From the sequence record NC_103567.1: a DNA stretch of 49,223 bases; one strand, 5' to 3'. Positions 1-49,223 of this stretch are shown here, piece after piece. Each line of letters starts with the position of its first letter. Within the stretch, counting starts at the first letter, position 1. The stretch is from a phage. The translations under genes were made by a program, and so were the position numbers. The notes under the pieces are model-generated. The model had not been told where the DNA came from. It saw only the letters and a list, made by a program, of their open reading frames with translations, and searched no databases.

Positions 1-137
1 AGATTTTGTGATTGAAATTGATTTGATTTGATTAGATTTGAGTAGTGAGAGAGCAGAAATAATCACACCTTGCCGATCAGAGAAAACTTTTCCCGCAAAA
101 CATCACTCCAGGCTCCGCGCTGTTATCTTCCGTTCAT

Positions 138-235
138 GGGTGTTCACAAATCTACCCGGCGTAGTTCTCCGACGGTTCTATGTGTTAGCCACACAAAAAG
201 AACAAAATAAAACTCTATATAATAATAATTAAAAC
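138..235 (+). repeat. copy A of a duplicated ~100-bp control-region element (GGTGTTCACAA...CCGGCGTAG...ACAAAAAGAACAAA...CTATATAATA)
   Basis: Aligns by eye with 28578-28675 at roughly 75 percent identity, followed in both places by TATATA-rich then GT-rich sequence. Confidence 0.7.
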
Positions 236-522
236 AGTAAGTTATCTATATATATGTATTTATTTGTTTCTATACTGTTTCTAATGTTCCATATGGTTAG
301 TGGTGGGTGATATATTGTTGATGGTGGTATTTGGTTAATATTTAGCCTATTGCGCCTGGTCTAGTGGTGGATTGAGAAAAATATATTTATATATAGGAAT
401 CCGCGAAAATTCATGAACGCATGAACAGCCAAAGAACGCGTTTTCAATTTCAAGTAAAACATTAACTTACGCTGAAAATTTGTTCCACTATAGGTATGGA
501 ACGTAAGCACACAAAAAACTAC

Positions 523-550
523 TTGACGAGAACAAATGGCGGCGATAATA
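523..550 (+). promoter_or_regulatory. sigma70-like early promoter (TTGACG-N16-ATAATA); -10 sits in the loop of inverted repeat GGCGGCG / GCCGCC
   Basis: Near-consensus -35 and -10 with proper spacing about 40 bp upstream of the ATG at 588. Confidence 0.6.
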
Positions 551-587
551 TGCCGCCACGAACTAACCAACAGGAGGATAACCAATC

Positions 588-1040
588 ATGGCAACTACCA
601 AAGAGTTTTGCGACAGCTTGCGTGAACTGGCGAAGAAGTTAGCAAGCGGAGAGCTTGATAATTACATCATTGCCGATGCTCTTATCGAGGACAATCTCGA
701 CGAGCAAGACAGGAAGAAGGTTAACGCCTCATACATTCGCACGATCATGAATCGCGTCCCTGACGTGAAGGAGATCGGAACGGTTTCAATTACTCGCACT
801 GATCCGGTTGAGGAAGCGCCAGGGTTTAAGGTGGCAATCAACCGCGAGGCAAAGCGACAGGTATTCACAAAAAATGATATTCCGGCACTGGAAAAGAGGA
901 TCGGTGAGCGAATCGCCAAGCGACTGCTAAACACAATGCCAAATATCACGGATCTGGAAGGTGAACAACTCCAGGGCGCGGCAATCGGAATTAAGCGTTA
1001 TCAGGATCTGATTAAGTCAATGGTTGAGCAAGGGGAATAA
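588..1040 (+). CDS. hypothetical early protein, first gene of the rightward early block
   Basis: 150-aa ORF; AGGAGG about 11 nt upstream of ATG; directly downstream of the promoter at 523-550. Confidence 0.75.
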   Translation: MATTKEFCDSLRELAKKLASGELDNYIIADALIEDNLDEQDRKKVNASYIRTIMNRVPDVKEIGTVSITRTDPVEEAPGFKVAINREAKRQVFTKNDIPALEKRIGERIAKRLLNTMPNITDLEGEQLQGAAIGIKRYQDLIKSMVEQGE

Positions 1041-1042
1041 TC

Positions 1043-1276
1043 ATGTTTTGTCCGATCCGTTTTAATGGTGTAGACCTGCTGAAAGAATCCAGGATGTGTA
1101 CAACTGCAATTGTTAATCGCCTATATCTAAGAAGTGGCGGCAACATAGTAAAGCTGGAATATCGTTCCGGTCGCATAATCCGCACAGACACCGGAAGATG
1201 GATAGAAACAAATGAATTGCTATGGCACAACGCAAAAGGCCGCTTATACTTCAAAACGTTTGAGGATATCCGCTAA
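1043..1276 (+). CDS. hypothetical protein
   Basis: 77-aa ORF starting 3 nt after the previous stop; stop overlaps the next start (TAATG). Confidence 0.55.
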   Translation: MFCPIRFNGVDLLKESRMCTTAIVNRLYLRSGGNIVKLEYRSGRIIRTDTGRWIETNELLWHNAKGRLYFKTFEDIR

Positions 1277-1389
1277 TGAATACGAAATATATTGAGTTAT
1301 GTTTATGCTTGCTTATCCTTGCGATTGCGGCAACTTTCGGATCGCTTGCATTCCTGGTTTTTGCTGACGCTATCGGGAGACTTCAATGA
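1276..1389 (+). CDS. small hydrophobic single-pass membrane peptide (37 aa), first of three translationally coupled peptides
   Basis: Hand translation MNTKYIELCLCLLILAIAATFGSLAFLVFADAIGRLQ; start overlaps upstream stop; not in ORF track because under 60 aa. Confidence 0.5.
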   Translation: MNTKYIELCLCLLILAIAATFGSLAFLVFADAIGRLQ

Positions 1390-1493
1390 AAACATTCGCA
1401 TTTGTCGCTGCAATGTGGTGCGTTGCAATCGGTCATCCTGGCGTGGCGCTTGTTGTTCTTGGTTTGATATTGTTGGGGGCGTTTGATGAATAA
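1386..1493 (+). CDS. small hydrophobic membrane peptide (about 34 aa), second of three
   Basis: Hand translation MKTFAFVAAMWCVAIGHPGVALVVLGLILLGAFDE; ATGA start/stop overlap with the previous peptide. Confidence 0.5.
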   Translation: MKTFAFVAAMWCVAIGHPGVALVVLGLILLGAFDE

Positions 1494-1599
1494 GAAACTT
1501 TTAGATCATGCCGTGGTGTTCTTTATCGCTGCTGCTGGATTTTCGCTGTTGTCAATTGCTTTTTCAATCCTTGCTTTTGCCGTGTCAATGCTGAAATGA
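1486..1599 (+). CDS. small hydrophobic membrane peptide (about 37 aa), third of three
   Basis: Hand translation MNKKLLDHAVVFFIAAAGFSLLSIAFSILAFAVSMLK; start overlaps previous stop. Confidence 0.5.
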   Translation: MNKKLLDHAVVFFIAAAGFSLLSIAFSILAFAVSMLK

Positions 1600-1620
1600 C
1601 GGATTACATCCTGATTGGCA

Positions 1621-1641
1621 AATAGCACTTTTTGTTAAAAC
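1621..1641 (+). promoter_or_regulatory. 21-bp early-promoter-associated motif, class I (AATAGCACTTTTTGTTAAAAC)
   Basis: Matches the dispersed motif; TGG-CATAAT extended -10-like element about 22 bp downstream; gene follows. Confidence 0.6.
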
Positions 1642-1696
1642 TCGATTGGGGTAGTTTGGCATAATTACCACATCGAAACGAAACGAGGAAAACACA

Positions 1697-1855
1697 ATGA
1701 CTACCTTAATCACCTGGGAACACGAAACAAGCCAGCCAGTAACCCGCGAGTTTGAAACTCTTAGCCAGGCTTATCTGCTTGCTGCTAACGGTGGTTATTA
1801 CAAGGCGCAAGTTGTTGATGAAATGGGAGTGATTGTTTATGAGTTCCATGCATAA
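1697..1855 (+). CDS. hypothetical small protein (about 52 aa)
   Basis: ATG preceded by GAGGA; hand translation MTTLITWEHETSQPVTREFETLSQAYLLAANGGYYKAQVVDEMGVIVYEFHA; coordinates approximate. Confidence 0.4.
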   Translation: MTTLITWEHETSQPVTREFETLSQAYLLAANGGYYKAQVVDEMGVIVYEFHA

Positions 1856-2120
1856 TTTCCGCAGCTACACGCAGGAAGTGGATTTTGATGGGATCAAGTT
1901 ACCAATTCCTAACATATACCGCTATATCACTCGTGATGAATACGGATTTATAAACGCCTGGAGAGATAAGCCCAAAAAGGTTGGCAATGAATACGGCGAC
2001 GGCTCAGAGATGCCGATCACGTTAGGTCATCAAACTGGCGAGAATGTAGCGGCTGTAATGCGCAAATATCGCCGCAGCCGCACAAACTCATTAATTTCTA
2101 TCTTTGGCATACCGGAGTAA
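1839..2120 (+). CDS. hypothetical protein
   Basis: ORF track 1833-2120; first ATG at 1839 has GGAGTG about 8 nt upstream. Confidence 0.6.
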   Translation: MSSMHNFRSYTQEVDFDGIKLPIPNIYRYITRDEYGFINAWRDKPKKVGNEYGDGSEMPITLGHQTGENVAAVMRKYRRSRTNSLISIFGIPE

Positions 2121-2125
2121 TAAAA

Positions 2126-2383
2126 ATGTTTGAACTGAAACGCGTAACTGTTGAGATCCTGAATGATGGCTCTTACGATGGAATGAAACACTTAACCTTC
2201 CCGATCCGCATTGAGAATTGCATTGATTACGGTATTGAAGTTGGCATGGTTGACGTTCCTCTTGATGCACTTATCGCGGCTGGCTATGACAAAGAGAAAG
2301 GCCAATGTGCTGATATACCGGATAGCTATGAAAGCGACACACATTTCCCGTTCACCTATGGCGAATGCCGGATTGTTGATTGA
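2126..2383 (+). CDS. hypothetical protein
   Basis: 85-aa ORF immediately after the previous gene, same strand. Confidence 0.6.
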   Translation: MFELKRVTVEILNDGSYDGMKHLTFPIRIENCIDYGIEVGMVDVPLDALIAAGYDKEKGQCADIPDSYESDTHFPFTYGECRIVD

Positions 2384-2455
2384 GGTGATAAAGTGAGCAG
2401 TTGGCACAATGAGCACGTAATGCAATTCTACCGACACAGAATAAAAAAAATGATC

Positions 2456-2476
2456 AATAGCACGAATTGCTAAAAC
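2456..2476 (+). promoter_or_regulatory. 21-bp motif, class II (AATAGCACGAATTGCTAAAAC)
   Basis: Motif followed by inverted repeat GGGCTT...AAGCCC with TATAGT in its loop; gene at 2533. Confidence 0.6.
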
Positions 2477-2532
2477 AGAATTTTGGGCTTGCGGTATAGT
2501 AAGCCCATACCAAACAACGAGAGGATCACAAA

Positions 2533-2859
2533 ATGGAATTAGCACGCAACGCGGTTTATGGATTACACCTTAAAGGCGGCAAAGGCTCAACTTATGCGCA
2601 CCTGTTTCATGTTAACGAGCGCGGTCAAATTGATATTGCAATGTTTGTTGACCAAAGGGTTAAGAAAGGCGGTGAGGGTGATTGTGATACATTCCGACCG
2701 GATTTGGTTGAATACGATCACACATACAGTCATGATCACTGGATTGGTCACGGTCGCAAGTTTGTAATGGTTAATAGCCACGTTACCGACACAAGCAAAA
2801 TCACTGCATCGCAGTATAAGCGCATGGCTCGCAAGGTTATGAAGTTAGAAGCGCAATAG
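2533..2859 (+). CDS. hypothetical protein
   Basis: 108-aa ORF downstream of a motif copy; GAGAGGA-like RBS. Confidence 0.6.
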   Translation: MELARNAVYGLHLKGGKGSTYAHLFHVNERGQIDIAMFVDQRVKKGGEGDCDTFRPDLVEYDHTYSHDHWIGHGRKFVMVNSHVTDTSKITASQYKRMARKVMKLEAQ

Positions 2860-2931
2860 CACAAAATGTTAAGCGGTCATGTGTGCTGATGGGTATAATG
2901 ACCGCATCAACCAACCAAAGGAGAAGTAAAA

Positions 2932-3039
2932 ATGTCTAAAGAGTCTATCAAGCAGTTTCTGAAATACGGTTCTATGATTGTGCTCGCTACCGTTGTGCTG
3001 GCTGGCATCGCGTATAGCATTATTGAGTTTGCGGGGTAA
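2932..3039 (+). CDS. small membrane peptide (35 aa)
   Basis: AAGGAGAAG RBS, ATG, hand translation MSKESIKQFLKYGSMIVLATVVLAGIAYSIIEFAG; TATAAT-containing promoter-like sequence about 40 bp upstream. Confidence 0.5.
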   Translation: MSKESIKQFLKYGSMIVLATVVLAGIAYSIIEFAG

Positions 3040-3042
3040 TTG

Positions 3043-3606
3043 ATGTTTACGATCAACTTGTGGGGAAGGGATTATGTTAATCCATATGTTGCGACAAAAC
3101 AGCGTTTCGTTATTTTCGACCTAGACGGCACATTGTCAAATGGTGAGCACCGCTTGCACCTGTTGCCAACTGTTGATTTGCATCTTACTGAAAGCTGGAG
3201 TGAGTTTAATCGCGCCGCAAAGGATGATTCACCATTCAGCAATAACATTTCCGTGTGCAACGCCATGTTTGACGCCGGATACCTGGTTATCATCCTAACA
3301 GGACGTAGTGATGAAGTTGAAGCAGAAACGCGAGCCTGGTTAGCTGAAAACGGCGTTTCTTTCGATTGGCTAATTATGCGCCGCGCGGAGGACAACCGGA
3401 AAGATACAGTAATCAAAGAGGAAGTTTTACGGACTATCGGACTAGATCGCATTGTCGCATGTTGGGATGACTCGCCAAACGTTATTGCACACCTTCGCGG
3501 CCTGGGCTTGACTGTTTACCAGGTAATTGACTACGGCGAGCAGTTACACGATCACTTAAAATCTCACGGCGTGGAGGAATTGAGCGATGACAGCAAAGCT
3601 AATTGA
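3043..3606 (+). CDS. HAD-superfamily phosphatase (nucleotidase or polynucleotide 3-phosphatase-like)
   Basis: N-terminal FVIFDLDGTLS matches HAD motif I (DxDGT); 187 aa. Confidence 0.7.
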   Translation: MFTINLWGRDYVNPYVATKQRFVIFDLDGTLSNGEHRLHLLPTVDLHLTESWSEFNRAAKDDSPFSNNISVCNAMFDAGYLVIILTGRSDEVEAETRAWLAENGVSFDWLIMRRAEDNRKDTVIKEEVLRTIGLDRIVACWDDSPNVIAHLRGLGLTVYQVIDYGEQLHDHLKSHGVEELSDDSKAN

Positions 3607-3775
3607 AGATCGGCATGGTGATAACGTGCTTATTTACATCGAAGGGAAATCGGTGTGGATTGACTGCAAATATGAGGATGACACACATTTGCAGTTTCGC
3701 GGAATTTTTGACAAGAAAGGCGCATTGGAGTTAGCGGAACACATCAAGCGTCTTGCTGAAGAATTACCGGAATAG
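3587..3775 (+). CDS. hypothetical protein
   Basis: 62-aa ORF overlapping the end of the phosphatase gene. Confidence 0.5.
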   Translation: MTAKLIEDRHGDNVLIYIEGKSVWIDCKYEDDTHLQFRGIFDKKGALELAEHIKRLAEELPE

Positions 3776-3785
3776 AGGATTTATT

Positions 3786-3971
3786 ATGTTGACTTTTATC
3801 TTGATCGCTATCGTTTTAATTCTGTATGTTTGCGGCGCTTTCCTGATGCGAGCACTACTAAAAGAGGCTGACGCTGATGATAAGGATAGTTGGAAGCCGA
3901 TTCTTTTATGGCCTGGTTATATCATCGTGCCAATTTACGAGCTAATCCGCGATGGTGAGTTTAAATGGTAA
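3786..3971 (+). CDS. small membrane protein
   Basis: ORF track 3753-3971; internal ATG at 3786 with AGAGGA RBS; N-terminal hydrophobic helix LTFILIAIVLILYVCGAFLM. Confidence 0.55.
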   Translation: MLTFILIAIVLILYVCGAFLMRALLKEADADDKDSWKPILLWPGYIIVPIYELIRDGEFKW

Positions 3972-3991
3972 ATAGCACTTTTTGCTAAAAC
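3971..3991 (+). promoter_or_regulatory. 21-bp motif, class I
   Basis: AATAGCACTTTTTGCTAAAAC then inverted repeat GGCACA...TGTGCC enclosing TGATAAAGT. Confidence 0.6.
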
Positions 3992-4048
3992 TTGCTAAGG
4001 CACATTTGATAAAGTGTGCCTTGTCGAGACAAGCAAGGAGAATGACAA

Positions 4049-4360
4049 ATGAAAGTATTTACCACTGTTGGATTTAGAACTAACCATTATTACATTGTTA
4101 ACGATGACGGCGTTATTTTTGCCTCACAAAAACCGTTCTTTGATGGTGATAATTTTTTCAAGAGCGTATTTCAATCGCCTGGTGTTTTGGTAAGTATGTG
4201 CAATCGTGGCTCGTTAGCGCCTTACAACAAAGAGGCTAAGGATTTTGTTAATAAGGCAAACGGCATCAAGAGAAAGCGAGAAATGAATAAACACGTTATC
4301 GCCGTTATTGTTTGTGTGGCAATTGCCGTTGGTTCTATTTTCATGGGGGTTTGGTCATGA
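4049..4360 (+). CDS. hypothetical protein with C-terminal transmembrane anchor
   Basis: 103-aa ORF; AAGGAGAA RBS; C-terminal VIAVIVCVAIAVGSIFMGVW. Confidence 0.6.
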   Translation: MKVFTTVGFRTNHYYIVNDDGVIFASQKPFFDGDNFFKSVFQSPGVLVSMCNRGSLAPYNKEAKDFVNKANGIKRKREMNKHVIAVIVCVAIAVGSIFMGVWS

Positions 4361-4539
4361 CGCTTGATAATAAATTAGAAACGCAAAAGACGATCAACTA
4401 TTTACTCGCTCTTGCTGATGCACTTGAAAAAGGCGAGGCAGCATTAAACGATGTTTGCATTGAGTCTAGAAATCAAGGGTGGAGTCAGATCGAAGAAACG
4501 TTAACGGTGCAATATTTTAAGGTGAACAAAGATGGCTAA
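4357..4539 (+). CDS. hypothetical protein
   Basis: ORF track 4312-4539; likely start at internal ATG 4357 (MTLDNK...). Confidence 0.45.
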   Translation: MTLDNKLETQKTINYLLALADALEKGEAALNDVCIESRNQGWSQIEETLTVQYFKVNKDG

Positions 4540-5107
4540 AATTATTATCCTCAACGCGCCGCCTGGTGCTGGCAAAGATACGATTGGCAAGATGATTTCT
4601 GTCTATTCGCCTGGTAAGCAATGCCGAATCATTAGCTTTAAAGAGCCAATGTTTGATATTGCATTAGCTATCCTGGGCAAAGAGAACTATCAGCGTTTCA
4701 TGCTGGCTTACGATTACAGAGAGCAGAAAGAAAGGCCGCAAACATTCCTGATGGGTATGTCACCGCGCGAGTTCATGATCTGGATTAGCGAGGATGTGAT
4801 CAAGCCTAAATTCGGTAAGGATTATTTCGGCGTAAGGTTTAATCAGAAAGTAAAAGAGTGTGATGCTCCTGTTGTTTGCACTGATGGCGGTTTTCCAGAT
4901 GAAATTATAGCGCTAATCAATGCTGGTAATGAGGTGAAGTTATGCCGCTTGCACCGCGACGGGTTCACGTTTGCAGGTGATAGCCGCAACTACATTCGAA
5001 TAAATCCATACTACCAGAAAAACGGATATAGCGAGCACGATTATAAATTGGTTGATAAACAACCAAATGTAACGGTAAAGGAAATCATTCGCGATCACCT
5101 TAAATAG
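4532..5107 (+). CDS. P-loop nucleotide kinase (deoxynucleoside monophosphate kinase-like)
   Basis: N-terminal IIILNAPPGAGKDT Walker A in the arrangement seen in phage dNMP kinases; 191 aa. Confidence 0.7.
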   Translation: MAKIIILNAPPGAGKDTIGKMISVYSPGKQCRIISFKEPMFDIALAILGKENYQRFMLAYDYREQKERPQTFLMGMSPREFMIWISEDVIKPKFGKDYFGVRFNQKVKECDAPVVCTDGGFPDEIIALINAGNEVKLCRLHRDGFTFAGDSRNYIRINPYYQKNGYSEHDYKLVDKQPNVTVKEIIRDHLK

Positions 5108-5123
5108 CACGAATTGCTAAAAC
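5103..5123 (+). promoter_or_regulatory. 21-bp motif, class II
   Basis: AATAGCACGAATTGCTAAAAC then AAGGCC...GGCCTT enclosing TGTTATAGT. Confidence 0.6.
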
Positions 5124-5187
5124 TTGCGCAAGGCCATTTGTTATAGTGGCCTTATTCAAGAGAAGCAACCAATCAGAGGAATAAACG

Positions 5188-5385
5188 ATGAAAATCAAAT
5201 GCACCAAATCAAACACAATGAATCTGACAGTTGGCGCGATTTACCATATGGAAGAAGGTGTAAACGGGTTTAGCCCAACTGTTACGCATGAGTACGGCGG
5301 TCACTTCTTCTTAAACGGTAAAGACGGATTATCTGTAAATGTTGGCTCTTTCGTTCTGGCAGAATTTGAGATCGTGGAGGAATAA
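5188..5385 (+). CDS. hypothetical protein
   Basis: 65-aa ORF with GAGGAA RBS. Confidence 0.55.
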   Translation: MKIKCTKSNTMNLTVGAIYHMEEGVNGFSPTVTHEYGGHFFLNGKDGLSVNVGSFVLAEFEIVEE

Positions 5386-5387
5386 AA

Positions 5388-5552
5388 ATGTTCTGGATTC
5401 ATTCGCCGCAAGGTTTGCTTTATGTGCCTGGCGTTGAATTTGAAGAACGACGCGACGGCGACACGGTAAACATCATAACTAAGGATTCAAAAGGCCACAC
5501 TCTTAAAACGTATGTTTTAAACACTCCGGTTAAGGTCGAAAAAGATGATTAA
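5388..5552 (+). CDS. hypothetical small protein (about 54 aa)
   Basis: GGAGGAA RBS and ATG directly after previous stop; hand-translated; coordinates approximate. Confidence 0.4.
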   Translation: MFWIHSPQGLLYVPGVEFEERRDGDTVNIITKDSKGHTLKTYVLNTPVKVEKDD

Positions 5553-5727
5553 ATTTATTGGTTTTGTGGCATTGCTTGTGTGCGGCATATGGCTTACTGA
5601 CAATGACACTTGGCAAAGTGCTGTTGGAGGATTACTTATTTTTCTTGCTGGTGGCATGGTTGGCAGTGATGACGCAACAAATAAGAACAAACTTTCGGAT
5701 CATTTACGCAGAGAGACAAAACGATGA
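5545..5727 (+). CDS. small membrane protein (two predicted helices)
   Basis: 60-aa ORF, hydrophobic segments FIGFVALLVCGIWL and LLIFLAGGMVG. Confidence 0.5.
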   Translation: MIKFIGFVALLVCGIWLTDNDTWQSAVGGLLIFLAGGMVGSDDATNKNKLSDHLRRETKR

Positions 5728-5969
5728 ATAGAAAAATGCTGGTACGCGCCTTTGCTAAGATTGCTAAAAGGTGGGGAGACTCTAACAAATCGCCTTACAC
5801 GTTTAGCCGCTACGGTTATAAAAATGCTCGCGACTGGGGTCGCTGCATTGCGGATAACTACAACTCCGAAATTCTGGAAGATTTCGCAAAGTGGATTGAT
5901 ACGCCTTTGAAGGATTGGTGTCAATTTGACTATGACTATTTCGCAGAAGAAGAAATTTCTTGTTTGTAA
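5724..5969 (+). CDS. hypothetical protein
   Basis: 81-aa ORF overlapping previous stop. Confidence 0.55.
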   Translation: MNRKMLVRAFAKIAKRWGDSNKSPYTFSRYGYKNARDWGRCIADNYNSEILEDFAKWIDTPLKDWCQFDYDYFAEEEISCL

Positions 5970-5981
5970 GGAGAATAAAAT

Positions 5982-6494
5982 ATGAAAGCTAAAAATGATT
6001 TTTATAACTACCTGACAAAAGGCCGCGACTATACCGTTTTGAATAGCATAGATACTCTTTACCTGGTTGTTGCTGATAATGGCGTTAGAGTTTGGCTTGA
6101 TAAAACTCTTTTCGAAAGCGAGCACCTAAGCAATGCAAAGCGGATCGCAGATGAAGCAAGTGCATTAGCAGAGCGTGAAAGAATTCGCGATATCGTTGCG
6201 GAGCAGGTGAGAAATTCATGTTCGCCTGGTGGCGATATCTTCAAATCAATGCGCGGTGAAATGACTGTTGGAATTCAAGATCGCGTAATTGCAAAATCAG
6301 TTGATTCTGTAATTGAGAATGCGAAATTCAATGCGTTGATTAACTCAGAGCCTAACGAATACGTCAAAGTGTTAGAGCAACTGCGTGAAGTGCTGAGAGT
6401 GCCGGAAGGTGAGAATATAGTGACTCATGCAAAGGTTGTAAGGACGTTGGCTGATGCTTTGCTTGACGTTTACCCAGGAATGAAGTGCAAATAG
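5982..6494 (+). CDS. hypothetical protein
   Basis: 170-aa ORF, AAGGAGAA RBS. Confidence 0.65.
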   Translation: MKAKNDFYNYLTKGRDYTVLNSIDTLYLVVADNGVRVWLDKTLFESEHLSNAKRIADEASALAERERIRDIVAEQVRNSCSPGGDIFKSMRGEMTVGIQDRVIAKSVDSVIENAKFNALINSEPNEYVKVLEQLREVLRVPEGENIVTHAKVVRTLADALLDVYPGMKCK

Positions 6495-6510
6495 CACTTT
6501 TTGTTAAAAC
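6490..6510 (+). promoter_or_regulatory. 21-bp motif, class I
   Basis: AATAGCACTTTTTGTTAAAAC then GAGGGCA...GTCCTC enclosing TGTTAAAGT. Confidence 0.6.
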
Positions 6511-6568
6511 TTCCGCGAGGGCATTTGTTAAAGTGTCCTCATTGAAGCGAAACACGGAGATTTAGAAA

Positions 6569-6772
6569 ATGGCTGTATACACTGGCAAGATGTTTGAAAG
6601 CGAAAACCCGATTTACGGCGGCACTTATGAGCTAATCATTGATGAAGATCGCGTTATCCTGGCTGATGACGACAGCGAGGAATATTATGAAGTAGAGGCC
6701 GACAAATGGGATAACGACGTTATGTTTCTTGTTGATAACAACCGCATCAAGTTTTACGCAGTGGAGGAATAA
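6569..6772 (+). CDS. small strongly acidic protein
   Basis: 67-aa ORF with about 30 percent Asp+Glu (DEDRVILADDDSEEYYEVEADKWDND); ACGGAGA RBS. Confidence 0.6.
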   Translation: MAVYTGKMFESENPIYGGTYELIIDEDRVILADDDSEEYYEVEADKWDNDVMFLVDNNRIKFYAVEE

Positions 6773-6775
6773 CAG

Positions 6776-7027
6776 ATGATCGCAATCAACCTATCAGAAG
6801 AACAAGCGAAATCGTTGCTAAATAGCTTGGGATGGCGTTATGGCTCTGGTGAATATGAGCGATTGGATGTTAAAAGCGATGTTGCAAAAGAGGTTTTCAT
6901 CCAGCTTGAGCAGCAATTAATGCCACGCTCAACAAGTGCGGCAGAGTTAGCAGTGTGGCGGCACGAAAACGGATTGAACGAAATGGATGTTGAAAAGTGG
7001 AAGCGTAAAAACGAGGTGTTAGCATGA
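6776..7027 (+). CDS. hypothetical protein
   Basis: 83-aa ORF tightly packed after previous gene. Confidence 0.55.
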   Translation: MIAINLSEEQAKSLLNSLGWRYGSGEYERLDVKSDVAKEVFIQLEQQLMPRSTSAAELAVWRHENGLNEMDVEKWKRKNEVLA

Positions 7028-7338
7028 TTTACATTCACTCTTACGGAGTTGGCAAGTTTGGCAGCAAGCAGATCAGAAACATTCACGACACGTTAGAAGA
7101 AGCGCAAGCACAGCAACGCGTTTTAGGTGGAGTTGTTCAGGCTTTTGAATCGGTTGAGAATTTAGGCATTAACGAGCAGATAAAGGAAATCGTTGTTGAT
7201 GAAGTAGCATGTATCATTGACGATTTCAGCACGAAAGCGCCAGGTTCGGCGCGTGAGCTTGAGCCAGGTTCTATCGAGTGGGATTTATACAAGGTTGGAG
7301 TGCTAAACCGCCTCCGCGAGCTACTCGCAGAAATTTAA
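7024..7338 (+). CDS. hypothetical acidic protein
   Basis: 104-aa ORF with start overlapping previous stop. Confidence 0.6.
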   Translation: MIYIHSYGVGKFGSKQIRNIHDTLEEAQAQQRVLGGVVQAFESVENLGINEQIKEIVVDEVACIIDDFSTKAPGSARELEPGSIEWDLYKVGVLNRLRELLAEI

Positions 7339-7359
7339 CGAATTTGCATCGATTTTAAT

Positions 7360-7393
7360 CGCCTCCAGACGAATTCTAAGAGGCGAATTTTTT
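7360..7393 (+). terminator. rho-independent terminator
   Basis: CGCCTC...GAGGCG hairpin followed by a T-run. Confidence 0.6.
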
Positions 7394-7407
7394 AGGAAGG
7401 TGATTCT

Positions 7408-7536
7408 ATGCCTGAATACATAAAACCGTCGCAGTGGTGCGCACATAAGCAAGAAGAAGCATTAGAGCGCGGCGACACTGACACAGCATTGCACTACTTT
7501 GAAATGTTTCAACTTTGGAAATCAAGAGGACTTTAA
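7408..7536 (+). CDS. hypothetical small protein (about 42 aa)
   Basis: AAGGTGA RBS and ATG after the terminator; hand translation MPEYIKPSQWCAHKQEEALERGDTDTALHYFEMFQLWKSRGL; coordinates approximate. Confidence 0.35.
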   Translation: MPEYIKPSQWCAHKQEEALERGDTDTALHYFEMFQLWKSRGL

Positions 7537-7537
7537 A

Positions 7538-7765
7538 ATGTTTGGACTTAATGAGGCTGAATACAACATTGTTAAACGCGCTGCAAAAGAGTGCATGAAG
7601 GATCTGAAAGTTGAAGTTACGAGCGGCAACAAATACGATCATATTGCGGCTGGCATTATCACCAAACATCACACGCCAATTTCTACCTTAATCACTCGCA
7701 CAAAGTTTGTATGGCTTGCTGGTTATATAGCTGGTCGATGGGGTAAGCCTGGCGAGTATGAATAA
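7538..7765 (+). CDS. hypothetical protein
   Basis: ORF track 7499-7765; internal ATG 7538 with AAGAGGA RBS. Confidence 0.5.
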   Translation: MFGLNEAEYNIVKRAAKECMKDLKVEVTSGNKYDHIAAGIITKHHTPISTLITRTKFVWLAGYIAGRWGKPGEYE

Positions 7766-7787
7766 TAAGCACTTGAATCAATGAAGG

Positions 7788-7816
7788 TTGACGGCGTGTT
7801 GTCTGATTGGTAGATT
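7788..7816 (+). promoter_or_regulatory. sigma70-like promoter (TTGACG-N17-TAGATT) flanked by inverted repeat ACGGCG / CGCCGT
   Basis: Consensus-like -35 with 17-bp spacer; followed by a ~130-nt GC-rich leader before the ATG near 7948. Confidence 0.5.
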
Positions 7817-7947
7817 AAACGCCGTGAACATAAGAGGCTCAATAGAGCAAAGCGCGGCGCGTTAGCCGTAAAACCTAATCGGATGGGATTGCATAGCAAA
7901 CGACCATCGCGGGAACCGTAACCCGCAACCATTCAGGAGAATTCACG

Positions 7948-8109
7948 ATGCAAAACAAAGAAATCGCAAAGGTAACTATCATCGTCGAGCGTGACGGAAA
8001 GAAAACGCGATACAAGAAGCGATTTAAACAAGGTGAGGCGATGTTAGGCCGGATCGGTGATTTCATGGTGAAATTGCAAGAGGATAAACCGGATGAAATT
8101 CAAGGTTAA
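7948..8109 (+). CDS. hypothetical small basic protein (about 53 aa)
   Basis: CAGGAGAA RBS then ATG; hand-translated; not in ORF track because under 60 aa. Confidence 0.45.
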   Translation: MQNKEIAKVTIIVERDGKKTRYKKRFKQGEAMLGRIGDFMVKLQEDKPDEIQG

Positions 8110-8275
8110 GCTAACTATCCGGCGCATGGGTCGCAATTGCGGATCATGTAAACAAGATTTCGAATGCGAGGTTGAAGCGCTAAACACTGTTGATGCGGTT
8201 AAATGCGCTAAAGTTCTTTCAGGTGCTAACCCTGAAACACACCAATTTTCAATCAATTATGTGAGGGCTATATAA
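8093..8275 (+). CDS. hypothetical Cys-containing small protein
   Basis: 60-aa ORF overlapping the previous gene end. Confidence 0.45.
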   Translation: MKFKVKLTIRRMGRNCGSCKQDFECEVEALNTVDAVKCAKVLSGANPETHQFSINYVRAI

Positions 8276-8505
8276 TGCTGATGTTCATTGCTGGTTTTGG
8301 TTTTTGTGCGATTATCTGTTTCTTTCTCTATCTTTGTTTTTCGTGGGGTGTGCAGCGTTGCGTAAAAGACAACGAATTAGTGATCGCCATTTACGAAAAC
8401 AAAGCTGATAAATGGAAGATTACTAAAAACTTTGAAAAGATTGCTGATGAAATTGCATTCCGTCGCAAGTTTGGCAAGCCTGGAAGCATCAAGTATATTG
8501 ATTGA
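8275..8505 (+). CDS. small membrane protein
   Basis: 76-aa ORF with N-terminal hydrophobic helix MLMFIAGFGFCAIICFFLYLCF. Confidence 0.55.
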   Translation: MLMFIAGFGFCAIICFFLYLCFSWGVQRCVKDNELVIAIYENKADKWKITKNFEKIADEIAFRRKFGKPGSIKYID

Positions 8506-8522
8506 TTCAACGAAAAAAAGAC

Positions 8523-8547
8523 AACCCGCCTTGCGCGGGTTTTTTTG
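8523..8547 (+). terminator. rho-independent terminator followed by a TATAAT-containing late-promoter-like sequence
   Basis: CCCGCCTTGCGCGGG hairpin plus T7 run; TATAAT about 20 bp downstream. Confidence 0.65.
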
Positions 8548-8593
8548 TGTCTGCAATTTAGCTATAATCACGCCTCAACAGGAGGATTTTATT

Positions 8594-9118
8594 ATGGCTA
8601 AAAAAACAGAAGCGCCAGCGGCGGAAAGTCTAAACTTTAAAAAGTTATGGAATAAGCGATATTCCGATCTGGTAGGTATTGAGATTGATAAACGCGCAAC
8701 GCTAACGCCGGAACAAGTCATGAACCTGATTGTTCAGTATTTTGAGTGGGCGGAGCTAAACGCCATTAAAGCAGGTGAGACTACATCCTTTCAGGGTCGA
8801 GTGTATCAGGATACGATTCACAAGCCGCGTATTTTTACATGGGAAGGGTTAAAGCTGTTTTGCGGTTTTTCAGGCACAGCACTAGCAAAGTGGAAACTTA
8901 AACCAGGCTATGATGTTGTTATTGAGTTTGCGGAATCGGTAATCAAAGAACAAAAATACCAGTTAGCTGCAAACGGAATGATTAACAGCACCATGATCGC
9001 AAAAGAGCTTGGCATTGATAAAGGCGACACGTTCAATATTAGCGCCAATGCTGAAACGGAAGTTAACACGGAAGAAGCAATGAAAAACGCCGTCGCAAGC
9101 GTTCTAAGTAAAATTTAA
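8594..9118 (+). CDS. terS: terminase small subunit (putative)
   Basis: About 174-aa ORF immediately upstream of the large terminase; CAGGAGGA RBS; position-based call. Confidence 0.6.
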   Translation: MAKKTEAPAAESLNFKKLWNKRYSDLVGIEIDKRATLTPEQVMNLIVQYFEWAELNAIKAGETTSFQGRVYQDTIHKPRIFTWEGLKLFCGFSGTALAKWKLKPGYDVVIEFAESVIKEQKYQLAANGMINSTMIAKELGIDKGDTFNISANAETEVNTEEAMKNAVASVLSKI

Positions 9119-9129
9119 GGGTGAATGCT

Positions 9130-10701
9130 ATGTTGATATGGGAAGATTTAAGCAAGTTAGAAAAGCTGGCTATTAAAGAATTGAGTACACACGATTTTGA
9201 TACTTTCGTTAAAATCTGGTTCCCGATCCAGCAAGGGGAAAAATGGATTCCTAACTGGCATCACCTTTATATCGCAAGAGCGATTGATGAAATTATTGAA
9301 GGTACGCGGAAAGATACGATCTTTAATGTAACTCCAGGCTCAGGTAAGACGGAATTACTTTCTATCCATTTCCCTCCGTATTCTTATTTAAAACTTAATA
9401 AGGTGCGGAACCTAAATATTTCATTTGCCGATACGCTTGTTAAACGAAACAGTAAGCGTGTGCGTGATCTGGTTAATTCGCGAGAATGGCAAGAGCTTTT
9501 CCCTGCAAAAACTGGTACAAGCAAAGATGATGAATTTCAGGTTTTAAATGACGCTGGCAAAGTTCGACTTGAAATGATTAGTAAATCAATGGGCGGTCAA
9601 ATTACTGGTAGCCGTGGCGGTTATATCACTCCTGGTATTTATTCCGGTTGCGTTACGCTTGACGATCCAGAAAAGCCCGATGATATGTTTTCGAAGGTGA
9701 AGCGTGAGCGCGGTCAGATGATAGCGAAGAACACCATTCGATCACGTCGCGCACATTCAGAAACGCCAATTATCGTTATCCAGCAGCGTTTACATGCGCA
9801 GGATATGACATGGTTTCTGATGAATGGCGGAATGGGTATTGAATTTGATCAGATATCAATTCCGGCTATGGTTACAGAGGAGTACGGGAAATCACTTCCT
9901 GATTGGTTGCAGCCGCACTTTGAAAAGGATGTGCTTTCGTCTGAATACATCGTTATTGACGGCGTGAAGTATTATTCTTTTTGGCCTAGCAAGGAAAGCA
10001 TTCATGACTTGAAAGCGCTACGCGATGCGGATTTGTACACGTTCCTTTCTCAGTATCAGCAAGATCCAATTGCTCTTGGAGGTAACGCAATTAACGTTGG
10101 ATGGTTCCAGTATTACGGAACCGGAGAAAAATCAACTATGCCAAAACCGGATCGCTTTGATTATACGTTTATTACAGCAGATACCGCTCAGAAAGAAGGT
10201 GAGCTAAACGACTACAGCGTTTTATGTTATTGGGGCATGTTCAAAGGCCGTATATATTTTATTGACGGTGTGCGCGGAAAATGGGAAGCGCCAATGTTAG
10301 AAACGCAGTTTAAAGCGTTTGTTAAACAGTGCTGGAACCGTAACAAAGAATGCGGAAACTTGCGTAAAATTTACGTGGAAGATAAAGCGAGCGGTACAGG
10401 TTTGATCCAGAATTGCCGCAAAGCATTTCCGATAGAAATTACGCCAGTGCAACGCGATAAAGACAAAGTAACGCGCTGCATGGACGCTCAGCCAGTGATC
10501 AAGAATGGTTATGTTGTATTGCCTGAATCGCATCACATGCTTGCTGAATTTCTGGCAGAGGCGGCGGCATTCACTTATGATGATAGCCATCCTCATGATG
10601 ATATTATGGATAACCTTTTTGATGCGGTTAATATTGAGCTTAACCTTGCTGATAATGCGGTTGATAGAATGAAGCGTTTAGCTGGATTAGCGAAGCGTTA
10701 A
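9130..10701 (+). CDS. terL: terminase large subunit
   Basis: About 523 aa with Walker A-like PGSGKT and the size and position expected for a TerL ATPase-nuclease. Confidence 0.85.
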   Translation: MLIWEDLSKLEKLAIKELSTHDFDTFVKIWFPIQQGEKWIPNWHHLYIARAIDEIIEGTRKDTIFNVTPGSGKTELLSIHFPPYSYLKLNKVRNLNISFADTLVKRNSKRVRDLVNSREWQELFPAKTGTSKDDEFQVLNDAGKVRLEMISKSMGGQITGSRGGYITPGIYSGCVTLDDPEKPDDMFSKVKRERGQMIAKNTIRSRRAHSETPIIVIQQRLHAQDMTWFLMNGGMGIEFDQISIPAMVTEEYGKSLPDWLQPHFEKDVLSSEYIVIDGVKYYSFWPSKESIHDLKALRDADLYTFLSQYQQDPIALGGNAINVGWFQYYGTGEKSTMPKPDRFDYTFITADTAQKEGELNDYSVLCYWGMFKGRIYFIDGVRGKWEAPMLETQFKAFVKQCWNRNKECGNLRKIYVEDKASGTGLIQNCRKAFPIEITPVQRDKDKVTRCMDAQPVIKNGYVVLPESHHMLAEFLAEAAAFTYDDSHPHDDIMDNLFDAVNIELNLADNAVDRMKRLAGLAKR

Positions 10702-10715
10702 TGTGTAAAATCAAA

Positions 10716-10740
10716 GGCTGGAATATTCCGGCCTTTTTTA
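10716..10740 (+). terminator. palindromic hairpin plus T-run (AGGCTGGAATATTCCGGCCT); near-identical to the element at 14331
   Basis: GC-rich stem, AATATT loop, T6; lies between terminase and portal genes. Confidence 0.5.
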
Positions 10741-10754
10741 TTATGGGGGTATTT

Positions 10755-12050
10755 ATGAGCGACAAGGTAAAGGCCATTACTAAAGAAGATGGTTACAACG
10801 AAATTTTCGGATCTAAAGATGGAACGTTTAGGCCAAATGCTTTTTACATGCAAAGTGCGGCATTTAAAACGTTATCGCAATTTTATGAAGAAGATGGAAT
10901 GGCGCGGCGCATTGTCGATGTTATTCCAGAAGAAATGGTGACGCCTGGTTTTAAAGTTGACGGCGTGAAAAATGAAAAGTCTTTTAAATCGCGCTGGGAT
11001 GAATTGCGATTAAACGCTAAAATTATTGATGCGCTTTCATGGTCGCGTTTATTTGGCGGTTCTGCAATTCTTGCTGTTGTTGCTGATAACAGAATGCTGA
11101 AATCACCTGTAAAGCCTGGTGCACAACTTGAAGATATTCGCGTATATGATCGCTATCAGATCACCATTCAGGAACGTGAAACTAATGCGCGGAGTGTTCG
11201 TTACGGTGAGCCGAAACTTTATAAGATCTCACCTGGCGGAGATATACCGGAATTCTTTGTTCATTACTCGCGTATTTGCATCATTGATGGTGAGCGAGTA
11301 TCGAATGAAAAACGCCGTCAAAATGATGGTTGGGGCGCAAGCATTTTAAACAAGCGTTTGATTGAGGCGATTGTTGATTATAACTATTGCCAGGAATTAG
11401 CAACGCAATTGCTACGCCGAAAACAACAAGCAGTATGGAAAGCGCGTGATCTGGCTTTGATGTGCGACGATGAAGAAGGGCGCTACGCGGCGCGTTTGCG
11501 TTTGGCTCAGGTTGATGACGAAAGCGGAGTTGGTAAGGCAATTGGTATTGATGCCACAGATGAAGAATATGAGGTTCTCAATTCTGACGTTTCCGGCGTT
11601 CCAGAGTTCTTACAGGAAAAGATTGATCGAATTGTTGCCCTAACTGGCATTCATGAAATCATCCTTAAAAATAAGAACACTGGCGGAGTTTCAGCGAGTC
11701 AAAACACGGCGCTAGAGACTTTCTATAAGTTGATTGATCGCAAGCGCGTAGAGGATTACAAGCCGATTCTTGAATTCCTTTTGCCGTTCATGATCTCAGA
11801 ATCCGAATGGTCTATTGAATTCGAACCGTTAAGCGTTCCGAGCGATAAGGACAAAGCTGAAATTATGGCTAAGAACGTTGAATCTGTTGTAAAATTGAAA
11901 GCTGAACAGGCAATTAATCTCAAAGAAACAAGAGACACTTTGCGATCCATTTGTCCAGATCTTAAAATCATGGACAATGACAACATTGAATTGCCAGAGC
12001 CGGAAGATTTAGATCCAGAGCCAGGGCAAGAGGGGGGATTGAATAAATGA
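10755..12050 (+). CDS. portal protein
   Basis: About 431 aa directly after TerL in canonical order. Confidence 0.8.
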   Translation: MSDKVKAITKEDGYNEIFGSKDGTFRPNAFYMQSAAFKTLSQFYEEDGMARRIVDVIPEEMVTPGFKVDGVKNEKSFKSRWDELRLNAKIIDALSWSRLFGGSAILAVVADNRMLKSPVKPGAQLEDIRVYDRYQITIQERETNARSVRYGEPKLYKISPGGDIPEFFVHYSRICIIDGERVSNEKRRQNDGWGASILNKRLIEAIVDYNYCQELATQLLRRKQQAVWKARDLALMCDDEEGRYAARLRLAQVDDESGVGKAIGIDATDEEYEVLNSDVSGVPEFLQEKIDRIVALTGIHEIILKNKNTGGVSASQNTALETFYKLIDRKRVEDYKPILEFLLPFMISESEWSIEFEPLSVPSDKDKAEIMAKNVESVVKLKAEQAINLKETRDTLRSICPDLKIMDNDNIELPEPEDLDPEPGQEGGLNK

Positions 12051-12718
12051 TGTTTCCCGATATGACAGAGAGCGACGTTGAAAAGGCGCTTAATGATCTG
12101 GCGGTTGATATCACTGAAAACAATGCTGATGTAGAGGCGGCAATTGCCGCCTTTATGTTGCTGGTTTACGGGTTCGCCGTTAGTGCATACAAATACCACA
12201 CTCGCCAATTTATCAGAATGGCAAAGCAAACAGGAGGTGCAAATAATCGATCCGTTATCCTTCTGATTGGTGGCGTTTACGGAAATATGAATGAACGTTG
12301 GTTCAATTCAAAATACATAACCTGGCGATCACTTATTGAGGCATCAGTAAGTAAATTTGCGTATAATGTGCTTGATGATTGGGAAGTACAACAGCGTTTA
12401 AATGAGTTACGCGAGCAAGCAGAAACAAGAGCGCAGATCCGAAAGCGCCTAAGAAAATATAAGGCGTGGGCTAAAAATAGGGCGTCTGGTTTTGTTGGTT
12501 CGTGGTATTCCGTGTTAATGTATCAACGCGTGGTTGATACCGGAGTTACCCATTATATTTGGCGCACTCAGGAAGATAACAGGGTTAGACCTGAACACGC
12601 TAAATTGGATATGAAACGGATCTCATTGGCAATAAAGCACATATTCCCAGGGCAGGAATATAATTGTCGCTGTTGGGCGCAACCGGATTGGGAAACAGAG
12701 CAAGAGGTATATTTATGA
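12047..12718 (+). CDS. head morphogenesis protein (SPP1 gp7-like minor head protein)
   Basis: 223-aa ORF overlapping the portal stop; canonical position after portal. Confidence 0.65.
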   Translation: MMFPDMTESDVEKALNDLAVDITENNADVEAAIAAFMLLVYGFAVSAYKYHTRQFIRMAKQTGGANNRSVILLIGGVYGNMNERWFNSKYITWRSLIEASVSKFAYNVLDDWEVQQRLNELREQAETRAQIRKRLRKYKAWAKNRASGFVGSWYSVLMYQRVVDTGVTHYIWRTQEDNRVRPEHAKLDMKRISLAIKHIFPGQEYNCRCWAQPDWETEQEVYL

Positions 12719-13824
12719 AGAAGGTGCAACGTTTTGATAGTGTCAGAGTAAAGGCGCATTTTGATGAACACGGCTTTTTAGTGGATCGTCCTATTGTGGC
12801 GCGAATTGGTTTGCAGATTTATCAAACGCCATACGGCGAGCGCAGAGAATTCAGGCCAGCAAGTGAAGTGTTTAAAGCTGATAGCCTGGCGACTTACGCA
12901 GGTAAACCAATCACAGTAGGTCACGTCACCGTAACGCCGGAAAATGCGCGTGATGTTGTAGTTGGTACTTGTTCAGGCGCTGGCATTCCAAATGGGATCG
13001 GAGTTGAAGCGCCTTTGAATATTTACGCAAAGGATGCAATTGAAAGCGCGAAGAAAAAACAAACGGCTGAAATCAGCGTTGGCTATACTTCAATTGATAT
13101 TGATAAGCCAGGTTGGGGGTCTAATGAAACGGGCGAATACATCTTTGAAGAAGATCTAAAAGATGGTGAGCAGCCGCCGAAAGATTGGGTTAAGTTTGAT
13201 GCGCTACAAACAAACATTAGCGTAAACCATATCGCGCTTGTTTTTAAAGGTCGTGCCGGAATTGCAAAATTGAATCTTGATAGCGAGCAGGAATTCCCGT
13301 ATGATACTGACGTTAAATTAAATAAAGAGGACGAAGTTATGACCGTTAAAATTAAACTGGATGGTGCTGTTGAATTTGACGTACCAAAAGAGGTTGCTAC
13401 CTTTATCGAAACCGTAAAGGCAGATGCTGAAAAAGCCAAAACCAAAGCCGACAGCCTGGAGGCAGAGCGTGACGCGCTACAGTCGAAAGTTGACGGCATT
13501 CCGGCGCAGATTGAAGAAGCAGTGAAAAAAGCAAAAGCTGACGCTGATGAACATGCCGCACTGGTCGCTACCGCTTCCGAAGTTGGCGTAAAATGCGACG
13601 GACTAACAGCCAAAGAAATTAAGATCGCATATGTGAAAGAGGTCATGGGTAATGACATTAGCGCAAAGGCTGATGCATATATTGATACCGCTTTTGATAT
13701 CGCGAAAGAATCTGATAAAATGGCGGCTCAACGTATTGCACTGAAAGGCGATTCAGCAAAAGAAAAAGAAGATGGCGCGGATTCTGTTTTAAATCCTTCC
13801 GCGCGTCTGAACAAAGCTAAATAA
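12715..13824 (+). CDS. scaffolding protein, possibly fused to a prohead protease domain
   Basis: C-terminal half is Ala/Lys/Glu-rich predicted coiled coil (AEKAKTKADSLEAERDALQSKV...); located between portal and capsid genes. Confidence 0.6.
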   Translation: MKKVQRFDSVRVKAHFDEHGFLVDRPIVARIGLQIYQTPYGERREFRPASEVFKADSLATYAGKPITVGHVTVTPENARDVVVGTCSGAGIPNGIGVEAPLNIYAKDAIESAKKKQTAEISVGYTSIDIDKPGWGSNETGEYIFEEDLKDGEQPPKDWVKFDALQTNISVNHIALVFKGRAGIAKLNLDSEQEFPYDTDVKLNKEDEVMTVKIKLDGAVEFDVPKEVATFIETVKADAEKAKTKADSLEAERDALQSKVDGIPAQIEEAVKKAKADADEHAALVATASEVGVKCDGLTAKEIKIAYVKEVMGNDISAKADAYIDTAFDIAKESDKMAAQRIALKGDSAKEKEDGADSVLNPSARLNKAK

Positions 13825-13836
13825 GGAGAAAATATT

Positions 13837-14325
13837 ATGGCTCAGATTTCAGCAAGTTATCATGTTGCAATGGCTCGCGCCTTGCCTGGTCAAGTTTCCG
13901 ACACTTCCGCGTATAACATCGACGGAGCTTGTGTTCTTGAGAATGCAGCAGGCAATCAGAATAAGCCTGTTTTTGTTGGTGTGGCGGTCCAGCATGGCGG
14001 CGTTGATGCCATGGGCAATAAGCTGATTAAGCCGATGGCGGCAAGCGGCAAGGCTTACGGCGTTGCTATTCGATCCAACTTCCAGACCACATCTAAAGAT
14101 GGTCGCATGGTTTATGAAGCTGGTAGCGGAATTAACGTAATGACTAAAGGGCGCGTTTGGATGTTATCTGTAGAGTCGGAAGCGCCAGCATTCAAAACAG
14201 CTATCAAACTTGATGATTCAGGACAGGTTGATTTAACGTCTGGATTAATTGAAACCACTTGGATCGCAACTGGAGACTTTACGGAATTCCAAGGTCTAAA
14301 ACTCGTTGAGGTTCAACTGGTATAA
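13837..14325 (+). CDS. head protein, paralog A of a tandem pair
   Basis: 162 aa; shares AYNIDGA, YGVAIRS, INVMTKGRVWM and a C-terminal EVQL with the next ORF. Confidence 0.6.
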   Translation: MAQISASYHVAMARALPGQVSDTSAYNIDGACVLENAAGNQNKPVFVGVAVQHGGVDAMGNKLIKPMAASGKAYGVAIRSNFQTTSKDGRMVYEAGSGINVMTKGRVWMLSVESEAPAFKTAIKLDDSGQVDLTSGLIETTWIATGDFTEFQGLKLVEVQLV

Positions 14326-14330
14326 TAATA

Positions 14331-14354
14331 AGGCCGGATTATTCCGGCCTTTTA
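14331..14354 (+). terminator. palindromic hairpin plus T-run (AGGCCGGATTATTCCGGCCT)
   Basis: Near-identical to the 10716-10740 element. Confidence 0.5.
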
Positions 14355-14368
14355 TATATGGTGGTTTT

Positions 14369-14809
14369 ATGTCTGATTACGGTTCTATAATAGGTATAGT
14401 TGAAAATGGGTGCTTGGTAGATTCAAGCCTTTATAATATAGATGGCTCGCCAGTTATGGATGTTTCAGCCGTGATAGGTAAGGCCGTATGTGTTGATCGC
14501 ATATCTTGCGGTTACAAAATAATCAGCCACAATTTTAATGAAAACTCAAAGCATTACGGAATCGTTACGCGTGATTATATGGATTTTTGCAAAGAATATT
14601 ACGACGCCGGAGATCCTGTTAACGTAATAACTCATGGTCGAATTTGGGTAATCACTCAGGACGAACATGATATTCCATCGTATAAAGATCCTGTTTTTGT
14701 TAAAGACAATGGCTCTATATCAACAAGTGGATTTCCTACTAGTTGGTTTTTTACTGGCGAATACGTAAGATATTCACACGGATATATTTTACTATCAGTT
14801 CAGTTGTAG
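14369..14809 (+). CDS. head protein, paralog B of the tandem pair
   Basis: About 146 aa; motifs LYNIDGS, YGIVTRD, VNVITHGRIWV, C-terminal SVQL match paralog A. Confidence 0.6.
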   Translation: MSDYGSIIGIVENGCLVDSSLYNIDGSPVMDVSAVIGKAVCVDRISCGYKIISHNFNENSKHYGIVTRDYMDFCKEYYDAGDPVNVITHGRIWVITQDEHDIPSYKDPVFVKDNGSISTSGFPTSWFFTGEYVRYSHGYILLSVQL

Positions 14810-14858
14810 CGTGCTAACACAAAAAACACTTGAACGTTTAACAAAAAATGCTATATTA

Positions 14859-14883
14859 AAGCCGTTATTGTGACGGCTTTTCT
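14859..14883 (+). terminator. hairpin plus short T-run upstream of the capsid gene
   Basis: AAAGCCGTTATTGTGACGGCTTTT. Confidence 0.4.
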
Positions 14884-14898
14884 ATGAGGGGAAATATT

Positions 14899-15876
14899 AT
14901 GTCTAAAGAAAAAATTAAATTTGATGAATTTGAAGCGTCTGTGATTTCTAATCACCTGCAACTGCAAGGCGCTAAAAACGATGCGTCTGATATGGGGATT
15001 TGGACGGCTCAAGAGCTACACAAAATTAAGTCTCAGGCTTATGAGAAAGAATATCCGGCAGGTTCCGCACTGCGTGTATTCCCTGTAACGTCCGAGCTTT
15101 CCGATACTGATAAAACTTTTGAATACCAGACTTTCGACAAAGTAGGTCACGCAAAAATCATCGCTGATTATACTGATGATCTGCCAACTGTTGACGCGAT
15201 GATGACTTCTGAATTTGGTAAAGTGTTCCGACTTGGTAATGCGTTCCTGATTTCCATTGACGAAATCAAAGCAGGTCAACGCACTGGCAAGAGCCTTTCC
15301 ACTCGCAAGGCAAACGCCGCACAGAATGCGCATGATCAGCTTGTCAATCACCTGGTTTTCAAAGGCTCTAAGCCGCACAAAATTATCAGTGTGTTTGAAC
15401 ATCCGAACATCACAACTATCAACTCCGCAGGTTGGAACAACGCCGCAGGTACTGGTAAAAAGCCGGAAACAGCACAGGATGAATTAGAGCAAGCGATTGA
15501 AAAAATCGAAACGCTGACCAACGGGCAGCACCGCGCTACTCACATTCTGATCCCGCCGTCAATGCGTAAGGTTTTGAGCGTTCGTATGCCGGAAACCACC
15601 ATGAGCTATCTTGATTACTTCAAGCAGCAGAATGGAGGTATCACTATCGAATCCATTTCCGAGCTTGAAGATATTGACGGCGCAGGGACTAAAGCGGCGC
15701 TGGTTTACGAAAAAGATCCGATGAACATGAGCATTGAGATTCCAGAAGCGTTTAACATGCTGACCGCGCAACCTAAAGACCTGCATTTCAAAGTGCCTTG
15801 CACCTCTAAATGTACTGGCCTGACGATTTACCGTCCGTTGACGCTGGTTCTGATTAAAGGTCTTGTAGTAGGCTGA
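14899..15876 (+). CDS. major capsid protein
   Basis: About 325-aa ORF with GAGGGG RBS, bracketed by terminator hairpins, in the canonical position. Confidence 0.8.
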   Translation: MSKEKIKFDEFEASVISNHLQLQGAKNDASDMGIWTAQELHKIKSQAYEKEYPAGSALRVFPVTSELSDTDKTFEYQTFDKVGHAKIIADYTDDLPTVDAMMTSEFGKVFRLGNAFLISIDEIKAGQRTGKSLSTRKANAAQNAHDQLVNHLVFKGSKPHKIISVFEHPNITTINSAGWNNAAGTGKKPETAQDELEQAIEKIETLTNGQHRATHILIPPSMRKVLSVRMPETTMSYLDYFKQQNGGITIESISELEDIDGAGTKAALVYEKDPMNMSIEIPEAFNMLTAQPKDLHFKVPCTSKCTGLTIYRPLTLVLIKGLVVG

Positions 15877-15892
15877 TAATTCAATTAATATA

Positions 15893-15919
15893 GGGAACCG
15901 TTAAAAGGTTCCCTTTTTT
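15893..15919 (+). terminator. rho-independent terminator
   Basis: GGGAACC...GGTTCCC hairpin plus T6. Confidence 0.7.
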
Positions 15920-15937
15920 ATATATGGAGAAAAACAA

Positions 15938-16210
15938 ATGGCTAAAGAAAAAGAAATTACACTGGTTAACACTGGCGTTGCACTGATTATTATTGATCGC
16001 GTTGACGTTATGCCAGGTAAAGAAATTACCGTTGCGGAAAGCGTGTTAGAGCGGCAAGGCACTAAAGCACTTATGGCAGAAGGTAAGCTAACAATCAAAG
16101 ATAACAGCGATCTCAATGCTGAAATCGTTGAAGCGTTTAAGAGCAAGCGCAAAAAAGATCCGAACGAAGGCAAGACAAAAAAAGAGCTTGAGGACGGCGG
16201 CGAGTATTAA
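15938..16210 (+). CDS. hypothetical head-associated protein
   Basis: 90-aa ORF between two terminators in the late block. Confidence 0.55.
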   Translation: MAKEKEITLVNTGVALIIIDRVDVMPGKEITVAESVLERQGTKALMAEGKLTIKDNSDLNAEIVEAFKSKRKKDPNEGKTKKELEDGGEY

Positions 16211-16216
16211 TTAATA

Positions 16217-16242
16217 AAGGCGCTTATTTAGCGCCTTTTTTA
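16217..16242 (+). terminator. rho-independent terminator
   Basis: AAGGCGCTTATTTAGCGCCTT plus T-run. Confidence 0.7.
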
Positions 16243-16255
16243 TTGGGGGTAAATC

Positions 16256-16660
16256 ATGAATGATATTGAGATCTTAGAGCAGATTTATAAACTTGCTCCA
16301 GCATTTAAAAAAGTAGATCCTGAATTGATTCAGGCATGGATCGAATTAGCAAAAGATTTCGTTTGCGTTAACCACTTCAAAGACAAGTACAATCGCGCTG
16401 TTGCTCTTTATACGTTGCACCTGATGACTCTTGACGGCGCAATGAAACAGGAAGGTGAAAGCGTAGAAAGCTACTCGCATCGTATAGCGTCATTTTCCCT
16501 GACTGGTGAGTTTTCTCAGACATTCAGCAAAGTTAGTGACGACACAAGCGGTAACACGTTGCGCCAAACGCCGTGGGGTAAAATGTATGAAGTTCTTAAC
16601 AAGAAAAAAGGCGGCGGATTTGGCCTTACAACTGCCTTTCGTCGGAGGTGCTCACGATGA
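16256..16660 (+). CDS. head-tail connector/adaptor protein (putative)
   Basis: 134-aa ORF in the connector region. Confidence 0.55.
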
Positions 16661-17028
16661 ATTATGAACAAATCAGATCTATGGCATCGGCTGGAATTAA
16701 TTTTTTTAGCGATGGAACTGGTGAATTTGATTGCATTACTCAGCCTGGAAGCGTTGAAATTGTTGGCGGTATTGAGGTTGAAAAACCTGAAATAAAGGTG
16801 AAGATTAAAGGTCTTGTGAGAGCACCACGGACGCGAGAAGTTGACGGAGAGACAATTAGAGTTACCGACAAGTTAGGCGTTTTTAATGCTGATGTAGAGC
16901 TTAAAAACGGATATCAGATTGATATCGACGGCGAGCGTTATGTTATGGTTGAAACAAGACCAATCAGACCAACAAGCATTACCGTTGCTTACCGTCCAAT
17001 AATGCGGAGGGTTGCGGTTCATGGCTGA
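16657..17028 (+). CDS. head closure / neck protein (putative)
   Basis: About 123-aa ORF overlapping neighbours. Confidence 0.5.
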
Positions 17029-17461
17029 TTATTCGATCCGAGAATTTCATGGCAATGTTGATAAATGGATCGAGCAAGTAGAAAGCGGATTGAATGACGT
17101 GATTCAGATTTTTGGTGAAAAGGTTCACGGCGCATTAGTTGATATTGCGCCAGTGGATACAGGACGATTCAAAGCCAATATGCAGATCACAGCAAACAAG
17201 CCGCCTCTTTACGCGCTCAATCAATATGATCCTGATGGTGAGAAAACAAAAGCTGAAGGTCGCAGGGCGCTTTATGCTTTATTGCATGGCGGCGGCGCTA
17301 TTAAATCAATATACTTTTCCAATATGCTGATTTACGCTAATGCTCTTGAATATGGTCATTCAAAGCAAGCGCCAGCTGGGGTATTTGGTATCGTTGCGAT
17401 CCGGTTGCGCTCTTACATGGCGGAAGCGATAAGGGAGGCGAGAAAGAAAAATGCACTATGA
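17021..17461 (+). CDS. HK97 gp10-like tail component (putative)
   Basis: About 146-aa ORF; VDIAPVDTGRFKANMQ resembles the gp10-family PxDTGxL motif. Confidence 0.55.
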   Translation: MADYSIREFHGNVDKWIEQVESGLNDVIQIFGEKVHGALVDIAPVDTGRFKANMQITANKPPLYALNQYDPDGEKTKAEGRRALYALLHGGGAIKSIYFSNMLIYANALEYGHSKQAPAGVFGIVAIRLRSYMAEAIREARKKNAL

Positions 17462-17843
17462 ATTATCTGTTGCGGCAAGAATGGCGCTGGCTCAAGAATA
17501 CGAAAGCGAATATATGATAGCTTATGAAAACGTTGAATTTACGCCACCAAAAGGCGGAGGCATTTGGCTTAAATATGACTACAAAGAAGCAGATACAATA
17601 ATTCATGATCTGAAAAGGAAATGCATTAGCTATATTGGAATGGTTCAGATCGGAATTGAATTCCCGCCAGGTTCAGGAATTGATAAGGCTCGCAAGCTGG
17701 CAAAAAATATTGCTGATTTCTTTGAAGATGGTAAAATGCTTTCGAATGGCTATATTTCAGAAGGTGCAAAAGTGCATCAAGTTCAGAAATCAGAATCAGG
17801 CTGGTTTTATCCAGTACGTTTTTATGTTCGTTATGATGGTTAA
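17451..17843 (+). CDS. tail terminator / completion protein (putative)
   Basis: 130-aa ORF immediately upstream of the tail tube gene. Confidence 0.5.
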   Translation: MHYELSVAARMALAQEYESEYMIAYENVEFTPPKGGGIWLKYDYKEADTIIHDLKRKCISYIGMVQIGIEFPPGSGIDKARKLAKNIADFFEDGKMLSNGYISEGAKVHQVQKSESGWFYPVRFYVRYDG

Positions 17844-17857
17844 TAAAGGGGGCTATT

Positions 17858-18520
17858 ATGCACTTACCTAACGGAGCACAGATTTTTATTGAGAATACTC
17901 GCGCACAGGCAGTAAGCGCAACCAACGTTAGCAACGCTGAAAAACCGGAGTTCACTGTTGCAAGTGGCGGAACTGACTTTAAAAAGGGTGATTACATTAT
18001 CGTTACCGCCTCAAGTTGGGGTAAATTGCTTGATCGCGTTCTGCGTGTGACGGCGGCTGAAGAAACTAAGGTTACTGTTGAAGGTATCGACACAACCGAT
18101 ACTAACGTTTTCCCGGCTGGCGCTGTAACTGCGAGCTTTGCGAAAATCAACGGTTGGACAGAGATCCCATGCGTACAGGACTTGGGGCAGGACGGAGGCG
18201 AGCAACAGTATTACAATTACCAGTGCTTGAGCGATGACCAGGAGCAGCAGTTACCAACCTATAAAAGCGCGGTATCACTGACTTACACATTTGCGCATGA
18301 ATACGATAACCCGATTTATCCGCTATTGCGTAAGGCTGACGAATCCGGCGACGTTAAAGCATTGCGCATGTATGTACCAAAAGCGAAAGAAATGCGCCTT
18401 TGGGCTGGTGTGCTTTCTTTCAACGAGATCCCACAAACGGCGGTAAACGAAATGGAAACCGTTTCTTTGTCGGTATCCCTGAAAGGTCGCTTTACTTTCC
18501 TCCCTGCTAACCAGGATTAA
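17858..18520 (+). CDS. major tail (tube) protein
   Basis: 220-aa ORF with AAGGGGG RBS, followed by a terminator and the chaperone/tape-measure genes. Confidence 0.7.
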   Translation: MHLPNGAQIFIENTRAQAVSATNVSNAEKPEFTVASGGTDFKKGDYIIVTASSWGKLLDRVLRVTAAEETKVTVEGIDTTDTNVFPAGAVTASFAKINGWTEIPCVQDLGQDGGEQQYYNYQCLSDDQEQQLPTYKSAVSLTYTFAHEYDNPIYPLLRKADESGDVKALRMYVPKAKEMRLWAGVLSFNEIPQTAVNEMETVSLSVSLKGRFTFLPANQD

Positions 18521-18526
18521 TATTAA

Positions 18527-18549
18527 GGGGCGCATTGCGTCCCTTTTTT
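18527..18549 (+). terminator. rho-independent terminator
   Basis: GGGGCGCATTGCGTCCC plus T6. Confidence 0.65.
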
Positions 18550-18591
18550 ATTTGATGTAATATCACCTCAATATTTAACCACTCAGGAGAA

Positions 18592-18912
18592 ATGACAATG
18601 GCTAAAATGAAATTGACTCTTGCCCCGCTTCCAGATTTCAAACTTCCAGTTAAATTTGTATTGCCGGATGGTAACGAGCAAAAAATTGTGTTTACCGTTA
18701 AGCATAAAAAGGCCAGCGAGATTCAAGAGCTTTACCAGAAAGAAGGTATTAAAGATCCTGAATTCATCATGAATGTTGCCGTGGGTTGGGATCTGGAGGA
18801 AGAATTCAACGAAGAAAACGCGCAACTGTTAGTTGATTATTATCCTGGCGCGGCGCTGGCTCTTATGGGATCTTATTTAAGTGCGCTGGCAGGGCAACGC
18901 GTAAAAAACTAA
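18592..18912 (+). CDS. tail assembly chaperone (lambda G-like)
   Basis: 106-aa ORF upstream of the tape measure gene; ends just after an A_AAA_AAC heptamer. Confidence 0.7.
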   Translation: MTMAKMKLTLAPLPDFKLPVKFVLPDGNEQKIVFTVKHKKASEIQELYQKEGIKDPEFIMNVAVGWDLEEEFNEENAQLLVDYYPGAALALMGSYLSALAGQRVKN

Positions 18913-19229
18913 AACGGGCGGTTTATCTGTATTATCAGAAACCGCCGACAGATGCAGAATTGCAAGCCGTAGGATTAACCCGCGCAGACTATGAAGGAGA
19001 AGATCCGCCAGAGGTCATATTTGATGAAAGTATGATGCAATCATGGGATATATTTTGCGCGATGGGTACACAGTGGCGTAGTGCTGGCGCTGGTGCTTAC
19101 GGTTTTGATTATAATGTTTTGCCTATGTTATTCAGAATCTATAAAATAGAAGATGAAGAAATGGCCTTAAATGACTTGCGCATCATGGAACAAAAAGCAC
19201 TGGAAATGATGCAAGCAAATAACAAATAA
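18592..19229 (+). CDS. tail assembly chaperone -1 frameshift product (lambda GT-like)
   Basis: -1 frame is open from about 18837 through 19229; slippery heptamer at 18903-18909 sits 1 nt before the zero-frame stop. Confidence 0.55.
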
Positions 19230-19252
19230 AGCGCCTACGGGCGCTTTTTTTT
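19229..19252 (+). terminator. rho-independent terminator / attenuator before the tape measure gene
   Basis: AAGCGCCTACGGGCGCTT plus T8. Confidence 0.6.
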
Positions 19253-19267
19253 ATGAGGGTAAAATAT

Positions 19268-22177
19268 ATGGCTGAACAATTTGCAGGTTTAACACTTGGC
19301 GTGAACGTCGAGCAGTTAAACAAAGCTGTTAAGTCGTTACAGGACTTTAAAAAAGCCAACGACGAAGCAAAGAAAGGCGTTGAGAGCTTTGTTAACGAGG
19401 AAGAAGTTGCAAAGCAAAAGGCTAAACAGTTAGCCGATGAATTAGCGAAACAGAGCCGTGAATTTAAGAGAATTCAGGATACAGTTGATCCGACAGCGGC
19501 AAAAATGCGCAAGCTGTCACAGGCAGCAAGTGATCTTGATAAGCTATGGCAAAAAGGGATTGTACCTGATGAAACATTCTTCCAATTAGGGAGCATGTTG
19601 GAAACTCAGATCAGTAAATTGGAGCGCAACAAAAAGGCTCTTACGGAAGAAGGCCGCGCAGCGTTGGAAGAATCACGCGCCAAAGAGAAAGCAGCGGCAG
19701 CAGGAAAGAGCTTCCTTGCGGATCTAGAATCACAGGCGGCGGCTCTTGGAAAAACCAAATCTGAATTACTGGAAATGAAAGCCGCGCAACTTGGCGTAAG
19801 TGCTCAGGCCGCGCCATTCATTGCACAGCTTAAAGCGCAAGAGCGCCAGATGAAATTAACCGGAATTAGCGCGGGGCAATATAACCAGGCAATGCGACAA
19901 CTTCCGGCTCAGATCACTGACGTTGTAACGTCGCTGGCTTCCGGCATGCCTGTTTGGTTGGTTGCAATCCAGCAGGGTGGGCAGATTAAAGATTCTTTCG
20001 GCGGCGTTGGTAATACGTTTAAAGTGCTGTTGTCGTTTCTTAATCCGGTAAACGTTGGCCTTGCCGCATTAGCCGTTTCAATGGGTGCTCTTGTTAAGGC
20101 TGGTTATGATGCGTATAAGTCGCAACGTGACTTGCAAGAGGCGTTGGTGCTGACTGGTGGCTATGCTGGCACAAGCGGCGCACAGTTCGATAAGCTGGCG
20201 CAGGACATTAATAACAGCACTGATGCGACGATAGGAAACATCCGATCCATCGCAACAGAGCTTGCAAAATCCGGCAAATTCACGATTGATCAGATTAAAT
20301 CGATCACAAAGACTACCGCTCAGTGGTCAACGGTAACGGGTGAATCAAGCGACAAGATAACCGATTACTTTAATAAGATTGCTGGCGATCCGGTTAAAGG
20401 TCTTGCAGAGCTAAACGAGCAATTCAACTTTTTAAGCGAAGGGCAGTTAACTTATATTGCAGACCTGGAGAAAACGAAAGGAAAAACGGAAGCAGTGACG
20501 GCGGCGACAAAGTTATTTGCTGATGTTATGGATAAGAGATTAGCTAAACTGGCAGACTCCGCAACGCCATTAGAAAAGATGTGGACGAACATTAAAAAAT
20601 GGGCGTCAGATGCTTGGGGATGGGTTGGAGATCACACGCTGGCGGCGCTTAACCTGATTATCGACGTTGTAGCCGGAACTGTTGAGCAGGTTAGATACTT
20701 GCTTAATCAGGGTGATATTCTCATTGGTGAATTTATTGTGTCGGCAACTAAGACGATGCAAAAAATCCCAGGTCTTGATAATGTTGGCAATTCTGTAATT
20801 TCGCAACAACAGAAGATCATTAATAACGCCAAAGAGAACAACAAGGAGCTATTAAAATCAATTGCAGAACGTAACGAGCGAGTCAAAAAAGGCGAGCAGG
20901 GTTACATTGACATGATGAAAAATCGTGCGGCGGTTGAACAGCAATATGCTACTAAAACAAAGGAGAATATCAGGAAGGAAGCCGAGGAATTAGCCAAACG
21001 CGATAAAAAGCAAAAGGCTGAAAAAGTTAAGGTATCGGCTGGCGATAAGCTGGAAGAACAATATCAGCGTGATATCCTGGCGTTAGAAACTCAATTAAGA
21101 GTTTTGAAAGAGCACAAGACGATCACAGATACCATAAGCCAGCAACGTAAATCTTTATGGGCTGAACAAGCTAAAATTCAGATTCTGCAAGAGGCCTCAA
21201 CAAAACGGCAACTTACTGATGAAGAAAAAAGCATTTTAGCAAACAAAGATAAGATCCTGGCGATGGCTGAACAAAAAGCTATTTTAGGAGATCAGATTGT
21301 TGCACAAACGCGACTTAATCAGTTGCAAGATAGCTCAATCAAGTTTATCCAGCAGCAGAAAGCAGCAACAGAAGCACTAGCCAAAACCAGAGGGTTAAGC
21401 GAGCGTGAAGCAGCAAGAGCGGCTGAACGTGCAAAGGTTGAGGCTGATTATCTTGCCAAAGGAGGTAAGGAAGGAGATCCGCAACTCACCGCCATGATGG
21501 ATGAATTAGACAACCGCTATAAAGAGGAAGATGCTAAACGTGCTGATTGGTTATCTGGTGCAAAACATGCCTTTGCGGAGTACGGCGAAGAAGCAATGAA
21601 CATGTATGATAATATCGGCAACATTGCGAGCCAGGCGTTAAACGGCCTATCTCAACAAATGGCTGATTTCTTGACTACTGGACAAGCAAACTTCAAAGAC
21701 TTTGCAAAATCGATCATTAGCCTTATTGTTCAGATGATCACAAAGATGGTTATCTTCAATAGCATTTCCGGCATGATGGGCGGCTCAACCTGGACACTTG
21801 GAAGCCTTTTAAGCGGTGCTGGTTTTGCTGGCGGCGGTTATACTGGCGACGGTGGCAAATATGATCCGGCTGGCGTTGTTCATAAGGGTGAGTTTGTTTT
21901 CACCAAAGAGGCAACGCAAAGAATCGGAGCTAAAAACCTGTATCGCATGATGCGAGGTTATGCAAACGGCGGTCAAGTAGGAAGCGTGACAACTGGCGGC
22001 GCTGGCATCAATCGCGGTGCATCGCAATTTGCATTTGGTGATATCAACGTTAACATTGACAACGGTCAAGATCCAAAAGGGATGGAAACTGGTATCAAGA
22101 TGATTTTCACTGAAATGATTCAACGGTCATGCTCGCAAGGTGGCGAGGTTTATAATTTTGTTCATGGGAGGGCTTAA
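19268..22177 (+). CDS. tail tape measure protein
   Basis: About 969 aa, long Ala/Lys/Glu/Gln-rich predicted coiled coil, C-terminal Gly-rich segment. Confidence 0.85.
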   Translation: MAEQFAGLTLGVNVEQLNKAVKSLQDFKKANDEAKKGVESFVNEEEVAKQKAKQLADELAKQSREFKRIQDTVDPTAAKMRKLSQAASDLDKLWQKGIVPDETFFQLGSMLETQISKLERNKKALTEEGRAALEESRAKEKAAAAGKSFLADLESQAAALGKTKSELLEMKAAQLGVSAQAAPFIAQLKAQERQMKLTGISAGQYNQAMRQLPAQITDVVTSLASGMPVWLVAIQQGGQIKDSFGGVGNTFKVLLSFLNPVNVGLAALAVSMGALVKAGYDAYKSQRDLQEALVLTGGYAGTSGAQFDKLAQDINNSTDATIGNIRSIATELAKSGKFTIDQIKSITKTTAQWSTVTGESSDKITDYFNKIAGDPVKGLAELNEQFNFLSEGQLTYIADLEKTKGKTEAVTAATKLFADVMDKRLAKLADSATPLEKMWTNIKKWASDAWGWVGDHTLAALNLIIDVVAGTVEQVRYLLNQGDILIGEFIVSATKTMQKIPGLDNVGNSVISQQQKIINNAKENNKELLKSIAERNERVKKGEQGYIDMMKNRAAVEQQYATKTKENIRKEAEELAKRDKKQKAEKVKVSAGDKLEEQYQRDILALETQLRVLKEHKTITDTISQQRKSLWAEQAKIQILQEASTKRQLTDEEKSILANKDKILAMAEQKAILGDQIVAQTRLNQLQDSSIKFIQQQKAATEALAKTRGLSEREAARAAERAKVEADYLAKGGKEGDPQLTAMMDELDNRYKEEDAKRADWLSGAKHAFAEYGEEAMNMYDNIGNIASQALNGLSQQMADFLTTGQANFKDFAKSIISLIVQMITKMVIFNSISGMMGGSTWTLGSLLSGAGFAGGGYTGDGGKYDPAGVVHKGEFVFTKEATQRIGAKNLYRMMRGYANGGQVGSVTTGGAGINRGASQFAFGDINVNIDNGQDPKGMETGIKMIFTEMIQRSCSQGGEVYNFVHGRA

Positions 22178-22524
22178 TGTTAGATGAATTTACCTGGTGT
22201 ACGCAGATTCAGAGCGGCGGCGGTGTAATGACAACTACCAATAACGACAGGGAAGTTGTTTTTGGTAACGGCTATCGCCAAAAGGCATCTTCTGGATTTA
22301 ACACGGAAAGGAGGGAGTTTTCTATTGTATATGTTGGCAATGATTATAAGGCTGTTAAAGCATTTATGACGGATCACAGGTTAAAGCCTTTCTTGTGGAA
22401 AACTCCAGACGGTAGTTTTGGGTTGTTTACCGTAAAAGCCGGAACGGTTGGACTAACGCCAATTAGCCGAACCGCTCAGGAAGTCAAAGCAACTTTTACG
22501 GAAGAATTTACATCAATGCGATAA
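22177..22524 (+). CDS. minor tail protein (lambda M-like)
   Basis: 115-aa ORF overlapping the tape measure stop. Confidence 0.6.
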   Translation: MLDEFTWCTQIQSGGGVMTTTNNDREVVFGNGYRQKASSGFNTERREFSIVYVGNDYKAVKAFMTDHRLKPFLWKTPDGSFGLFTVKAGTVGLTPISRTAQEVKATFTEEFTSMR

Positions 22525-22528
22525 ATCA

Positions 22529-22551
22529 AAGCCGCCTTGTGCGGCTTTTTT
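22529..22551 (+). terminator. rho-independent terminator followed by a TATAAT late-promoter-like element
   Basis: AAGCCGCCTTGTGCGGCTT plus T-run, then TGTGTCTATAATGG. Confidence 0.6.
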
Positions 22552-22590
22552 ATTGTGTCTATAATGGTGCTTTATTGGAGGGCATAAAAT

Positions 22591-23349
22591 ATGGATGAAA
22601 AACAGATCAAAAAGACTTTTGAAAATTGTCTGCAATCGCTTTTTCCTGGTGAGATTATTACTCTTGTCGAGGTTGACGGCACAAAATTTGGTGCTCAGGT
22701 TTACCGCTTTCATGCTGAAAATATCGCGTACACGCCAGAGGAATTAATGCAAGCGCGTGAAACTGGAATATTGCCGCCTAAAGACATTAAATTCCGTGGT
22801 GAGGTTTACGGGGCGCGGCCTTTTGGGATTACTGGCATAGGATTTACAAGTAACGGAAAGGCAGAGAAACCACAATTAGCGCTTTCAAATTTAGATAGCC
22901 GCGTATCTGCATTAATCAGATCATATAATGGCATGATGCAAGCCAAAGTAACAATTTGGGTTACATCGGCTGATTTAATTGATGATGAAGGTAATGTGGA
23001 GGACGGCGCATATAGAAAACTGGTTTATTATATTGAGCGTCCAAATTTTGTTAATCAGACGGTTGCACGTTTTGAATTAACATCACCTTATGATATGGAT
23101 GGAATTATGATCCCGCCACGACTTACGCAAAGCGTTTGTTATTGGGCGCAACGTGGATGGTATAGAAGCGGTAAAGGTTGCGGATATAACGGATCTGCAA
23201 TGTTCGATAAAGATAATAATCCTGTAACAGATCCGAGTAAGGATTATTGCGCCGGAACGGTAACAGCTTGCAAATTGCGTTTTGGTCCTGAAAATGAATT
23301 AGATTTCGGCGGAGCGGCTGTTGCTTCACTGTTGAGGAAAAACCAATGA
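22591..23349 (+). CDS. minor tail protein (lambda L-like)
   Basis: 252-aa ORF with Cys-containing C-terminal region, canonical position. Confidence 0.6.
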   Translation: MDEKQIKKTFENCLQSLFPGEIITLVEVDGTKFGAQVYRFHAENIAYTPEELMQARETGILPPKDIKFRGEVYGARPFGITGIGFTSNGKAEKPQLALSNLDSRVSALIRSYNGMMQAKVTIWVTSADLIDDEGNVEDGAYRKLVYYIERPNFVNQTVARFELTSPYDMDGIMIPPRLTQSVCYWAQRGWYRSGKGCGYNGSAMFDKDNNPVTDPSKDYCAGTVTACKLRFGPENELDFGGAAVASLLRKNQ

Positions 23350-24068
23350 TTAATGCAAAAATTAAACTTGAAATTATGCGACACGCTAATGATGTTTATC
23401 CTAATGAATGTTGCGGCCTGGTAACTCAAAAATCACGCGTCCAGAAATATCACCGGATCGATAACGTAAGCAAAGAGCAGGAAAAGCATTTTGAAATGGA
23501 CGCGACACAATACGCAGAGGTTGAGGATAGCGGCGCGGATATTATCGCCATAGTTCACAGCCACACAGGGGAAGGGGCAACCACAATCCCTAGCGCACAC
23601 GATTTGTGCATGTGTGATGAAACTGGTGTTTCTTGGGTTATCGTTTCGATACCAGAAGGAGACATGAGAATCATAGAGCCACAATCACGGCCTTTGATTG
23701 GTCGCCCCTGGTCGCTTGGTGCTTATGATTGTTGGGGTCTTATTATGGCATGGCATAAAGAGCAAGGCGTGATCCTGAATGATTTCCGTAAGCCGTATGA
23801 ATGGTGGAAGCCGGAACATGGTGAAAACCTTTATCAAGATAATTACTTGAAAGAAGGTTTTATAGAAACAGGAGAGCCACCAAAGCCAGGTGATATGATC
23901 ATAATGCAGTTGCAAGCGCCAGTATGGAACCACGCAGGAATTTATTTAGGCAACAATCAACTATTGCATCATGCATTCGGCAAGTTGTCGCGAGTTGATT
24001 TATATTCTGGATGGTATCAGGAACACACAACAATGATTTGCAGACATAAGGATCTGAAAAATGAATAA
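23346..24068 (+). CDS. tail assembly protein (lambda K-like, MPN/JAB plus NlpC/P60 domains)
   Basis: HSHTGEGATTIPSAHD resembles a JAMM motif; YDCWGL resembles the NlpC/P60 catalytic Cys. Confidence 0.7.
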   Translation: MINAKIKLEIMRHANDVYPNECCGLVTQKSRVQKYHRIDNVSKEQEKHFEMDATQYAEVEDSGADIIAIVHSHTGEGATTIPSAHDLCMCDETGVSWVIVSIPEGDMRIIEPQSRPLIGRPWSLGAYDCWGLIMAWHKEQGVILNDFRKPYEWWKPEHGENLYQDNYLKEGFIETGEPPKPGDMIIMQLQAPVWNHAGIYLGNNQLLHHAFGKLSRVDLYSGWYQEHTTMICRHKDLKNE

Positions 24069-24660
24069 GGTTATCAACGTAAAATTATCAGGCTCATTAG
24101 GTCGCCGCTTTGGTGTTTTCCATAAATACGCCGTTGAGAGTTGGCCTGAATGCGTAAGGGCATTATCAAGCCAGGTTGAAGGATTCAAAGAATTTATGCA
24201 AAGTGAAATCGGATCAAAGATGAAATTTGCAATTTTCGTTGATGGTAAAAATGTTGGCTTGAATAATGATAGCGCATGGCGTTGCGCTCGCGAGGTTCGA
24301 ATTGTTCCGGTTCCAACAGGTTCAAAAAGCGGCGGTTTATTTCAGGTTGTATTGGGTGCTGTTATTATGGTCACTGCGTTTTTCACTGGTGGTGCATCGC
24401 TGGCGGCTATGGGTGCTTTTTCATCGGCTGCATTTATGATGGGTGGTGCAATGGCTCTTGGCGGAGTAATGCAGATGATTAGCCCACAACAAGGAGGAAT
24501 GAGAATGGAAAGCCAGAGCGCAGCTAACAAGCCGTCTTATGCGTTTGGCGGTGCTGTTAATACCACGGCGGCAGGTTATCCGGTTCCGTTGCCTTATGGT
24601 TATAGAACGGTTGGCGGCGCTATATTTAGTGCTGGATCATACGCAGAAGATAAACTCTAA
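24061..24660 (+). CDS. tail assembly protein (lambda I-like)
   Basis: 199-aa ORF with Gly/Ala-rich hydrophobic C-terminal half. Confidence 0.6.
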   Translation: MNKVINVKLSGSLGRRFGVFHKYAVESWPECVRALSSQVEGFKEFMQSEIGSKMKFAIFVDGKNVGLNNDSAWRCAREVRIVPVPTGSKSGGLFQVVLGAVIMVTAFFTGGASLAAMGAFSSAAFMMGGAMALGGVMQMISPQQGGMRMESQSAANKPSYAFGGAVNTTAAGYPVPLPYGYRTVGGAIFSAGSYAEDKL

Positions 24661-24668
24661 TTATATTA

Positions 24669-24691
24669 ACCCGCCGTTGCGCGGGTTTTTT
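24669..24691 (+). terminator. rho-independent terminator
   Basis: ACCCGCCGTTGCGCGGGT plus T6. Confidence 0.65.
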
Positions 24692-24740
24692 GTTACATGT
24701 ACAATGACAGCACGTTAAATAGCAAGAAAGGTTAAACGCT

Positions 24741-27700
24741 ATGGTTAAAAATATGATAACTGGCAGTAAGGGCGGTTCATCTAAACCGCACACACCTGTT
24801 GAAATGGAAGATAACTTGATTTCAATTAACAGGATCAGAATTCTTTTAGCTGTTTCTGATGGTGAAGTTGATCCAGACTTTTCATTAAAAGATTTATATT
24901 TTGATGACGTTCCGGTTATGAATCAGGACGGGTCACTAAACTTTCAGAATGTTAAAGCCGAATTCAGACCAGGATCACAAACGCAAGATTATATTCAGGG
25001 ATTCACTGACACGGCGAGTGAGATTACTGTTGCTCGCGATCTGACGGCTGCAACTCCTTATATTATTTCCGTGACTAATAAAAACCTTTCCGCGATCCGT
25101 ATTAAAATTTTAATGCCGCGAGGGTTTACGCAGGAGGATAACGGAGATTTAACAGGCGTTCGCGTTGAATATGCTGTTGATATGGCTGTTGATGGTGCTG
25201 AATATAAAGAGGTTTTGTATGATGTAATTGAAGGTAAAACAATGAGCGGTTACGACAGAAGCCGCCGAATTGATTTACCTGCTTTCAATGAGCGTGTTTT
25301 ATTGCGCGTCCGTCGCCTGACAGATAGCACGTCAGCAAGGGTAACGGATCTGATTAAAATGCAAAGCTATGCTGAAGTTGTAGACGCTAAATTTCGTTAC
25401 CCACTGACTGGTTTAGTATATGTTGAGTTTGACAGCGAATTATTCCCTAATGCGTTGCCGAATATCAGCATTAAGAAAAAATGGAAAATCATTAATGTTC
25501 CGTCAAATTATGATCCTATTTCCCGCACTTACTCAGGGTCATGGGATGGAACCTGGAAAAAGGCATGGAGTAATAACCCTGCTTTTGTTCTGTATGATTT
25601 GATTACCAATCAGCGTTACGGACTCGATCAAAGAGAATTAGGCATCGCGCTTGATAAATGGAGCATTTACGAATGTGCGCAGTATTGCGATCAGATGGTT
25701 CCAGACGGTAAAGGCGGAACAGAGCCGCGCTATCTTTGCGACGTTGTGATCCAGAGCCAGGTAGAAGCGTATCAGCTTGTCCGTGATATTTGCTCAATCT
25801 TTCGAGGAATGAGTTTTTGGAACGGTGAAAGCCTTTCAATTGTGATCGATAAGCCGCGCGATGCGTCATACATCTTTACCAATGACAACGTGGTTAATGG
25901 TGAGTTTACTTACACGTTTGCCAGCGAGAAAAGCATGTACACGCAATGTAACGTGACTTTCGACGACGAACAAAACATGTATCAACAGGATGTTGAGGGA
26001 GTTTTCGAAACGGAGGCGGCGTTACGCTTTGGATATAACAGCACGTCAATAACTGCTATCGGTTGCACTCGACGTAGTGAGGCTAATCGCCGTGGGCGCT
26101 GGATTCTGAAAACCAACGTCAAGAGCACAACAGTAAACTTTGCTACTGGCCTGGAAGGTATGATCCCAACGGTAGGCGATGTAATTGTTGTTTCGGATAA
26201 CTTCTGGTCAAGCGCTTTGACGCTGAATCTATCAGGTCGATTGATGGAGGTTAACGGGTTGCAGGTGTTCACGCCGTTTAAGGTTGACGCAAGAGCGGGT
26301 GATCGCATTCTGGTAAATAAGCCGGATGGTAAGCCAGTTGGTCGAACCATTGCGCGTGTGAGCGATGACGGCAAAACGCTAACGCTAAACACAACGTTTG
26401 GCTTTGACGTTAAGCCGGATGCGGTTTTTGCAATTGAGCGCACAGATATAGCCCAGCAACGCTATGTAGTAACAGGAATAACTAAAGGTGATGGTGATGA
26501 AGAATTTGTATACAACATCACGGCTGTTGAATACGACGCTAACAAGTACGATGAAATTGATTATGGTGTGAACATTGATGATCGCCCTACTTCCATTGTG
26601 CAGCCTGACATTCTGCCAGCACCTGAAAACGTCAAGATCGAATCTTATTCGCGAGTTGTTCAGGGCGCGAGCGTGGAAACAATGCACGTTTCATGGGATA
26701 AAGTTGAATACGCAAGTCTGTATGAAATGCAGTGGCGAAAAGACAATGGCAACTGGAACAATACGCCGCGAACCGCGAACAAGGAAACGGAAGTTGAAGG
26801 TATTTATGCGGGTAACTATCACGTAAGGGTTAGATCTGTTGCGGCTAATGGTTCAGCGTCTGGATGGTCTGCAATAGTAAGCGCAGGATTAACCGGAAAA
26901 GTGGGAGAGCCGGAAAAGCCAATTAACCTTACAGCGTCAGATAATGAGGTTTTCGGAATTCGCGTAAAATGGGGTATGCCGGAGGGAAGCGGAGACACGG
27001 CCTATATAGAGTTGCATCAAGCGCCAAACGGTGCTGATGGTCATCCTATAGTTGACGAAGCAACGCTATTAACGCTTGTTCCGTTCCCGCAATATGAGTA
27101 TTGGCATTCAATACTGCCAGCGGGTCATGTTGTCTGGTACAAGGCAAGGGCAGTTGACAAAATCGGGAATGTGTCTGATTGGACTGACTTTGTGCGCGGC
27201 ATGGCTTCCGACGATACGAGCATTATCACGGATCATATTAAGGTCGATATTGAAAATTCTGATGGATATAAGTGGTTACAGGAAAACGCAATAAAGGCCA
27301 ATGATAAGATCCACAGCACAGCGGAATCAGTGATTGAAAACGCATTAGCGAATGATAAAGATGTGCGACGTATGCGAGTTGAAAACGGCAAGCGTAAAGC
27401 GGAGTTCTTGCAATCGCTGAAACTCATTGCAGACGAAACAGAAGCAAGGGTAACGCAGGTCACTCAAATGAGTGCGCAATTTGACGAGAAATTAACGGCT
27501 CAAAATAGCGAATTGAGAGAGGTAATTGCTAACAGCACTGAAACCATTAGCCAAAGGATTGATCAGCTTACAGCTACGTTTGAGAGCGAAATTGATGGTG
27601 TTAAGCAGGATATCAAAGCACAGATAACTGATGTTAACAAGGCAATCACCAATGAAGCGGAAGCGCGAGCGTCAGCGGATAGGGCGTTATCAACTCAAAT

Positions 27701-28517
27701 TGGTGATACCCAATCAGCGGTTAACCAGAAACTTGATTCTTGGGTTAATGCCGATAGCGTAGGCGCGATGTACGGCGTTAAGTTGGGGTTACGTTACAAC
27801 GGGCAGGAATATAGCGCTGGTATGGCTCTTTCCCTTGTTGGTGACGGATCAGGAGTTAAATCACAATTCCTGTTTGATGCTGGACGATTTGCGATCATAA
27901 ACAACCAACAGAGCGGAGGTTTTACACTACCGTTTGTTGTTGAGAATAATCAGGTGTTTATCAACAGCTTGCTTGTGAAAAATGGCTCTATTGGTAACGC
28001 TCAGATTGCGGATCAGATTAACTCTAACAACTGGAGCAGCGGCGCGGCTGGATGGATGATTAATAAGAATGGTTATGCTGAATTTAACCAGATAACGGTA
28101 AGGGGTACAGTGTACGCAAACGCCGGATCATTCACTGGTAACGTTTACGCTACTGATGGTTGGTTTAGGGGTACTGTTTACGCTGAAAAAATCGAGGGCG
28201 ACGTTGCAAAGGCTGTTGTGCTTGGGTTTAACGGATCGGTTCACATTCCGGCAGTAAACTACGACAGACACCTTGTGATTCCTTATGTTGGTTTGCATGG
28301 CTATACCTATTCAGGCGGTACGTGGGGCGGTGGTACTGTTTGGGTTGATTCATCATATGGCGGTCGCTTGGCTAACGTTCAAGCTACGGCTATGCATGGC
28401 GGTTCAAGTGGATACCTTCTGTTACCAGCGGGTAACGCAACAACGCTTTCATATGGTGGCAACCTGAACCACGCTAACGCGGTTCCAGTATTAACAATAC
28501 TGCTATTCAAAGCATAA
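24741..28517 (+). CDS. tail tip / host specificity protein (lambda J-like central fibre)
   Basis: 1258-aa ORF at the end of the tail block. Confidence 0.8.
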   Translation: MVKNMITGSKGGSSKPHTPVEMEDNLISINRIRILLAVSDGEVDPDFSLKDLYFDDVPVMNQDGSLNFQNVKAEFRPGSQTQDYIQGFTDTASEITVARDLTAATPYIISVTNKNLSAIRIKILMPRGFTQEDNGDLTGVRVEYAVDMAVDGAEYKEVLYDVIEGKTMSGYDRSRRIDLPAFNERVLLRVRRLTDSTSARVTDLIKMQSYAEVVDAKFRYPLTGLVYVEFDSELFPNALPNISIKKKWKIINVPSNYDPISRTYSGSWDGTWKKAWSNNPAFVLYDLITNQRYGLDQRELGIALDKWSIYECAQYCDQMVPDGKGGTEPRYLCDVVIQSQVEAYQLVRDICSIFRGMSFWNGESLSIVIDKPRDASYIFTNDNVVNGEFTYTFASEKSMYTQCNVTFDDEQNMYQQDVEGVFETEAALRFGYNSTSITAIGCTRRSEANRRGRWILKTNVKSTTVNFATGLEGMIPTVGDVIVVSDNFWSSALTLNLSGRLMEVNGLQVFTPFKVDARAGDRILVNKPDGKPVGRTIARVSDDGKTLTLNTTFGFDVKPDAVFAIERTDIAQQRYVVTGITKGDGDEEFVYNITAVEYDANKYDEIDYGVNIDDRPTSIVQPDILPAPENVKIESYSRVVQGASVETMHVSWDKVEYASLYEMQWRKDNGNWNNTPRTANKETEVEGIYAGNYHVRVRSVAANGSASGWSAIVSAGLTGKVGEPEKPINLTASDNEVFGIRVKWGMPEGSGDTAYIELHQAPNGADGHPIVDEATLLTLVPFPQYEYWHSILPAGHVVWYKARAVDKIGNVSDWTDFVRGMASDDTSIITDHIKVDIENSDGYKWLQENAIKANDKIHSTAESVIENALANDKDVRRMRVENGKRKAEFLQSLKLIADETEARVTQVTQMSAQFDEKLTAQNSELREVIANSTETISQRIDQLTATFESEIDGVKQDIKAQITDVNKAITNEAEARASADRALSTQIGDTQSAVNQKLDSWVNADSVGAMYGVKLGLRYNGQEYSAGMALSLVGDGSGVKSQFLFDAGRFAIINNQQSGGFTLPFVVENNQVFINSLLVKNGSIGNAQIADQINSNNWSSGAAGWMINKNGYAEFNQITVRGTVYANAGSFTGNVYATDGWFRGTVYAEKIEGDVAKAVVLGFNGSVHIPAVNYDRHLVIPYVGLHGYTYSGGTWGGGTVWVDSSYGGRLANVQATAMHGGSSGYLLLPAGNATTLSYGGNLNHANAVPVLTILLFKA

Positions 28518-28531
28518 AAGGAGGTAAATCA

Positions 28532-28570
28532 ATGCCCTGGCTTAACGGTCGGGGCATTTTGTTTTCTTTT
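28532..28570 (+). terminator. terminator-like hairpin with long loop plus T-rich tail after the J-like gene
   Basis: ATGCCC...GGGCAT stem followed by TTTTGTTTTCTTTT. Confidence 0.45.
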
Positions 28571-28577
28571 GTTCTAC

Positions 28578-28675
28578 GGTGTTCACAACTTAATCCGGCG
28601 TAGAATTGAGAACGTTATGACAACAAAAAGAACAAATTAAATATCTATATAATACATACACTTAGAGTTTAATTA
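28578..28675 (+). repeat. copy B of the duplicated ~100-bp control-region element
   Basis: Aligns with 138-235 and is followed by similar TATATA-rich and GT-rich blocks. Confidence 0.7.
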
Positions 28676-28921
28676 TTATTATATATATCTATTTGTATCC
28701 TTCTTGTTTCCATTGTTCTCTATGGTTTGTAGTGGTTGTGTGTTTTGTGTTGGTTGATGGTTATATATCACATGGTATGTATTTATATATGGTATGCGGC
28801 GTAAATGCGTGAACAATGGAACACAAAAACAACAATTAGTAAAATCATAAACTTACGATGTGATTTTGTTGTCAATGCTAGTTGTAAACGTATTCAAAAC
28901 AAAAAGAACACTTAAATGGTA

Positions 28922-28949
28922 TTGACTACATGAAACATTCACATATAAT
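28922..28949 (+). promoter_or_regulatory. strong sigma70-like early promoter (TTGACT-N16-TATAAT)
   Basis: Near-consensus hexamers about 30 bp upstream of the exonuclease gene. Confidence 0.65.
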
Positions 28950-28977
28950 GCAGACATACCAACGAGAGGATGAATAA

Positions 28978-30033
28978 ATGAGCGATTTTAAAGTTTACAC
29001 CTTTGACCAGTTAACCAACGGTGAATATCACGATCCGAAAGGCTGGGCGGCTGAATACGTTAGCGGTTCAAGCCTGGCAGAAATCTTTGCAAGTTGTCCG
29101 GCAGCGTGGAAATACAGACCACGCGAGGAAAGCAAAGCGCTTGTTTTCGGTACGCAGTCACACACAAACTTCCAGAGTAGTGAGCTATTCGCAAAAGAGT
29201 ACCGCAGAGCGCCAGCGCCGGAAGATTATGAAAACCTGATTACGAGCCAGGCAGCATTGGCAGCGAAATTAAAATCTTTTGGCCTGACTGGTACAAGCGG
29301 GAAAACGTATCCAGATCTGATTAAGATGATGGTTGATTGTGGTGAGGATCTAAATGTGCAATGGCTCATTGAAATGATCGCAGAAAGCCAGGCGCGAGCG
29401 GATAACGTTGAATTGGTTCCGGCTAAAGATTACGACGCTTGCGTTACCATGCGCCGCGTACTGGAAAGCATACCTGAACACAACGCTTGCATGAATAGCC
29501 CAACAGCACAACGCGAGCTATCAATTTTCGGAACTATCAAAGGCGTGAAAGTCAAAGTAAGGCTTGACCATGTTGATATTTGCAAAGATGTGCTTGCAAC
29601 GGTGATTTCCGGTTATGATGGTGAAGGTAATCCGGTATATGAAACAACGCGATTTGATGAAGCGATTGTGATCACGGATTATAAAACAACGTCAAGCGCT
29701 AACCCGTCAGAGTTTGCAAGGCTGGCATTCAATCACGGCTACTACTTGAAAATGGCATTGCAACATGACTTATTCAAGAAAGCGTATCCAGAAGAAACGC
29801 GCCCCGTAGTAGTCAGATTGCTGGCGCAGGAAAAGAAAGAGCCTTATTTACCGATTGCATACCGCATGACGGATGAACAATTGAAGATCGGACGACTTCA
29901 ATACATGAGCGTGATAAACCAGTTTGCAGAATGCCAGGTAAATGACGTTTGGCCTTCATACGCAAACGGAGAGCCGGAAATTGACCTTCAAACGCCTGAT
30001 TGGGTTCGTCGTCAATACAAAGGTTTTTTATAA
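28978..30033 (+). CDS. recombination exonuclease (PD-(D/E)xK, RecE/RecB-family-like)
   Basis: 351 aa; RLDHVD ... VITDYKTT fits a D...(D/E)xK nuclease core; GAGAGGA RBS; first gene of the exo-annealase-SSB module. Confidence 0.7.
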   Translation: MSDFKVYTFDQLTNGEYHDPKGWAAEYVSGSSLAEIFASCPAAWKYRPREESKALVFGTQSHTNFQSSELFAKEYRRAPAPEDYENLITSQAALAAKLKSFGLTGTSGKTYPDLIKMMVDCGEDLNVQWLIEMIAESQARADNVELVPAKDYDACVTMRRVLESIPEHNACMNSPTAQRELSIFGTIKGVKVKVRLDHVDICKDVLATVISGYDGEGNPVYETTRFDEAIVITDYKTTSSANPSEFARLAFNHGYYLKMALQHDLFKKAYPEETRPVVVRLLAQEKKEPYLPIAYRMTDEQLKIGRLQYMSVINQFAECQVNDVWPSYANGEPEIDLQTPDWVRRQYKGFL

Positions 30034-30053
30034 ATAGCACTTTTTGCTAAAAC
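30033..30053 (+). promoter_or_regulatory. 21-bp motif, class I
   Basis: AATAGCACTTTTTGCTAAAAC then 8-bp inverted repeat GATGCGTG...CACGCATC enclosing TGGTATACT. Confidence 0.6.
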
Positions 30054-30110
30054 TGCCATTCGATGCGTGGTATACTACACGCATCAACCAACGAGAGAGA
30101 GGAAACAAAA

Positions 30111-30401
30111 ATGGAACAGCAATTCAATGAGCAAGACATTCAAGATGTGCGCGATCACGTAGGCGGATTTGTAAACGCATTAGGAATTATGCAACGCCAG
30201 TTCTTGCGCGTAATTGATCCAAGCGAATCACCGGAAACTCTTGAATATGTTCGCAAGGTTGCATATTCGATTGATAACGTTGTGTTAACGGTTCTTCAAA
30301 TGGAAAATAACGAAGAACACCGCAAGATGATTAATCAGGCAAGTGAAATCATGATCCAGAATTTGATTGATTATCACAACGATAACGAAGAAAAGCATTA
30401 A
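30111..30401 (+). CDS. hypothetical acidic protein
   Basis: ORF track 30063-30401; internal ATG 30111 has GAGAGAGAGG RBS. Confidence 0.55.
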   Translation: MEQQFNEQDIQDVRDHVGGFVNALGIMQRQFLRVIDPSESPETLEYVRKVAYSIDNVVLTVLQMENNEEHRKMINQASEIMIQNLIDYHNDNEEKH

Positions 30402-30447
30402 TTAACACGGCGGCGCAAGCCGCCATTATTAAACCGGAGTCAATGAA

Positions 30448-31110
30448 ATGAAATTATCAGATCAAAACGCAAACGTAATTAAGGCATTGTTTGAGGCGCG
30501 TCAGTTATTCACAAAAGTAAAAAAGGATAAGCAAAATACGCACCTTAAAAATAAATATGCAACGCTTGACAGTGTTCTTGATGCAATTATGCCTGGGCTT
30601 ACTGATAAGGGTTTATTCCTGACGCAAGATCAGAAAGTCAGTGAAGATCTTAAATCAATGACTGTATTCACGCGATTCATTCATGTTGAATCAAATGAAT
30701 GGGTTGAATATAGTTTCACGTTGCCAATGCAGAAATTAGATCCACAAGGCGGCGGCTCAACAAACAGCTATGCGAGACGTTATGCTCTTTGCACGGCTCT
30801 TGGCCTGGCAACGGCTGACGATGACGCAAATCTTGCCACCAAAAACGCGCAGGATTGGAAAAAAGATCTTGATGTTTGCGATAACCTTACAGACTTGCAA
30901 GAAACGTTTAAAACGGCTTACAAGCAATCTGACGCGGCTAACAGGAGAATCATTAAAGAGCATTACGACAAGCTAAAAGCAAAAATGGAAATCGGAAAGG
31001 CTCGCGGTTTTAATCCGGCAGCGCCAGCGGCTAATGTTGCGAAGAAGGAAAATGTTGAAAACGAGCCGCAACAGGAAGTAAAATCTCAATCTATCACAGA
31101 CTTTGAATAA
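30448..31110 (+). CDS. erf: Erf-family single-strand annealing protein
   Basis: 220 aa; HLKNKYATLDSVL...KGLFLT and GGSTNSYARRYALCTALGLATADDD resemble conserved Erf segments recalled from P22 Erf. Confidence 0.7.
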   Translation: MKLSDQNANVIKALFEARQLFTKVKKDKQNTHLKNKYATLDSVLDAIMPGLTDKGLFLTQDQKVSEDLKSMTVFTRFIHVESNEWVEYSFTLPMQKLDPQGGGSTNSYARRYALCTALGLATADDDANLATKNAQDWKKDLDVCDNLTDLQETFKTAYKQSDAANRRIIKEHYDKLKAKMEIGKARGFNPAAPAANVAKKENVENEPQQEVKSQSITDFE

Positions 31111-31148
31111 ATTAACGTGGGGCGGTAACGCCCCAATAAGGATTAAGA

Positions 31149-31574
31149 ATGCACGTAATCACCGGAGAAATTCGCAAAGAGCCATTTGTAAAGCAAGGCG
31201 CAAACGGCACATTATACATCGTTGAGCTTTCGGAGTCATTTAAAGATCGTGAAGGTAATCGACAATACACCAATTACAAATTCTTCTTTAATGCTAAAAG
31301 CGACGGCATGAATAATTGGTATCGTGAAGCATTTCAGCAGGGTAAAGTTATTTCTGTATCATGCGATCAGTTACGCATTGATAGCCAGGAATACAACGGG
31401 CAGATTTATAACACATTGACGGCGGCGGGTTTTCCTAATCTTTTATTCAGTCAACGCGGAGAAGGGCAAGCGCCACAACAGCAGCAACCTCGACAGCAAC
31501 AACAAGCGCCACGCCAGCAAGCGCCTCAAAACAACGAGCCGCCTATGGATTTTGATGATGATATCCCATTCTGA
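31149..31574 (+). CDS. ssb: single-stranded DNA-binding protein
   Basis: 141 aa with Gln/Pro-rich linker and C-terminal acidic tail DFDDDIPF. Confidence 0.8.
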   Translation: MHVITGEIRKEPFVKQGANGTLYIVELSESFKDREGNRQYTNYKFFFNAKSDGMNNWYREAFQQGKVISVSCDQLRIDSQEYNGQIYNTLTAAGFPNLLFSQRGEGQAPQQQQPRQQQQAPRQQAPQNNEPPMDFDDDIPF

Positions 31575-31575
31575 T

Positions 31576-31606
31576 AAAAGAAAAGGAGCCGAAAGGCTCC
31601 TTTTTT
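31576..31606. terminator. bidirectional rho-independent terminator between convergent ssb and tail fibre genes
   Basis: GGAGCCGAAAGGCTCC hairpin flanked by an A-run upstream and a T-run downstream. Confidence 0.7.
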
Positions 31607-31607
31607 A

Positions 31608-33980
31608 TTACTTAGCAATCTGAATAAACATTGATTGCATTTCCTCGATCATCTTTTTCATTTCTGCTACTTCATTTTTTAGCTCATTGATTTCATCTTG
31701 TTGCTTCTGAATGGTTTCATTCTGCTTATCTGAATCATCAATCATTTCATTAATTGCGTTAACCAAAAGAGCAGTTACACCGCCATAGCTAACGCCTAAA
31801 ATTTCAGAATCAGATACCTTGTAAACCGCTTCCGGCAAAACAGTCTGAACATCTTGAGCTATTACGCCAGCTTCCTCAGAGTAGAAAGAATTTTCATCTT
31901 CTTCTAGGCTATTGCGCTTAAAGTAAGTGTATCCCTTAATTGATTTAACTTTATCTTTGGCGCTTTTAATCTCCTTTAGATTTGCCTTTAGTCGAATATC
32001 AGATGTATTAACCCATTGAACAGCGCTTGCATAACCAGCATCATTAAAAGTGTATGATGTACCTCTTACGTTTAGGTGAGCTTCGCAACCTCCAGCGCCA
32101 TATCTGGCAACATCTATACCAAAAACCCAATCATAACCCCACCTTACAACCTTAACAACGTTAACGGCTACATCATCGCCTGGAAGTTCAACAAGCATAC
32201 CAGCGGCGCGATCACGCCATGCAGTAAAAGCACCACCCTCAACATGCCCACCTATAAAGCAATTCGCACCACCCCTCCTAACACCTTCAACATAAGCAAA
32301 ACGTGCATCTTCTGGAGCAAATGATTGAATAGTTCTGTATGCAACATTGCCACTCTTTGTAAATGCAAACATCACTTGATTATCAGCAATAGCTTGAAGA
32401 ATGCCATCTCCATTTTGCCTAAATCCAGTATCAGTATCTCCAATTACTATAGAGTTACTACCAAGAGCATTACCAATCCCCCTACCGATTGTTATTGAGT
32501 TGTAATTCAGCGCGTTGCCACTTTCATCAAACTGATAATAGTTTGTGTCGCCACCTTCTCTAGTTACTTGAATAGTTGCCTTTGCAATCCCACCCTGAAT
32601 TTCGTTGTAAACCCTTGAATACGAAATCTGTACTCCTTCTGCATTTTTGTTTAACAAATAAAGTATGCCGGAGTTTGCAGAGTTTTTTTCTGTTAGGCTT
32701 ATTCCTCTAAAAACAGGAATGTCAGTTTCACCAATGCCAAAATTACTCCTTGCTTGCCCTATGCTTTGAGCGCCAGTGCCTCCTCGTTCGATGTGTAATG
32801 GTTTGATGTTTCCATAATCATCTTGAACACCCCACACACCATTGTTAGCTACAAGCATATTTAGTTTTCCATCAGGTGATTTTATGGAGTTAAAATCTCC
32901 TGGTGTTTCGCTAGTAATGCAAAAAACACCTTGCACACGAAAGTTTTTTCTTGCACCTTCAATATTTTCCGCACCAGTGCCGCCAGCACCAACAGAAAGA
33001 GCGGATGTGCTGTTATCGCTATTTCTTGCAACTCGCCACTCGCCGTTGTTTGCGATCCGTAATTCATAAGTCCATGCAGGGTTACGAAATGAGTTATAAT
33101 CACCTGGATTTTGCCCCTTAACTGAATTAACAGCCTCAACTTTCAGCGCCTCCCTTGCTAAATCTTTATTAGCAAGATCATTAAGATTCTGATCCTTATG
33201 CAGAAGGTTTTCAGGGTTAACTTGTTGTGCCCATTGGCGAGCTTCATCACGCGCAGTTTCAGCTCCAGCCTTTGCAGAGTCGGCGGCAATCTTTGATTGT
33301 TCAGCGGCAAGTTGTGATTCCTTTGCTGCATCGCGAGCATTAACAGCCTCGTTTTTAATTGATCCAATTTCAGCAACGGCGCTATCTTTTATTTGTTGCG
33401 TCTGCGTTTTTATTGCGTCAGTGTCTGCCTTAATCTGATTGGTTTCATAAACAGCAGCATCCTTAATCCGTTGAGTTTCTGCAATCGCAGTATCTTTAAT
33501 TTGCGTAGTCTCAGAAACAGCGGCATCCTTAATAGCTTGCGTGTCGTTTTTTAATTGCTCAGTTGCGGCGCGATCTGCATCCGTTTTTTGTGCGGAAGAC
33601 TCAGCGCGAGCAACAAGATCCTGTAATGTTTTAAGGTCAAAGTTTTTGAAGAATTCAATTGCTTCCTCAATAACCGTTTCTTTACTTTGGTAATATCTCA
33701 GCGTTTCCGCTACATCTTGCGCCATTCCATCGACAGTTAGCGAGTCATTCAACAGGATTACATAATTTCCGTTTGCTACTGGCTCGCCGTCAGTCTGGAT
33801 CGCTTTCATTTCCGTGTCGCTTACAATATCGCTGATAACCGCCAGCTTTAAAGGCGTGGTTAAAAAAACGATTGTTGCGCCAGTGCGAATAAGAGAAAGC
33901 GGCTCACGCCATTTTGTGCCAGTACCAGTGATAACGCCTTGTGCGTCCATTGCAGCCGTACCAGTGCGATATAAAGCCAT
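31608..33980 (-). CDS. tail fibre with C-terminal intramolecular chaperone (peptidase S74-like) domain
   Basis: 790 aa; internal ~11-aa repeats (IKDAAVSETTQIKDTAIAETQRIKDAAV...); C-terminal SDIRLKANLKEI...coiled coil resembles the auto-cleaving chaperone domain. Confidence 0.7.
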   Translation of the reverse strand: MALYRTGTAAMDAQGVITGTGTKWREPLSLIRTGATIVFLTTPLKLAVISDIVSDTEMKAIQTDGEPVANGNYVILLNDSLTVDGMAQDVAETLRYYQSKETVIEEAIEFFKNFDLKTLQDLVARAESSAQKTDADRAATEQLKNDTQAIKDAAVSETTQIKDTAIAETQRIKDAAVYETNQIKADTDAIKTQTQQIKDSAVAEIGSIKNEAVNARDAAKESQLAAEQSKIAADSAKAGAETARDEARQWAQQVNPENLLHKDQNLNDLANKDLAREALKVEAVNSVKGQNPGDYNSFRNPAWTYELRIANNGEWRVARNSDNSTSALSVGAGGTGAENIEGARKNFRVQGVFCITSETPGDFNSIKSPDGKLNMLVANNGVWGVQDDYGNIKPLHIERGGTGAQSIGQARSNFGIGETDIPVFRGISLTEKNSANSGILYLLNKNAEGVQISYSRVYNEIQGGIAKATIQVTREGGDTNYYQFDESGNALNYNSITIGRGIGNALGSNSIVIGDTDTGFRQNGDGILQAIADNQVMFAFTKSGNVAYRTIQSFAPEDARFAYVEGVRRGGANCFIGGHVEGGAFTAWRDRAAGMLVELPGDDVAVNVVKVVRWGYDWVFGIDVARYGAGGCEAHLNVRGTSYTFNDAGYASAVQWVNTSDIRLKANLKEIKSAKDKVKSIKGYTYFKRNSLEEDENSFYSEEAGVIAQDVQTVLPEAVYKVSDSEILGVSYGGVTALLVNAINEMIDDSDKQNETIQKQQDEINELKNEVAEMKKMIEEMQSMFIQIAK

Positions 33981-33991
33981 AATTTCACCTC

Positions 33992-34011
33992 ATAGCATTT
34001 TTTGTTAAAAT
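33992..34011 (+). promoter_or_regulatory. 21-bp motif variant (ATAGCATTTTTTGTTAAAAT), orphan copy pointing antisense to the primase gene
   Basis: Plus-strand orientation between two minus-strand genes; followed by CCATTTGTTACATG and GC hairpin CCCCGCCGAAGCGGGG. Confidence 0.45.
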
Positions 34012-34050
34012 AGGTCATGTAATTATGCTACAGCCATTTGTTACATGCAA

Positions 34051-34073
34051 TAAAAAACCCCGCCGAAGCGGGG
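34051..34073 (-). terminator. rho-independent terminator for the primase transcript
   Basis: On the minus strand CCCCGCTTCGGCGGGG followed by T6. Confidence 0.65.
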
Positions 34074-34140
34074 CATCGTTAACGACAACGAGAAGTCAAT
34101 GAAACAGATTCATCGAAAAGTGTTAGTAGCAGGATGAATA

Positions 34141-35067
34141 TTATAATAAGTCACTTGCCTTGTAAAGCCTCCGCTCTATTCCATTTTTGAATTTACCGTT
34201 AATTGGTAACATTACGTCTAATTCGCGATCATCAGCAGCAATCAAAGTATCGCGATCATTAGCATGGCACACAACGCGCATTTTGCGATCACCTTTGTAG
34301 CGATACGCTACTATTTCAAGATTCGACGCAGAGAAGCAAGCCCATACTTCTTGTCCCGTAGCTAGGTGGATATGTTGCGCATCAATCCAATCAACGCAAA
34401 GGTAAATTGTTTTGTCAGTCTTGCCAGTTACCGCAACGGAGCCGCGCGTGTAATCCTTAGCGTAAAAACTGCTTTGACCTTCCTCATTGACGAAAAGAAT
34501 ATTACACATTTCATCATCCAGTTCATCGCTATGCACCAAGTGGCAAGGAATTGCGTGTATATGCTCGCAATATCCATTGTCATGAGTTTTTACTCCAACT
34601 TGATACGATTCGCCGTCTAATGGATAAAACGCCTCAAAAACGCTTAGATTTGTTATTTCCATGCGTTCAGTTTTATCCATCACCTCAACACATTTTTCAT
34701 GTGGTGCTTGCGATCCGAAATTGTAACCTGAGTCACGTTTTGCCGCTTTGTTGGCCTTGTTGACAACCTCAACCGGAACCAGGTTTAACCATTCTCCTAG
34801 AGTGTCGATTGCTTCACTGTAATTTTCACCACGTATGCGCATGAATAATCCGATCCCTGAATCATTCCCGCATTGGTTGCAAATGTTTCCGCCGTCGCCT
34901 TTCTCGTTGATTTTGTCAGTCCAACGAAAGCGATCTTTACCGCCGCAATAAGGGCAAGGCTGATGCTTTCCGTTAAAGGTTAATTGAGGAATATCGCAAA
35001 GTTTCATCAATGCCGCTTGCCACATGCCGCGCATCTTTGGGATTACTTCTTCTTTTTGATAATGCAT
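34141..35067 (-). CDS. DNA primase (zinc-ribbon plus Toprim-like)
   Basis: 308 aa; CPYCGGKDRFRW...CNQCG matches the primase zinc-ribbon pattern CPxCGGxDRF...CxxCG. Confidence 0.7.
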   Translation of the reverse strand: MHYQKEEVIPKMRGMWQAALMKLCDIPQLTFNGKHQPCPYCGGKDRFRWTDKINEKGDGGNICNQCGNDSGIGLFMRIRGENYSEAIDTLGEWLNLVPVEVVNKANKAAKRDSGYNFGSQAPHEKCVEVMDKTERMEITNLSVFEAFYPLDGESYQVGVKTHDNGYCEHIHAIPCHLVHSDELDDEMCNILFVNEEGQSSFYAKDYTRGSVAVTGKTDKTIYLCVDWIDAQHIHLATGQEVWACFSASNLEIVAYRYKGDRKMRVVCHANDRDTLIAADDRELDVMLPINGKFKNGIERRLYKASDLL

Positions 35068-35082
35068 TTCTCAACATCCAAA

Positions 35083-35116
35083 TAAAAAAAACTGGCACGA
35101 TGATAAACCATGCCAG
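35083..35116 (-). terminator. rho-independent terminator between the HTH gene and the primase gene
   Basis: On the minus strand CTGGCATGG...CGTGCCAG hairpin followed by a long T-run. Confidence 0.6.
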
Positions 35117-35126
35117 GCCGGAATTT

Positions 35127-35735
35127 TTAGCAATCAGTGCTATCGACGGAAATCACAACGCGTTTCTTCTGATTGGCTTCCTTTGCTTTGCGCCGTTCTT
35201 CTTTCGCCTTGTCTCGTTCAGCCTTGCGCCGCGCTTTCTCCTTCTCGCGTTCTTCTGGACTCATAGACCGCAACGGATCGTAAGGACGCACAAATCCTCT
35301 TGCTTCCGCTTCCTCTTTGGTTACAAATCGCATGAGCTTTCTGTTGCTGCAACGATTCTCTAATGGCTTGCCGTTGTTGTCAAAGCGCAAATCTGGACGG
35401 CAATATGAAGCGCGGAAGCCGTTAAAACCTTTGCGGCGGTAATCCTTTTGGATCAGTTCAGCGCCTTTAGCTGAAATCATGCCGCGCTCTTTCCATCCCC
35501 ACACTGTTTTAAGGTTAACGCCAATCTCACGCGCCAACGCAGCACAGCCGCCATAAGCGCTAACCACCTCATCAAGCCTCGCTTTTAATCCTGCCCTTAC
35601 TTCTTCCTTTAGTACCAGATAACCGCTAACAGGTGCGCGGCGCTTCCGGTCTTTACCACGCCTTACGCCGTTGTTACCATTGATTGTGCGTTTGTCGATT
35701 TCGCCCGTTGAGGCCGCAATTTTGATTTCGCTCAT
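35127..35735 (-). CDS. DNA-binding protein with predicted helix-turn-helix and highly basic C-terminal tail
   Basis: 202 aa; GCAALAREIGVNLKTVWGWKERG looks like an HTH; C-terminus KEKARRKAERDKAKEERRKAKEANQKK. Confidence 0.6.
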   Translation of the reverse strand: MSEIKIAASTGEIDKRTINGNNGVRRGKDRKRRAPVSGYLVLKEEVRAGLKARLDEVVSAYGGCAALAREIGVNLKTVWGWKERGMISAKGAELIQKDYRRKGFNGFRASYCRPDLRFDNNGKPLENRCSNRKLMRFVTKEEAEARGFVRPYDPLRSMSPEEREKEKARRKAERDKAKEERRKAKEANQKKRVVISVDSTDC

Positions 35736-35745
35736 ATTTTCACCT

Positions 35746-35767
35746 ATAGCACTTTTTGCTAAAAAAC
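35746..35767 (+). promoter_or_regulatory. 21-bp motif, class I variant
   Basis: TATAGCACTTTTTGCTAAAAAAC, then TGTGTATGAT -10-like element; helicase gene follows. Confidence 0.55.
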
Positions 35768-35823
35768 TTGATTAAGTTTGTGTATGATATGCCGCAAATG
35801 GCATTTAGTCAAAAGGATAAAAA

Positions 35824-37797
35824 ATGATTCCTAACATTGAAAAGCAGATTGCAGATCTGGGAGAGGAAAGGATTAAGGCAATCCAGAAGCGTTTCACGGT
35901 TGGTGAGATTGTCCCGTATGAATACCAATGCGTTGCTTACGCTGAAATTGCAAAGCGCTTGAGTAAGTATGTTGATCCGTTTTTCGTTAAAGCGGCGGTG
36001 TCGGCAGGTAAAACAATCATCTTTGCTATGGTTGCGGCTCAGTGCAGGAAAATGGGATTGAAAGCGTTATTTCTGGCGCGTCAATCTGAAATTGTGGATC
36101 AGGATTCAAAAGAGATTAGCGCCTTTGGTGTTCCGAATTCCGTTTATTGCGCTGGCCTGAATACCAAAAGCGCTTATTTCCCGATTGTTGTAGGATCGGA
36201 AGGTACTGTAATTGGCGGATTGAATAAGGCGTTAGGTGATTACGTCCCACAGGTTTTAGGTATAGATGAATGTCATCAAGTCAACTGGAATGATATTGTT
36301 GAAGCCGAGGAAAACGGCGAAAGCATAGAGCAAATGATGACACCGAAAGGTGAACCAGTTGAAGGCAATCCGTTGCTGATTGGTTCAGGCCGCGCACAAT
36401 ACACCATTATCATTGCAGAAATGCGCCGCCGTTGTCTTGAGACTTACGGTCATCAGTTGCGTATATTTGGAATGACAGGATCGGAATATCGCGGAATTGA
36501 GCCGATACTTGTCGAAGATAAAAGAATTCCTGGGTTTTGGCGTGAGCAGATCACAAACATTGATACTGATTACCTGGTAAAATTTGGTTCAGTTGTTCCC
36601 ACTTATTTTGGCAATGTTGGTGATTTGGGTTACGACTTATCAGAATTTACGCCAGTGAATGAATTTGGCGTTGCTGATTATGACCAGAAGCAATTAAAGG
36701 CCATGAGTGACAAGATTCACCAATCAGGAACCATGACGCAGAAAATAATGCAGATGGTTCACGAGGTGATGAAAAACCGCTTGTGCGCTCTTGTTACTTG
36801 CGCTGACGAAAGGCACTGCAAAGAGGCAGCGGCGGCGCTTCCTCCTGGCACGAAATATCACATTATTACCGGAAAAACTGGAGAGAAACAGAGGCGCTTA
36901 TGGCTTGAGGATGCTTATGAAGGCAGGGTGAAATATATTTTTCAGGTTCAGGCGCTAACAACTGGCGTGAACGTGCCGCCGTGGGATACTTCTGTTATTT
37001 TGCGTAAGATCGGAAGTCTCACGCTATTAACTCAGCTTTTGGGGCGTGGTATGCGTCAATTAAAAACATACCATAAAGAAGTATTGGGGATGCACAAAAC
37101 GGATCACCTTGTTTTGGATTTTTCAGGCACGATGTTTGAAATGGGTAATTTGTATTTCGATCCGATGTTAGAGCAAGCGCAATTCCAGTTACGTAAATCA
37201 CAGGACAAAGATCCGAAATATTGCCCGATTTGCGGTACAGAAAATTCATTCTATGCTCGCCGTTGCATTAATGAGGATGAAAACGGAAATCGTTGTGAAC
37301 ATTTCTGGACGTTCCAGGAATGTGAGGATCAGATTGATGACCGCACAAAGAAAGTTATTGTAAAAGGTTGCGGCGCAAAAAATGACGTTGCGGCGCGTGT
37401 ATGCCGTTGCTGTAATGTTCAGTTACGCGATCCAAATGATAACTTATCCGGCAAGATGTACCGTAAAAACGATTGGTGCGACGTGTTAGATTTTAATGTG
37501 ACGCTGACAAAAAACCAGGCTGGCGTAATATTCTGCTACACGTTACGTGATAGTGGCGGCGTAGAATTCAGGGCATACGAAAAATATTTCCCTGAATCAG
37601 AACACAAGATATGTAAAACGCTTTGGACAAAGGCGGTTAGAACACATGTTATAGATCGCCAAGCCGCAAACTTTATGATCGCTTGCCGCAATGCAATTAA
37701 GATCATGAGTTATGCGGGGCAAATATTGCCGCCAAAACGTGTTACCCATCGCAAGAACACAAAGAAAGAAGATTTGATCGCACAGAAGGAGTTTTAA
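35824..37797 (+). CDS. superfamily-2 ATP-dependent helicase with C-terminal zinc-ribbon motifs
   Basis: 657 aa; Walker A VSAGKT, DExH-like LGIDECHQV; C-terminal CPICG...C..C and CGAKN...CRCC pairs. Confidence 0.8.
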   Translation: MIPNIEKQIADLGEERIKAIQKRFTVGEIVPYEYQCVAYAEIAKRLSKYVDPFFVKAAVSAGKTIIFAMVAAQCRKMGLKALFLARQSEIVDQDSKEISAFGVPNSVYCAGLNTKSAYFPIVVGSEGTVIGGLNKALGDYVPQVLGIDECHQVNWNDIVEAEENGESIEQMMTPKGEPVEGNPLLIGSGRAQYTIIIAEMRRRCLETYGHQLRIFGMTGSEYRGIEPILVEDKRIPGFWREQITNIDTDYLVKFGSVVPTYFGNVGDLGYDLSEFTPVNEFGVADYDQKQLKAMSDKIHQSGTMTQKIMQMVHEVMKNRLCALVTCADERHCKEAAAALPPGTKYHIITGKTGEKQRRLWLEDAYEGRVKYIFQVQALTTGVNVPPWDTSVILRKIGSLTLLTQLLGRGMRQLKTYHKEVLGMHKTDHLVLDFSGTMFEMGNLYFDPMLEQAQFQLRKSQDKDPKYCPICGTENSFYARRCINEDENGNRCEHFWTFQECEDQIDDRTKKVIVKGCGAKNDVAARVCRCCNVQLRDPNDNLSGKMYRKNDWCDVLDFNVTLTKNQAGVIFCYTLRDSGGVEFRAYEKYFPESEHKICKTLWTKAVRTHVIDRQAANFMIACRNAIKIMSYAGQILPPKRVTHRKNTKKEDLIAQKEF

Positions 37798-37799
37798 AA

Positions 37800-38207
37800 A
37801 TGGTTACTGATAAAGGCGATTATCTGGAGTATTACGACAAATCAGATCCAGATGACAGAAAAGAGGAAGCGCACCAGGTTGATTCTTATTCATGGTTAAC
37901 ATATGAGTTTCCAATGTGGCTTGTTTGGCACACTAAAAACGAAGGGAAGAAAACAATAGGCACAGCAGTAAAGGATCAGCAAGCAGGTGTAAAAAAAGGA
38001 GTAAGCGACATTCTAATCCTGACTGGTTTTATTGGCTGCAAATATGCATTCATTGCAATTGAGCTTAAACGAGCCAACAAGAAAGGAACTAAAGTAAGCC
38101 AGGAACAAAGGGAATTCTTGCGCCGCGTTAGGGAATGCGGAGGATTTGCCGCAGTATGCTATGGTGTAGATCAAGTAAAATTGGCTATCGCAGACGCTAC
38201 AAAATAG
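37800..38207 (+). CDS. VRR-NUC-like PD-(D/E)xK nuclease
   Basis: 135 aa; DILILTGF...IAIELKRAN fits a D...ExK core; immediately follows the helicase. Confidence 0.6.
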   Translation: MVTDKGDYLEYYDKSDPDDRKEEAHQVDSYSWLTYEFPMWLVWHTKNEGKKTIGTAVKDQQAGVKKGVSDILILTGFIGCKYAFIAIELKRANKKGTKVSQEQREFLRRVRECGGFAAVCYGVDQVKLAIADATK

Positions 38208-38223
38208 CACTTTTTGTTAAAAC
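38203..38223 (+). promoter_or_regulatory. 21-bp motif, class I
   Basis: AATAGCACTTTTTGTTAAAAC then GGCGC...GCGCC and CATAAT. Confidence 0.6.
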
Positions 38224-38278
38224 AGGCGCGACGGAATGCGCCATAATGCACACATCAGAACGAAACGGAGAATTAACC

Positions 38279-38557
38279 ATGAAAAAGATGTTATCAGTAG
38301 TTGCTTTATCACTTGCCATTGTTGGTTGCATGGATAAACCAAAAACATATATTTGCGGAAATGAAGCGTTTGAGGTTACAAGCGAATATATGAAAGTTGT
38401 GCAAGGTAAAAGCACAGGCGTTGTAATGGATAATATCAGCAAAAATCAATATAAGCTGTTTACGCCAATTGGAACGGCTTTTTACACTGTTAACGATAGC
38501 ACCATTGATATTAAAGTTGGCGTTTATCAGAACACTCTAACTTGCGAGGTAAAATAA
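38279..38557 (+). CDS. lipoprotein (possible superinfection-exclusion protein)
   Basis: ORF track 38135-38557; internal start gives MKKMLSVVALSLAIVGC with lipobox; GGAGAA RBS. Confidence 0.6.
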   Translation: MKKMLSVVALSLAIVGCMDKPKTYICGNEAFEVTSEYMKVVQGKSTGVVMDNISKNQYKLFTPIGTAFYTVNDSTIDIKVGVYQNTLTCEVK

Positions 38558-38558
38558 A

Positions 38559-39299
38559 ATGGCTAAGGATTTTCAGGACAAAGCAACCATTGATACTTTT
38601 GAGCCGGAAATGGATTTTCATGAACTGCAACACGGCAGATATTCAGATATTGCTTTACGTTCAGGCGGTCATTATCAGCCAGTTAGAGAAAACCCATTAT
38701 TTAAGGTTAGCGGCAACCGTTATGCAGGAAGTAAAACGCCGGACGTAGTGCGCGACTTGTGGGAAACTCCAGATGAAATTGTTGAATACCTTGCTGAACG
38801 TTACGGCAAATATGATCTTGACGCAGCAGCAACGGAAGATAATAAAAAATGCGATAAATTTTACAGCAAAGAAACAAACTGCTTAAAGCGTTGGTGGGGT
38901 AGCAATAAGCACGTTTGGTTAAATCCACCATACAGCAATCCAGATCCATTTATCAAAAAAGCAATTGAGCAGATGGAACACGGAAACCAGATTGATATTT
39001 TACTTCCGGCTGATAATTCAACTGCATGGTTTAGTGACGCACAAAAACATGCGGCAGAAATTATCTGGATTACTGGTGAAACCTGGAAGGATGAAGAAGG
39101 TCGCGAATATTCCAGAACTGGTCGAGTGGCGTTTATTTCTGGCATGACAGGTGAGCCAGTTAGCGGAAACAATAAAGGTAGTGTAATTTTTATCATGCGC
39201 CAATTGGAAGAAGGTGAGCAACAGCAAACGCACTATGTGAAGATTAGCGACATTTGCCCTTCCGTAAAAAATAAACGAGCCAAAGCGCGGAGTATTTAA
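38559..39299 (+). CDS. dam: DNA N6-adenine methyltransferase (phage Dam-like)
   Basis: 246 aa; VWLNPPYS carries the (D/N)PPY catalytic motif of N6-adenine methyltransferases. Confidence 0.8.
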   Translation: MAKDFQDKATIDTFEPEMDFHELQHGRYSDIALRSGGHYQPVRENPLFKVSGNRYAGSKTPDVVRDLWETPDEIVEYLAERYGKYDLDAAATEDNKKCDKFYSKETNCLKRWWGSNKHVWLNPPYSNPDPFIKKAIEQMEHGNQIDILLPADNSTAWFSDAQKHAAEIIWITGETWKDEEGREYSRTGRVAFISGMTGEPVSGNNKGSVIFIMRQLEEGEQQQTHYVKISDICPSVKNKRAKARSI

Positions 39300-39300
39300 A

Positions 39301-39531
39301 ATGAGCATTCGATTAGCCGATCACATGAAATGGGATTTATTTGTCGGTATGACAATTCGCTTACTTGATAAGCATGGTTATAACGATGATAAAATGGAGT
39401 TGATAAACTGCCTGGATATGACATTTGACGAAATCAAAGTTGCGCCTTTGTACATGTGGGAAAGAAAAATTGAGCACGACCTGATACAATACAAACGCAG
39501 AGAGGGCGCACGATTTTTCAATGTGAAATAG
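39301..39531 (+). CDS. hypothetical protein
   Basis: 76-aa ORF directly after dam. Confidence 0.55.
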   Translation: MSIRLADHMKWDLFVGMTIRLLDKHGYNDDKMELINCLDMTFDEIKVAPLYMWERKIEHDLIQYKRREGARFFNVK

Positions 39532-39547
39532 CACTTTTTGTTAAAAC
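39527..39547 (+). promoter_or_regulatory. 21-bp motif, class I
   Basis: AATAGCACTTTTTGTTAAAAC then CCCGC...GCGGG and TATTAT. Confidence 0.6.
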
Positions 39548-39602
39548 CCGCTACGGCGGGTTTTGTATTATGTGCTTAACGGAAAACAAGAGGATTTCAA
39601 AA

Positions 39603-39767
39603 ATGAAAATCGTAAACGTCGAATACTTCAAAGATGCGCAATGGCTGGCTAAAGAATCATTGTTTATGCTTGATCGCAAAAATCCAAAGGTTATTGCACA
39701 AATACTTTGGAATGACGCAATGGAGTTACTTAAAAAGGCTTACGGTTATGAAAGTGAAGAAAGGTAA
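39603..39767 (+). CDS. hypothetical small protein
   Basis: ORF track 39570-39767; internal ATG 39603 has AAGAGGA RBS. Confidence 0.5.
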   Translation: MKIVNVEYFKDAQWLAKESLFMLDRKNPKVIAQILWNDAMELLKKAYGYESEER

Positions 39768-39990
39768 AAAGGAAACTTGGGAGCTTGCTAAAAAAGGCGG
39801 TCTTGATGAAGGGATCGCCAAAATAGCAAAGTATTTCGATATTAAAGACGTGTGCGTTATTGTTGGTGACGAAATGGCGTATGTTGAAGAAAAGCCGCGA
39901 CGTGTTCACCGTGTTCCAGCAATACCAACAACAATCGACTATAAAGAAGTTATTAACAAAACCAAAGAGCAGAAGAAATATTACAAATGA
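39748..39990 (+). CDS. hypothetical protein
   Basis: ORF track 39634-39990; likely start at internal ATG 39748 (MKVKKGKK...). Confidence 0.4.
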   Translation: MKVKKGKKETWELAKKGGLDEGIAKIAKYFDIKDVCVIVGDEMAYVEEKPRRVHRVPAIPTTIDYKEVINKTKEQKKYYK

Positions 39991-40073
39991 GATACATTTC
40001 TGTTATTTTGTTGCCGCCTGTTATCGCTTGGGTTATTATGTACGCCGTTGTTATGAATTAAGAGGATGTTAAA

Positions 40074-41189
40074 ATGAGTTTAAAAAAGATTACCGACGAG
40101 CAATTGATCGCTGAACGTGAGGCGGGTTTAAAACTGCGTGAGATTGCGGAAAAATACGGAATGAGCTTGCGCCAGGTTGAGCACCGCCACAGCAAATTAG
40201 CAAAGCGTGGCGAGATCTCAACTATCGGATCACCTGGCTTTGCGGTAATTGGCGAGTCAAAGTTAGTTGATAAAAACGGCAATACTAAACTAACCTGGAT
40301 TAAGACGCACAAAGATAAAGACCAGTTAGAGGCAATAATGCAAGCGGCTATGGCTGCATTTTCTGACGAGTTGCCACGCCTGGAACCACAGCCGGAAAAG
40401 ATTACTGACTATTCGAAAACCCTTGCGCTATATCCGATCTTTGATATTCATATTGGTGCAATGGCTCATAAGCATGAAAGCGGAGAGAATTACGACACAG
40501 CAACGGCAGAAAAGATCATGAATGAATTCTTTGATTATGCCGTCGATAAAGCACCGAATAGCGAAAAGGCTGTATTGCTGATTGGTGGTGATATGATTCA
40601 CAGCGACGGCCTGGAGGCTGTAACACCTGCAAGCGGTCACGTTTTGGATCAGGATTCGCGATATGCGAAACTTGTTTATGTTGCCATTCGAGCCACGCGC
40701 AGAGCAGTAAGCAGAATGCTGGAAAAACATAAAGAGGTTGAATTGCAGATCATTGAAGGTAATCACGACCAATCAGGAATGATCTGGCTACGTGCTGCAA
40801 TGGCGGCGGCGTATGAGAATGAGCCACGCGTAAAGGTTGATGTTTCTCCGCGCGTCGTGCATCACACTCAATATGGTAAAACTTTCCTGGCTTATCATCA
40901 TGGTCACACTGTACGCAAGCCAGAAACGCTTTTAATGATGTGTGCAGCGGATTGGCGGGAAGATTTCGGAAACTCCAATTCAATGTATGCGCATGTAGGG
41001 CATTGGCATCACCAGACTGTTACAGAAACGAGCCTTGGCATTGTTGAGGTGCATAGCACTATGGCAGCAAAAGACGCTTACGCCGCGCGTGGTGGCTGGC
41101 GTTCACGTCGCAGGGCGGCGGTAATTATTTATGATAAGGAATATGGCGAAATAGGGCGGTTTATGTTTTACCCTGAAATGATTGCTTAA
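40074..41189 (+). CDS. HTH domain fused to a calcineurin-like metallophosphoesterase
   Basis: 371 aa; N-terminal LKLREIAEKYGMSLRQVEHRH; then DIH, GGDMIHSD, EGNHDQ, HHGH, GHWHH in the order of metallophosphoesterase motifs; AGAGGA RBS. Confidence 0.65.
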   Translation: MSLKKITDEQLIAEREAGLKLREIAEKYGMSLRQVEHRHSKLAKRGEISTIGSPGFAVIGESKLVDKNGNTKLTWIKTHKDKDQLEAIMQAAMAAFSDELPRLEPQPEKITDYSKTLALYPIFDIHIGAMAHKHESGENYDTATAEKIMNEFFDYAVDKAPNSEKAVLLIGGDMIHSDGLEAVTPASGHVLDQDSRYAKLVYVAIRATRRAVSRMLEKHKEVELQIIEGNHDQSGMIWLRAAMAAAYENEPRVKVDVSPRVVHHTQYGKTFLAYHHGHTVRKPETLLMMCAADWREDFGNSNSMYAHVGHWHHQTVTETSLGIVEVHSTMAAKDAYAARGGWRSRRRAAVIIYDKEYGEIGRFMFYPEMIA

Positions 41190-41207
41190 TTAAATTATCA
41201 AGAAAAA

Positions 41208-41237
41208 GGCTGGCTAAGTGCTGGCCTTTTTTTGTTT
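41208..41237 (+). terminator. terminator-like hairpin plus T-run before the lysis cassette
   Basis: AAGGC...GCCTT stem followed by T7. Confidence 0.45.
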
Positions 41238-41300
41238 TTGTGGTTAACATATTCACACTAATTTTGGCATTGACATTTTAATTTAATTGAGGATCAGATT

Positions 41301-41525
41301 ATGAGAGACTTTCTTTTAATGGCGCAAAACTCTTTCGGAGGTGCAACGGTAGTTGGATCTTTTACTGGTGAGTTTTTGCTTGCACTTGCTACGTTTATTT
41401 TGTTCGCTATTTTCGGCTGTTGGGGCGCATGGCTGAAATGGCGTGATAGTAAAGCGATCCGAGAGGCTTTAGATTCAGGGGATTTAAAAACGGCGCTTAA
41501 TCTACGGCAGAAAGAGAGGGTGTAA
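41301..41525 (+). CDS. holin (pinholin-like, two transmembrane helices)
   Basis: 74 aa with two hydrophobic helices and a charged C-terminus; immediately upstream of the endolysin. Confidence 0.7.
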
Positions 41526-42016
41526 TGACAATCAAGAAAGGTATAGCCGCCACCGTCACAGGGGCGGCTTTAATGTTGGCATCGCCTTTGATTGAAGAAA
41601 TTGAGGGCGTAAAGTATAAGCCTTACAAGGATATTGCTGGAATCTGGACGGTATGCCACGGCATTACCGGAAAGGATGTGATTCTTGGAAAGGAATATAC
41701 CAGGCGAGAATGTGACGCGCTATTAGCAAAACACATGAAAGTAGCGGCTGACGCTGTTGATAAGGCGGTTAAGGTTGAAATTCCTTTATCAATGCGAGCG
41801 GCTCTATACTCATTCACTTTTAATGCTGGTACTGGCGCGTTTCGTAAGTCAACCATGCTGAAAAAGATCAACAATGGTGATCTATGGGGCGGTTGTGGTG
41901 AGCTATGGAACTGGACATATTACCGGAACCCTAAAACTGGTAAAAAGGAAAAATCAAGAGGATTGAAGAACCGCCGCGCCGTCGAATATAAATATTGCGT
42001 AAGGGATCTTAAATGA
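41525..42016 (+). CDS. SAR endolysin (lysozyme)
   Basis: 163 aa; N-terminal weakly hydrophobic [18 protein letters not shown] then [24 protein letters not shown], resembling phage P21-type SAR lysozymes. Confidence 0.8.
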
Positions 42017-42402
42017 AAAAGAAATTAATGGCTGTTTTGATGTGCGTTATGCTTTCCGGTTGTTCTGCGTCGAGCTTGTTACCTGGCCTGATTGGTAGCA
42101 AGCCCGATATAACAGCACAGGCAGGATCTGAAAATGTGAAACAAACTGTTGGTGTAACTGCAAAGCATGATACATCAAGCAAGCAGGAAACCACATTTAA
42201 AGAATCGGCTGTTGGAAAGGTTGACACGTCGAATAAAAAACAGGTGAGCACTTCAAGCATTAAGGCAGATAACATCACAGCGGAAAGAATAGAGATCCGA
42301 AATAATGATGGTCTTAATGTTCCGGCAATCGCAATGGGTATATTGATGTTTATTGCGGGTATGCTGGCAGGGTGGGCACTTAAACGTAACAAGGCGGCAT
42401 AA
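42013..42402 (+). CDS. unimolecular spanin
   Basis: 129 aa; N-terminal lipoprotein signal [17 protein letters not shown] and C-terminal helix [18 protein letters not shown], the architecture described for the T1 unimolecular spanin. Confidence 0.7.
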
Positions 42403-42418
42403 GCCGCCTTTTCTTTTA
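42391..42418 (+). terminator. rho-independent terminator after the lysis cassette
   Basis: AAGGCGGCATAAGCCGCCTT followed by a T-rich run. Confidence 0.6.
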
Positions 42419-42637
42419 AAAAATATTGTTCATTAAGTCTTGGAAACTATTACCGCTATAATCCTTTTCCTCAATAATGTGAGCGCCTTTCTTTTTTATA
42501 TCCCACAGCATTTTTTCATATTCGCAGCGGTTAATGCCAAACGTACTACCATCATCAACATATGCGGTTCCTTTGTTGTTGAAAACGTCAAATGTAACAT
42601 TAACAACGCGAATTGTTTTGATAGTGCATTTTAACAT
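42416..42637 (-). CDS. hypothetical protein
   Basis: 73-aa ORF; AAAGGA RBS on the minus strand; motif copy at 42698 upstream. Confidence 0.55.
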   Translation of the reverse strand: MLKCTIKTIRVVNVTFDVFNNKGTAYVDDGSTFGINRCEYEKMLWDIKKKGAHIIEEKDYSGNSFQDLMNNIF

Positions 42638-42697
42638 TTTGTTTTCCTTTTGTTGCTACGTTTCGTTAAAACAAATATACCCGATACAAGATCGGGT

Positions 42698-42718
42698 GTT
42701 TTAACAAAAAGTGCTATT
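42698..42718 (-). promoter_or_regulatory. 21-bp motif, class I (reverse complement)
   Basis: GTTTTAACAAAAAGTGCTATT on the plus strand; an inverted repeat lies downstream in the direction of transcription. Confidence 0.6.
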
Positions 42719-42834
42719 CAAAGCGCCTGACGTGAATTAGTAGTTCACCGTCATCATTTGTTAACTGGTGCTCATTATCTTCAAACGCTCGCATATCACT
42801 GTAAAGCAACAACATTAGTGCATAGACAAAATCA

Positions 42835-43227
42835 TCATGCGAAATTTGCATTGCTGAACTTTCTTTCAAAATAAGATCTATCAAATGCTGGCTTGCTGAA
42901 TAATTCTTCATCGCTCATTTTCTCAATGTTCATCATCTCCCACACATAACGATTGGAATCACCTTCCAGGCTATGCAACTCAAAATTAAACGGCCTTTTC
43001 ATCTTGTTTTTGCACCAGTACACGCAATGAACGCCGTCAAGATATCCATAACCCATCATTCGCGCTATAAACTCTTTGCTTGAGCTTGAAGCGAAATAGC
43101 GGGGCGTTACCCCCGCATTTTTGGCGAGCCTTTCACATTCACGGTGACGGAATATAAATCTTGCTAACTCTTGGCGGTTGAATTTCTCGCGAGACTCGCA
43201 AAAGCGATACAGATCTAATAAGAACAT
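42835..43227 (-). CDS. hypothetical protein, translationally coupled to the upstream P-loop ATPase gene
   Basis: 130-aa ORF starting 2-3 nt after the stop of the 526-aa gene. Confidence 0.55.
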   Translation of the reverse strand: MFLLDLYRFCESREKFNRQELARFIFRHRECERLAKNAGVTPRYFASSSSKEFIARMMGYGYLDGVHCVYWCKNKMKRPFNFELHSLEGDSNRYVWEMMNIEKMSDEELFSKPAFDRSYFERKFSNANFA

Positions 43228-43229
43228 GA

Positions 43230-44810
43230 TTACCCCATTAACGCCGGATTTACATAAACAAATTTACCAACGCTGCAAACATAATTCTTTTCTTCAAGCA
43301 TTGGCAATAATTGTTCCTCAATTCGTTTCATCACTCCTGATTGACCTGTAAACGGCTTAACCTTACGCGCACTTTCATAGATAGCTCTTGCATTGGTAAC
43401 GCCTTTATTTTGACGTGAGATCTTAATGATTATTTCAATTAACTTGCTCATTTCTGCATCATCTCCAGCGTGACCGGAAGCATTCGCGGCGTTGATATAT
43501 GTTTTGCTTAATTCGCTGAACATCACCAAAGCCTCTTGCATTGTCTCAACTTCAATTTCTCGCGACTTTTGCGGCGTACCGTTTGGATTAAACCAATTGC
43601 GGATCGTGTGCAATACTGACGCAATGCGGATCACTTGCTTATCCATTTTACCCAAAGCACCACGCAACATTGTATGTGAATATTTCCCGCCGTCTGCTAA
43701 ATCTGGCTCTAATTGCTGGCGAGCAATATTAAGAACACGCATTGCAGAACGTGACGGCTTCAATACCACATTTTGTTCAGTCATGATGTTATGAATCAAC
43801 TGGAAATATTGCGCCTTTAATTCTTTATCAACTGGCGTGTAATCAAGATCACCATTTTCATCAATAAATACACGCTCGCCTAACATTGTTTTTTCACGTA
43901 CAAGCAAGAAACGTTCACTAACACCGATACCACGCGCCCCTGCATCCATGATCCCTTTTATCGTTTCATCCTGGGCAATTACGCTCATGCAGCCCAACGC
44001 AACAAAACTCATATTGTTTTCAGAGTTGGCGCGAGCTATTGAAACGTGTCCGGCGTCCCATGCTTTTAGAACCAATTCGCTGTTAGTCTTGCGATCACTA
44101 TTAGCGTAAGTCAATCCGAGTAAGCTGTTGATGCTTGTTGCTTCATCGGAAATGACAGCAAAGTTACCCTGGCGATTGTTGATCTTTGCTAACCCTTCCG
44201 GCGTGGTGTCTGATACCGGAAAAACGATATCGCACATTTTTTCTAACTTTTCCTCTAATTCCTCCTTTTCCTCAAACAGCGCCGCTAACTCAGTGCCGGA
44301 ACGTTCAGCTTTCAATTCCTTTTCAACGCCTTTTAATTTCGCTGCGATCTTCTTTCGCTCTTTCTTGCGTTGTTCGTTGATGCGCTCAACTTCACAGACC
44401 ATTGGCGCAATAGCCAGGCTGTTGATTGCTGATTTACCAGTTGATGGCGGCTGACTGGTTACAACATAAAGCGCCGTTGGTTGTTCAGTGCCGTGGTACT
44501 CAACTTGGAAGCGTCCAACCATAGCGGCGGAAACGCAACCAATGAAATGCATATAGGCCGATGATTCAGGAAATTGAACAGATTGCGCAATGCTACGTGA
44601 CAGTTTACCCACAACATCAACATCATTACCCAAAGAGATCACAGGATAGCGGTCATTAGCGCCGTTGATATCCTTTACAGGTTCCCAAAAGCTGGACGAT
44701 TGGCGGTAGCCGTTAGACTGAATAGCAACGCGAAGCGGCGATGTTCCCTGCGATTCTGCAATGGCTATAACTTGTTGAGGTGTCAATTTGTTGGTGTCAA
44801 AGTCAAACAT
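43230..44810 (-). CDS. P-loop NTPase, possibly a replicative-helicase or primase-associated ATPase
   Basis: 526 aa; Walker A-like SQPPSTGKSA, charged coiled-coil stretch, Walker B-like FAVISDE; own motif-type promoter. Confidence 0.55.
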   Translation of the reverse strand: MFDFDTNKLTPQQVIAIAESQGTSPLRVAIQSNGYRQSSSFWEPVKDINGANDRYPVISLGNDVDVVGKLSRSIAQSVQFPESSAYMHFIGCVSAAMVGRFQVEYHGTEQPTALYVVTSQPPSTGKSAINSLAIAPMVCEVERINEQRKKERKKIAAKLKGVEKELKAERSGTELAALFEEKEELEEKLEKMCDIVFPVSDTTPEGLAKINNRQGNFAVISDEATSINSLLGLTYANSDRKTNSELVLKAWDAGHVSIARANSENNMSFVALGCMSVIAQDETIKGIMDAGARGIGVSERFLLVREKTMLGERVFIDENGDLDYTPVDKELKAQYFQLIHNIMTEQNVVLKPSRSAMRVLNIARQQLEPDLADGGKYSHTMLRGALGKMDKQVIRIASVLHTIRNWFNPNGTPQKSREIEVETMQEALVMFSELSKTYINAANASGHAGDDAEMSKLIEIIIKISRQNKGVTNARAIYESARKVKPFTGQSGVMKRIEEQLLPMLEEKNYVCSVGKFVYVNPALMG

Positions 44811-44861
44811 CTAAAAATCTCCTTCTTGTTGCCGCTAATTATAACGGCAACATTCTACAGC

Positions 44862-44882
44862 CTTTTAGCAATTCGTGCTATT
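44862..44882 (-). promoter_or_regulatory. 21-bp motif, class II (reverse complement)
   Basis: CTTTTAGCAATTCGTGCTATT on the plus strand upstream of the 526-aa gene. Confidence 0.6.
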
Positions 44883-45126
44883 TGATCGGCTCAACCCTGG
44901 CTAATAACCTTCCATCTATAATGCTATGACATTCAAGAGTTTTAGGATCGAATGCAAGCGAACGATGGAACGTATGACCAATCAGCAAATATGAATGCTT
45001 ATCCCTGATGCGATAGACCGTTTCACCTTCCTTTAATGACGATATCGCACTAAAAACAACCTTGTAACGATATTTTTGCATAGCCTCAGAACGGTGAGGC
45101 GTATAGTCTTTTTCTGGTAAACTCAT
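44878..45126 (-). CDS. hypothetical protein
   Basis: 82-aa ORF overlapping the upstream gene stop. Confidence 0.5.
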   Translation of the reverse strand: MSLPEKDYTPHRSEAMQKYRYKVVFSAISSLKEGETVYRIRDKHSYLLIGHTFHRSLAFDPKTLECHSIIDGRLLARVEPIK

Positions 45127-45485
45127 GAGTATTTGGCCTCAAACAGATAAGCACCGCCAGCGGCTGAAAATCCAACTTCTTCACGATACAGCGTGAAACG
45201 GTCGCCGTTTTCGTCGAACACGTATCCAGCAACAGCACCTAACACGCGGCCTTGTTCGATCTGGTAACGCTTATCGGCTTTGAAAGTTTTCTTGATCTGC
45301 ATGGAGTGGTTTACCCATGTGCATTTAATGGTTTTGGTCTTAACATTTCGGAATGTTAATCCGGTTAAGTTGGCGTGAATCCATTTCCCATCTAACTTAA
45401 CGAAAGTATCATCATTTTCGTCTACCCGCGCTTTGTATAGGCGGTTATCAGATCCGATAAGTTTGATTGATTTGAATTTAGCCAT
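45123..45485 (-). CDS. hypothetical protein
   Basis: 120-aa ORF; AAAGGAGA RBS on the minus strand; motif copy upstream. Confidence 0.6.
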   Translation of the reverse strand: MAKFKSIKLIGSDNRLYKARVDENDDTFVKLDGKWIHANLTGLTFRNVKTKTIKCTWVNHSMQIKKTFKADKRYQIEQGRVLGAVAGYVFDENGDRFTLYREEVGFSAAGGAYLFEAKYS

Positions 45486-45541
45486 TTGATTTATCTCCTT
45501 TTGTTTTCGTTGAAAGCATTATGCCGGATACGTGATCCGGC

Positions 45542-45562
45542 GTTTTAACAAAAAGTGCTATT
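45542..45562 (-). promoter_or_regulatory. 21-bp motif, class I (reverse complement)
   Basis: GTTTTAACAAAAAGTGCTATT on the plus strand. Confidence 0.6.
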
Positions 45563-46253
45563 TCTGATTTGCCAGGCATACAGCAAGCGCAAAGCCGCGC
45601 GGAGTGAGTGAGCGGATCAGCTTTGTTCGCTTAGACTTGCCGCCGAGCTTTTGCCAGCCTGGATTGTTGTTCCCTGTTTGCAATACTGCGTTTGTATCCG
45701 GCATTACAAAGCCGTTACCCGTCCAAAGACAAGTTTTTTTGGTGTACGCATCGCGAGCGGGAATGATTTCAGGAAAGTGAGGATGTTTATCATCTTCCGG
45801 CAACAGACCTCCAAACGCGCAAGGATGAAAGATAAAATCAGGTTGCCGCCACATTGACGACAGAACACTAACAGGATTCTCAATCATGTATGGAACGTTA
45901 AACCGATCCGCAATATTGGCAGCAATCTTTGCCGTTTCAACCGCCTTTTTCTGGAAGTCTGGATCACGTTCACGCTTTGCTGCAAAGTGACGCGATCCGC
46001 TAACAGCTAAATCAGTGCATGGAGGGAATGCAATAATAAAATCTGGAGTGCCAAAGACGCGCATCATTGCGTTATGCTGGAATGATAATCCGATCCACTC
46101 ATTCAAATAAACTATGTTGGGATGAGTCACGCGCACTGATTGGTAATCACCATGATCAGCACCGTCGAAATTAAAGCACAGCACTTTGTGACCACGTTCA
46201 GCCCACGGCAACGCAGCATAACCAGAACCATCAAATAGTGAGAAAATAAGCAT
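45558..46253 (-). CDS. truncated C5-cytosine-methyltransferase-like protein (motifs I, IV, VI present; no recognisable target-recognition domain)
   Basis: 231 aa; SLFDGSGYA (motif I FxGxG-like), FPPCTDLAVSG (motif IV, catalytic Pro-Cys), MIENPVS (motif VI ENV-like), spaced as in C5-MTases. Confidence 0.5.
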   Translation of the reverse strand: MLIFSLFDGSGYAALPWAERGHKVLCFNFDGADHGDYQSVRVTHPNIVYLNEWIGLSFQHNAMMRVFGTPDFIIAFPPCTDLAVSGSRHFAAKRERDPDFQKKAVETAKIAANIADRFNVPYMIENPVSVLSSMWRQPDFIFHPCAFGGLLPEDDKHPHFPEIIPARDAYTKKTCLWTGNGFVMPDTNAVLQTGNNNPGWQKLGGKSKRTKLIRSLTPRGFALAVCLANQK

Positions 46254-46361
46254 GTTTAAATCCTTTCTGTATTACCTTGCAAGGCATTTTGTTTGTAGGT
46301 GTGACAATCGTATTAGTTACGGCCTGAAATCGCGACATAATGCGAAACAGGCCTCTATTTT

Positions 46362-46439
46362 TTACTTACAGAATGGGCATGTTGTTTTATCCCCGCTTCC
46401 GCCGTGTTTTGGACAGCAAATTTTTTCGATAGGTGTCAT
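46362..46439 (-). CDS. 25-aa zinc-ribbon-like micropeptide
   Basis: AAGGAG RBS overlapping the upstream stop; hand translation MTPIEKICCPKHGGSGDKTTCPFCK; coordinates approximate. Confidence 0.35.
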   Translation of the reverse strand: MTPIEKICCPKHGGSGDKTTCPFCK

Positions 46440-46451
46440 TTTAAATACTCC

Positions 46452-46694
46452 TTAGAATGGGAAACAACGCTTGCAAGATGGATCGAAGTTACAACCGCAA
46501 TCATTGATTATTGCGTTAGGATCAGCAAGCATCACGCTACTTTCTTGATCCATATCCATAGCGCCTAATGCGTCATCAAGCGTTATTTCAAGATAGGCAA
46601 CTTTAAGCGCCCATTCCTTGTTGAGTCCAGCCGCCTCCGCTTCATGTAGGCGAGCAAAGAAAGCATCTTGAACCATATCAACCCCACTTCTCAA
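46452..46694 (-). CDS. hypothetical protein with C-terminal Cys cluster
   Basis: 80-aa ORF ending CGCNFDPSCKRCFPF; overlaps the upstream gene. Confidence 0.5.
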   Translation of the reverse strand: MRSGVDMVQDAFFARLHEAEAAGLNKEWALKVAYLEITLDDALGAMDMDQESSVMLADPNAIINDCGCNFDPSCKRCFPF

Positions 46695-46899
46695 TAAACA
46701 TGCTCATTTCGTCAATCATCGCGTAAGCATCGCTTTCAGTCATGCGACGTATTCTTCCGCCTGGGTGTTCGCCAACAGCGTAACCAGTTTTTACGCGGGT
46801 AATCGTTAACTGATGGAATCCAGAATCGCGATCCATTTTCAAAACTACTTTCCCGTGAGCTTTGACAATGTTCATGATGGATTCAGTTTTCAGTTTCAT
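46678..46899 (-). CDS. hypothetical protein
   Basis: 73-aa ORF; GGAGAA RBS on the minus strand; motif copy upstream. Confidence 0.55.
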   Translation of the reverse strand: MKLKTESIMNIVKAHGKVVLKMDRDSGFHQLTITRVKTGYAVGEHPGGRIRRMTESDAYAMIDEMSMFIEKWG

Positions 46900-46953
46900 T
46901 TTTGATTCTCCATTTTGTTTGTGTGAAAGTATGATACCAGTCAGAGCGATATC

Positions 46954-46975
46954 GTTTTTAGCAATTCGTGCTGTT
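46954..46975 (-). promoter_or_regulatory. 21-bp motif, class II variant (reverse complement)
   Basis: GTTTTTAGCAATTCGTGCTGTT on the plus strand. Confidence 0.5.
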
Positions 46976-47121
46976 TACGGCGATAAACGGATAGCCTGTT
47001 AAATCTGCATTTCTATAACGTGCAGACCTAACCCAACAGCCTCCTTTGCTCATAATTAAAGCGTTTTTATGACGCAGGTTCACGCGGTAAATTCTTCCGG
47101 TTTTTATATTTTTGAAGTAGG

Positions 47122-47367
47122 TCATAATTTAACCTCATGATATTCTATGAATTCTTGCACATATGCGCATTCGCGCGGCGACTCTTGGCCTTTTAGCACT
47201 TCACAGCCACTATTAAACAGATAGCAGTGCTGGCAAAGGTTGCCGCCTACGTTTTCCTCAGCGATCTGAATTCCGGTACACAAGCCGCCGCCAAACCTAT
47301 GAACGAAATGATAAGCGGAACACCTGCAATTAATTTGCCTACGCTTTCTTTTTGCCGTGGTTTTCAT
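47122..47367 (-). CDS. hypothetical Cys-rich protein (uncertain)
   Basis: 81-aa ORF with 8 Cys; overlaps the 3-prime end of the HNH gene by about 29 nt. Confidence 0.35.
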   Translation of the reverse strand: MKTTAKRKRRQINCRCSAYHFVHRFGGGLCTGIQIAEENVGGNLCQHCYLFNSGCEVLKGQESPRECAYVQEFIEYHEVKL

Positions 47368-47851
47368 GAAAACCCCTGTTTATTTTTTCTCTCTCAATAG
47401 CCATGCTAGCTAATTCAGGAGAATCAAAAAGACCAATATGGATTTCTTTTCCTTCTACTTTTAATCTTGCTCTCCATTTTTTAGCTACGGAATGCCACGA
47501 AACACCGTTAAACCCTGATTTATTTGCTTTGCAATATGATTGATTTTTACCGTTTTCATTTGCACTAACAAGGCGTAGGTTTTCTATCCTGTTATCAATT
47601 CTGTCGTGGTTTATATGATCAATCTGCATTCCTTCTGGAATTTTGCCATTATGCATTTCCCAAACGATTCGATGCGCAAGATAACTTTTATCATTCAATG
47701 TTATCTCTATGTATCCATCATTTCTAATGCTTCCTGCAACTTTTCCAGCCCACTTTTTATTCCATGCAGAATCTCTATATGATCTTATGTTTGTGCGCGG
47801 CTTTCTTATAAGATTACCGCAATCATATATAAAAAAGTCGTGCCAATTCAT
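47339..47851 (-). CDS. HNH homing endonuclease with AP2-like DNA-binding domain
   Basis: 170 aa; YLAHRIVWEMHNG...DHINHDRIDNRIENLRLVSANEN is an HNH motif; C-terminal FNGVSWHSVAKKWRARLKVEGKEIHIGLF looks like an AP2 domain. Confidence 0.75.
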   Translation of the reverse strand: MNWHDFFIYDCGNLIRKPRTNIRSYRDSAWNKKWAGKVAGSIRNDGYIEITLNDKSYLAHRIVWEMHNGKIPEGMQIDHINHDRIDNRIENLRLVSANENGKNQSYCKANKSGFNGVSWHSVAKKWRARLKVEGKEIHIGLFDSPELASMAIEREKINRGFHENHGKKKA

Positions 47852-47905
47852 TTTAAATTCTCCGGTTCGTTTCGATGAATGTATTATGCCAAAACAAACC
47901 GGATC

Positions 47906-47926
47906 GCTTTTAACAAAAAGTGCTAT
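47906..47926 (-). promoter_or_regulatory. 21-bp motif, class I (reverse complement)
   Basis: CTTTTAACAAAAAGTGCTATT on the plus strand upstream of the HNH gene. Confidence 0.6.
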
Positions 47927-48027
47927 TTAATTAAAATACGAATACCTTTTCGCACGCTTTCCGTCGCCTCCGTAATGGTCATTAGCAACAGCAAGAATCC
48001 AAGCGTTAGGAATAAAAAATAGCTCCA

Positions 48028-48222
48028 TCAATCACTCTCCATGACAATTACAGGCTCAAGGCGCTCAAGCACCACTTTGAAATCGGAGTAAAAAGTAGGG
48101 CGACGTTTTGTTAATTCCTCATATGTATCAGTTGCCAGGCAAGCGCGATCACCTTCATAGCACACAACTCGCTTACCATTTGCGCGACTGATTGCAACGA
48201 CGCGATAAGTATTATTGATCAT
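48028..48222 (-). CDS. hypothetical protein
   Basis: 64-aa ORF overlapping the upstream gene stop. Confidence 0.5.
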   Translation of the reverse strand: MINNTYRVVAISRANGKRVVCYEGDRACLATDTYEELTKRRPTFYSDFKVVLERLEPVIVMESD

Positions 48223-48455
48223 TTCATCACCTCAATTGAATAAATACTTTCAACGCCTGGCGCGTATAACCGCTTTCCATCTTCAGTTATGCAAAGACAA
48301 AGGGCAAGGCCGCGATTGTCTGAAATATGCAAGTCATTTTGTCTATCCATCAAAATTTCATATTCGCGATCTTCATCAAAGCGCCAAACTCTTAACATGC
48401 ACTTTCCAGATGATTTAACTTTTACTTTCTTTCCGATGAAATTTAAACGACTCAT
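48219..48455 (-). CDS. hypothetical protein
   Basis: 78-aa ORF overlapping neighbours in operon-like packing. Confidence 0.5.
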   Translation of the reverse strand: MSRLNFIGKKVKVKSSGKCMLRVWRFDEDREYEILMDRQNDLHISDNRGLALCLCITEDGKRLYAPGVESIYSIEVMK

Positions 48456-48670
48456 TGTGCAGCCTCCACAGTTTCAAATACGGTATTGAATGCCAGAAGT
48501 TTAAATTTCTTGCCTGGCTCAACAACCTGAATATTCCAGGTAATGCCGCCGTGATATGCAACCATATCATCAATATCAACAGTAACCTCAGTACCTTTTT
48601 TGAACAATCCTTTTTCGTGGCTCGCATCGCGTACAGTAACCACAGTTTCGAATTGAGTTTGAATTTCCAT
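48452..48670 (-). CDS. hypothetical protein
   Basis: 72-aa ORF; AGGAG RBS on the minus strand; motif copy upstream. Confidence 0.6.
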   Translation of the reverse strand: MEIQTQFETVVTVRDASHEKGLFKKGTEVTVDIDDMVAYHGGITWNIQVVEPGKKFKLLAFNTVFETVEAAQ

Positions 48671-48724
48671 CGTTAATCTCCTGATTGGTTTCGATGGGGC
48701 AACTATATCAAGATACCCCGATCC

Positions 48725-48746
48725 TTTTTTAGCAATTCGTGCTATT
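48725..48746 (-). promoter_or_regulatory. 21-bp motif, class II (reverse complement)
   Basis: TTTTTTAGCAATTCGTGCTATT on the plus strand. Confidence 0.6.
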
Positions 48747-49029
48747 AGCCAAACGCTTTAATTTCGAAATCTTCTTCTGCCTGATTAGCAACCGCCGTGA
48801 ACATTTGCTCAAGAGTTTCAAAGCCGAAATGTTTAGCGATCTCATAAGCCGCTTTACCTTCCGTCTGCATGTTTAGCGCTTCGCAATAGTGCATTTCCAG
48901 ATTGTTCAGGTATTTGTTGCCAGTTGGGATTGCTGCGTCGATTTTGTCCCACACGATCCAAAAGTTTGTTTTGTCAGCCGCTGCGAGTACAAAGTTTGTC
49001 TTGTCTACTGCAATCACTAAGTTTTCCAT
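48745..49029 (-). CDS. hypothetical protein with internal short duplication
   Basis: ORF track 48745-49065; likely start at internal ATG 49029 with GAGGA RBS; contains VIAVDKTNFVLAAADKTNFWIVW. Confidence 0.55.
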   Translation of the reverse strand: MENLVIAVDKTNFVLAAADKTNFWIVWDKIDAAIPTGNKYLNNLEMHYCEALNMQTEGKAAYEIAKHFGFETLEQMFTAVANQAEEDFEIKAFG

Positions 49030-49062
49030 CGTGTAATCCTCAGTTCGTTTCGTTGAGGTAAT

Positions 49063-49080
49063 CATAGCAATTCGTGACTG
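49063..49080 (-). promoter_or_regulatory. 21-bp motif, degenerate class II copy, in tandem with the next copy
   Basis: CATAGCAATTCGTGACTG on the plus strand. Confidence 0.4.
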
Positions 49081-49084
49081 ATTG

Positions 49085-49105
49085 GTTTTAACAAAAAGTG
49101 CTATT
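49085..49105 (-). promoter_or_regulatory. 21-bp motif, class I (reverse complement)
   Basis: GTTTTAACAAAAAGTGCTATT on the plus strand; outermost leftward promoter candidate. Confidence 0.6.
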
Positions 49106-49223
49106 CATGCAGTATCAGCAAAATTACCAACGTTCATCTTAACGAACAATCAGTTCGACGTATCGACCAGGCTCATGATCCTGTTATGTGATCGTTATAT
49201 GATCAGATGATGATTGATGTGTG

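What the first reader, a model, noticed from the sequence alone, without database searches (positions are those of the whole stretch)
13837..14809. Tandem paralogous head-region genes separated by a palindromic terminator-like element that also occurs between terminase and portal
ORFs 13837-14325 and 14369-14809 share several motifs (AYNIDGA/LYNIDGS, YGVAIRS/YGIVTRD, INVMTKGRVWM/VNVITHGRIWV, C-terminal EVQL/SVQL), indicating an ancient tandem duplication between the scaffold and capsid genes. The element between them, AGGCCGGATTATTCCGGCCT plus T-run at 14331, is nearly identical to AGGCTGGAATATTCCGGCCT plus T-run at 10716. The duplication and the repeated palindrome suggest modular rearrangement and possibly stoichiometry control of decoration or accessory head proteins by attenuation.
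Basis: seen in the sequence. Interest (0 to 1): 0.4.

Follow-up and report, generated by a model that had tools for sequence, protein, structure and literature searches.

The report
Paired capsid cement genes, T1-like phage
Two neighbouring genes of a T1-like phage encode related "cement" proteins that clamp the capsid shell, separated by a conserved transcription terminator that probably keeps the second, minor one scarce; nearly all of this is already known from phage T1, so it is ordinary.

Summary
ORFs 13837-14325 (162 aa, "A") and 14369-14809 (146 aa, "B") are paralogs (32% identity, E 6e-19). Both belong to Pfam Phage_cement/XM1_gp53. The window is a T1-like siphophage (Tlsvirus, 99.9% identical to Salmonella phage phSE-2).

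The T1 homologs gp49 and gp48 have solved structures. They are beta-tulip cement proteins forming 80 gp49 homotrimers and 60 gp49(2)gp48 heterotrimers, a 360:60 ratio. B lacks gp48's Big_2 domain.

The hairpin between A and B looks like an intrinsic terminator. It sits at this position in all 36 distinct spacers from two-paralog relatives, with 13 different stems. T1 and Sazh records already annotate it.

Single-cement relatives read cement, terminator, promoter, capsid gene. In two-paralog phages B lies between that terminator and a near-universal extended -10 promoter. This fits stoichiometry set by attenuation but does not prove it.

The 18/20 resemblance to the terL-portal terminator is not special. 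Other non-homologous terminator pairs reach 17-20/20, and the A|B stems of relatives differ. A, the terminator and B are exchanged as one cassette, but the breakpoints are not at the palindrome.

Verdict: mostly already known, low interest.

The parts
13823..13828 (+). Shine-Dalgarno AAGGAG of gene A
   Evidence: Read. TAAGGAG is conserved in relatives. Mean SD/anti-SD energy is -9.0 kcal/mol for A against -7.5 for B, and A is stronger in 24 of 32 distinct loci.
13837..14325 (+). Gene A: major capsid cement (decoration) protein, ortholog of T1 gp49
   Evidence: Pfam Phage_cement 88.8 bits and XM1_gp53 63.5 bits. phrog_1989. PDB 9kmg_a/9kzj 'cement protein II', E = 4e-43 over residues 1-161. 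The TLS homolog Gp34 is annotated as capsid decoration protein (PMC11447400).
14330..14359 (+). Intrinsic-terminator-like hairpin (stem 14330-14338/14343-14351, loop TTAT) plus U-tract TTTTATATAT; inferred attenuator between A and B
   Evidence: -18.6 kcal/mol, z = -3.96. A hairpin is present at this position in 36 of 36 distinct spacers of relatives, with 13 stem sequences; shuffles give 0.045. The T1 and Sazh records annotate a terminator here.
14360..14364 (+). Weak Shine-Dalgarno GGTGG of gene B
   Evidence: Read; duplex energy -7.2 kcal/mol.
14369..14809 (+). Gene B: minor cement paralog, ortholog of the N-terminal domain of T1 gp48, without the Big_2 domain
   Evidence: Pfam XM1_gp53 90.2 bits and Phage_cement 52.6 bits, with no Ig domain. 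PDB T1 gp48 9kzj_H E = 3.6e-13 and FCWL1 gp29 9kmh_ak E = 3e-12. The AF2 model matches T1/FCWL1 cement chains at TM 0.71-0.77. The N-terminus is 4 residues shorter than A in all lineages.
14830..14857 (+). Sigma70-like extended -10 promoter of the capsid gene (TTGAAC, 16 nt, TGcTATATT)
   Evidence: The same architecture is present in 55 of 60 distinct spacers upstream of the capsid gene across relatives, and 3 more carry a 1-nt variant.
14836..14854 (-). Inverted copy of the T1-like 'DR' repeat ATAGCACnnnTTGnTAAAA, overlapping the promoter spacer and -10
   Evidence: 22 matches in the window against 3.2 expected, and this is the only copy in the late structural region. The repeat is described in TLS (PMC11447400).
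14859..14883 (+). Second hairpin (stem 14859-14867/14871-14879) plus TTTTCT, starting 2 nt after the -10; inferred terminator for transcripts arriving from B
   Evidence: -12 kcal/mol, z = -2.58. The stems covary among lineages. The predicted start site near 14864 lies inside the left arm (inference).
14899..15876 (+). Major capsid protein gene (context)
   Evidence: Pfam Major_capside 189 bits and phrog_264. PDB 9kmg_A/9kzj_A, E about 1e-159.
15892..15914 (+). Terminator-like hairpin after the capsid gene (context)
   Evidence: Annotated at the homologous site in T1 and Sazh.
10713..10736 (+). Terminator-like hairpin between terminase large subunit and portal genes; the 'second copy' of the finding
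   Evidence: z = -3.92. Annotated in T1 and Sazh. The GGCTGGA/TCCAGCC stem is conserved across lineages.

Best explanation
The two ORFs are the T1 gp49/gp48 pair of beta-tulip capsid cement proteins in a Tlsvirus phage.

A (gp49-like) is the abundant subunit. It forms trimers at the threefold and quasi-threefold sites of the T=7 shell.

B (gp48-like) is the minor paralog. By homology it replaces one subunit in the five trimers around each vertex. Here it has no Ig-like display domain.

The palindrome between them is an intrinsic terminator acting as a leaky attenuator. B has no promoter of its own and a weaker ribosome-binding site, so it is made only from read-through transcripts.

A conserved promoter just upstream of the capsid gene then restores high expression.

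Shown: paralogy, family membership, homology to solved virion proteins, and conservation with covariation of the hairpin and the promoter.

Inferred: actual termination, the read-through level, B's position in this phage's capsid, and the link to stoichiometry.
For: - Paralogy: E = 6e-19.
- Both ORFs score above the Pfam cut-offs for Phage_cement and XM1_gp53.
- A matches T1 gp49 at E = 4e-43. B matches T1 gp48 and FCWL1 gp29 at about 1e-12 to 1e-13.
- The AF2 model of B matches those chains at TM 0.71-0.77.
- T1 cryo-EM shows 80 gp49 homotrimers plus 60 gp49(2)gp48 heterotrimers, i.e. 360:60 (PMC11945409).
- PDB 9kzj has 7 capsid chains per 1 gp48 chain, and the FCWL1 portal-vertex entry has 5 gp29 chains.
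- The hairpin is present in 36 of 36 distinct A|B spacers with 13 stems; shuffles give 0.045.
- The T1 and Sazh records annotate it as a terminator.
- No promoter-like site was found inside A or in the 43-nt spacer.
- Single-cement relatives read cement, terminator, promoter, capsid gene. B therefore occupies the gap between two ancestral signals.
- The promoter is conserved in 55-58 of 60 spacers.
- A's SD is stronger than B's in 24 of 32 loci.
Against: - No transcript 3'-end, read-through or protein-abundance data exist for any Drexlerviridae phage in the searched library.
- The late operon contains many such hairpins. If late transcription is made terminator-resistant, this one would not attenuate.
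- The hairpin's U-tract here is short (4 U). In T1 it is 7 U, so strength varies among lineages that presumably share the same stoichiometry.
- B here lacks the Ig domain and is only 28-31% identical to gp48. Its incorporation into this capsid is inferred, not observed.
- TLS SDS-PAGE assigned a band only to the A homolog.
- The model of B is of moderate confidence (pLDDT 68.7).
Confidence: 0.7

Rival explanations
1. The hairpin is mainly an RNA stability or processing element. It would act as a 3' barrier that protects the upstream A message from exonucleases after cleavage, rather than as a site where RNA polymerase stops. The net effect, A above B, is the same, but it arises from differential decay of segments of one long transcript.
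For: The late region carries many hairpins within what may be one long operon, with few promoter-like sites (the TLS paper found only three sigma70-like promoters). The stems covary, which any RNA-level function would explain.
Against: Every lineage keeps a T-run directly after the stem. A pure stability hairpin does not need one. The T1, Sazh and Stevie annotators called these elements rho-independent terminators.
Confidence: 0.18
2. The palindrome is a repeated, possibly mobile or recombinogenic module that marks junctions where head-gene cassettes were rearranged.
For: The two copies are 18/20 identical and share a 13-nt exact right half, ATTCCGGCCTTTT. The A-terminator-B block is swapped between otherwise 97-100% identical phages L020 and L025.
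Against: - Only two sites match in 49 kb at up to 3 mismatches.
- Other non-homologous terminator pairs are as similar or more so. Examples are 8523 against 22528 at 18/20, and window 8523 against T1 24970 at 20/20.
- The A|B stem differs in 12 other lineages, whereas the terL-portal stem GGCTGG is conserved.
- Breakpoints lie near 13900 inside A and near 14800 at the promoter. The palindrome is inside the exchanged cassette, not at its edge.
Confidence: 0.04
3. In Tlsvirus, B is no longer a virion cement subunit. After losing the Ig-like domain it might be a non-structural assembly factor or a decaying gene, with the terminator simply ending the protease-A transcription unit.
For: B is 146 aa with no Big_2 domain. 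It evolves much faster than A, with mean pairwise distance 0.64 against 0.38. pN/pS within Tlsvirus is a relaxed 0.36 or so, from 18 changes. No TLS gel band was assigned to it.
Against: - The ORF is intact in all 18 Tlsvirus loci and is 97-100% identical.
- The cement-domain invariant residues shared with A are kept.
- Ig-less B variants of 143-168 aa occur in several independent lineages.
- The predicted fold matches T1 gp48.
Confidence: 0.1

Closest known systems
Phage T1 gp49/gp48 (and FCWL1) capsid cement proteins; PDB 9kzj, 9kmg, 9kmh; PMC11945409
   Same: The gene order is the same: protease, A, terminator, B, capsid gene. A is 52-55% identical to gp49, including the N-terminal arm (MAQI.ASY...ALPG). 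B aligns to the gp48 cement domain and shares its 4-residue shorter N-terminus. The T1 record annotates a terminator at the same spot.
   Different: B here is 146 aa and lacks the C-terminal Big_2 domain that T1 gp48 (255 aa) projects from the capsid. The terminator stem sequence is unrelated to that of T1.
Pfam PF22758 Phage_cement (E217 gp24 / Pam3 gp6) and PF23982 XM1 gp53 minor capsid protein
   Same: Both ORFs score well above the gathering thresholds. The model of B also finds XM1 (7kmx) and Pam3 (8hdt) cement chains.
   Different: The solved examples searched here appear with one cement-type chain each. I did not check whether those phages have a second paralog.
Lambda gpD, TW1 gp56 and Sf11 gp40 beta-tulip trimeric decoration proteins
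   Same: All are trimeric cement at threefold sites of T=7 HK97-fold capsids, as stated for T1 and Sf11 in PMC11945409 and PMC12724387.
   Different: They form homotrimers from a single gene. There is no detectable sequence similarity, and no vertex-specific paralog.
T1 'transcriptons': late-region modules bounded by rho-independent terminators (Roberts et al. 2004, as cited in PMC11447400)
   Same: The late region is punctuated by intergenic terminators at the same places as in T1.
   Different: The TLS authors could not confirm promoters for most modules. The link between the A|B terminator and the 6:1 cement ratio was not found in the papers read.

Membership tests
Pfam Phage_cement (PF22758) / XM1_gp53 (PF23982) | Whole-protein HMM score above the curated gathering threshold (27 bits) | tested here: met
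   A scores 88.8 and 63.5 bits. B scores 52.6 and 90.2 bits.
Pfam Phage_cement (PF22758) / XM1_gp53 (PF23982) | Beta-tulip cement fold | tested here: met
   The AF2 model of B has pLDDT 68.7, with the core at 70-89. It matches T1 and FCWL1 cement chains at TM 0.71-0.77 and probability 1.00. A is 55% identical to the solved gp49.
Pfam Phage_cement (PF22758) / XM1_gp53 (PF23982) | Binds as trimers at threefold sites of the mature capsid | not testable with these tools
   Shown only for the T1 and FCWL1 homologs.
T1-type two-component cement system (gp49 + gp48) | Two adjacent paralogs, major then minor, between the protease/scaffold and capsid genes | tested here: met
   The same order holds in 77 related loci.
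T1-type two-component cement system (gp49 + gp48) | Minor subunit carries a C-terminal Big_2 (Ig-like) domain | tested here: not met
   B is 146 aa with only the cement domain. T1 gp48 has Big_2 at residues 176-240, and L075 has two Big_2 stretches.
T1-type two-component cement system (gp49 + gp48) | Heterotrimers of 2 major + 1 minor subunit at 60 sites, giving a 6:1 ratio | not testable with these tools
   Known for T1 only. The vertex-proximal location is my inference from 60 sites, from 2 heterotrimers per hexon in the Fig. 2 legend, and from 5 gp29 chains in the portal-vertex entry 9kmh.
Intrinsic (rho-independent) terminator | G+C-rich stem-loop followed directly by a U-tract, on the transcribed strand, downstream of a stop codon | tested here: met
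   The stem has 9 bp with 6 GC pairs, the loop is 4 nt, and TTTTATATAT follows, 5 nt after the TAA. The U-tract is only 4 uninterrupted U.
Intrinsic (rho-independent) terminator | Structure maintained by compensatory change at a fixed genomic position | tested here: met
   36 of 36 distinct spacers carry it, with 13 inner-stem sequences and 3-5 Watson-Crick pair types at each of the 7 inner positions. Each hairpin was registered on its own sequence, so pairing is by construction. The control is the shuffle rate of 0.045 per 36 spacers.
Intrinsic (rho-independent) terminator | Releases transcripts in vitro or in vivo | not testable with these tools
   No transcript mapping for this phage family was found.
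Dispersed palindromic repeat / mobile element | Many copies of one sequence family at unrelated sites, beyond what terminators show in general | tested here: not met
   There are two sites in 49 kb. The similarity is no greater than between other terminator pairs.

The most novel reading that the evidence does not exclude
The minor, vertex-specific cement paralog was inserted into a pre-existing gap between a terminator and a promoter, and its copy number is set by where it sits. Single-cement relatives already have cement, terminator, promoter, capsid gene, so B inherited a transcriptional trough. About 83% termination would by itself give the 6:1 ratio seen in T1.

The trough is closed by a second hairpin whose left arm lies upstream of the capsid promoter's start site. 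That hairpin would stop incoming transcripts but be absent from locally initiated ones.

The capsid promoter is built on an inverted copy of the unexplained T1-family DR repeat. This could tie capsid-gene timing to whatever factor binds that repeat.
Probability: 0.35. Interest if true: 0.4.

Novelty: already known. Interest (0 to 1): 0.2.

Why it matters
It matters little beyond annotation.

- The two "hypothetical proteins" of phSE-2-like phages can be named major and minor capsid cement proteins.
- The TLS label "IgG-domain-containing decoration protein" for the 146-aa protein should be corrected.
- If the attenuation idea holds, this would be a compact, testable case of virion stoichiometry encoded by gene position between a terminator and a promoter.
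- The Ig-less B variants would show that the vertex-specific subunit has a structural role independent of surface display.

Tried and rejected
- **Palindrome as a repeated module:** rejected. Only two sites match, other terminator pairs are equally similar, and the stems of relatives differ.
- **Palindrome as recombination breakpoint:** rejected by sliding identity against L001, L020 and L025.
- **Known RNA family:** none in Rfam at gathering score. The two sub-threshold hits are terminator-driven.
- **Shigella phage Sf11 as a close structural relative:** it has a single homotrimeric decoration protein and is not a two-paralog system.
- **L079 as a lineage without the hairpin:** it is a frameshifted assembly, and the hairpin is present.
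- **Literature searches with no result:** PDB code 9KMG, 'cement protein II', the FCWL1 paper, a Tlsvirus virion proteome and a Drexlerviridae transcriptome all found nothing usable.
- **terL-portal hairpin extraction:** my script failed for about half the loci because the portal start was mis-set. Only the 15 recovered stems and T1 are used.
- **Alternative TTG start for B at 14306:** rejected. It would overlap A and the hairpin, and all homologs start at the M-S/T-D-Y position.

Full report
**What the window is.** A megablast of 12700-16300 finds Salmonella phage phSE-2/phSE-5 at 99.9% identity and phage TLS at 92%. The window is therefore a T1-like siphophage (Drexlerviridae, Tempevirinae, Tlsvirus). 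The local gene order is as follows:
- terminase small and large subunits
- portal
- Mu-F-like head morphogenesis protein
- DUF2213 protease/scaffold
- ORF A
- ORF B
- major capsid protein
- DUF7444

**The observation.**
- A (13837-14325, 162 aa) and B (14369-14809, 146 aa) align at 32% identity, E = 6e-19.
- The hairpin AGGCCGGATTATTCCGGCCT is at 14331-14350.
- AGGCTGGAATATTCCGGCCT is at 10715-10734, and the two share 18 of 20 bases.
- Both fold far better than shuffles, with z about -3.9.

**What the proteins are.**
- Both pass the curated thresholds of Pfam Phage_cement (E217 gp24/Pam3 gp6) and XM1_gp53 minor capsid protein. Both fall in phrog_1989.
- Against the PDB, A matches the 158-aa 'cement protein II' of phages T1 and FCWL1 (9kzj, 9kmg) at E = 4e-43 over its whole length.
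- B matches the N-terminal domain of the 255-aa T1 gp48 / FCWL1 gp29 at E about 1e-12 to 1e-13.
- An AlphaFold2 model of B has pLDDT 68.7. The N-terminal 26 residues are disordered and the core is at 70-89. Its best structural matches are these same chains, at TM 0.71-0.77.

**What is known from T1.** The T1 cryo-EM paper (PMC11945409) reports the following:
- gp49 and the gp48 N-domain are beta-tulip cement proteins.
- The T=7 head carries 80 gp49 homotrimers and 60 heterotrimers of two gp49 plus one gp48, i.e. 360 gp49 to 60 gp48.
- The gp49 N-terminal arm inserts into the inner surface of the shell, whereas gp48 sits only on the outside and projects a flexible C-terminal domain.

The chain counts agree: 7 capsid chains to 1 gp48 chain in 9kzj, and 5 gp29 chains in the FCWL1 portal-vertex entry.

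I infer that the minor subunit occupies one position in each of the five trimers around every vertex. The reasons are the 60 sites, the two heterotrimers per hexon in the paper's figure legend, and the five copies at the portal vertex.

**How B differs here.**
- B has only the cement domain.
- T1 gp48 has Big_2 at residues 176-240, and one relative (L075, 338 aa) has two Big_2 stretches.
- Among relatives, B is 143-147, 153-168, 250-270 or 338 aa long. The display domain is therefore optional.
- All B proteins have an N-terminus four residues shorter than A.
- A forms one clade, and the single cement proteins of one-gene relatives group with it. B sequences are much more divergent, with mean distance 0.64 against 0.38.
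- Within Tlsvirus, B is intact and 97-100% identical, with pN/pS about 0.36 from only 18 changes.

The duplication predates the split of the two-paralog lineages. B is the faster-evolving copy.

**The hairpin between A and B.** I extracted the A|B spacer from 77 two-paralog loci.
- Of 36 distinct spacers, 35 contain a hairpin of at least 7 pairs followed by a T-run. Composition-matched shuffles give 0.045 per 36.
- The one exception, L079, is a frameshifted assembly that also has the hairpin.
- There are 13 different inner-stem sequences. Each of the seven inner pair positions shows 3-5 Watson-Crick pair types.
- The T1 GenBank record annotates a rho-independent terminator at this spot, and so does Citrobacter phage Sazh.
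- No promoter-like site lies within A or in the 43-nt spacer. B therefore depends on read-through.
- A's ribosome-binding site (TAAGGAG) is stronger than B's in 24 of 32 distinct loci.

**The wider architecture.**
- Relatives with one cement gene (L081-L104) read cement gene, terminator hairpin, promoter-like element, capsid gene.
- In two-paralog phages B lies between those two signals.
- The promoter-like element (window 14830-14857: TTGAAC, 16 nt, TGcTATATT) occurs in 55 of 60 distinct spacers upstream of the capsid gene. Three more carry a one-base variant.
- A further hairpin follows it directly (14859-14879). Its stems covary among lineages.
- The predicted start site near 14864 falls inside the left arm of that hairpin. 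I infer that it can form only in transcripts arriving from B. It would act as B's terminator without affecting capsid-gene transcripts.
- B thus sits in a transcriptional trough. If translation were equal, about 83% termination would reproduce the 6:1 ratio. This is arithmetic on the T1 numbers, not a measurement.

**The second palindrome.** The terL-portal hairpin is also positionally conserved and annotated in T1 and Sazh.
- Its stem GGCTGG(A)/(T)CCAGCC is conserved in sequence across lineages. Tlsvirus, L015 and T1 carry a G-U wobble at the same position.
- The A|B stem resembles it only in Tlsvirus and L015.
- Among the 24 strong hairpins of the window, other non-homologous pairs are as similar. 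Hairpin 8523 against 22528 gives 18/20, and 8523 against 24668 gives 17/20.
- Window hairpin 8523 matches T1 hairpins at other positions at 20/20.

The resemblance is therefore what terminators in these genomes commonly show. It is not evidence of a shared module.

**Modularity.**
- Compared with the window, L020 is 97-100% identical up to about 13900. It then falls to 50-74% or becomes unalignable until about 14800, and is 99-100% identical afterwards. L025 behaves the same way.
- The unit exchanged is most of A, the terminator and B. Its edges lie in the conserved 5' part of A and at the conserved promoter.
- TLS differs from the window mainly in a patch at 13900-14100 inside A.

Cassette exchange is real, but the palindrome is cargo, not a junction.

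**Comparison with what is known.**
- The genes are members of a known family and orthologs of a structurally solved pair.
- The TLS paper already calls the A homolog a capsid decoration protein, and the TLS record labels both genes as decoration proteins.
- The terminators are annotated in several relatives.
- The TLS paper summarises T1's late region as 'transcriptons' bounded by terminators.
- I did not find an explicit link between the A|B terminator and the 6:1 ratio, or a description of the Ig-less B. No transcript map of this phage family was found.

**Verdict.** Novelty is 'already known', with a small untested mechanistic inference. Interest is 0.2.

Noticed in passing
window 14836-14854 (- strand); also 1622, 2457, 3972, 5104, 6491, 30034, 35746, 38204, 39528 (+) and 35125, 42699, 44863, 45543, 47908, 48727, 49086 (-): The T1-family 'DR' repeat ATAGCACnnnTTGnTAAAA (function unknown; PMC11447400) has 22 matches against 3.2 expected. 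All early-region copies point with transcription. The only copy in the late structural region is inverted, and its ATAGCA read backwards supplies the TGcTAT extended -10 of the capsid-gene promoter. This orientation is conserved as far as T1.
   Followed up: partly
window 1622-1700, 3972-4040, 5104-5170, 39528-39580, 42640-42717 and the other DR sites: Each forward DR is followed about 19 nt later by a good -10 hexamer (TATAAT, TATAGT, CATAAT) with no clear -35. An inverted repeat lies between the DR and the -10, or flanks the -10. This looks like activator-dependent promoters interleaved with the previous unit's terminator.
   Followed up: partly
window 14859-14883: A hairpin starts 2 nt after the capsid promoter's -10, and its stems covary across lineages. 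The predicted start site lies inside its left arm. It would therefore stop incoming transcripts but be absent from transcripts that start at this promoter.
   Followed up: partly
window 8523-8541, 22528-22548, 24668-24687; L026 (T1) 22788-22812, 24970-24988: A second set of near-identical terminator hairpins (AACCCGCC.../AAAGCCGCC...) sits at unrelated positions, at 17-20/20 identity, including across genomes. I did not resolve whether this reflects copying or a narrow optimal sequence space.
   Followed up: partly
window 13900-14100 (A residues ~22-88): There is a hypervariable patch inside A. It is 76% identical to TLS where the flanks are 96-100%, and the loop ENAAGNQNKPVF carries indels. 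This is possibly an exposed loop under diversifying selection.
   Followed up: no
L001 (TLS, AY308796) 6661-7101; P0001: The 146-aa TLS protein is labelled 'IgG-domain-containing decoration protein' although it has no Ig domain. The name HtjA is given to the A-type gene in TLS but to the B-type protein in Salmonella phage FSL SP-126.
   Followed up: yes
L006 and L019, between terL and portal: An extra ORF of about 190 aa, probably an HNH homing endonuclease (judged from motifs in the sequence, not scanned), is inserted just upstream of the conserved terL-portal terminator in some relatives.
   Followed up: no
phage records MG065663 (Campylobacter phage A134) and OR786094 (Streptococcus phage MBBL140): About 20 'Campylobacter phage' records and one 'Streptococcus phage' record match this enterobacterial T1-like head region. 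The Streptococcus record is 93% identical in DNA. These are probably mislabelled hosts or contaminants.
   Followed up: no
window 14323-14331: Gene A ends in three consecutive in-frame TAA codons. The third overlaps the first bases of the terminator stem.
   Followed up: no
L075 5040-6056; L020 5532-6332; L014 5532-6035: The minor cement paralog carries zero, one or two Big_2 domains, or a short 20-aa tail, in different lineages. The capsid-display module is freely gained and lost.
   Followed up: partly

Follow-up and report, generated by a model that had tools for sequence, protein, structure and literature searches.

A predicted programmed −1 ribosomal frameshift at A_AAA_AAC between the two tail assembly chaperone reading frames of a Tlsvirus genome

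Tail assembly chaperones of the G/GT type, which use a programmed frameshift, are said to form a class described by Xu, Hendrix and Duda in 2004. In phage lambda, gpG and gpGT are encoded between the tail tube and the tape measure genes, the −1 shift site is G_GGA_AAG, and the zero-frame stop codon lies 5 codons downstream of the heptamer. The G:GT ratio is roughly 30:1. The domain common to both forms binds the tape measure protein, recruitment of the tail tube protein is the task of the T domain, and virions contain neither gpG nor gpGT (PMC5009743). A different heptamer, A_AAA_AAC, directs low-level −1 shifting by enterobacterial ribosomes in IS1 insA-insB′, where it yields a small amount of fusion; such low-efficiency heptamers serve where little fusion is wanted (PMC4066793). 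The same A_AAA_AAC has been reported for the tail chaperone −1 frameshift of the g-t genes of the haloarchaeal siphovirus HCTV-2 (PMC5009743), a phage with an archaeal host and unrelated sequences. Nearer to the present case, a frameshift in a Tlsvirus-type phage has been stated in two papers (PMC4319613, PMC8104045), and the chaperone gene of phage U136B was annotated by hand via its slippery sequence (PMC8104045).

We analysed the corresponding locus in a stretch of phage DNA of 49,223 nucleotides (the window). All features described below are on the plus strand and are numbered from the first letter of the window. The locus occupies the same place as lambda G and T, its −1 extension is similar in size, and the expected long:short ratio is low in both cases. 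In contrast, the slippery heptamer here is A_AAA_AAC, the Pfam families differ from those of lambda, and the zero-frame stop abuts the heptamer, with a candidate hairpin beyond it. We detected no sequence similarity to lambda G and T (E 12 and 0.19, respectively) and no solved structure of a relative among all PDB chains compared; the functional analogy with lambda therefore rests on position and family names. IS1 shares the identical heptamer, but its transposase biology is unrelated and it has no established stimulator, whereas our locus has the abutting stop and, 7 nt past the heptamer, the hairpin.

The window is a Tlsvirus genome (Drexlerviridae, Tempevirinae). Over the 1.6-kb region of the locus, Salmonella phage phSE-2 matches at 100% identity, and Stevie, Tls, LL5 and Sazh at 96-99.9%. 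In the Tlsvirus phages Tls, Stevie, LL5, Sazh and U136B, the locus DNA is 96-100% identical to that of the window and the GTAAAAAACTAA junction is the same. Comparing 25 kb with a phage collection, we obtained top matches that were 92-97% identical and no identical record; identity of the window to Tls and Sazh was 92-95%. The tail genes follow a lambda-like order, with a tail terminator (Phage_tail_terminator_5), the tail tube protein, two overlapping ORFs, the tape measure protein and homologues of M, L, K and I. The gene for the major tail (tube) protein, the upstream neighbour of the ORF pair, lies at 17858-18520 (Pfam Phage_tail_3, E 5e-67). Between it and the chaperone gene there is an intrinsic-terminator-like hairpin with a T tract at 18525-18545, the counterpart of which is annotated as a terminator in Stevie. 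A similar hairpin with T8 at 19228-19247, also a terminator in the Stevie annotation, overlaps the stop codon that ends the −1 ORF and immediately precedes the tape measure gene (19268-22177; TMP_2, E 4e-67; Tape_meas_lam_C, E 1.5e-21; phrog_24, E 2e-280). An alternative start of the tape measure ORF is possible at 19253.

The first ORF of the pair, listed as 18592-18912, ends with GTA AAA AAC TAA at 18901-18912. Within this string, A_AAA_AAC at 18903-18909 has the X_XXY_YYZ register, with AAA (18904-18906) and AAC (18907-18909) as zero-frame codons, and the stop TAA follows at 18910-18912. The −1 frame has stops at 18834-18836 and next at 19227-19229; it is open from 18837 onwards, with no stop in 18837-18912 of the window sequence. 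On all these points, the initial annotation had read the site correctly. It had also called the heptamer a classic slippery site, a description that suits eukaryotic systems; on E. coli ribosomes A_AAA_AAC shifts with low efficiency, though it is a proven site in IS1 (PMC4066793). The second ORF is listed separately at 18960-19229 with a TTG start, as had been pointed out. A fusion of about 210 aa had been estimated, and we obtain 212 aa from ATG 18592 and 210 aa from ATG 18598. The Shine-Dalgarno-like AGGAG at 18585-18589, annotated as a ribosome binding site in Stevie, leaves a spacing of 8 nt to ATG 18598 but of just 2 nt to ATG 18592, which makes ATG 18598 the likelier start. Thus, the chaperone is more likely 104 aa (18598-18912) than the 106 aa counted from ATG 18592, and the fusion 210 aa, as most related annotations have it. 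The computed masses are 11.7 kDa for the short form and about 24.0 kDa for the fusion. The next zero-frame stop past the TAA is at 18970, and readthrough would add 19 residues.

Both reading frames match known protein families. The first ORF matches the full length of Pfam PF08748 Phage_TAC_4 (E 2.2e-37, 128.5 bits against a gathering threshold of 21.1 bits, profile positions 1-124 of 124). The −1 extension (18909-19229, 106 aa plus stop) matches Pfam PF08809 DUF1799 (E 5.9e-12, 46.1 bits against a threshold of 26 bits, profile positions 2-80 of 80), the match covering residues 126-205 of the fusion. A single profile of 213 positions, phrog_17368, aligns to the first ORF with its positions 1-107 and to the extension with 109-213; it spans both halves, which indicates that this family was built from joined products. 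The first ORF also matches phrog_569 and the extension phrog_680. By position and family, we infer a G-like tail assembly (tape measure) chaperone followed by a T-like domain. An Rfam scan gave no match at the shift site and only sub-threshold sRNA matches on the terminator at 19228-19247.

The frameshift at this locus is already known from annotation. A joined CDS of 210-212 aa is annotated in Tls (tfmA/tfmS), Stevie (gp15/16) and LL5 (gp44/45), the Tls record labelling it 'non-experimental evidence'. The exact 210-aa fusion is deposited for Escherichia phage U136B as 'putative tape measure chaperone protein' (QRV71246.1), and the exact short chaperone has been deposited many times as 'tape measure chaperone'. 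We found no report in the literature of experimental detection of the fusion in any T1- or Tls-like phage. Position, families, conservation and the joined CDS in relatives agree with the earlier proposal of a G/GT-type chaperone frameshift immediately upstream of the tape measure gene; that observation is confirmed and its interpretation supported.

The second ORF might alternatively be an independent gene, translated from TTG 18960 or from ATG 19032/19035 with no frameshift. It stands as a separate ORF in the program-made ORF list and in several GenBank records, including phSE-2, the closest phage in the collection, and database entries named 'DUF1799 domain-containing protein' exist. However, in the window no motif resembling a Shine-Dalgarno sequence precedes TTG 18960 or ATG 19032/19035, and the relatives do not conserve a start codon in this ORF, the first candidate lying anywhere between codons 5 and 68 past the slip. 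In a Dhillonvirus relative, the first 60 codons of this ORF include no start codon at all. Strong conservation of L-K-R-A-V-Y-L begins at the slip itself, 17 codons upstream of the TTG. In one 90% cluster, the annotated 'T' ORFs range from 48 to 104 aa, a spread showing that their starts were picked arbitrarily. We therefore regard two separate genes as highly improbable. The arrangement is that of the G/GT class: an ORF pair between the tail tube and tape measure genes, a slippery sequence conserved in the overlap, and an overlapping second ORF in the −1 frame that lacks its own conserved start or Shine-Dalgarno sequence.

To place the frame switch, we turned to relatives. These were 24 and then 80 related loci from IMG/VR, together with 12 GenBank phages covering chaperone identities from 100% down to 27%. 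Ninety loci were analysed jointly; three with an A5 run and broken frames were left out, giving 87 usable loci. A_AAA_AAC directly followed by a stop was present in 69 of them. The corresponding string is GCA AAA GTY TAA in Webervirus (11/87) and GCA AAG GTC TAA in Rogunavirus (6/87), and these 17 loci have a tetramer only (A_AAA or A_AAG) and no heptamer. The remaining locus, from a Ralstonia phage, has G_GGA_AAC TGA at the equivalent place. Sites of the GTAAAAAACTAA type occur in relatives with chaperone identity as low as 32%, including Tempevirinae, Tunavirus, Veterinaerplatzvirus, Dhillonvirus and Cronobacter phage phiES15. In every one of the 87 loci, the −1 ORF continues for about 103-107 codons after the junction.

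Codon-level conservation changes sharply at the heptamer. Among 70 unique sequences, zero-frame third-base identity is 0.25-0.52 at codons −12 to −4, and it is 0.97, 0.87 and 0.82 at the three codons of the heptamer. Codon −3 encodes V, A, E or R, yet its third base is A in 69 of the 70 sequences. Amino-acid identity of the −1 frame stays at 0.11-0.37 before the slip; past it, beginning with the very first codon, it reaches 0.67-1.0, and the conserved stretch L-K/R-R-A-V-Y-L is read there. In the Dhillonvirus relative, no more than 7 nt separate the opening of the −1 ORF from the stop, so that the switch must fall inside the heptamer. Taken together, the comparative data support a frame switch at the heptamer. 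The absence of a heptamer from Webervirus and Rogunavirus means that tandem slippage cannot be what all family members use.

The heptamer by itself is unremarkable. The window contains 22 copies of AAAAAAC, where shuffles give 26.5 ± 5.5; this count is what chance predicts, and we dropped heptamer frequency as evidence. A census of X_XXY_YYZ heptamers (Y = A or T) in every ORF of 80 aa or more, both strands included, found 51 in-frame copies in the window. Among these, the one at 18903-18909 is alone in abutting its stop, and with 106 aa its −1 extension is by far the longest (next, 58 aa). Context and conservation decide the matter where the heptamer alone does not, and conservation among relatives leaves chance untenable as an explanation.

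The run of six A residues at the junction suggests another route to the same protein. By transcriptional slippage, RNA polymerase could add one A to the run and bring both ORFs into one frame, with the junction VKK-L. The run is seven long in Dhillonvirus and phiES15, the product would be identical to the deposited fusion, and four public records show A5 at this run, so that polymerases or sequencers do miscount it. But the two-frame layout is kept where the homopolymer is missing, as in the Ralstonia phage (CGG GGA AAC TGA) and in Rogunavirus (GCA AAG GTC TAA). The conserved feature is the potential of tRNAs to re-pair and not the length of the run. Productive transcriptional slippage in bacteria is known from longer runs, of about nine or more. 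Moreover, A_AAA_AAC is a proven ribosomal site in IS1, and we consider polymerase slippage very unlikely. The miscounted A5 records could also hint that a sequencing error in the homopolymer split one gene whose true run is A7. Against this, the same −1 arrangement is found in 84 of 87 independent loci from many laboratories and metagenomes and an in-frame fusion in none; the A5 variants shift the ORFs further out of frame and do not fuse them. An artefact of this kind has a negligible probability in our estimate.

Very probably this is a programmed −1 ribosomal frameshift in which low-level slippage on A_AAA_AAC yields a short and a long tail assembly chaperone. According to this scheme, most ribosomes translating 18598-18912 would terminate at the TAA at 18910 and release the 104-aa, 11.7-kDa chaperone. 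A small fraction would move one base back on A_AAA_AAC, where the tRNA-Lys on AAA re-pairs with AAA and the tRNA-Asn on AAC re-pairs with the near-cognate AAA. The slipped ribosomes would then read CTA AAA CGG and onwards in the −1 frame to 19229, giving a product of 210 aa and about 24 kDa with an N-terminal Phage_TAC_4 and a C-terminal DUF1799 domain. Probably the adjacent stop and the hairpin that begins 7 nt past the heptamer hold the ribosome back, so that it slips more often than this weak heptamer alone would allow. If lambda gpG/gpGT is a guide, the N-terminal domain common to both forms may coat the tape measure protein and the extension may recruit the tail tube protein. The frameshift would supply a fixed, low long:short ratio, and neither form is expected in the virion.

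The stop codon next to the heptamer is kept without exception. The zero-frame stop remains at the junction in 87/87 usable loci (TAA in 84, TGA in 3), and the overlapping Leu codon of the −1 frame is only ever CTA, CTG or TTA, all of which preserve the stop. This raises the question of whether slippage occurs later than in the tandem scheme. After translocation, with UAA in the A site and release-factor binding slow, the P-site tRNA-Asn (with tRNA-Lys in the E site) could slip back, and the abutting stop would be an integral stimulator and not a bystander. The stop directly after the motif in 87/87 loci and the stop-preserving Leu codons both fit such a late slip; in lambda the stop is 5 codons past G_GGA_AAG, which makes the adjacency specific to this family. 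In another variant, the P-site tRNA-Lys alone slips on A_AAA before AAC is decoded, leaving Lys and not Asn at the junction. The Webervirus and Rogunavirus tetramers (A_AAA or A_AAG) fit such single-tRNA slippage, and tetramers of this kind are shift-prone in E. coli. The deposited fusions carry the VKK-L junction expected from the variant, though this is an annotation convention.

Other observations weigh against a late slip. Selection on the C-terminus of the short chaperone explains the retention of the stop equally well, an alternative that arises because the next zero-frame stop comes only at 18970, and the tetramer of Webervirus and Rogunavirus is one codon off the stop. The timings are inseparable by sequence alone, and we judge a slip at another moment than in the tandem scheme, in either form, possible but on the unlikely side. 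Among the slip timings, only slippage of tRNA-Lys alone predicts Lys at the junction, whereas tandem P/A-site slippage and post-translocation slippage both predict Asn. The Lys written in the deposited Tlsvirus fusions thus departs from the Asn predicted by tandem slippage. The computed mass of the fusion is 23,984 Da with Asn and 23,998 Da with Lys.

We looked for further stimulators around the tandem site. A hairpin is predicted at 18917-18946, with a spacer of 7 nt from the heptamer. It consists of 7 bp, a 2-nt bulge, 4 bp and a 6-nt loop, and its minimum free energy is −14.5 kcal/mol when folded alone. It exceeds dinucleotide shuffles in stability (z −2.6), and none of 1000 synonymous recodings that kept the encoded peptide and the codon usage of the phage folded as stably (z −3.5). 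Equivalent hairpins are found in Tlsvirus, Hanrivervirus, Tunavirus and Dhillonvirus, and in Dhillonvirus two pairs are altered on both sides. The five core pairs are kept in 30 of 51 unique relatives. The hairpin is absent in Veterinaerplatzvirus, Rogunavirus and several other lineages, and several clades without it keep the heptamer. RNAalifold found no consensus structure across the family, and the covariation score of the hairpin (0.137) was below that of a control slid by one column (−1; 0.168). We therefore rejected a downstream RNA structure common to the family, covariation being no better than in slid controls. A downstream hairpin, which the initial annotation had asked to be checked for, is thus predicted at a 7-nt spacing, though without conservation throughout the family; a clade-level stimulator is a plausible role for this candidate. 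Upstream, we considered a dnaX-like Shine-Dalgarno stimulator. AGGG is present at 18891-18894 (from GCA GGG); this candidate was rejected, as its codons vary freely among the relatives, with a third-base identity of 0.25-0.28.

The abutting stop could belong to the signal; just as well, it could be kept by selection acting on how the short chaperone ends. Combining the elements, we tentatively propose a compact composite signal unlike that of lambda, although we regard it as somewhat doubtful. It would consist of a weak heptamer and an obligatory abutting stop at which the ribosome pauses (termination-coupled −1 slippage), joined in certain clades by the hairpin with its 7-nt spacer.

The importance of the locus lies mainly in annotation, in which the joined CDS is the correct model. 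In phSE-2 the two ORFs are recorded separately, each under the wrong name 'tail length tape measure protein'. There and in many relatives, the second ORF appears by itself as 'hypothetical', as 'DUF1799' or wrongly as a 'tape measure' protein, and its start is arbitrary. Both chaperone isoforms, long and short, belong to the conserved core of long-tailed phage assembly, and a 2026 report describes the N-terminal core shared by the isoforms as the target of the bacterial STAND immune sensor Avs17 (PMC13581612). The locus leaves the understanding of frameshifting and of tail assembly unchanged. It does pose a modest question, namely whether the abutting stop and the hairpin tune the slip rate. 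If the composite signal holds true, the Phage_TAC_4/DUF1799 family would provide a natural series for how stop-codon context tunes low-level −1 frameshifting in enterobacteria.

The chaperone and the DUF1799 extension (the -1 ORF, 18909-19229) are proposed to be joined by a -1 frameshift at the heptamer A_AAA_AAC (18903-18909). Comparing the related loci, we found no such heptamer in Webervirus (L034, L111-L120) or Rogunavirus (L039, L081, L085, L087, L089, L090). The -1 ORF was retained in these loci, and the start of the extension, L-x-R-A-V-Y-L, was conserved. Only a tetramer was present one codon before the stop, A_AAA in GCA AAA GTY TAA in Webervirus and A_AAG in GCA AAG GTC TAA in Rogunavirus. 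The tetramer without the heptamer implies that these phages would shift by single-tRNA slippage or by another mechanism. That a classical slippery site is missing was noted in the Rogue1 paper, which suggested a pseudoknot; performing RNA folding, we found no significant local RNA structure at the Webervirus and Rogunavirus junctions.

Four public records carried five A in place of six at the slip site, Salmonella phage 36 (L074), Shigella phage 2019SD1 (L076), IMGVR_UViG_2974785742 (L093) and Citrobacter phage HCF1 (L033), which places their two ORFs in a +1 relation. The missing A is probably a homopolymer sequencing error, because the phage 36 record has another frame break upstream of the slip site and the HCF1 record is flagged UNVERIFIED_ASMBLY.

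The public records also vary in the annotation of the second ORF. Within one 90%-identity cluster (cluster 1), it was deposited as proteins of 48, 55, 63, 65, 87, 89, 98, 99 and 104 aa, under names as different as "hypothetical protein" and "tail length tape measure protein". These lengths and names show that automatic annotation widely misses the tail-chaperone frameshift. Host labels of some matches look doubtful as well. Some 20 records labelled "Campylobacter phage", together with "Streptococcus phage MBBL140" (H14, H31, H34 and H98 among the matches in the phage collection) showed 93-100% identity to the enterobacterial Tlsvirus DNA of the window, and contaminating coliphage may be their source.

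The mechanical ORF starts of the chaperone (18592) and tape measure (19253) genes are each probably one ATG too early. Reading the sequence beside related annotations, we find that AGGAG (18585-18589) favours ATG 18598 as the chaperone start and GAGG (19255-19258) favours ATG 19268 as that of the tape measure protein. Tail assembly chaperones have an N-terminal core that is common to both frameshift isoforms, and this core is reported to be recognised by the bacterial STAND sensor Avs17 (2026, PMC13581612). The Phage_TAC_4 protein of the window (18598-18909) would be a candidate for such recognition.

The chaperone genes are flanked by two intrinsic-terminator-like hairpins with T tracts (18525-18545 and 19228-19247), both annotated in Stevie, a Tlsvirus relative, too. 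The hairpin at 19228-19247 must be leaky, because it overlaps the -1 ORF's stop codon and continues into the tape measure gene's ribosome binding site. Together, the pair may grade transcript levels, with the tube protein highest, followed by the chaperones and then the tape measure.

Follow-up and report, generated by a model that had tools for sequence, protein, structure and literature searches.

The window analyzed here, which is the whole 49,223-nt stretch of NC_103567.1, represents a 49-kb T1-like siphophage (Drexlerviridae, Tlsvirus). The focal locus (30033-30111) lies between an exonuclease gene and a downstream gene that starts with the ATG at 30111, and consists of a 20-bp box, a short stem-loop and an extended -10 element within its loop (Table 1). 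The focal stem-loop has a predicted RNA minimum free energy (MFE) of -14.2 kcal/mol (z -4.7) and a DNA MFE of -8.6 kcal/mol, and the start site deduced from the sequence is the A of a CA step at 30083, within the 3' arm. This stem is unchanged in the SorkZaugg and Sazh-like relatives; in relative L089 it has moved by one pair, with the outer pair gone and an inner pair added. Relative L076 carries a different downstream gene, and its junction is located at 30051.

The box motif, AATAGCAC(TTTTT/GAATT)G(C/T)TAAAA, is present in 17 copies in the whole window, compared with 0.04 expected, and all 17 are oriented toward their gene. Each of them (17/17) is followed by a -10-like hexamer at a constant offset of 39 (38) from the box start, with an 18-bp spacer between box and -10, and 85% of the box promoters have the extended -10 G at -14. 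Position weights place the putative +1 at index 51 (A in 86% at index 51 and C in 78% at index 50, that is, CA at -1/+1), and across all promoters G is enriched at indices 27-31 and C at indices 47-50. In the literature searched, we found no transcript maps and no 5' or 3' end data for T1-like phages. The downstream part of the cassette comprises a C-rich discriminator ending with CA at -1/+1, an A/C-rich leader (ATCGAAACGAA...), a Shine-Dalgarno (SD) sequence and the ATG, which is located approximately 76-85 nt downstream of the box start; the cassettes are intergenic and approximately 80 nt in length. A canonical -35 element with 17-bp spacing was identified at promoters 523 and 7788 only. 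The TTGYTA of the box was considered as a -35 element and dismissed, given that 21-22 bp separate it from the -10. The upstream gene has its stop codon inside or at the box in 12 of the 17 promoters of the window, where TAG occurs at index 2 and TAA occurs at index 15 or -2, and in 140 of 171 promoters across relatives. A search of the window against Rfam at gathering thresholds gave no match.

Table 1. Coordinates of the focal elements and of the other promoter cassettes in the window.
Feature	Position	Strand	Details
Focal box AATAGCACTTTTTGCTAAAA	30033..30052	+	Adjoins TAA stop of upstream exonuclease gene (28978-30033)
Focal stem-loop	30062..30085	+	GATGCGTG (30062-30069)/CACGCATC (30078-30085), 8 bp, 8-nt loop GTATACTA
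Extended -10 TGgTATACT in focal loop	30068..30076	+	TATACT 30071-30076, TG before
Sigma70-type cassette	523..590	+	TTGACG (523-528), 17-bp spacer, TAATAT (546-551), ATG 588; hairpin TGGCGGC (537-543)/GCCGCCA (552-558) astride -10, then A/C-rich leader, SD
Box cassette	1621..1696	+	Imperfect hairpin 1642-1676 brackets CATAAT (1660-1665)
Box cassette	2456..2532	+	TGGGCTT/AAGCCCA (2484-2507) brackets TATAGT (2495-2500); junction of 562-bp one-gene indel vs phage SorkZaugg
Box cassette	3971..4048	+	Hairpin 3991-4028 brackets TAAAGT (4010-4015); inner stem AAGGCACA/TGTGCCTT (3997-4022), outer stem CTTG/CGAG; MFE -20.6 kcal/mol
Box cassette	5103..5187	+	Hairpin 5123-5160 brackets TATAGT (5142-5147); stems AAGGCCA/TGGCCTT (5130-5153) and CTTG/CAAG
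Box cassette	6490..6568	+	Hairpin 6510-6547 brackets TAAAGT (6529-6534); stems GAGGGCA/TGTCCTC with sense-strand G.T and CTTC/GAAG
Sigma70-type promoter	7788..7825	+	TTGACG (7788-7793), 17-bp spacer, TAGATT (7811-7816); hairpin ACGGCGT/ACGCCGT (7791-7825), 21-nt loop over spacer and -10; MFE -20.8 kcal/mol (z -4.7)
Box cassette, primase gene	35067..35144	-	CTGGCA/TGCCAG (35116-35092) brackets TATCAT; then T8, terminator-like
Box promoter, helicase gene	35745..35823	+	Hairpin not significant (z -1.0); first promoter of rightward unit, upstream co-directional gene absent
Box cassette	38203..38278	+	Spacer hairpin GGCGC/GCGCC (38225-38242), ends at CATAAT
Box cassette	39527..39602	+	Spacer hairpin AAAACCCGC-tacg-GCGGGTTTT (39542-39565), then GTATTAT; canonical intrinsic terminator within promoter spacer
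Box cassette	42637..42718	-	Spacer hairpin ACCCGAT/ATCGGGT (42697-42679), then ATATTTGTTTT; terminator-like
Box cassette	44810..44882	-	TGTTGCCG/CGGCAACA (44852-44827) brackets TATAAT (44843-44838)
Box cassette	45485..45562	-	Spacer hairpin GCCGGAT/ATCCGGC (45541-45523), ends at CATAAT
Box promoter, hairpin not significant	46899..46975	-	MFE -4.8 kcal/mol
Box promoter, hairpin not significant	47851..47927	-	Upstream ORF 100 nt away
Box cassette	48670..48746	-	GGGGTA/TGCCCC with sense-strand T.G (48723-48693) brackets TATAGT
Box promoter without hairpin	49029..49105	-	First promoter of leftward early block; no adjoining upstream ORF

Stem-loops around the -10 elements

The initial annotation cited five inverted repeats around -10 elements, all of which are present in the window sequence, and the repeats that it described at both sigma70-like promoters were found at 523 (537-558) and 7788 (7791-7825). 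Such repeats are not equally common at random hexamers: strong repeats, defined as perfect repeats that bracket the hexamer with a score of at least 10, occur at 6 of 17 box promoters versus 2 of 279 other -10-like hexamers (binomial p ~1e-9; Mann-Whitney p 9e-5). One of the two background matches is the 523 promoter on the opposite strand.

The same annotation stated that the -10 is bracketed downstream of most motif copies, a generous description since this holds for 9 of 17 (1621, 2456, 3971, 5103, 6490, 30033, 35144, 44882, and 48746), three of these nine hairpins being imperfect or containing G.T pairs. At four others (38203, 39527, 42718, and 45562), the hairpin occupies the spacer alone and reaches as far as the -10, and at the remaining four (35745, 46975, 47927, and 49105) folding detected no significant hairpin. 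RNA folding of the 42 nt past the box gave an MFE of -10 kcal/mol or lower in 13 of 17 cases (z -1.8 to -7.3), and stem-loops are thus found at 13 of the 17 box promoters and at both sigma70-type promoters. No separate terminators were found upstream of the hairpin-less promoters by folding the gaps.

Similar patterns were observed in related phages. Among 81 non-redundant promoters (clusters), 23 (28%) contain bracketing repeats, compared with 2.2% after 3' halves were swapped between promoters, and 13 contain spacer hairpins, compared with 2.7% in the swap control, which corresponds to a 6- to 13-fold enrichment of both placements. Hairpins astride the -10 occur in registers 77, 79, and 80. 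A -10 in the loop is therefore not the conserved architecture that had been proposed, because the place of the hairpin varies between the spacer and several registers around the -10.

The arms themselves are gene specific, as previously noted, and change through compensatory substitutions across relatives, in agreement with the proposal of a structural role rather than an operator. Within one family of 16 variants, both partners have changed in 8 of 14 pairs, and pairing holds in 85% of cells in the true register versus 31-49% after sliding the 3' partner. The covariation score of 0.446 (0.147 for shuffles) was reached by none of 500 shuffles. Entire stems have been swapped with pairing retained, including AAGGCCA/TGGCCTT, GTAACGTCA/TGGCGTTAC, and TGAGTGCA/TGCACTCA, and arms of the GGGGTA/TACCCC type are also seen. 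Mutual information computed for every spacer column against every downstream column (154 promoters) mostly reflected family structure and mixed registers and was dropped; within-family pair counts with the swap control were used in its place. The -10 boxes are genuinely surrounded by GC-rich inverted repeats, and these are under selection.

Within the helices, G.T cells were counted 10 times and A.C cells 0 times, such that one-sided changes appear as G.U in the sense strand. Folding gave a mean z-score of -2.5 on the sense strand versus -1.4 on the antisense strand (Wilcoxon p 5.5e-9, n=81), although the G-rich spacer and the T-rich loop could account for part of this asymmetry through their composition.

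Proposed role in read-through RNA and alternative explanations

Stem-loops are associated with the presence of an upstream gene. Hairpins with an MFE of -10 or lower were identified at 82% of promoters with an adjoining upstream ORF versus 45-52% of those without (p 5e-5); the link is weaker among related loci alone (p 0.005), and these statistics ignore kinship. Approximately half of the promoters without an adjoining ORF carry hairpins anyway, and promoters 35745 and 49105, each the first of its divergent unit, have none.

In the sense direction, a terminator scan was passed by 3 of 13 window hairpins (39542-39565, 35116-35092, and 42697-42679), which resemble intrinsic terminators overlapping a downstream promoter in having a GC-rich stem and a T-run; the other ten differ in having A/C-rich or -10-derived tails and no U-tract. 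The combination of a GC-rich hairpin and an immediately adjoining U-tract is thus limited in the window to these three and is not a general property of the cassettes. At least four T in the 8-nt tail were found in 2 of 33 hairpins that bracket the -10 and in 6 of 16 spacer hairpins in relatives. Because their 3' tails are A/C-rich and only these 2 of 33 have a T-rich tail, most -10-bracketing hairpins are, as judged from sequence, not canonical intrinsic terminators.

Repeat enrichment, compensatory evolution, strand asymmetry, upstream-gene association and mosaic junctions at cassettes (see below) are demonstrated by this analysis. We consider that these loci are probably composite promoter/stem-loop cassettes of the promoter-early stem-loop (PeSL) type, in which an RNA hairpin attenuates or ends read-through and is fitted into those promoter positions that are not otherwise constrained. 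Sequence constraint would hold for the box, the -10, the surroundings of +1, the leader, and the SD, leaving the spacer and discriminator alone free. Because only these two parts can vary, both arms lie in the spacer or one arm lies on each side of the -10, which would offer a structural reason for the -10 in the hairpin loop: no other sequence is free. The modal 3' stem foot is at index 50 (11 of 33 bracket-type or enclosing stems; others at 48-58), and since the putative start is at or near this foot, the hairpin would in the modal case be outside the promoter's own transcript. It would form in RNA reading through from the upstream gene and would attenuate or terminate read-through, or leave a protected 3' end, and each early gene would then be expressed mainly from its own promoter. 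We infer both this RNA-level function in the present phage and the efficiency of hairpins lacking a U-tract. Of the three structural options raised in the initial annotation, RNA hairpins formed upon read-through fit best, considering the better folding of the sense strand, the sense-strand G.U pairs, the link to an upstream co-directional ORF and the presence of some canonical terminators. The published anatomy and reporter assays of PeSLs (PMC2839356) and the matching layout of RB49 cassettes (see below) likewise speak for the cassette reading.

A role in RNA processing or stability appears fairly unlikely. Read-through RNA might be cut in the AU-rich box (e.g., by RNase E) and the hairpin might then cap the 5' end of the downstream message, or it might insulate the leader and SD to give equal translation from any promoter. 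This would be consistent with the sense-strand RNA signature, with the majority of hairpins lacking U-tracts, and with a hairpin that ends where the promoter's own transcript begins, so that both RNA species have the same unstructured leader. However, spacer-type hairpins with U-tracts are plain terminators, and in the sole recorded experiment, a lacZ reporter of RB49 PeSL211/210, one spacer-type stem-loop lowered downstream expression, an effect that was interpreted as termination in that study (Arbiol et al., 2010; PMC2839356).

It is also unlikely that the repeat acts in DNA, where extrusion of a cruciform or of a single-strand hairpin would present the -10 in a loop or tune melting in another way and would thereby regulate initiation, for example through supercoiling, as at the hairpin promoters of phage N4. 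Although the -10 and extended -10 lie exactly in the loop at 9 of 17 promoters with the 3' stem foot at +1, the canonical promoters 523 and 7788 have repeats as well, and perfect Watson-Crick arms fold as DNA (z ~-4), the hairpin position relative to the -10 is not constant, with some hairpins confined to the spacer and others in several registers. Promoters that open a transcription unit have no hairpins, and the confinement of G.T to the sense strand, which folds better than the antisense strand, differs from the symmetry of a cruciform. Stems of 5-8 bp with loops of 8-12 nt fold with approximately -9 kcal/mol per DNA strand, and short stems with such loops are unfavorable and poor candidates for extrusion; the cruciform or single-strand option of the initial annotation is not supported in view of these short stems and of the variable position, with which it is hard to reconcile. 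Moreover, no RNA polymerase gene is annotated in a 94%-identical relative or reported for phage TLS (PMC11447400). Extrusion of spacer hairpins as a means of restoring 17-bp spacing was ruled out by arithmetic, as it removes 14-19 bp.

Homology breakpoints fall in cassettes in 27 of 219 cases versus 5% expected (2.5-fold, p 2e-5), where the expectation is the cassette share of early regions and the comparison is with early-region coverage rather than with other intergenic boundaries. A 562-bp gene in SorkZaugg lies between two boxes, isolated cassettes are conserved amid divergent flanks, and indels and replacements between close relatives occur at cassettes, as in PeSLs. Conserved cassettes would thus double as recombination junctions for gene shuffling. 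That the stem-loops are mainly exchange substrates or by-products of PeSL-mediated shuffling, with little transcriptional role, is nevertheless quite improbable. These junctions, together with the one at 30051 and a crossover in RB49 that was mapped to the loop of a stem-loop (Arbiol et al., 2010; PMC2839356), are in line with such a role, but gene-specific arms give no homology between cassettes, the homology being in the box and leader, and compensatory pairing and sense-strand G.U are left unexplained. The very improbable reading that a promoter-required G-rich spacer and C-rich discriminator (G at 27-31 and C at 47-50 in all promoters) give only apparent complementarity was rejected by the swap control, which retains composition yet yields 2.2% strong repeats versus 28% observed, and by the double compensatory changes.

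The box and class II marboxes

In both its TTTTT and GAATT variants, the box agrees with all specified positions of 5'-GCAnnWWnTGnnAAA-3'; it also fits CACT-N7-AAA, and its free positions vary as W and Y. Against the 20-mer marbox consensus, which we take to be that of Martin et al. (1999), position 19 is the sole defined mismatch (A in the box versus Y). The marbox core corresponds to indices 4-18, in forward orientation in 17 of 17 copies, and is centered at approximately -40 from the putative +1 (index 51); the focal box likewise fits the consensus in forward orientation with its center at approximately -40. Class II marboxes overlap the -35 region and are centered at approximately -41, with a published window of -36 to -55, and the box agrees with them both in consensus and in position and orientation. 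Similar to class II marbox promoters responding to MarA/SoxS/Rob/RamA (e.g., micF, lpxL P1, and rfaY P1), the box promoters have a forward match to the marbox consensus at approximately -40 and no canonical -35. They differ in the conservation of the box, which is far higher in the phage than among marboxes of cells, and in the embedded stem-loops, which are not known in cellular marbox promoters.

In Slopekvirus (T4-like phages), the whole element is identical, which points to a regulatory module common to unrelated enterobacterial phages that has been exchanged or is constrained by the same hosts. A phage factor common to this phage and Slopekvirus seems unlikely because homologues of the 'transcriptional regulator' encoded at 35127-35735(-) appear to be confined to 44-52 kb genomes among the matches listed. 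In Pfam, this protein has only a weak YdaS/Cro-like HTH match, below threshold. A tblastn search with MarA and SoxS sequences identified no significant homologue in the window (best E-value 0.16), and no link between marboxes and phage promoters was found in the literature searched.

We tentatively suggest that the ~17 early promoters and the same Slopekvirus cassettes may contain a consensus class II marbox and might be switched on by MarA, SoxS, Rob or RamA without a phage factor or a canonical -35, with the hairpins insulating units from read-through. If true, the early expression of a lytic phage would be tied to the bile, antibiotic or oxidative stress state of the host, and this resemblance to marboxes, should it be genuine, would matter more than the cassette finding itself.

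Comparison with known systems

Hairpin promoters of the N4 virion RNA polymerase have short conserved stems, 3-nt loops and a dedicated polymerase, and Frpo single-strand promoters have long hairpins that rebuild a duplex -35/-10. The cassettes described here share with both an inverted repeat at the promoter. They differ in their loops of 8-12 nt, gene-specific arms and RNA sense-strand signature, and the N4-type combination of a short conserved stem, a 3-nt loop and a phage RNA polymerase was not found.

In phage TLS, 21-nt direct repeats (aaATAGCACnnnTTGnTAAAA) have been described (Kropinski and co-workers, 2024; PMC11447400), which represent the same box in the same subfamily, oriented with transcription, approximately 76 nt before start codons and in 18-21 copies. 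There, the repeat was considered alone, and its function was left between a stoperator, an enhancer site and a UP element; terminators were predicted separately, and the fixed -10 at +39 and the gene-specific inverted repeats were not reported (PMC11447400). If true, the marbox reading would account for this repeat.

The closest resemblance is to PeSLs, which were first described in the T4-type myoviruses RB49/phi1 (Arbiol et al., 2010; PMC2839356) and later in T4/PST and KVP40/nt-1 (Comeau et al., 2014; PMC4122927), and for which promoter and terminator activities have been measured for a few RB49 elements (PMC2839356). The initial annotation did not recognize the composite as this described element. 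Both share the order of parts over approximately 70-100 bp from stop codon to ATG (the upstream stop codon comes first, then an A/T-rich upstream region, a promoter that is predicted here, a variable stem-loop and finally the SD and ATG), a variable and stable stem-loop mostly between the -35 and -10 or overlapping the -10, and G-run/C-run stems with G-T pairs. In both, cassettes are dense among small genes without known function, and indel and replacement junctions of close relatives fall inside them. RB49 cassettes that we read directly have the same layout and a near-identical leader, e.g., GGATCGGGGAT..ATCCCCATCGAAACGA and GGAGAATCAAAAATG, and the window promoters 523 and 7788 are of the RB49 type, TTGAC(G)-17--10, with 523 having the same layout as RB49 PeSLs.

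The differences concern the host genome of the cassettes, a 49-kb T1-like siphovirus versus a T4-type myovirus, and the promoter: PeSLs have a strong sigma70-type early promoter with a -35, a -10 and an A/T-rich upstream region, and 17 of the 19 cassettes here have the 20-bp box, with TTGYTA 21-22 bp from the -10, replacing a canonical -35 at 17 bp. We found no report of PeSLs outside T4-like phages in the literature searched. Promoter/stem-loop cassettes thus appear not to be peculiar to T4-type myoviruses and also organize early regions in T1-like siphoviruses, where their leaders are nearly identical. Their recognition would provide annotation rules for Drexlerviridae (promoter, +1, and attenuator) and mark likely recombination junctions, which is relevant to phage engineering. 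In terms of their sequence organization, these cassettes are the T1-like-phage counterpart of the T4-type PeSLs, a kind of element that is already known.

The box promoters and their hairpins

By its sequence, the phage is a T1-like siphovirus of the genus Tlsvirus (Drexlerviridae), sharing 93-96% identity over long stretches with Citrobacter, Salmonella, and Escherichia phages of this genus. Small early, replication, and recombination genes occupy both strands outside the structural region. The "motif" of the initial annotation is a 20-bp box, AATAGCAC(TTTTT/GAATT)G(C/T)TAAAA, present in 17 copies where 0.04 would be expected, all pointing in the direction of the downstream gene. In 17/17 copies (promoters are named here by box-start coordinate), a -10-like hexamer starts 39 nt from the box start (38 at two sites), with 21-22 bp from TTGYTA to the -10. 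A box scan of IMG/VR yielded 120 loci, mostly on ~50-kb contigs; the unique promoters among them that have the -10 at offset 39 number 166-171 and were grouped into 81 clusters. Position weights across these clusters revealed constraint on the box, a G at -14, the -10, CA at -1/+1, the leader ATCGAAACGAA, and the SD. That CA is conserved at index 50/51 (counted from the box start) and indicates the likely +1.

The five inverted repeats quoted in the initial annotation were all found in place, and the repeat at 7788, one of two canonical sigma70-type promoters, has a 21-nt loop enclosing spacer and -10. In the comparison suggested there as a refutation test, made against the window's remaining -10-like hexamers of matching kinds, a strong perfect repeat lies astride the hexamer at 6 of 17 box promoters vs. 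2 of 279 others. One of these two is the other canonical promoter, 523, on the other strand, and the sole non-promoter match is a long imperfect hairpin near the tail chaperone gene. RNA folding of the 42 nt past each box gave a minimum free energy of -10 kcal/mol or lower at 13 of 17 promoters (z -1.8 to -7.3) and z of -4.2 and -4.7 at 523 and 7788; nothing significant was found by folding at 35745, 46975, 47927, and 49105. The proposed placement of the -10 in the loop applies to nine box promoters and fails at the other eight, an anatomy less uniform than claimed; at four, both arms lie within the spacer. The only free stretch from the upstream stop codon up to the next ATG would be the 18-bp spacer and 6-nt discriminator, and a hairpin in that gap would have to sit within the spacer or straddle the -10, which may account for the two hairpin classes and their several registers.

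Coordinates of features in the window and of matching Slopekvirus elements
Feature	Position (strand)	Description
Structural genes	about 8.4-28.5 kb (+)	
Box, examples of the 17 marbox matches	30033-30052; 1621-1640; 45562-45543	forward orientation
Degenerate box copy	33991-34010 (+)	no -10 at offset 39; between convergent genes, adjoining terminator at 34057-34074
Degenerate box copy	14855-14836 (-)	no -10 at offset 39
Promoters with spacer hairpin	38203; 39527; 42718; 45562	stem ending at -10
Imperfect hairpin	18914-18949	GGCGGTTT..AAACCGCC, inner CTG/CAG, around TATTAT; directly past tail chaperone gene stop codon, ahead of next ORF
Spacer-type hairpins, antisense	38225-38242; 42679-42697; 45523-45541	directly followed by GTTTTAAC, complement of box end; terminator scan flags 38242-38225 (-)
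Good sigma70-type promoter	35784-35812 (-)	TTGACT-17-TATCAT; for conserved HTH "transcriptional regulator" gene (35127-35735, -); divergent from, and overlapping, the helicase gene's box promoter (35745, +) on the opposite strand
Non-coding regions	100-600; 28540-28990	~450 bp each, 77% identical mutually, TATATA-rich blocks; ending in leaders of DUF7174 gene (588) and exonuclease gene (28978), respectively
Repeats in 790-aa tail fibre gene	33430-33545 (-)	three, 33 bp, tandem-like, 66-76% identity
Slopekvirus phiEap-3 (L001) elements	1147; 1502	
Slopekvirus Kpn35c1 (L002) elements	1502; 2134	

Selection on pairing

Strong -10-bracketing repeats occur in 23 of the 81 clusters vs. 2.2% after swapping 3' halves between promoters, a control that leaves base composition unchanged (spacer G-rich, discriminator C-rich), and spacer hairpins occur in 13 of 81 vs. 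2.7% in shuffled spacers. Within one promoter family, arms are swapped with pairing kept (AAGGCCA/TGGCCTT, AAGGGCA/TGCCCTT, GAGGGCA/TGTCCTC, GTAACGTCA/TGGCGTTAC, and TGAGTGCA/TGCACTCA), and the outer helix changes from CTTC/GAAG to CTTG/CAAG. Among 16 variants of this family, 85% of cells are paired compared with 31-49% when the 3' partner is slid, 8 of 14 pairs show both-sided changes, and the covariation score is 0.446 vs. 0.147 for shuffles, a value reached by 0 of 500 shuffles. Because the repeats are enriched and their arms covary with pairing kept, the hairpin structure is under selection. This supports the structural role assigned to the repeats in the initial annotation, and we agree with its argument against a sequence-specific operator protein, which is unlikely given that arms are replaced while pairing is preserved.

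RNA or DNA hairpins

Between the mechanisms originally offered, we favour a hairpin that acts as RNA in the sense direction, transcribed from upstream, to which four results point; a cruciform is disfavoured by strand asymmetry and a weak DNA fold. One-sided helix changes leave sense-strand G.T in 10 cells and A.C in 0, and across the 81 clusters the fold relative to shuffles is better in sense (mean z -2.5) than in antisense (-1.4; Wilcoxon p 5.5e-9), both of which argue for RNA since a cruciform would be symmetric. Folded as DNA, the hairpins reach only about -9 kcal/mol per strand, and general considerations make extrusion with 8-12-nt loops implausible. In 12 of 17 window promoters and 140 of 171 overall, the gene upstream has its stop codon within the box or at it, most commonly the TAG of ATAGCAC (92 of the 140 abutting genes in relatives), alternatively the TAA in GCTAAAA, so that coding sequence and regulatory box overlap. 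Stable hairpins are present at 82% of promoters with an abutting upstream gene vs. 45% without (Fisher p 5e-5), or 82% vs. 52% (p 0.005) in window-related loci only, and hairpins are absent from 35745 and 49105, the promoters that open the two divergent units. In many cassettes, the stem runs beyond the inferred start, up to index 57; this would rule out the promoter's own transcript as the place where it forms, leaving DNA or read-through RNA. The 3' foot falls most often at index 50 (11 of 33 stems of the bracket or enclosing type), directly ahead of the likely +1.

Plain intrinsic terminators are embedded in some spacers (e.g., 39542: AAAACCCGC-tacg-GCGGGTTTT-GTATTAT), and three window hairpins pass a terminator scan in the sense direction. 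The -10-bracketing stems are followed by an A/C-rich leader, with at least 4 T in the next 8 nt in only 2 of 33, which counts against a simple "terminator" label for them. Spacer-type hairpins could also act on antisense transcripts.

Relation to marboxes and PeSLs

Both box variants match the marbox definition GCAnnWWnTGnnAAA of Grainger's group wherever a base is specified; the CACT-N7-AAA arrangement seen at micF, a class II site, is matched too. With a forward orientation, a centre at about -40, and about 18 bp to the -10, the 17 sites have class II marbox geometry; Martin et al. reportedly described in 1999 an 18-bp distance to the -10 at class II marbox promoters. The window codes for no homologue of MarA/SoxS, and literature searches turned up no paper that connects marboxes with phage promoters. 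Homologues of the phage's HTH regulator came only from T1-like-sized genomes among the matches listed; the box occurs also in Slopekvirus. We treat the resemblance of the box to a marbox as a lead from sequence only.

For phage TLS, the box has been described as a direct repeat of 21 nt whose function was unknown, with no mention of a fixed -10 or inverted repeats (PMC11447400). The composite cassette (box promoter, hairpin, and leader) closely matches the promoter-early stem-loops (PeSLs) of T4-type phages RB49 and phi1, which begin at the upstream stop codon and bear a strong early promoter; the PeSL211/210 stem-loop matched rrnB T1 in its reduction of lacZ expression, and flanked genes were shuffled via recombination between PeSLs (PMC2839356). 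PeSLs were later extended to T4/PST and KVP40/nt-1 (PMC4122927). In RB49 cassettes read directly, arms of the GGGGAT../..ATCCCC type surround the -10 of PeSL199/198 and 227/226, and PeSL211/210 has a stem in the spacer, then TATACT, without a real U-tract. The shuffling signature also appears to be present in window cassettes, where homology breakpoints vs. relatives fall at 2.5 times the expected frequency. At the cassette at 30033-30085, homology to two relatives ends at 30051, one of which (L076) has a different downstream gene. Phage SorkZaugg carries an extra 562-bp gene (gp66) between two boxes (L003 43358-44028) at a place occupied in the window by just one cassette (2446-2500), a PeSL-style indel.

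The discriminator, leader, and SD of RB49 (L124) PeSLs (CCCCATCGAAACGA...GGAGAATCAAAAATG) are nearly identical to those of the T1-like window cassettes, although RB49 PeSLs have a canonical TTGACA -35, unlike the window box promoters. Compared with published PeSLs, the phage family differs and 17 of 19 window cassettes have the box replacing the canonical -35. The T4-like Slopekvirus phages phiEap-3 and Kpn35c1 contain the entire element, including the identical 20-bp box, the same -10 spacing, and hairpins. Literature searches gave no account of PeSLs beyond T4-like myoviruses. The window elements are, as judged from sequence, PeSL-type promoter/attenuator cassettes, with attenuation predicted for the U-tract-less hairpins; PeSL-type cassettes, known from T4-type phages, thus now appear in a T1-like siphovirus.

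Follow-up and report, generated by a model that had tools for sequence, protein, structure and literature searches.

Lateral tail fibres of the Drexlerviridae are encoded at a described locus, conservation among them is limited to the far N-terminus, and both the lateral fibres of the virion and their glycan binding belong to what, in the words of that study, "has never been directly demonstrated" (PMC8594841). In the Cronobacter members of the family, CRES7 and CRES9, the lateral fibre gp28 combines a coiled coil, a beta-helix and an ICA domain, and it determines host range in an O-antigen-dependent manner, with two residues altering that range (PMC12090712). The catalytic Ser–Lys dyad of such intramolecular chaperones has been defined (PMC8326128; PMC4690869), and in the T5 fibre pb1 the cleavage site is Thr1263|Ser1264 with Lys1269 (PMC4690869). 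In phage U136B, gene 52 is where the specificity for TolC and the adsorption phenotype of isogenic phages were mapped, and gene 57 was only implicated in adsorption by experimental evolution (PMC10304864); the phage also requires inner-core LPS on K-12 (PMC7260982).

The window, that is, the whole stretch of DNA analysed here (49,223 nucleotides, sequence record NC_103567.1), contains a fibre gene on its minus strand (Table 1). The ORF is genuine and starts with ATG, a GAGGTG ribosome-binding site is located 6 nt 5′ of the start codon, and the GC skew across the gene is negative. An exact-sequence look-up identified its product as the "putative tail fiber protein" of U136B, which matched PHROG 5481 ("tail fiber protein") with E=3.8e-287, and the other PHROG matches were "long tail fiber distal subunit" families. 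The 790-aa minus-strand ORF proposed in the preliminary description was thus confirmed, its identity as a tail fibre was borne out by PHROG 5481, the annotated orthologues and the exact match, and it is indeed a separate fibre gene, being distinct from the GpJ-like central fibre gene (24741–28517) and residing in the Drexlerviridae lateral-fibre locus. Gene 57, which had been annotated previously, encodes the lateral (side) tail fibre of U136B, a coliphage and T1-like siphovirus.

Table 1 Features of the lateral fibre gene of U136B and of its surroundings (window coordinates)
Feature	Position	Strand	Remark
Lateral tail fibre CDS, 790 aa + stop	31608..33980	-	gene 57 / QRV71257.1, GenBank MW598258
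N-terminal virion-attachment (anchor) domain, residues 1–125, conserved	33606..33980	-	
Predicted alpha-helical (trimeric) coiled-coil stalk, residues 126–254	33219..33605	-	
Eight [I/L]K-headed units, residues 143–218	33327..33554	-	"11-residue repeats" of the preliminary description
GGTGA module copy 1, residues 290–349, ends GGTGAxxIxxARxNF	32934..33113	-	
GGTGA module copy 2, residues 358–416	32733..32909	-	
Distal shaft and tip in the mature fibre, beta-rich, residues 417–659, presumed receptor-binding	32004..32732	-	
Predicted autoproteolytic scissile bond, codons Thr659–Ser660	32001..32006	-	
Intramolecular chaperone (Peptidase S74 / ICA) domain, residues 660–790, 131 aa, 14.8 kDa	31611..32003	-	
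Codon Lys688, parallel evolved K688N, GYTYFKRN strand of the S74 domain	31915..31917	-	PMC10304864 Table 2
Helix / coiled coil ending the chaperone domain, residues 732–789	31614..31787	-	AF2 (helix 133–190 in the numbering of the modelled segment) and heptad register
Bidirectional terminator hairpin separating ssb from the fibre gene, which converge	31581..31604	.	annotated on both strands in Stevie
Intrinsic-terminator-like hairpin GCCCCGC-TTCG-GCGGGGT + T6, 3′ of the primase gene and 5′ of the fibre gene	34057..34074	-	
Candidate promoter TTGCAT-17 nt-CATAAT directly 5′ of the fibre gene	34022..34050	-	read from sequence

The gene is flanked on one side by recombination genes (exo/erf/ssb) and on the other by the primase/helicase genes, as in annotated relatives; this position matches the described Drexlerviridae locus (PMC8594841), and the order exo–erf–ssb, fibre, primase-regulator, helicase is common to SorkZaugg, Sazh, phSE-2, Stevie, TLS and DanielBernoulli. 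It had also been described as convergent to the late operon. The gene does converge on the plus-strand block, but the adjoining genes are exo/erf/ssb (28978–31574), located after the structural genes, and not the structural genes themselves. On the 5′ side, both hexamers of the candidate promoter and their spacing were invariant in six phages, while the spacer and the downstream leader diverged. This promoter was not called by the promoter scanner, where it fell below the threshold with 8/12; the sole promoter called near the fibre start (34008..33979) was disregarded because it overlaps the start codon itself. The hairpin after the primase gene kept its stem in six phages with a varying loop (TTCG versus TAAG), and Sazh and Stevie have a terminator annotated at its counterpart.

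A C-terminal chaperone domain of ~130 residues had been suggested for the protein, and a search with the S74 profile was set beforehand as its test. The search was positive: Peptidase_S74 (PF13884) matched residues 660–720 over the full profile (1–58 of 58) with E=9.8e-14 and 51.8 bits (cut-off 22), and the isolated C-terminus gave E=5.8e-14. The domain, which begins with SDIRLK at residue 660, comprises the last 131 residues of the protein and follows ~215 residues predicted with high confidence to be all-beta and Mu/S16 fibre-like. Ser660 and Lys665 were invariant in all the 66 homologues, as were D661 and R663, and the two residues align with the catalytic dyads of MyRF, T5 pb1 and K1F endoNF, the alignment with MyRF pairing them with (S587A)DLRAK592 and that with S16 gp37 with SSDRRIK. 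The conserved dyad, together with the profile match, upheld the suggested domain, and we infer from the sequence that autocleavage occurs at Thr659–Ser660. The C-terminal part also matched S16 gp37 (6f45_A, E=6.8e-18, residues 659–764); the model of the 6f45 crystal includes only 68–72 of the construct's 204 residues, which is consistent with a removed chaperone. The best fold match of the domain in Foldseek was the MyRF ICA (7DC3), and the phage chaperones 3GW6 and 4UW8 were not retrieved with the monomer models used, whose mean pLDDT was 74–78 for an obligate trimer. In the monomer AF2 model the terminal helix is 58 residues long with a pLDDT of 89–96, and it contains five clean heptads (a = I757, I764, V771, I778, F785; d = Q760, L767, M774, M781, I788). 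No other domain was detected: the NCBIfam scan of the whole protein gave no match, and Pfam at E<=10 with five sub-segments yielded nothing credible besides S74, the terminal helix giving generic coiled-coil noise. Two arginines, R626 and R639, sit upstream of the predicted cleavage site; in known chaperones, a folding-sensor Arg comes from the neighbouring chain (R897 in endoNF, R1250 in T5).

The changes found in gene 57 of experimentally evolved U136B are K688N and three frameshifting duplications of 82–86 bp, published in a paper where the chaperone/S74 domain, the cleavage and the repeats go unmentioned (PMC10304864). All four reported variants lie inside the 393 nt chaperone-coding part, which makes up 16.6% of the gene; if variants are placed uniformly and independently, the chance of this clustering is p=7.6e-4 for the four variants and 4.6e-3 when just the three that evolved are counted. 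The duplications, at 31,648, 31,700 and 31,718, all map to the terminal helix. K688 was kept in 65 of 66 homologues and aligned adjoining Y615/Y617 of MyRF, the residues lining the cleavage site. The search for direct repeats 82 or 86 nt apart at the three duplication sites revealed none that was convincing, just unrelated 7-nt repeats. Depending on the flank copied, a duplication would truncate the protein after residue 755, 760 or 778, or after 783 or 787, or leave it unchanged. As the evolved changes map to a domain expected to be absent from the mature virion, they suggest an altered maturation or presence of the fibre, and we concluded that they probably act on fibre maturation and not on receptor contact. 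That they cripple the chaperone-driven assembly, and that rough K-12 hosts favour virions with few or no fibres, has about an even chance in our judgement; it would have a parallel in the stf frameshift of laboratory lambda. K688N was fixed in two populations, where the frameshifts then reached 64–77%, and their rise on a fixed K688N is awkward if K688N alone was already null. We rank crippled assembly as more likely than an S74 domain retained or regulated on the virion.

According to this latter alternative, which we regard as unlikely, the S74 domain stays on the Tlsvirus fibre, where it caps the tip or is itself the true distal end, or its removal is regulated, and it would participate directly in adsorption, for example, to inner-core LPS, so that K688N and the terminal-helix changes tune receptor contact directly. 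It would explain why all the published adaptive or polymorphic gene-57 changes, which are associated with faster adsorption, lie in the domain, and why the TLS "78 kDa structural protein" raised in the discussion of the gene-57 orthologue (PMC11447400) is nearer to the uncleaved Stf (74.1 kDa) than to its cleaved form (residues 1–546; ~60 kDa as a rough, not computed estimate). A report on Alteromonas phage tail fibres also mentions chaperones that persist as transient caps (PMC10579305). However, the assignment of the TLS band was not MS-based and fibres often migrate anomalously, while the invariance of the Ser–Lys dyad in every homologue argues that cleavage is under selection. Furthermore, an uncleaved chaperone-bearing fragment of the T5 fibre fails to compete for infection, which means that the chaperone masks the binding tip, and frameshifts that scramble the terminal helix resemble damage rather than tuning.

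Upstream of the cleavage site, AF2 predicted an all-beta structure with a pLDDT of 84–95 for residues ~445–650, and residues 411–659 share 45–70% aa identity with L-shaped tail fibres from T5-like Salmonella phages. The meaningful Foldseek matches of residues 255–659 (prob 1.00) were 5yvq, a tail fibre from Mu that ranked first, and 6f45, the tip of S16 gp37 (33–35% identity); the remaining matches were discarded as beta-propeller noise (TM ~0.09). The ~70 residues before the cleavage site thus resemble a tip that carries gp38 in S16, and some Tlsviruses, DanielBernoulli among them, have extra genes 3′ of the fibre gene, including one for a "putative sugar-binding protein", which would fit a mature tip that is an adaptor alone and leaves specificity to a separate small gp38-like adhesin, as in T2/S16-type fibres. 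We consider such an arrangement very unlikely in U136B, where at this locus no gp38-like gene was seen adjoining the fibre gene, and the bidirectional terminator and the convergent ssb directly follow it, which leaves no space for an adhesin gene downstream.

At the other end of the protein, residues 1–172 match the N-termini of depolymerases from Klebsiella Drexlerviridae (Webervirus; 7vyv, 7vz3 and 7lzj) with E~1e-49, and many phage records match the fibre gene over the first ~1016–1041 nt alone. The gene therefore fits the Drexlerviridae lateral-fibre pattern of a conserved far N-terminus joined to an unrelated mosaic remainder. It is most improbable that the protein itself is an enzymatic tailspike, that is, a capsule or O-antigen depolymerase like these Klebsiella proteins, since the similarity ends after the anchor and the helical bundle, neither Pfam (also with sub-segments at E<=10) nor NCBIfam gave a glycosidase, lyase or beta-helix family match, the distal structural matches (prob 1.00) were the Mu and S16 fibres and not right-handed beta-helix enzymes, and the PHROG matches are distal subunits of long tail fibres; a DpK2-like tailspike depolymerase was likewise rejected, as Pfam and NCBIfam gave no catalytic beta-helix domain and only the N-terminal anchor is in common.

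DpK2 has a homologous N-terminal part, which cryo-EM showed as an "extended triple helical bundle" (PMC8552709). Residues 104–254 of the U136B protein contain no Pro and two Gly, A/E/K/Q/D/T make up 68% of them, and the stalk shows periodicities at lags 7, 11 and 18. About eight imperfect 11-aa repeats had been noticed here, and the repetition is real and non-random: the BLOSUM autocorrelation at lag 11 had z=6.8 versus 500 shuffles, and Tandem Repeats Finder detected a 33-nt period in 3.2 copies (33428–33533, score 98). The number of units also proved to be eight, with I/L-K heads at residues 143, 150, 161, 172, 183, 190, 197 and 208, but their lengths (7, 11, 11, 11, 7, 7, 11 and 11 residues) define three heptads and five hendecads, of which three are almost the same. 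Beyond them, three further degenerate 11-residue frames lacking the IK head reach ~residue 251. Such mixed hendecad and heptad repeats are predicted to form a coiled-coil stalk. A second repeat, the tandemly duplicated "GGTGA" module of ~60 aa, had been overlooked in the preliminary description. The local alignment of its two copies scored 117 (shuffles: 27.8 ± 5.4); it was this direct alignment that disclosed the duplication, as self-BLASTP of the protein returned no internal repeats. The homologues contain 0–3 GGTGA modules and one to four leading 11-mers, and the differing GGTGA copy number accounts for their length classes of 712 aa versus 779–790 aa. The varying counts of both elements provide a small, tidy example of a fibre changing its length by whole structural units.

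We propose as a quite probable explanation of the whole that gene 57 encodes a lateral fibre with a self-removed C-terminal S74 chaperone, that the tip of the fibre contacts a glycan, and that the evolved changes hit maturation. We infer that three chains assemble, and the N-terminal ~125-residue domain would fix the fibre to the tail. Residues ~126–254 would build the trimeric alpha-helical coiled-coil stalk from hendecad and heptad units, followed by the two GGTGA modules and then by the beta-rich shaft and tip up to residue 659. Folding may nucleate at the C-terminus via the 131-residue S74 chaperone, the terminal helices of which would associate into a trimeric coiled coil. When the beta-structure upstream has folded correctly, Lys665 would activate Ser660 to cut the Thr659–Ser660 bond, and the 14.8-kDa chaperone would depart leaving a mature 70.9-kDa fibre with an exposed tip. 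The tip may make an accessory first contact by binding reversibly to a surface glycan of the O-antigen or LPS type, while irreversible TolC binding would be accomplished by the GpJ-like gene 52 protein. The role of likely host-range determinant, assigned earlier to the fibre, is plausible but second in rank, as TolC specificity maps to gene 52 (PMC10304864).

The chaperone-bearing lateral fibre as such was already known, and finding one here is ordinary because orthologues carry PF13884 or chaperone annotations and the Drexlerviridae locus is described. For annotation the value is nil, given that the database entry already names a tail fibre protein and the architecture is already published for Drexlerviridae. 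The sole new point is that the published mutations all lie inside the chaperone domain. U136B serves as a model in work that uses phage to turn bacteria away from antibiotic efflux via TolC, and its evolved "tail fibre 57" mutations were previously interpreted as host-recognition changes; the maturation reading, if true, alters the interpretation of the U136B "phage training" results.

Among the known systems, SorkZaugg gp27, Stevie gp27, Sazh gp58 and TLS Stf agree with U136B in locus, orientation and flanking terminators. The gene of the Citrobacter phage SorkZaugg is 94.6% identical at the nt level over its whole length, and the orthologues in the Citrobacter phages Stevie and Sazh are annotated with "peptidase-like domain; PF13884" and "C-terminal chaperone domain", respectively. 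The distal two-thirds are mosaic among relatives, as gene coverage of at least 80% was found in only 14 of 121 matching phage records; Stf of the Escherichia phage TLS (674 aa) has residues 1–420 in common (74% aa) but differs in its tip, and its S74 domain is divergent (SDVRIK). For the C-terminal part, S16 gp37 (PDB 6F45) is the closest relative with a solved structure, although S16 belongs to the T4-like myoviruses and the tip of its gp37 bears the separate adhesin gp38, and none follows the U136B fibre gene. The endosialidase endoNF of K1F (3GW6) and the MyRF ICA (7DC3) belong to the same Pfam family, with the dyads S911/K916 and S587/K592, spaced as S660/K665 and aligned with them, and their C-terminal triple coiled coil drives trimerisation; their identity to gp57 is ~20–22% and the upstream proteins, a sialidase and a transcription factor, are unrelated. 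Although T5 pb1 itself was absent from the sequence and fold search matches, it resembles gp57 in being a siphovirus lateral fibre with a C-terminal chaperone of ~131–134 residues ending in a coiled coil, which in gp57 would be trimeric as in T5, and the T–S…K spacing of its cleavage site equals that of the predicted site in gp57. In contrast, gp57 is shorter (790 versus 1396 aa), its N-terminal anchor differs, and its monomer model has a terminal helix of 58 versus ~24 residues and lacks the long "tentacle" hairpins of the T5 type. The specificity residues of CRES7/CRES9 gp28, compared here by its description, are located in the mature beta-helix/tip, whereas the U136B changes are in the chaperone domain.

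An exact-sequence look-up identified the product of the fibre gene (gene 57) as QRV71257.1, "putative tail fiber protein [Escherichia phage U136B]". Its start codon has a ribosome-binding site, GAGGTG, 6 nt upstream, and GC skew is negative throughout the gene. The U136B backbone is 92–97% identical to Tlsvirus genomes (Sazh, phSE-5, TLS; Drexlerviridae, Tempevirinae), and the nearest fibre gene in the phage collection is gp27 of Citrobacter phage SorkZaugg (94.6% nucleotide identity, full length). By megablast, at least 80% of the fibre gene was covered in just 14 of the 121 matching records, and many matching records aligned to its first ~1,016–1,041 nt alone. Among the database oddities, which include the phage records OL539462.1 and OR786094.1, the BlueShadow fibre gene is labelled "putative DNA primase". 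Identity of ~93% to the enterobacterial Tlsvirus backbone is also seen in the record of "Streptococcus phage MBBL140" and in several records labelled "Campylobacter" phage, pointing to mislabelled hosts or to contamination.

Features of the fibre gene and its surroundings
Feature	Coordinates	Strand	Details
Bidirectional terminator hairpin	31581-31604	both	in the 33-nt gap between ssb and fibre gene; both strands annotated in Stevie
Fibre CDS	31608..33980	-	sole long ORF at the site; ATG start; 790 aa
Tandem GGTGA modules	32733-33113	-	~60 residues each, ends GGTGAxxIxxARxNF
[I/L]K-headed repeat array	33327-33554	-	eight units
TTGCAT-17 nt-CATAAT promoter-like site	34050..34022	-	immediately after the 34074..34057 hairpin
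Strong terminator-like hairpin	34074..34057	-	3′ of primase gene, upstream of fibre gene
Terminator-like hairpin, CTGGCA...TGCCAG + T8	35084-35116	-	regulator/primase intergenic region, upstream of fibre gene, same strand

The structural genes are followed by gene 52 (24741–28517) and exo-erf-ssb (to 31574), then by the minus-strand fibre, primase and regulator genes and a plus-strand helicase gene. The preliminary description had the fibre gene transcribed from its own region and convergently to the late operon. Given this gene order, the convergence holds, but the partner is the recombination module exo-erf-ssb, not the late operon directly. In six Tlsviruses the stem of the hairpin behind the primase gene, both hexamers of the promoter-like site and their 17-nt spacing are unchanged, while the hairpin loop, spacer and leader diverge; this conservation supports the view that the fibre gene is probably its own transcription unit. 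An evolved U136B isolate was reported to carry an intergenic change, (A)8→7 at 35,091 (PMC10304864); it lies precisely within the T8 tract of the farther upstream hairpin and could have changed read-through. Elsewhere in the locus, the fibre gene of DanielBernoulli is followed by three additional genes (L002, its locus, 4570–6016), one labelled "putative sugar-binding protein", and in TLS the ssb–stf gap is 299 bp without an annotated gene (locus L006, 1263–1560), compared with the 33 nt filled by the terminator in U136B. A 112-aa ORF (30063–30401, plus strand) in the exonuclease/erf interval corresponds to SorkZaugg gp24 and TLS gp53, which are called "tail (length) tape measure protein", a label made implausible by the size of the ORF and its place in the recombination module.

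The stalk had been described as about eight 11-residue repeats; the number is right, the length only in part. The [I/L]K heads at residues 143, 150, 161, 172, 183, 190, 197 and 208 open units of 7, 11, 11, 11, 7, 7, 11 and 11 residues, i.e. five 11-mers and three heptads, and three more 11-residue frames without the IK head extend to residue 251. The BLOSUM autocorrelation at lag 11 (z = 6.8 vs 500 shuffles) places the repeat signal far beyond chance; secondary peaks occur at lags 7, 18, 22 and 36, and TRF detected a 33-nt period in 3.2 copies at 33428–33533. Residues 104–254 contain no Pro, two Gly and 68% A/E/K/Q/D/T, and the mixed 11/7 periods with Ile/Ala/Thr at 4-4-3 spacing suggest that this stalk is an α-helical coiled coil, consistent with the "extended triple helical bundle" of the homologous N-terminal region in Klebsiella depolymerase DpK2 (PMC8552709) and with the coiled coil in the model of a Cronobacter Drexlerviridae lateral fibre (PMC12090712). 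Among 120 homologues the array comprises 1–4 leading 11-mers, then a near-constant 7-7-11 motif, and the 11-7-7-11 block is doubled in one. Residues 290–349 and 358–416, overlooked in the preliminary description, are tandem copies of one module (copy-to-copy alignment score 117 vs 27.8 ± 5.4 for shuffles). Homologues carry 0–3 of these GGTGA modules, which explains the 712-aa and 779–790-aa length classes. Both stalk elements change by whole units among the homologues, resulting in discrete protein lengths.

Residues 1–172 match the N-termini of Klebsiella Drexlerviridae depolymerases (E~1e-49) and are a family-wide attachment domain; relatedness of Drexlerviridae lateral fibres is confined to the far N-terminus (PMC8594841). 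Residues 411–659 share 45–70% amino acid identity with L-shaped tail fibres of ~110–125-kb T5-like Salmonella phages, and over short distal stretches there is similarity to P2 gpH and to the distal fibres of T4-like phages as well. The AF2 model of residues 255–659 is confident (pLDDT 84–95) and all-beta from ~445 onward, with the Mu tail fibre (5yvq) and the tip of S16 gp37 as its meaningful structure matches. Pfam, NCBIfam and a structure search of the distal part gave no indication of an enzymatic beta-helix.

The proposed C-terminal chaperone was borne out by the profile search: PF13884 (Peptidase_S74, "Chaperone of endosialidase") matched residues 660–720 over all 58 profile positions (E = 9.8e-14; 51.8 bits, cut-off 22 bits), and Pfam, run on the protein and its sub-segments at E ≤ 10, returned no domain besides it. 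In an alignment of 66 homologues S660, D661, R663 and K665 never vary, not even in the DanielBernoulli fibre, just 21% identical in this region. The final 58 residues are predicted as a single helix (pLDDT 89–96) with five clean heptads, in agreement with the coiled-coil ending described earlier. These features support the reading of the domain as a removable S74 chaperone, whose loss would reduce the protein from 85.8 kDa to 70.9 kDa (chaperone, 14.8 kDa). The nearest solved relative of the C-terminal part is S16 gp37 (6f45_A; E = 6.8e-18, residues 659–764), and its crystal chains have 68–72 residues modelled of a 204-residue construct, which fits a chaperone already gone. It is less likely that the S74 domain stays functional on the virion, although a TLS "78 kDa structural protein", whose assignment is loose, would be compatible with this: TLS Stf is 74.1 kDa uncleaved and, by a rough estimate, ~60 kDa when cleaved.

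U136B was evolved on E. coli by Burmeister et al. (2023; PMC10304864), who reported in gene 57 K688N (31,917 C>A; three of five isolates, 100% in two populations), frameshifting insertions of 86 bp at 31,718 (63.6%) and 82 bp at 31,700 (77.2%), and an 86-bp duplication at 31,648 in 15.9% of ancestral-stock reads; chaperone, S74 and cleavage are nowhere mentioned in that paper. All four changes fall in the 393 nt encoding the chaperone (16.6% of the gene; p = 7.6e-4 for four events, 4.6e-3 for the three evolved ones, assuming uniformity and independence). K688, in the strand GYTYFKRN, is shared by 65 of the 66 homologues and in a weak alignment to MyRF adjoins Y615/Y617, aromatic residues lining the MyRF cleavage site. 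The three duplications all map to the terminal helix, and the duplicated proteins are predicted to be cut after residue 755, 760 or 778, or else 783 or 787, depending on the flank duplicated; under the choice giving 783/787 the 31,648 duplication leaves the protein unchanged. These distinct 82–86-bp duplications all sit in a ~70-bp stretch at the gene's 3′ end. In 31618–31751 no microhomology at the duplication spacing was found, just the 7-nt TCTGAAT at 31619, 31706 and 31729; a 24-nt sequence also recurs imperfectly at a distance of 110 nt.

The sole changed part of gene 57 is thus the domain expected to be missing from mature virions. Read most simply, the mutations would alter or eliminate the maturation that depends on the chaperone. 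On K-12 without O-antigen, reduced or absent lateral fibres would then be neutral or advantageous. Laboratory lambda lost its side fibres via an stf frameshift. The two populations in which frameshifts later rose were also those with K688N at fixation, an observation awkward for a simple null model. U136B requires inner-core LPS besides TolC (PMC7260982). Gene 52 (plus strand) encodes a 1258-aa GpJ-like central tail fibre, whose published adaptive substitutions are all in the last ~70 residues (1186–1243; PMC10304864); in TolC-using Tlsviruses its C-terminal extension was proposed to replace a separate receptor-binding protein (PMC8594841).

The observation is confirmed, with the repeat description corrected, and its interpretation is supported, but the feature is not new: the deposited entry already names a tail fibre protein, the Stevie and Sazh orthologues are annotated "peptidase-like domain; PF13884" and "C-terminal chaperone domain", respectively, and a published Drexlerviridae lateral fibre likewise has an ICA domain and depends on O-antigen (PMC12090712), so the finding is correct and ordinary. 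The added value is modest, namely a testable re-reading of the published U136B evolution data. A TLS re-annotation ties the fibre orthologue to T5 pb1 by HHpred (PMC11447400), and the Thr659|Ser660...Lys665 arrangement at the predicted scissile bond is the same as Thr1263|Ser1264...Lys1269 of T5 pb1 (PMC4690869). HMMER aligned TSDIRLK of the fibre to P(S587A)DLRAK592 of MyRF, where S587/K592 is the experimentally proven dyad, equivalent to S911/K916 of endoNF (PMC8326128), and the predicted terminal helix is in keeping with the triple coiled coil at the end of the T5 and MyRF domains, where it drives trimerisation.

Follow-up and report, generated by a model that had tools for sequence, protein, structure and literature searches.

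The window (the whole stretch of DNA that was analysed, 49,223 nucleotides in length) is the complete or near-complete genome of a Tlsvirus (Drexlerviridae, Tempevirinae), and is approximately 99% identical to Salmonella phage phSE-2. The gene of interest, which encodes a Cro-type helix-turn-helix (HTH) protein referred to here as the regulator, is located between those of a primase and a helicase. The 4.3-kb stretch around it displays 99.2-99.3% identity to Salmonella phages PCST1, phSE-2, and phSE-5, and about 96% identity to Citrobacter phage Stevie. The locus holds the following features:

34141..35067, - strand: zinc-ribbon/Toprim primase
35092..35116, - strand: intrinsic terminator for the regulator gene (T57 of TLS; Suppl. 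Table S1, PMC11447400)
35125..35145, - strand: copy of a 21-nt motif (equivalent of TLS DR10) over the last five codons and the stop of the regulator gene; predicted primase promoter
35127..35735, - strand: regulator ORF, 202 aa, coordinates including the stop; Cro-type HTH protein, PHROG 2856
35145..35258, - strand: long mixed-charge (E/R/K) helix, aa 160-197, confined to the Tlsvirus clade
35301..35618, - strand: confidently modelled core, aa 40-145, with four Cro/XRE-type helices and an extra subdomain with CRPDLxFDxNGK
35484..35546, - strand: HTH, aa 64-84 (helix 64-71, turn, putative recognition helix 75-84)
35631..35702, - strand: basic arm at the N-terminus, aa 12-35, EIDKRTINGNNGVRRGKDRKRRAP; predicted disordered, with the strongest conservation in the family
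35744..35764, + strand: motif copy (equivalent of TLS DR11), with dyad TAGCA-N5-TGCTA at 35747..35761; points to the helicase
35783..35788, + strand: -10 TATGAT of the helicase-direction motif promoter, overlapping the regulator -10 by 5 bp
35784..35812, - strand: canonical sigma-70 promoter of the regulator (-35 TTGACT at 35812..35807, 17-bp spacer, -10 TATCAT at 35789..35784)
35824..37797, + strand: SF2 helicase, with a VRR-NUC nuclease gene next to it

The 202-residue ORF is real: it matches the PHROG 2856 profile over its full length (E 4.3e-76, aa 4-171 versus profile positions 2-163 of 165), and its equivalents in TLS (gp57), Stevie (gp29), and phSE-2 (gp43), all annotated as "transcriptional regulator", are 97-100% identical to it and occupy the identical genomic position. 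The arrangement described in an earlier reading made from the sequence only, in which the gene is placed between primase and helicase and is divergent from the latter, was also borne out, the regulator being encoded on the - strand and the helicase on the + strand. In the paper that describes TLS, gp57 figures only as a table entry (202 aa, pI 10.3), with no link to the 21-nt repeats of that genome (PMC11447400). Neither a binding experiment on the regulator nor a functional study in T1-like phages was found in the searchable literature.

The central HTH claimed by the sequence-only reading was found at aa 64-84 as a Cro-type motif, in the AF2 model as well as in the family profile and alignment. 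Structure prediction, which had been proposed as a check, models aa 40-145 confidently and as Cro-like (AF2 monomer). In this model the core appears to resemble all-alpha Cro proteins, with a predicted helical Cro/XRE fold whose HTH lies in helices 2-3. The family profile recognizes Xfaso-1 Cro (PDB 3bd1) with an E of 0.0012, and many homologues carry precomputed matches to PF14549 (P22_Cro) or PF15943; the regulator itself scores 26.5 bits against PF15943 (YdaS_toxin), below the 30-bit cut-off. In terms of size it departs from the all-alpha Cro proteins, which are single domains of ~60-80 aa, since it has 202 aa, and the lengths within its family run from 133 to 208 aa. Fold and sequence together appear to place the regulator with the all-alpha Cro/YdaS group, with family-specific additions. 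The first of these is the N-terminal arm, with a pLDDT of 43-64 (AF2) and a net charge of +6, in which residues D14, K15, R16, N19, G20, N21, N22, R26, D29, and R33 are invariant in the family alignment; selection on the arm acts at the peptide level, because these invariant residues are encoded by varied synonymous codons. An invariant family signature, R-G-M-I-S, directly follows the HTH, and a further conserved stretch reads G-F/Y-R-A-x-x-C-R-P-D-L-x-F-D-x-N-G-K. The C-terminus, which had been described as extremely basic, is a mixed-charge helix at aa 160-197, not a poly-basic tail, and is found in the Tlsvirus clade only; the earlier observation thus stands for the ORF and the HTH, and falls for the tail.

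Relatives of the regulator were detected by tblastn in 830 phage records, essentially all of Drexlerviridae, and among 60 evenly spaced rows of this search none corresponded to a record larger than 53 kb. A profile search of 1.8 billion representative proteins yielded only ~20 full-length clusters, the remaining matches being mostly proteins of ~80-100 aa, several of which are sub-threshold for YdaS or P22 Cro. Some records carry unexpected host names: "Streptococcus phage MBBL140" has a relative at 97% protein identity in a Tlsvirus-sized 49-kb genome, and "Campylobacter phage" records hold relatives at about 56% identity in T1-sized genomes. It is probable that the Campylobacter and Streptococcus labels are mistaken, or that they stem from contamination by T1-like coliphages.

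In the 99%-identical genome of phSE-2, none of the 46 remaining hypothetical proteins matched a Pfam family of DNA-binding proteins, and the look for other DNA-binding proteins by PHROG covered 25 of 53 families listed. T1-like phages are not known to encode an RNA polymerase or sigma factor. The regulator is the only recognizable DNA-binding regulator in the genome, and is therefore the natural first candidate for the repeats, in keeping with its earlier designation as the most obvious phage-encoded one. The Cro-type HTH, the canonical promoter that the gene possesses, and the lack of a Pfam DNA-binding family among those 46 phSE-2 proteins all favor the view that it is a regulator, and it is very likely that it acts as a sequence-specific DNA-binding one. 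One further small protein is of note in this context, an 80-aa product encoded at 39748-39990 (+) that belongs to phrog_2817 and has a weak DUF7334 match, an AF2 pLDDT of 70, and no structural match found; apart from the regulator, it is the only non-enzymatic, non-structural protein common to the window and Pantoea phage AAM37, and it is absent from Escherichia phage Skarpretter.

The regulator gene is bracketed by two copies of the 21-nt repeat, whose consensus is AATAGCAC-N4-TGYTAAAAC. With no more than one mismatch allowed, the window holds 18 occurrences of ATAGCACNNNNTGYTAAAA, versus 0.02 expected; this is the repeat described for TLS as aaATAGCACnnnTTGnTAAAA, with 18 intergenic copies there and a function that the TLS authors named an open question (PMC11447400). 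The 18-20 copies of the window include the following:

1622, 2457, 3972, 5104, 6491, 30034, 35746, 38204, and 39528, + strand: motif copies
35143, 42717, 44881, 45561, 46974, 47926, 48745, and 49104, - strand: motif copies

When aligned, the copies display the dyad TAGCA-N5-TG(C/T)TA, 22 variable bases, a TATAAT-like hexamer, 6-7 bases, and a conserved CA. The predicted transcription start is a conserved A located ~7 nt past the -10 and ~51 nt from the first A of ATAGCAC. Of 125 dereplicated copies, taken from 80 related loci, 103 have their best -10 hexamer at offset 39 +/- 1. The 18 copies of the window have a mean -10 match of 5.0/6, with an extended -10 (TGn) in 9 of them, and lack a -35, their best match to this hexamer (2.44/6) being equal to random expectation (2.49). 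The fixed spacing of the -10, together with the absence of a -35, therefore places the dyad centre near -42 of a -35-less promoter, as counted from transcription starts that are inferred and not mapped; transcription-start data for Drexlerviridae were not found in the searchable literature. The copies are oriented with transcription and precede start codons by ~75 nt; they belong to the early and replication regions, the 20-kb structural (late) region being nearly free of them. As judged from its sequence context, the 21-nt repeat is a predicted promoter element.

Additional traits of these promoters deserve mention. Most carry, from the inferred +1, a conserved A/C-rich leader, CA(T)CGAAACGAA (as at 1672-1690), which is also seen in copies from the phages KP15 and C130_2. 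At most motif promoters, the stretch separating the motif from the inferred start contains a GC-rich inverted repeat of variable sequence, whose loop often includes the -10; over the 125 dereplicated copies, these hairpins have a mean folding z-score of -2.5, with 55% below -2, and some of them are the terminators of the upstream unit (TLS T57, T62). Two copies of a motif variant that has T at position 7, ATAGCATTTTTTGTTAAA, are found at 33992-34010 (+) and 14838-14854 (-) and oppose the surrounding genes. The former, which has a counterpart at the same position in distant relatives, is flanked by the primase terminator on one side and the start codon of the tail-fibre gene on the other, and is antisense into the primase. 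Single exact copies of AATAGCACTTTTTGYTAAA also occur in at least three recurring contexts within ~14-52 kb IMG/VR contigs, possibly prophages; these single-copy contexts showed no -10 at the usual spacing, no regulator homologue nearby, and no informative Pfam matches.

The regulator itself is served by a different kind of promoter. TTGACT-17-TATCAT has 10 of 12 matches, a score equalled but not exceeded elsewhere in the scanned region; TLS Suppl. Table S1 lists the identical sequence as P57, which is one of only three canonical promoters found in TLS by the 2024 reannotation (PMC11447400). The equivalents of the other two, TLS P01 and P51, each form the end of one of two paralogous AT-rich non-coding regions (~110-580 and ~28550-28960), which are ~450 bp long and 73% identical; these regions are probably the "control-region repeats" to which the sequence-only reading referred. 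The DR11-equivalent motif copy is located in the 5' leader of the regulator and ends beside its Shine-Dalgarno sequence, AGGTGA (35745..35740). Since the -10 hexamer of the helicase promoter overlaps the opposed regulator -10 by 5 bp, the two promoters share one bidirectional core. A motif copy at most ~15 nt upstream of the regulator start codon is a feature of Drexlerviridae representatives with a correctly placed start codon (Tlsvirus, T1-like, Rogunavirus-like, and Webervirus-like phages, and Vibrio phage Vc1), and a regulator-sense promoter is recognizable in most of them.

At the other end of the gene, the DR10-equivalent copy encodes GAT AGC ACT GAT TGC TAA, that is, DSTDC and the stop. 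In most other clades a motif-like sequence also covers the stop codon, in other reading frames (giving ESTNC, NSTNS, or DSTKS before the stop, or with a stop TAG within the motif). The differing frames imply that conservation occurs at the DNA level, and that the C-terminal residues are conserved as a by-product of the primase promoter. The loop of the regulator terminator contains the -10 of the primase promoter, TATCAT (35105..35100), so that transcripts started there should be devoid of the 5' arm of the hairpin.

Whether the motif depends on the regulator was addressed by comparison across phages. Covariation was analysed in 80 IMG/VR loci, Vc1, and AAM37. The putative recognition helix varies, being NLKTVWGW in Tlsvirus, SQQTVNQW in T1-like, TPQAVEEW in Rogunavirus-like, and SIQVVQQW in Webervirus-like phages, while Vc1 has VRLTNAY, with one extra residue immediately before the helix; none of these groups shows any change in ATAGCAC, the left half of the motif. 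With a variable helix and an invariant motif, the covariation test gives no support to motif binding. Helix position 76 alone is of similar character (K, Q, or R across Drexlerviridae, S in AAM37), and this conservative position leaves room for a common half-site. Pantoea phage AAM37 (a myovirus, Dibbivirus) has the same helicase/regulator/primase order and ~9 motif promoters; its homologue is ~99 aa long, has the helix FSGVRSW, and is devoid of the N-terminal arm, and its stop overlaps the primase start. The intergenic region between helicase and regulator in AAM37 holds no motif copy, and displays the palindromes AATAG-N5-CTATT and TCTATC-N2-GATAGA.

A scan of IMG/VR for the exact 19-mer identified many contigs outside Drexlerviridae. 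Skarpretter, which has P22-like virion genes, and C130_2 (genus Hungariovirus) also harbor this primase|helicase module, but in them the two genes diverge directly, with no regulator gene in between. An hmmsearch with the family profile (E<=10, ORFs >=40 aa) detected no homologue in the whole Skarpretter genome, and none in the first 20 kb of C130_2. At least six motif promoters with the -10 at offset 39-40 are nevertheless present in Skarpretter and at least four in C130_2, with similar A/C-rich leaders that in C130_2 include the same CATCGAAACGAA; the proteins common to phSE-2 and Skarpretter are only enzymes of the replication/recombination module. The T4-like Klebsiella phage KP15 (Slopekvirus) also has motif promoters, annotated as "putative middle promoter; discovered using MEME", and the class thus occurs in at least five groups (Drexlerviridae, Dibbivirus AAM37, Skarpretter, C130_2, and Slopekvirus KP15). 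The motif promoters being intact in Skarpretter and C130_2, where no homologue is detectable (in C130_2, within the first 20 kb), they do not depend on the regulator, which would appear to be at most a modulator of the 21-nt motif and not its required reader. As a general statement, the earlier proposal of binding to the 21-bp motif loses weight through the same two phages, through KP15, and through the variable helix.

The most economical reader of the motif is probably the host machinery. Among the matches listed from 185,579 species-representative bacterial genomes, the exact motif produced only scattered single matches in unrelated taxa, as chance expects, which argues against a host regulon with the exact motif among those matches. 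A UP element (A/T-only, -59 to -38) was rejected as an explanation, since the motif spans ~-52 to -31 and has invariant G/C (AGCAC, TG). Sigma-54 promoters have TGGCACG-N4-TTGCW, with exact spacing of the GG and GC elements; a sigma-54 reading was also discarded, given that TAGCAC-N-...-TTGC is 2 bp short in spacing, has AG for GG, and is followed by a TATAAT-like -10. The T-class dyad TAGCACTTTTTGCTA (TAGCA-CTTTT-TGCTA, 35747-35761) agrees with the E. coli Lrp SELEX consensus, yAGhAwATTwTdCTr (PMC5554404), in 13 of 15 positions, including every position of the two flanking pentamers; the per-site chance of at least 13 matches is 1.4e-4, for a consensus picked from among many, and the other motif classes reach 11-12 of 15. 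Lrp is not known to matter for T1-like phages. Lrp as the host reader is suggested by sequence as a lead, and not as a finding.

What has been observed is the fold, the conservation, the layout of the promoters, and which phages carry motif and protein; the DNA target, the sign of regulation, and its timing are what we infer. The reading that is preferred here, to which we assign a probability of approximately 0.35, is that of an early Cro-like autoregulator, also serving as a modulator, whose site of action is the motif dyad of its own leader. Host RNA polymerase would transcribe the regulator gene at once from the canonical sigma-70 promoter P57, and the protein would most likely bind the dyad TAGCA-N5-TGCTA at 35747-35761, ~17-31 nt downstream of the inferred start of its own transcript, thereby shutting off its own promoter. 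As regulator and helicase promoters share their -10 region, such binding would also shift the balance between the two directions. The same dyad lies near -42 in ~18 other promoters, and the regulator may modulate these as well, most plausibly by a Cro-like early shut-off, and would not be the factor that makes the motif promoters work. Binding to the motif dyad, considered by itself, is a tentative assignment that we hold at somewhat less than even odds, and it is to be set against the fact that the two flanking motif copies are sufficiently explained as the helicase and primase promoters.

Other roles must be weighed against autoregulation and modulation at the leader dyad. It is possible, if doubtful, that the regulator is a temporal switch that binds the dyad in all ~18 motif promoters, in competition or cooperation with a host reader, for which RNA polymerase and host proteins such as Lrp are candidates. 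If true, the early and replication gene set would be turned down or up, with autoregulation through the leader copy, and a one-protein early-to-late switch for T1-like phages would answer the question raised by the TLS authors regarding the 21-nt repeat. The protein could also be a purely local regulator, using another operator in the 88-bp divergent region and acting only on its own gene and the neighbouring ones, while the motif is read by host machinery or another factor. The existence of motif promoters without regulator in Skarpretter and C130_2, the lack of covariation between recognition helix and motif, the AAM37 control region with its other palindromes and no motif, and an inverted repeat, ATGCC-N6-GGCAT, at 35789-35804 inside the P57 spacer would all fit this idea; that repeat is not conserved as a dyad in other clades, however, and besides the -10 core the motif copy is the only element of the control region that is conserved across Drexlerviridae, and we regard a separate local operator as unlikely. 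Our first working model was that of an obligatory global class-II-type activator, whose dimer at the dyad would replace the -35 contact and recruit RNA polymerase at ~18 promoters. It was suggested by a dyad near -42 (the expected position being ~-41.5), by the -10 at offset 39 +/- 1 in most copies with no -35, and by the fact that the only recognizable HTH protein itself uses a canonical promoter. It was abandoned on the results from Skarpretter and C130_2, which have the same promoters but no detectable homologue, the promoters also occurring in KP15; half of the window copies have an extended -10 and could work unaided, and neither helix/motif covariation nor a Pfam Mor match was found, so that an obligatory activator now seems quite unlikely.

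We give little credence to the regulator being a replication accessory, that is, an origin-binding or primase/helicase-recruiting factor and not a transcription factor. Its position between primase and helicase is conserved in Drexlerviridae and AAM37, and the conserved N-terminal arm and CRPDLxFDxNGK subdomain could be protein-contact surfaces, but neither iterons nor tandem arrays occur in or beside the regulator, primase, and helicase genes (the one sizeable array within 33000-39000, of a 33-nt repeat, belongs to the tail-fibre gene), there is no AT-rich origin-like region at the locus, no initiator family was recognized in Pfam or PHROGs, and the same module works without regulator in Skarpretter and C130_2. 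GC skew is uninformative, as it merely follows the direction of transcription. A lambda O-type replication initiator, in particular, was rejected on account of the absence of iterons in or near the gene and of similarity to initiator families. The origin role that the sequence-only reading had offered as an option therefore gains no positive support, the motif copies lying in promoter contexts; of its interpretation, the regulator is supported by fold and context, and binding to the motif is weakened. Finally, a Q-like antiterminator, loaded on RNA polymerase at motif promoters and reading through intrinsic terminators, could be imagined from the ~20 predicted terminators and few promoters in the 20-kb late region of TLS, from the GC-rich hairpins embedded in motif promoters, and from the arginine-rich N-terminal arm, which is reminiscent of RNA-binding peptides. 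The protein displays no similarity to the Q or N families, though, the late region is almost without motif copies, and phages that lack the regulator share the promoter-with-hairpin architecture, making antitermination highly improbable.

Few coliphages or Klebsiella phages are commoner than the T1-like ones (Drexlerviridae), which find use in therapy and are notorious for contaminating laboratories. The annotation of the regulator was already known, and the -35-less motif promoter that is shared across families is the more interesting object; the question shifts from gp57 switching the repeats on to which host factor reads them, and whether gp57 turns them off.

Among known systems, the closest in fold are the all-alpha Cro proteins (P22 Cro, Xfaso-1 Cro (PDB 3bd1), N15 Cro, and YdaS). 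The regulator is three times larger than these, adds a 35-aa basic arm, the CRPDLxFDxNGK subdomain, and, in Tlsvirus, a 38-aa E/R/K helix, and comes from virulent phages without a partner repressor. In comparison with lambda Cro/cI at the divergent PR/PRM, its locus has one dyad and not three operators, the -10 hexamers overlap, and the dyad belongs to a promoter element which recurs across the genome and which phages without the regulator also have. Mu Mor/C, like lambda cI at PRM, are class II activators that replace the -35 contact and recruit host RNA polymerase. The motif promoters resemble Mor/C targets in having a dyad near -42 to -43.5 and a -10 but no -35; the regulator, however, has no sequence relation to these proteins, with no Pfam Mor match at E<=0.1, and the motif promoters persist without it. 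For the repeats, the TLS authors proposed the "stoperators" of mycobacteriophage L5 gp71 (PMC11447400), which they resemble in being many copies of one site, all oriented with transcription; unlike stoperators, which are scattered within units, the repeats lie 38-40 nt from a -10 and ~75 nt before start codons, in the position of a promoter.
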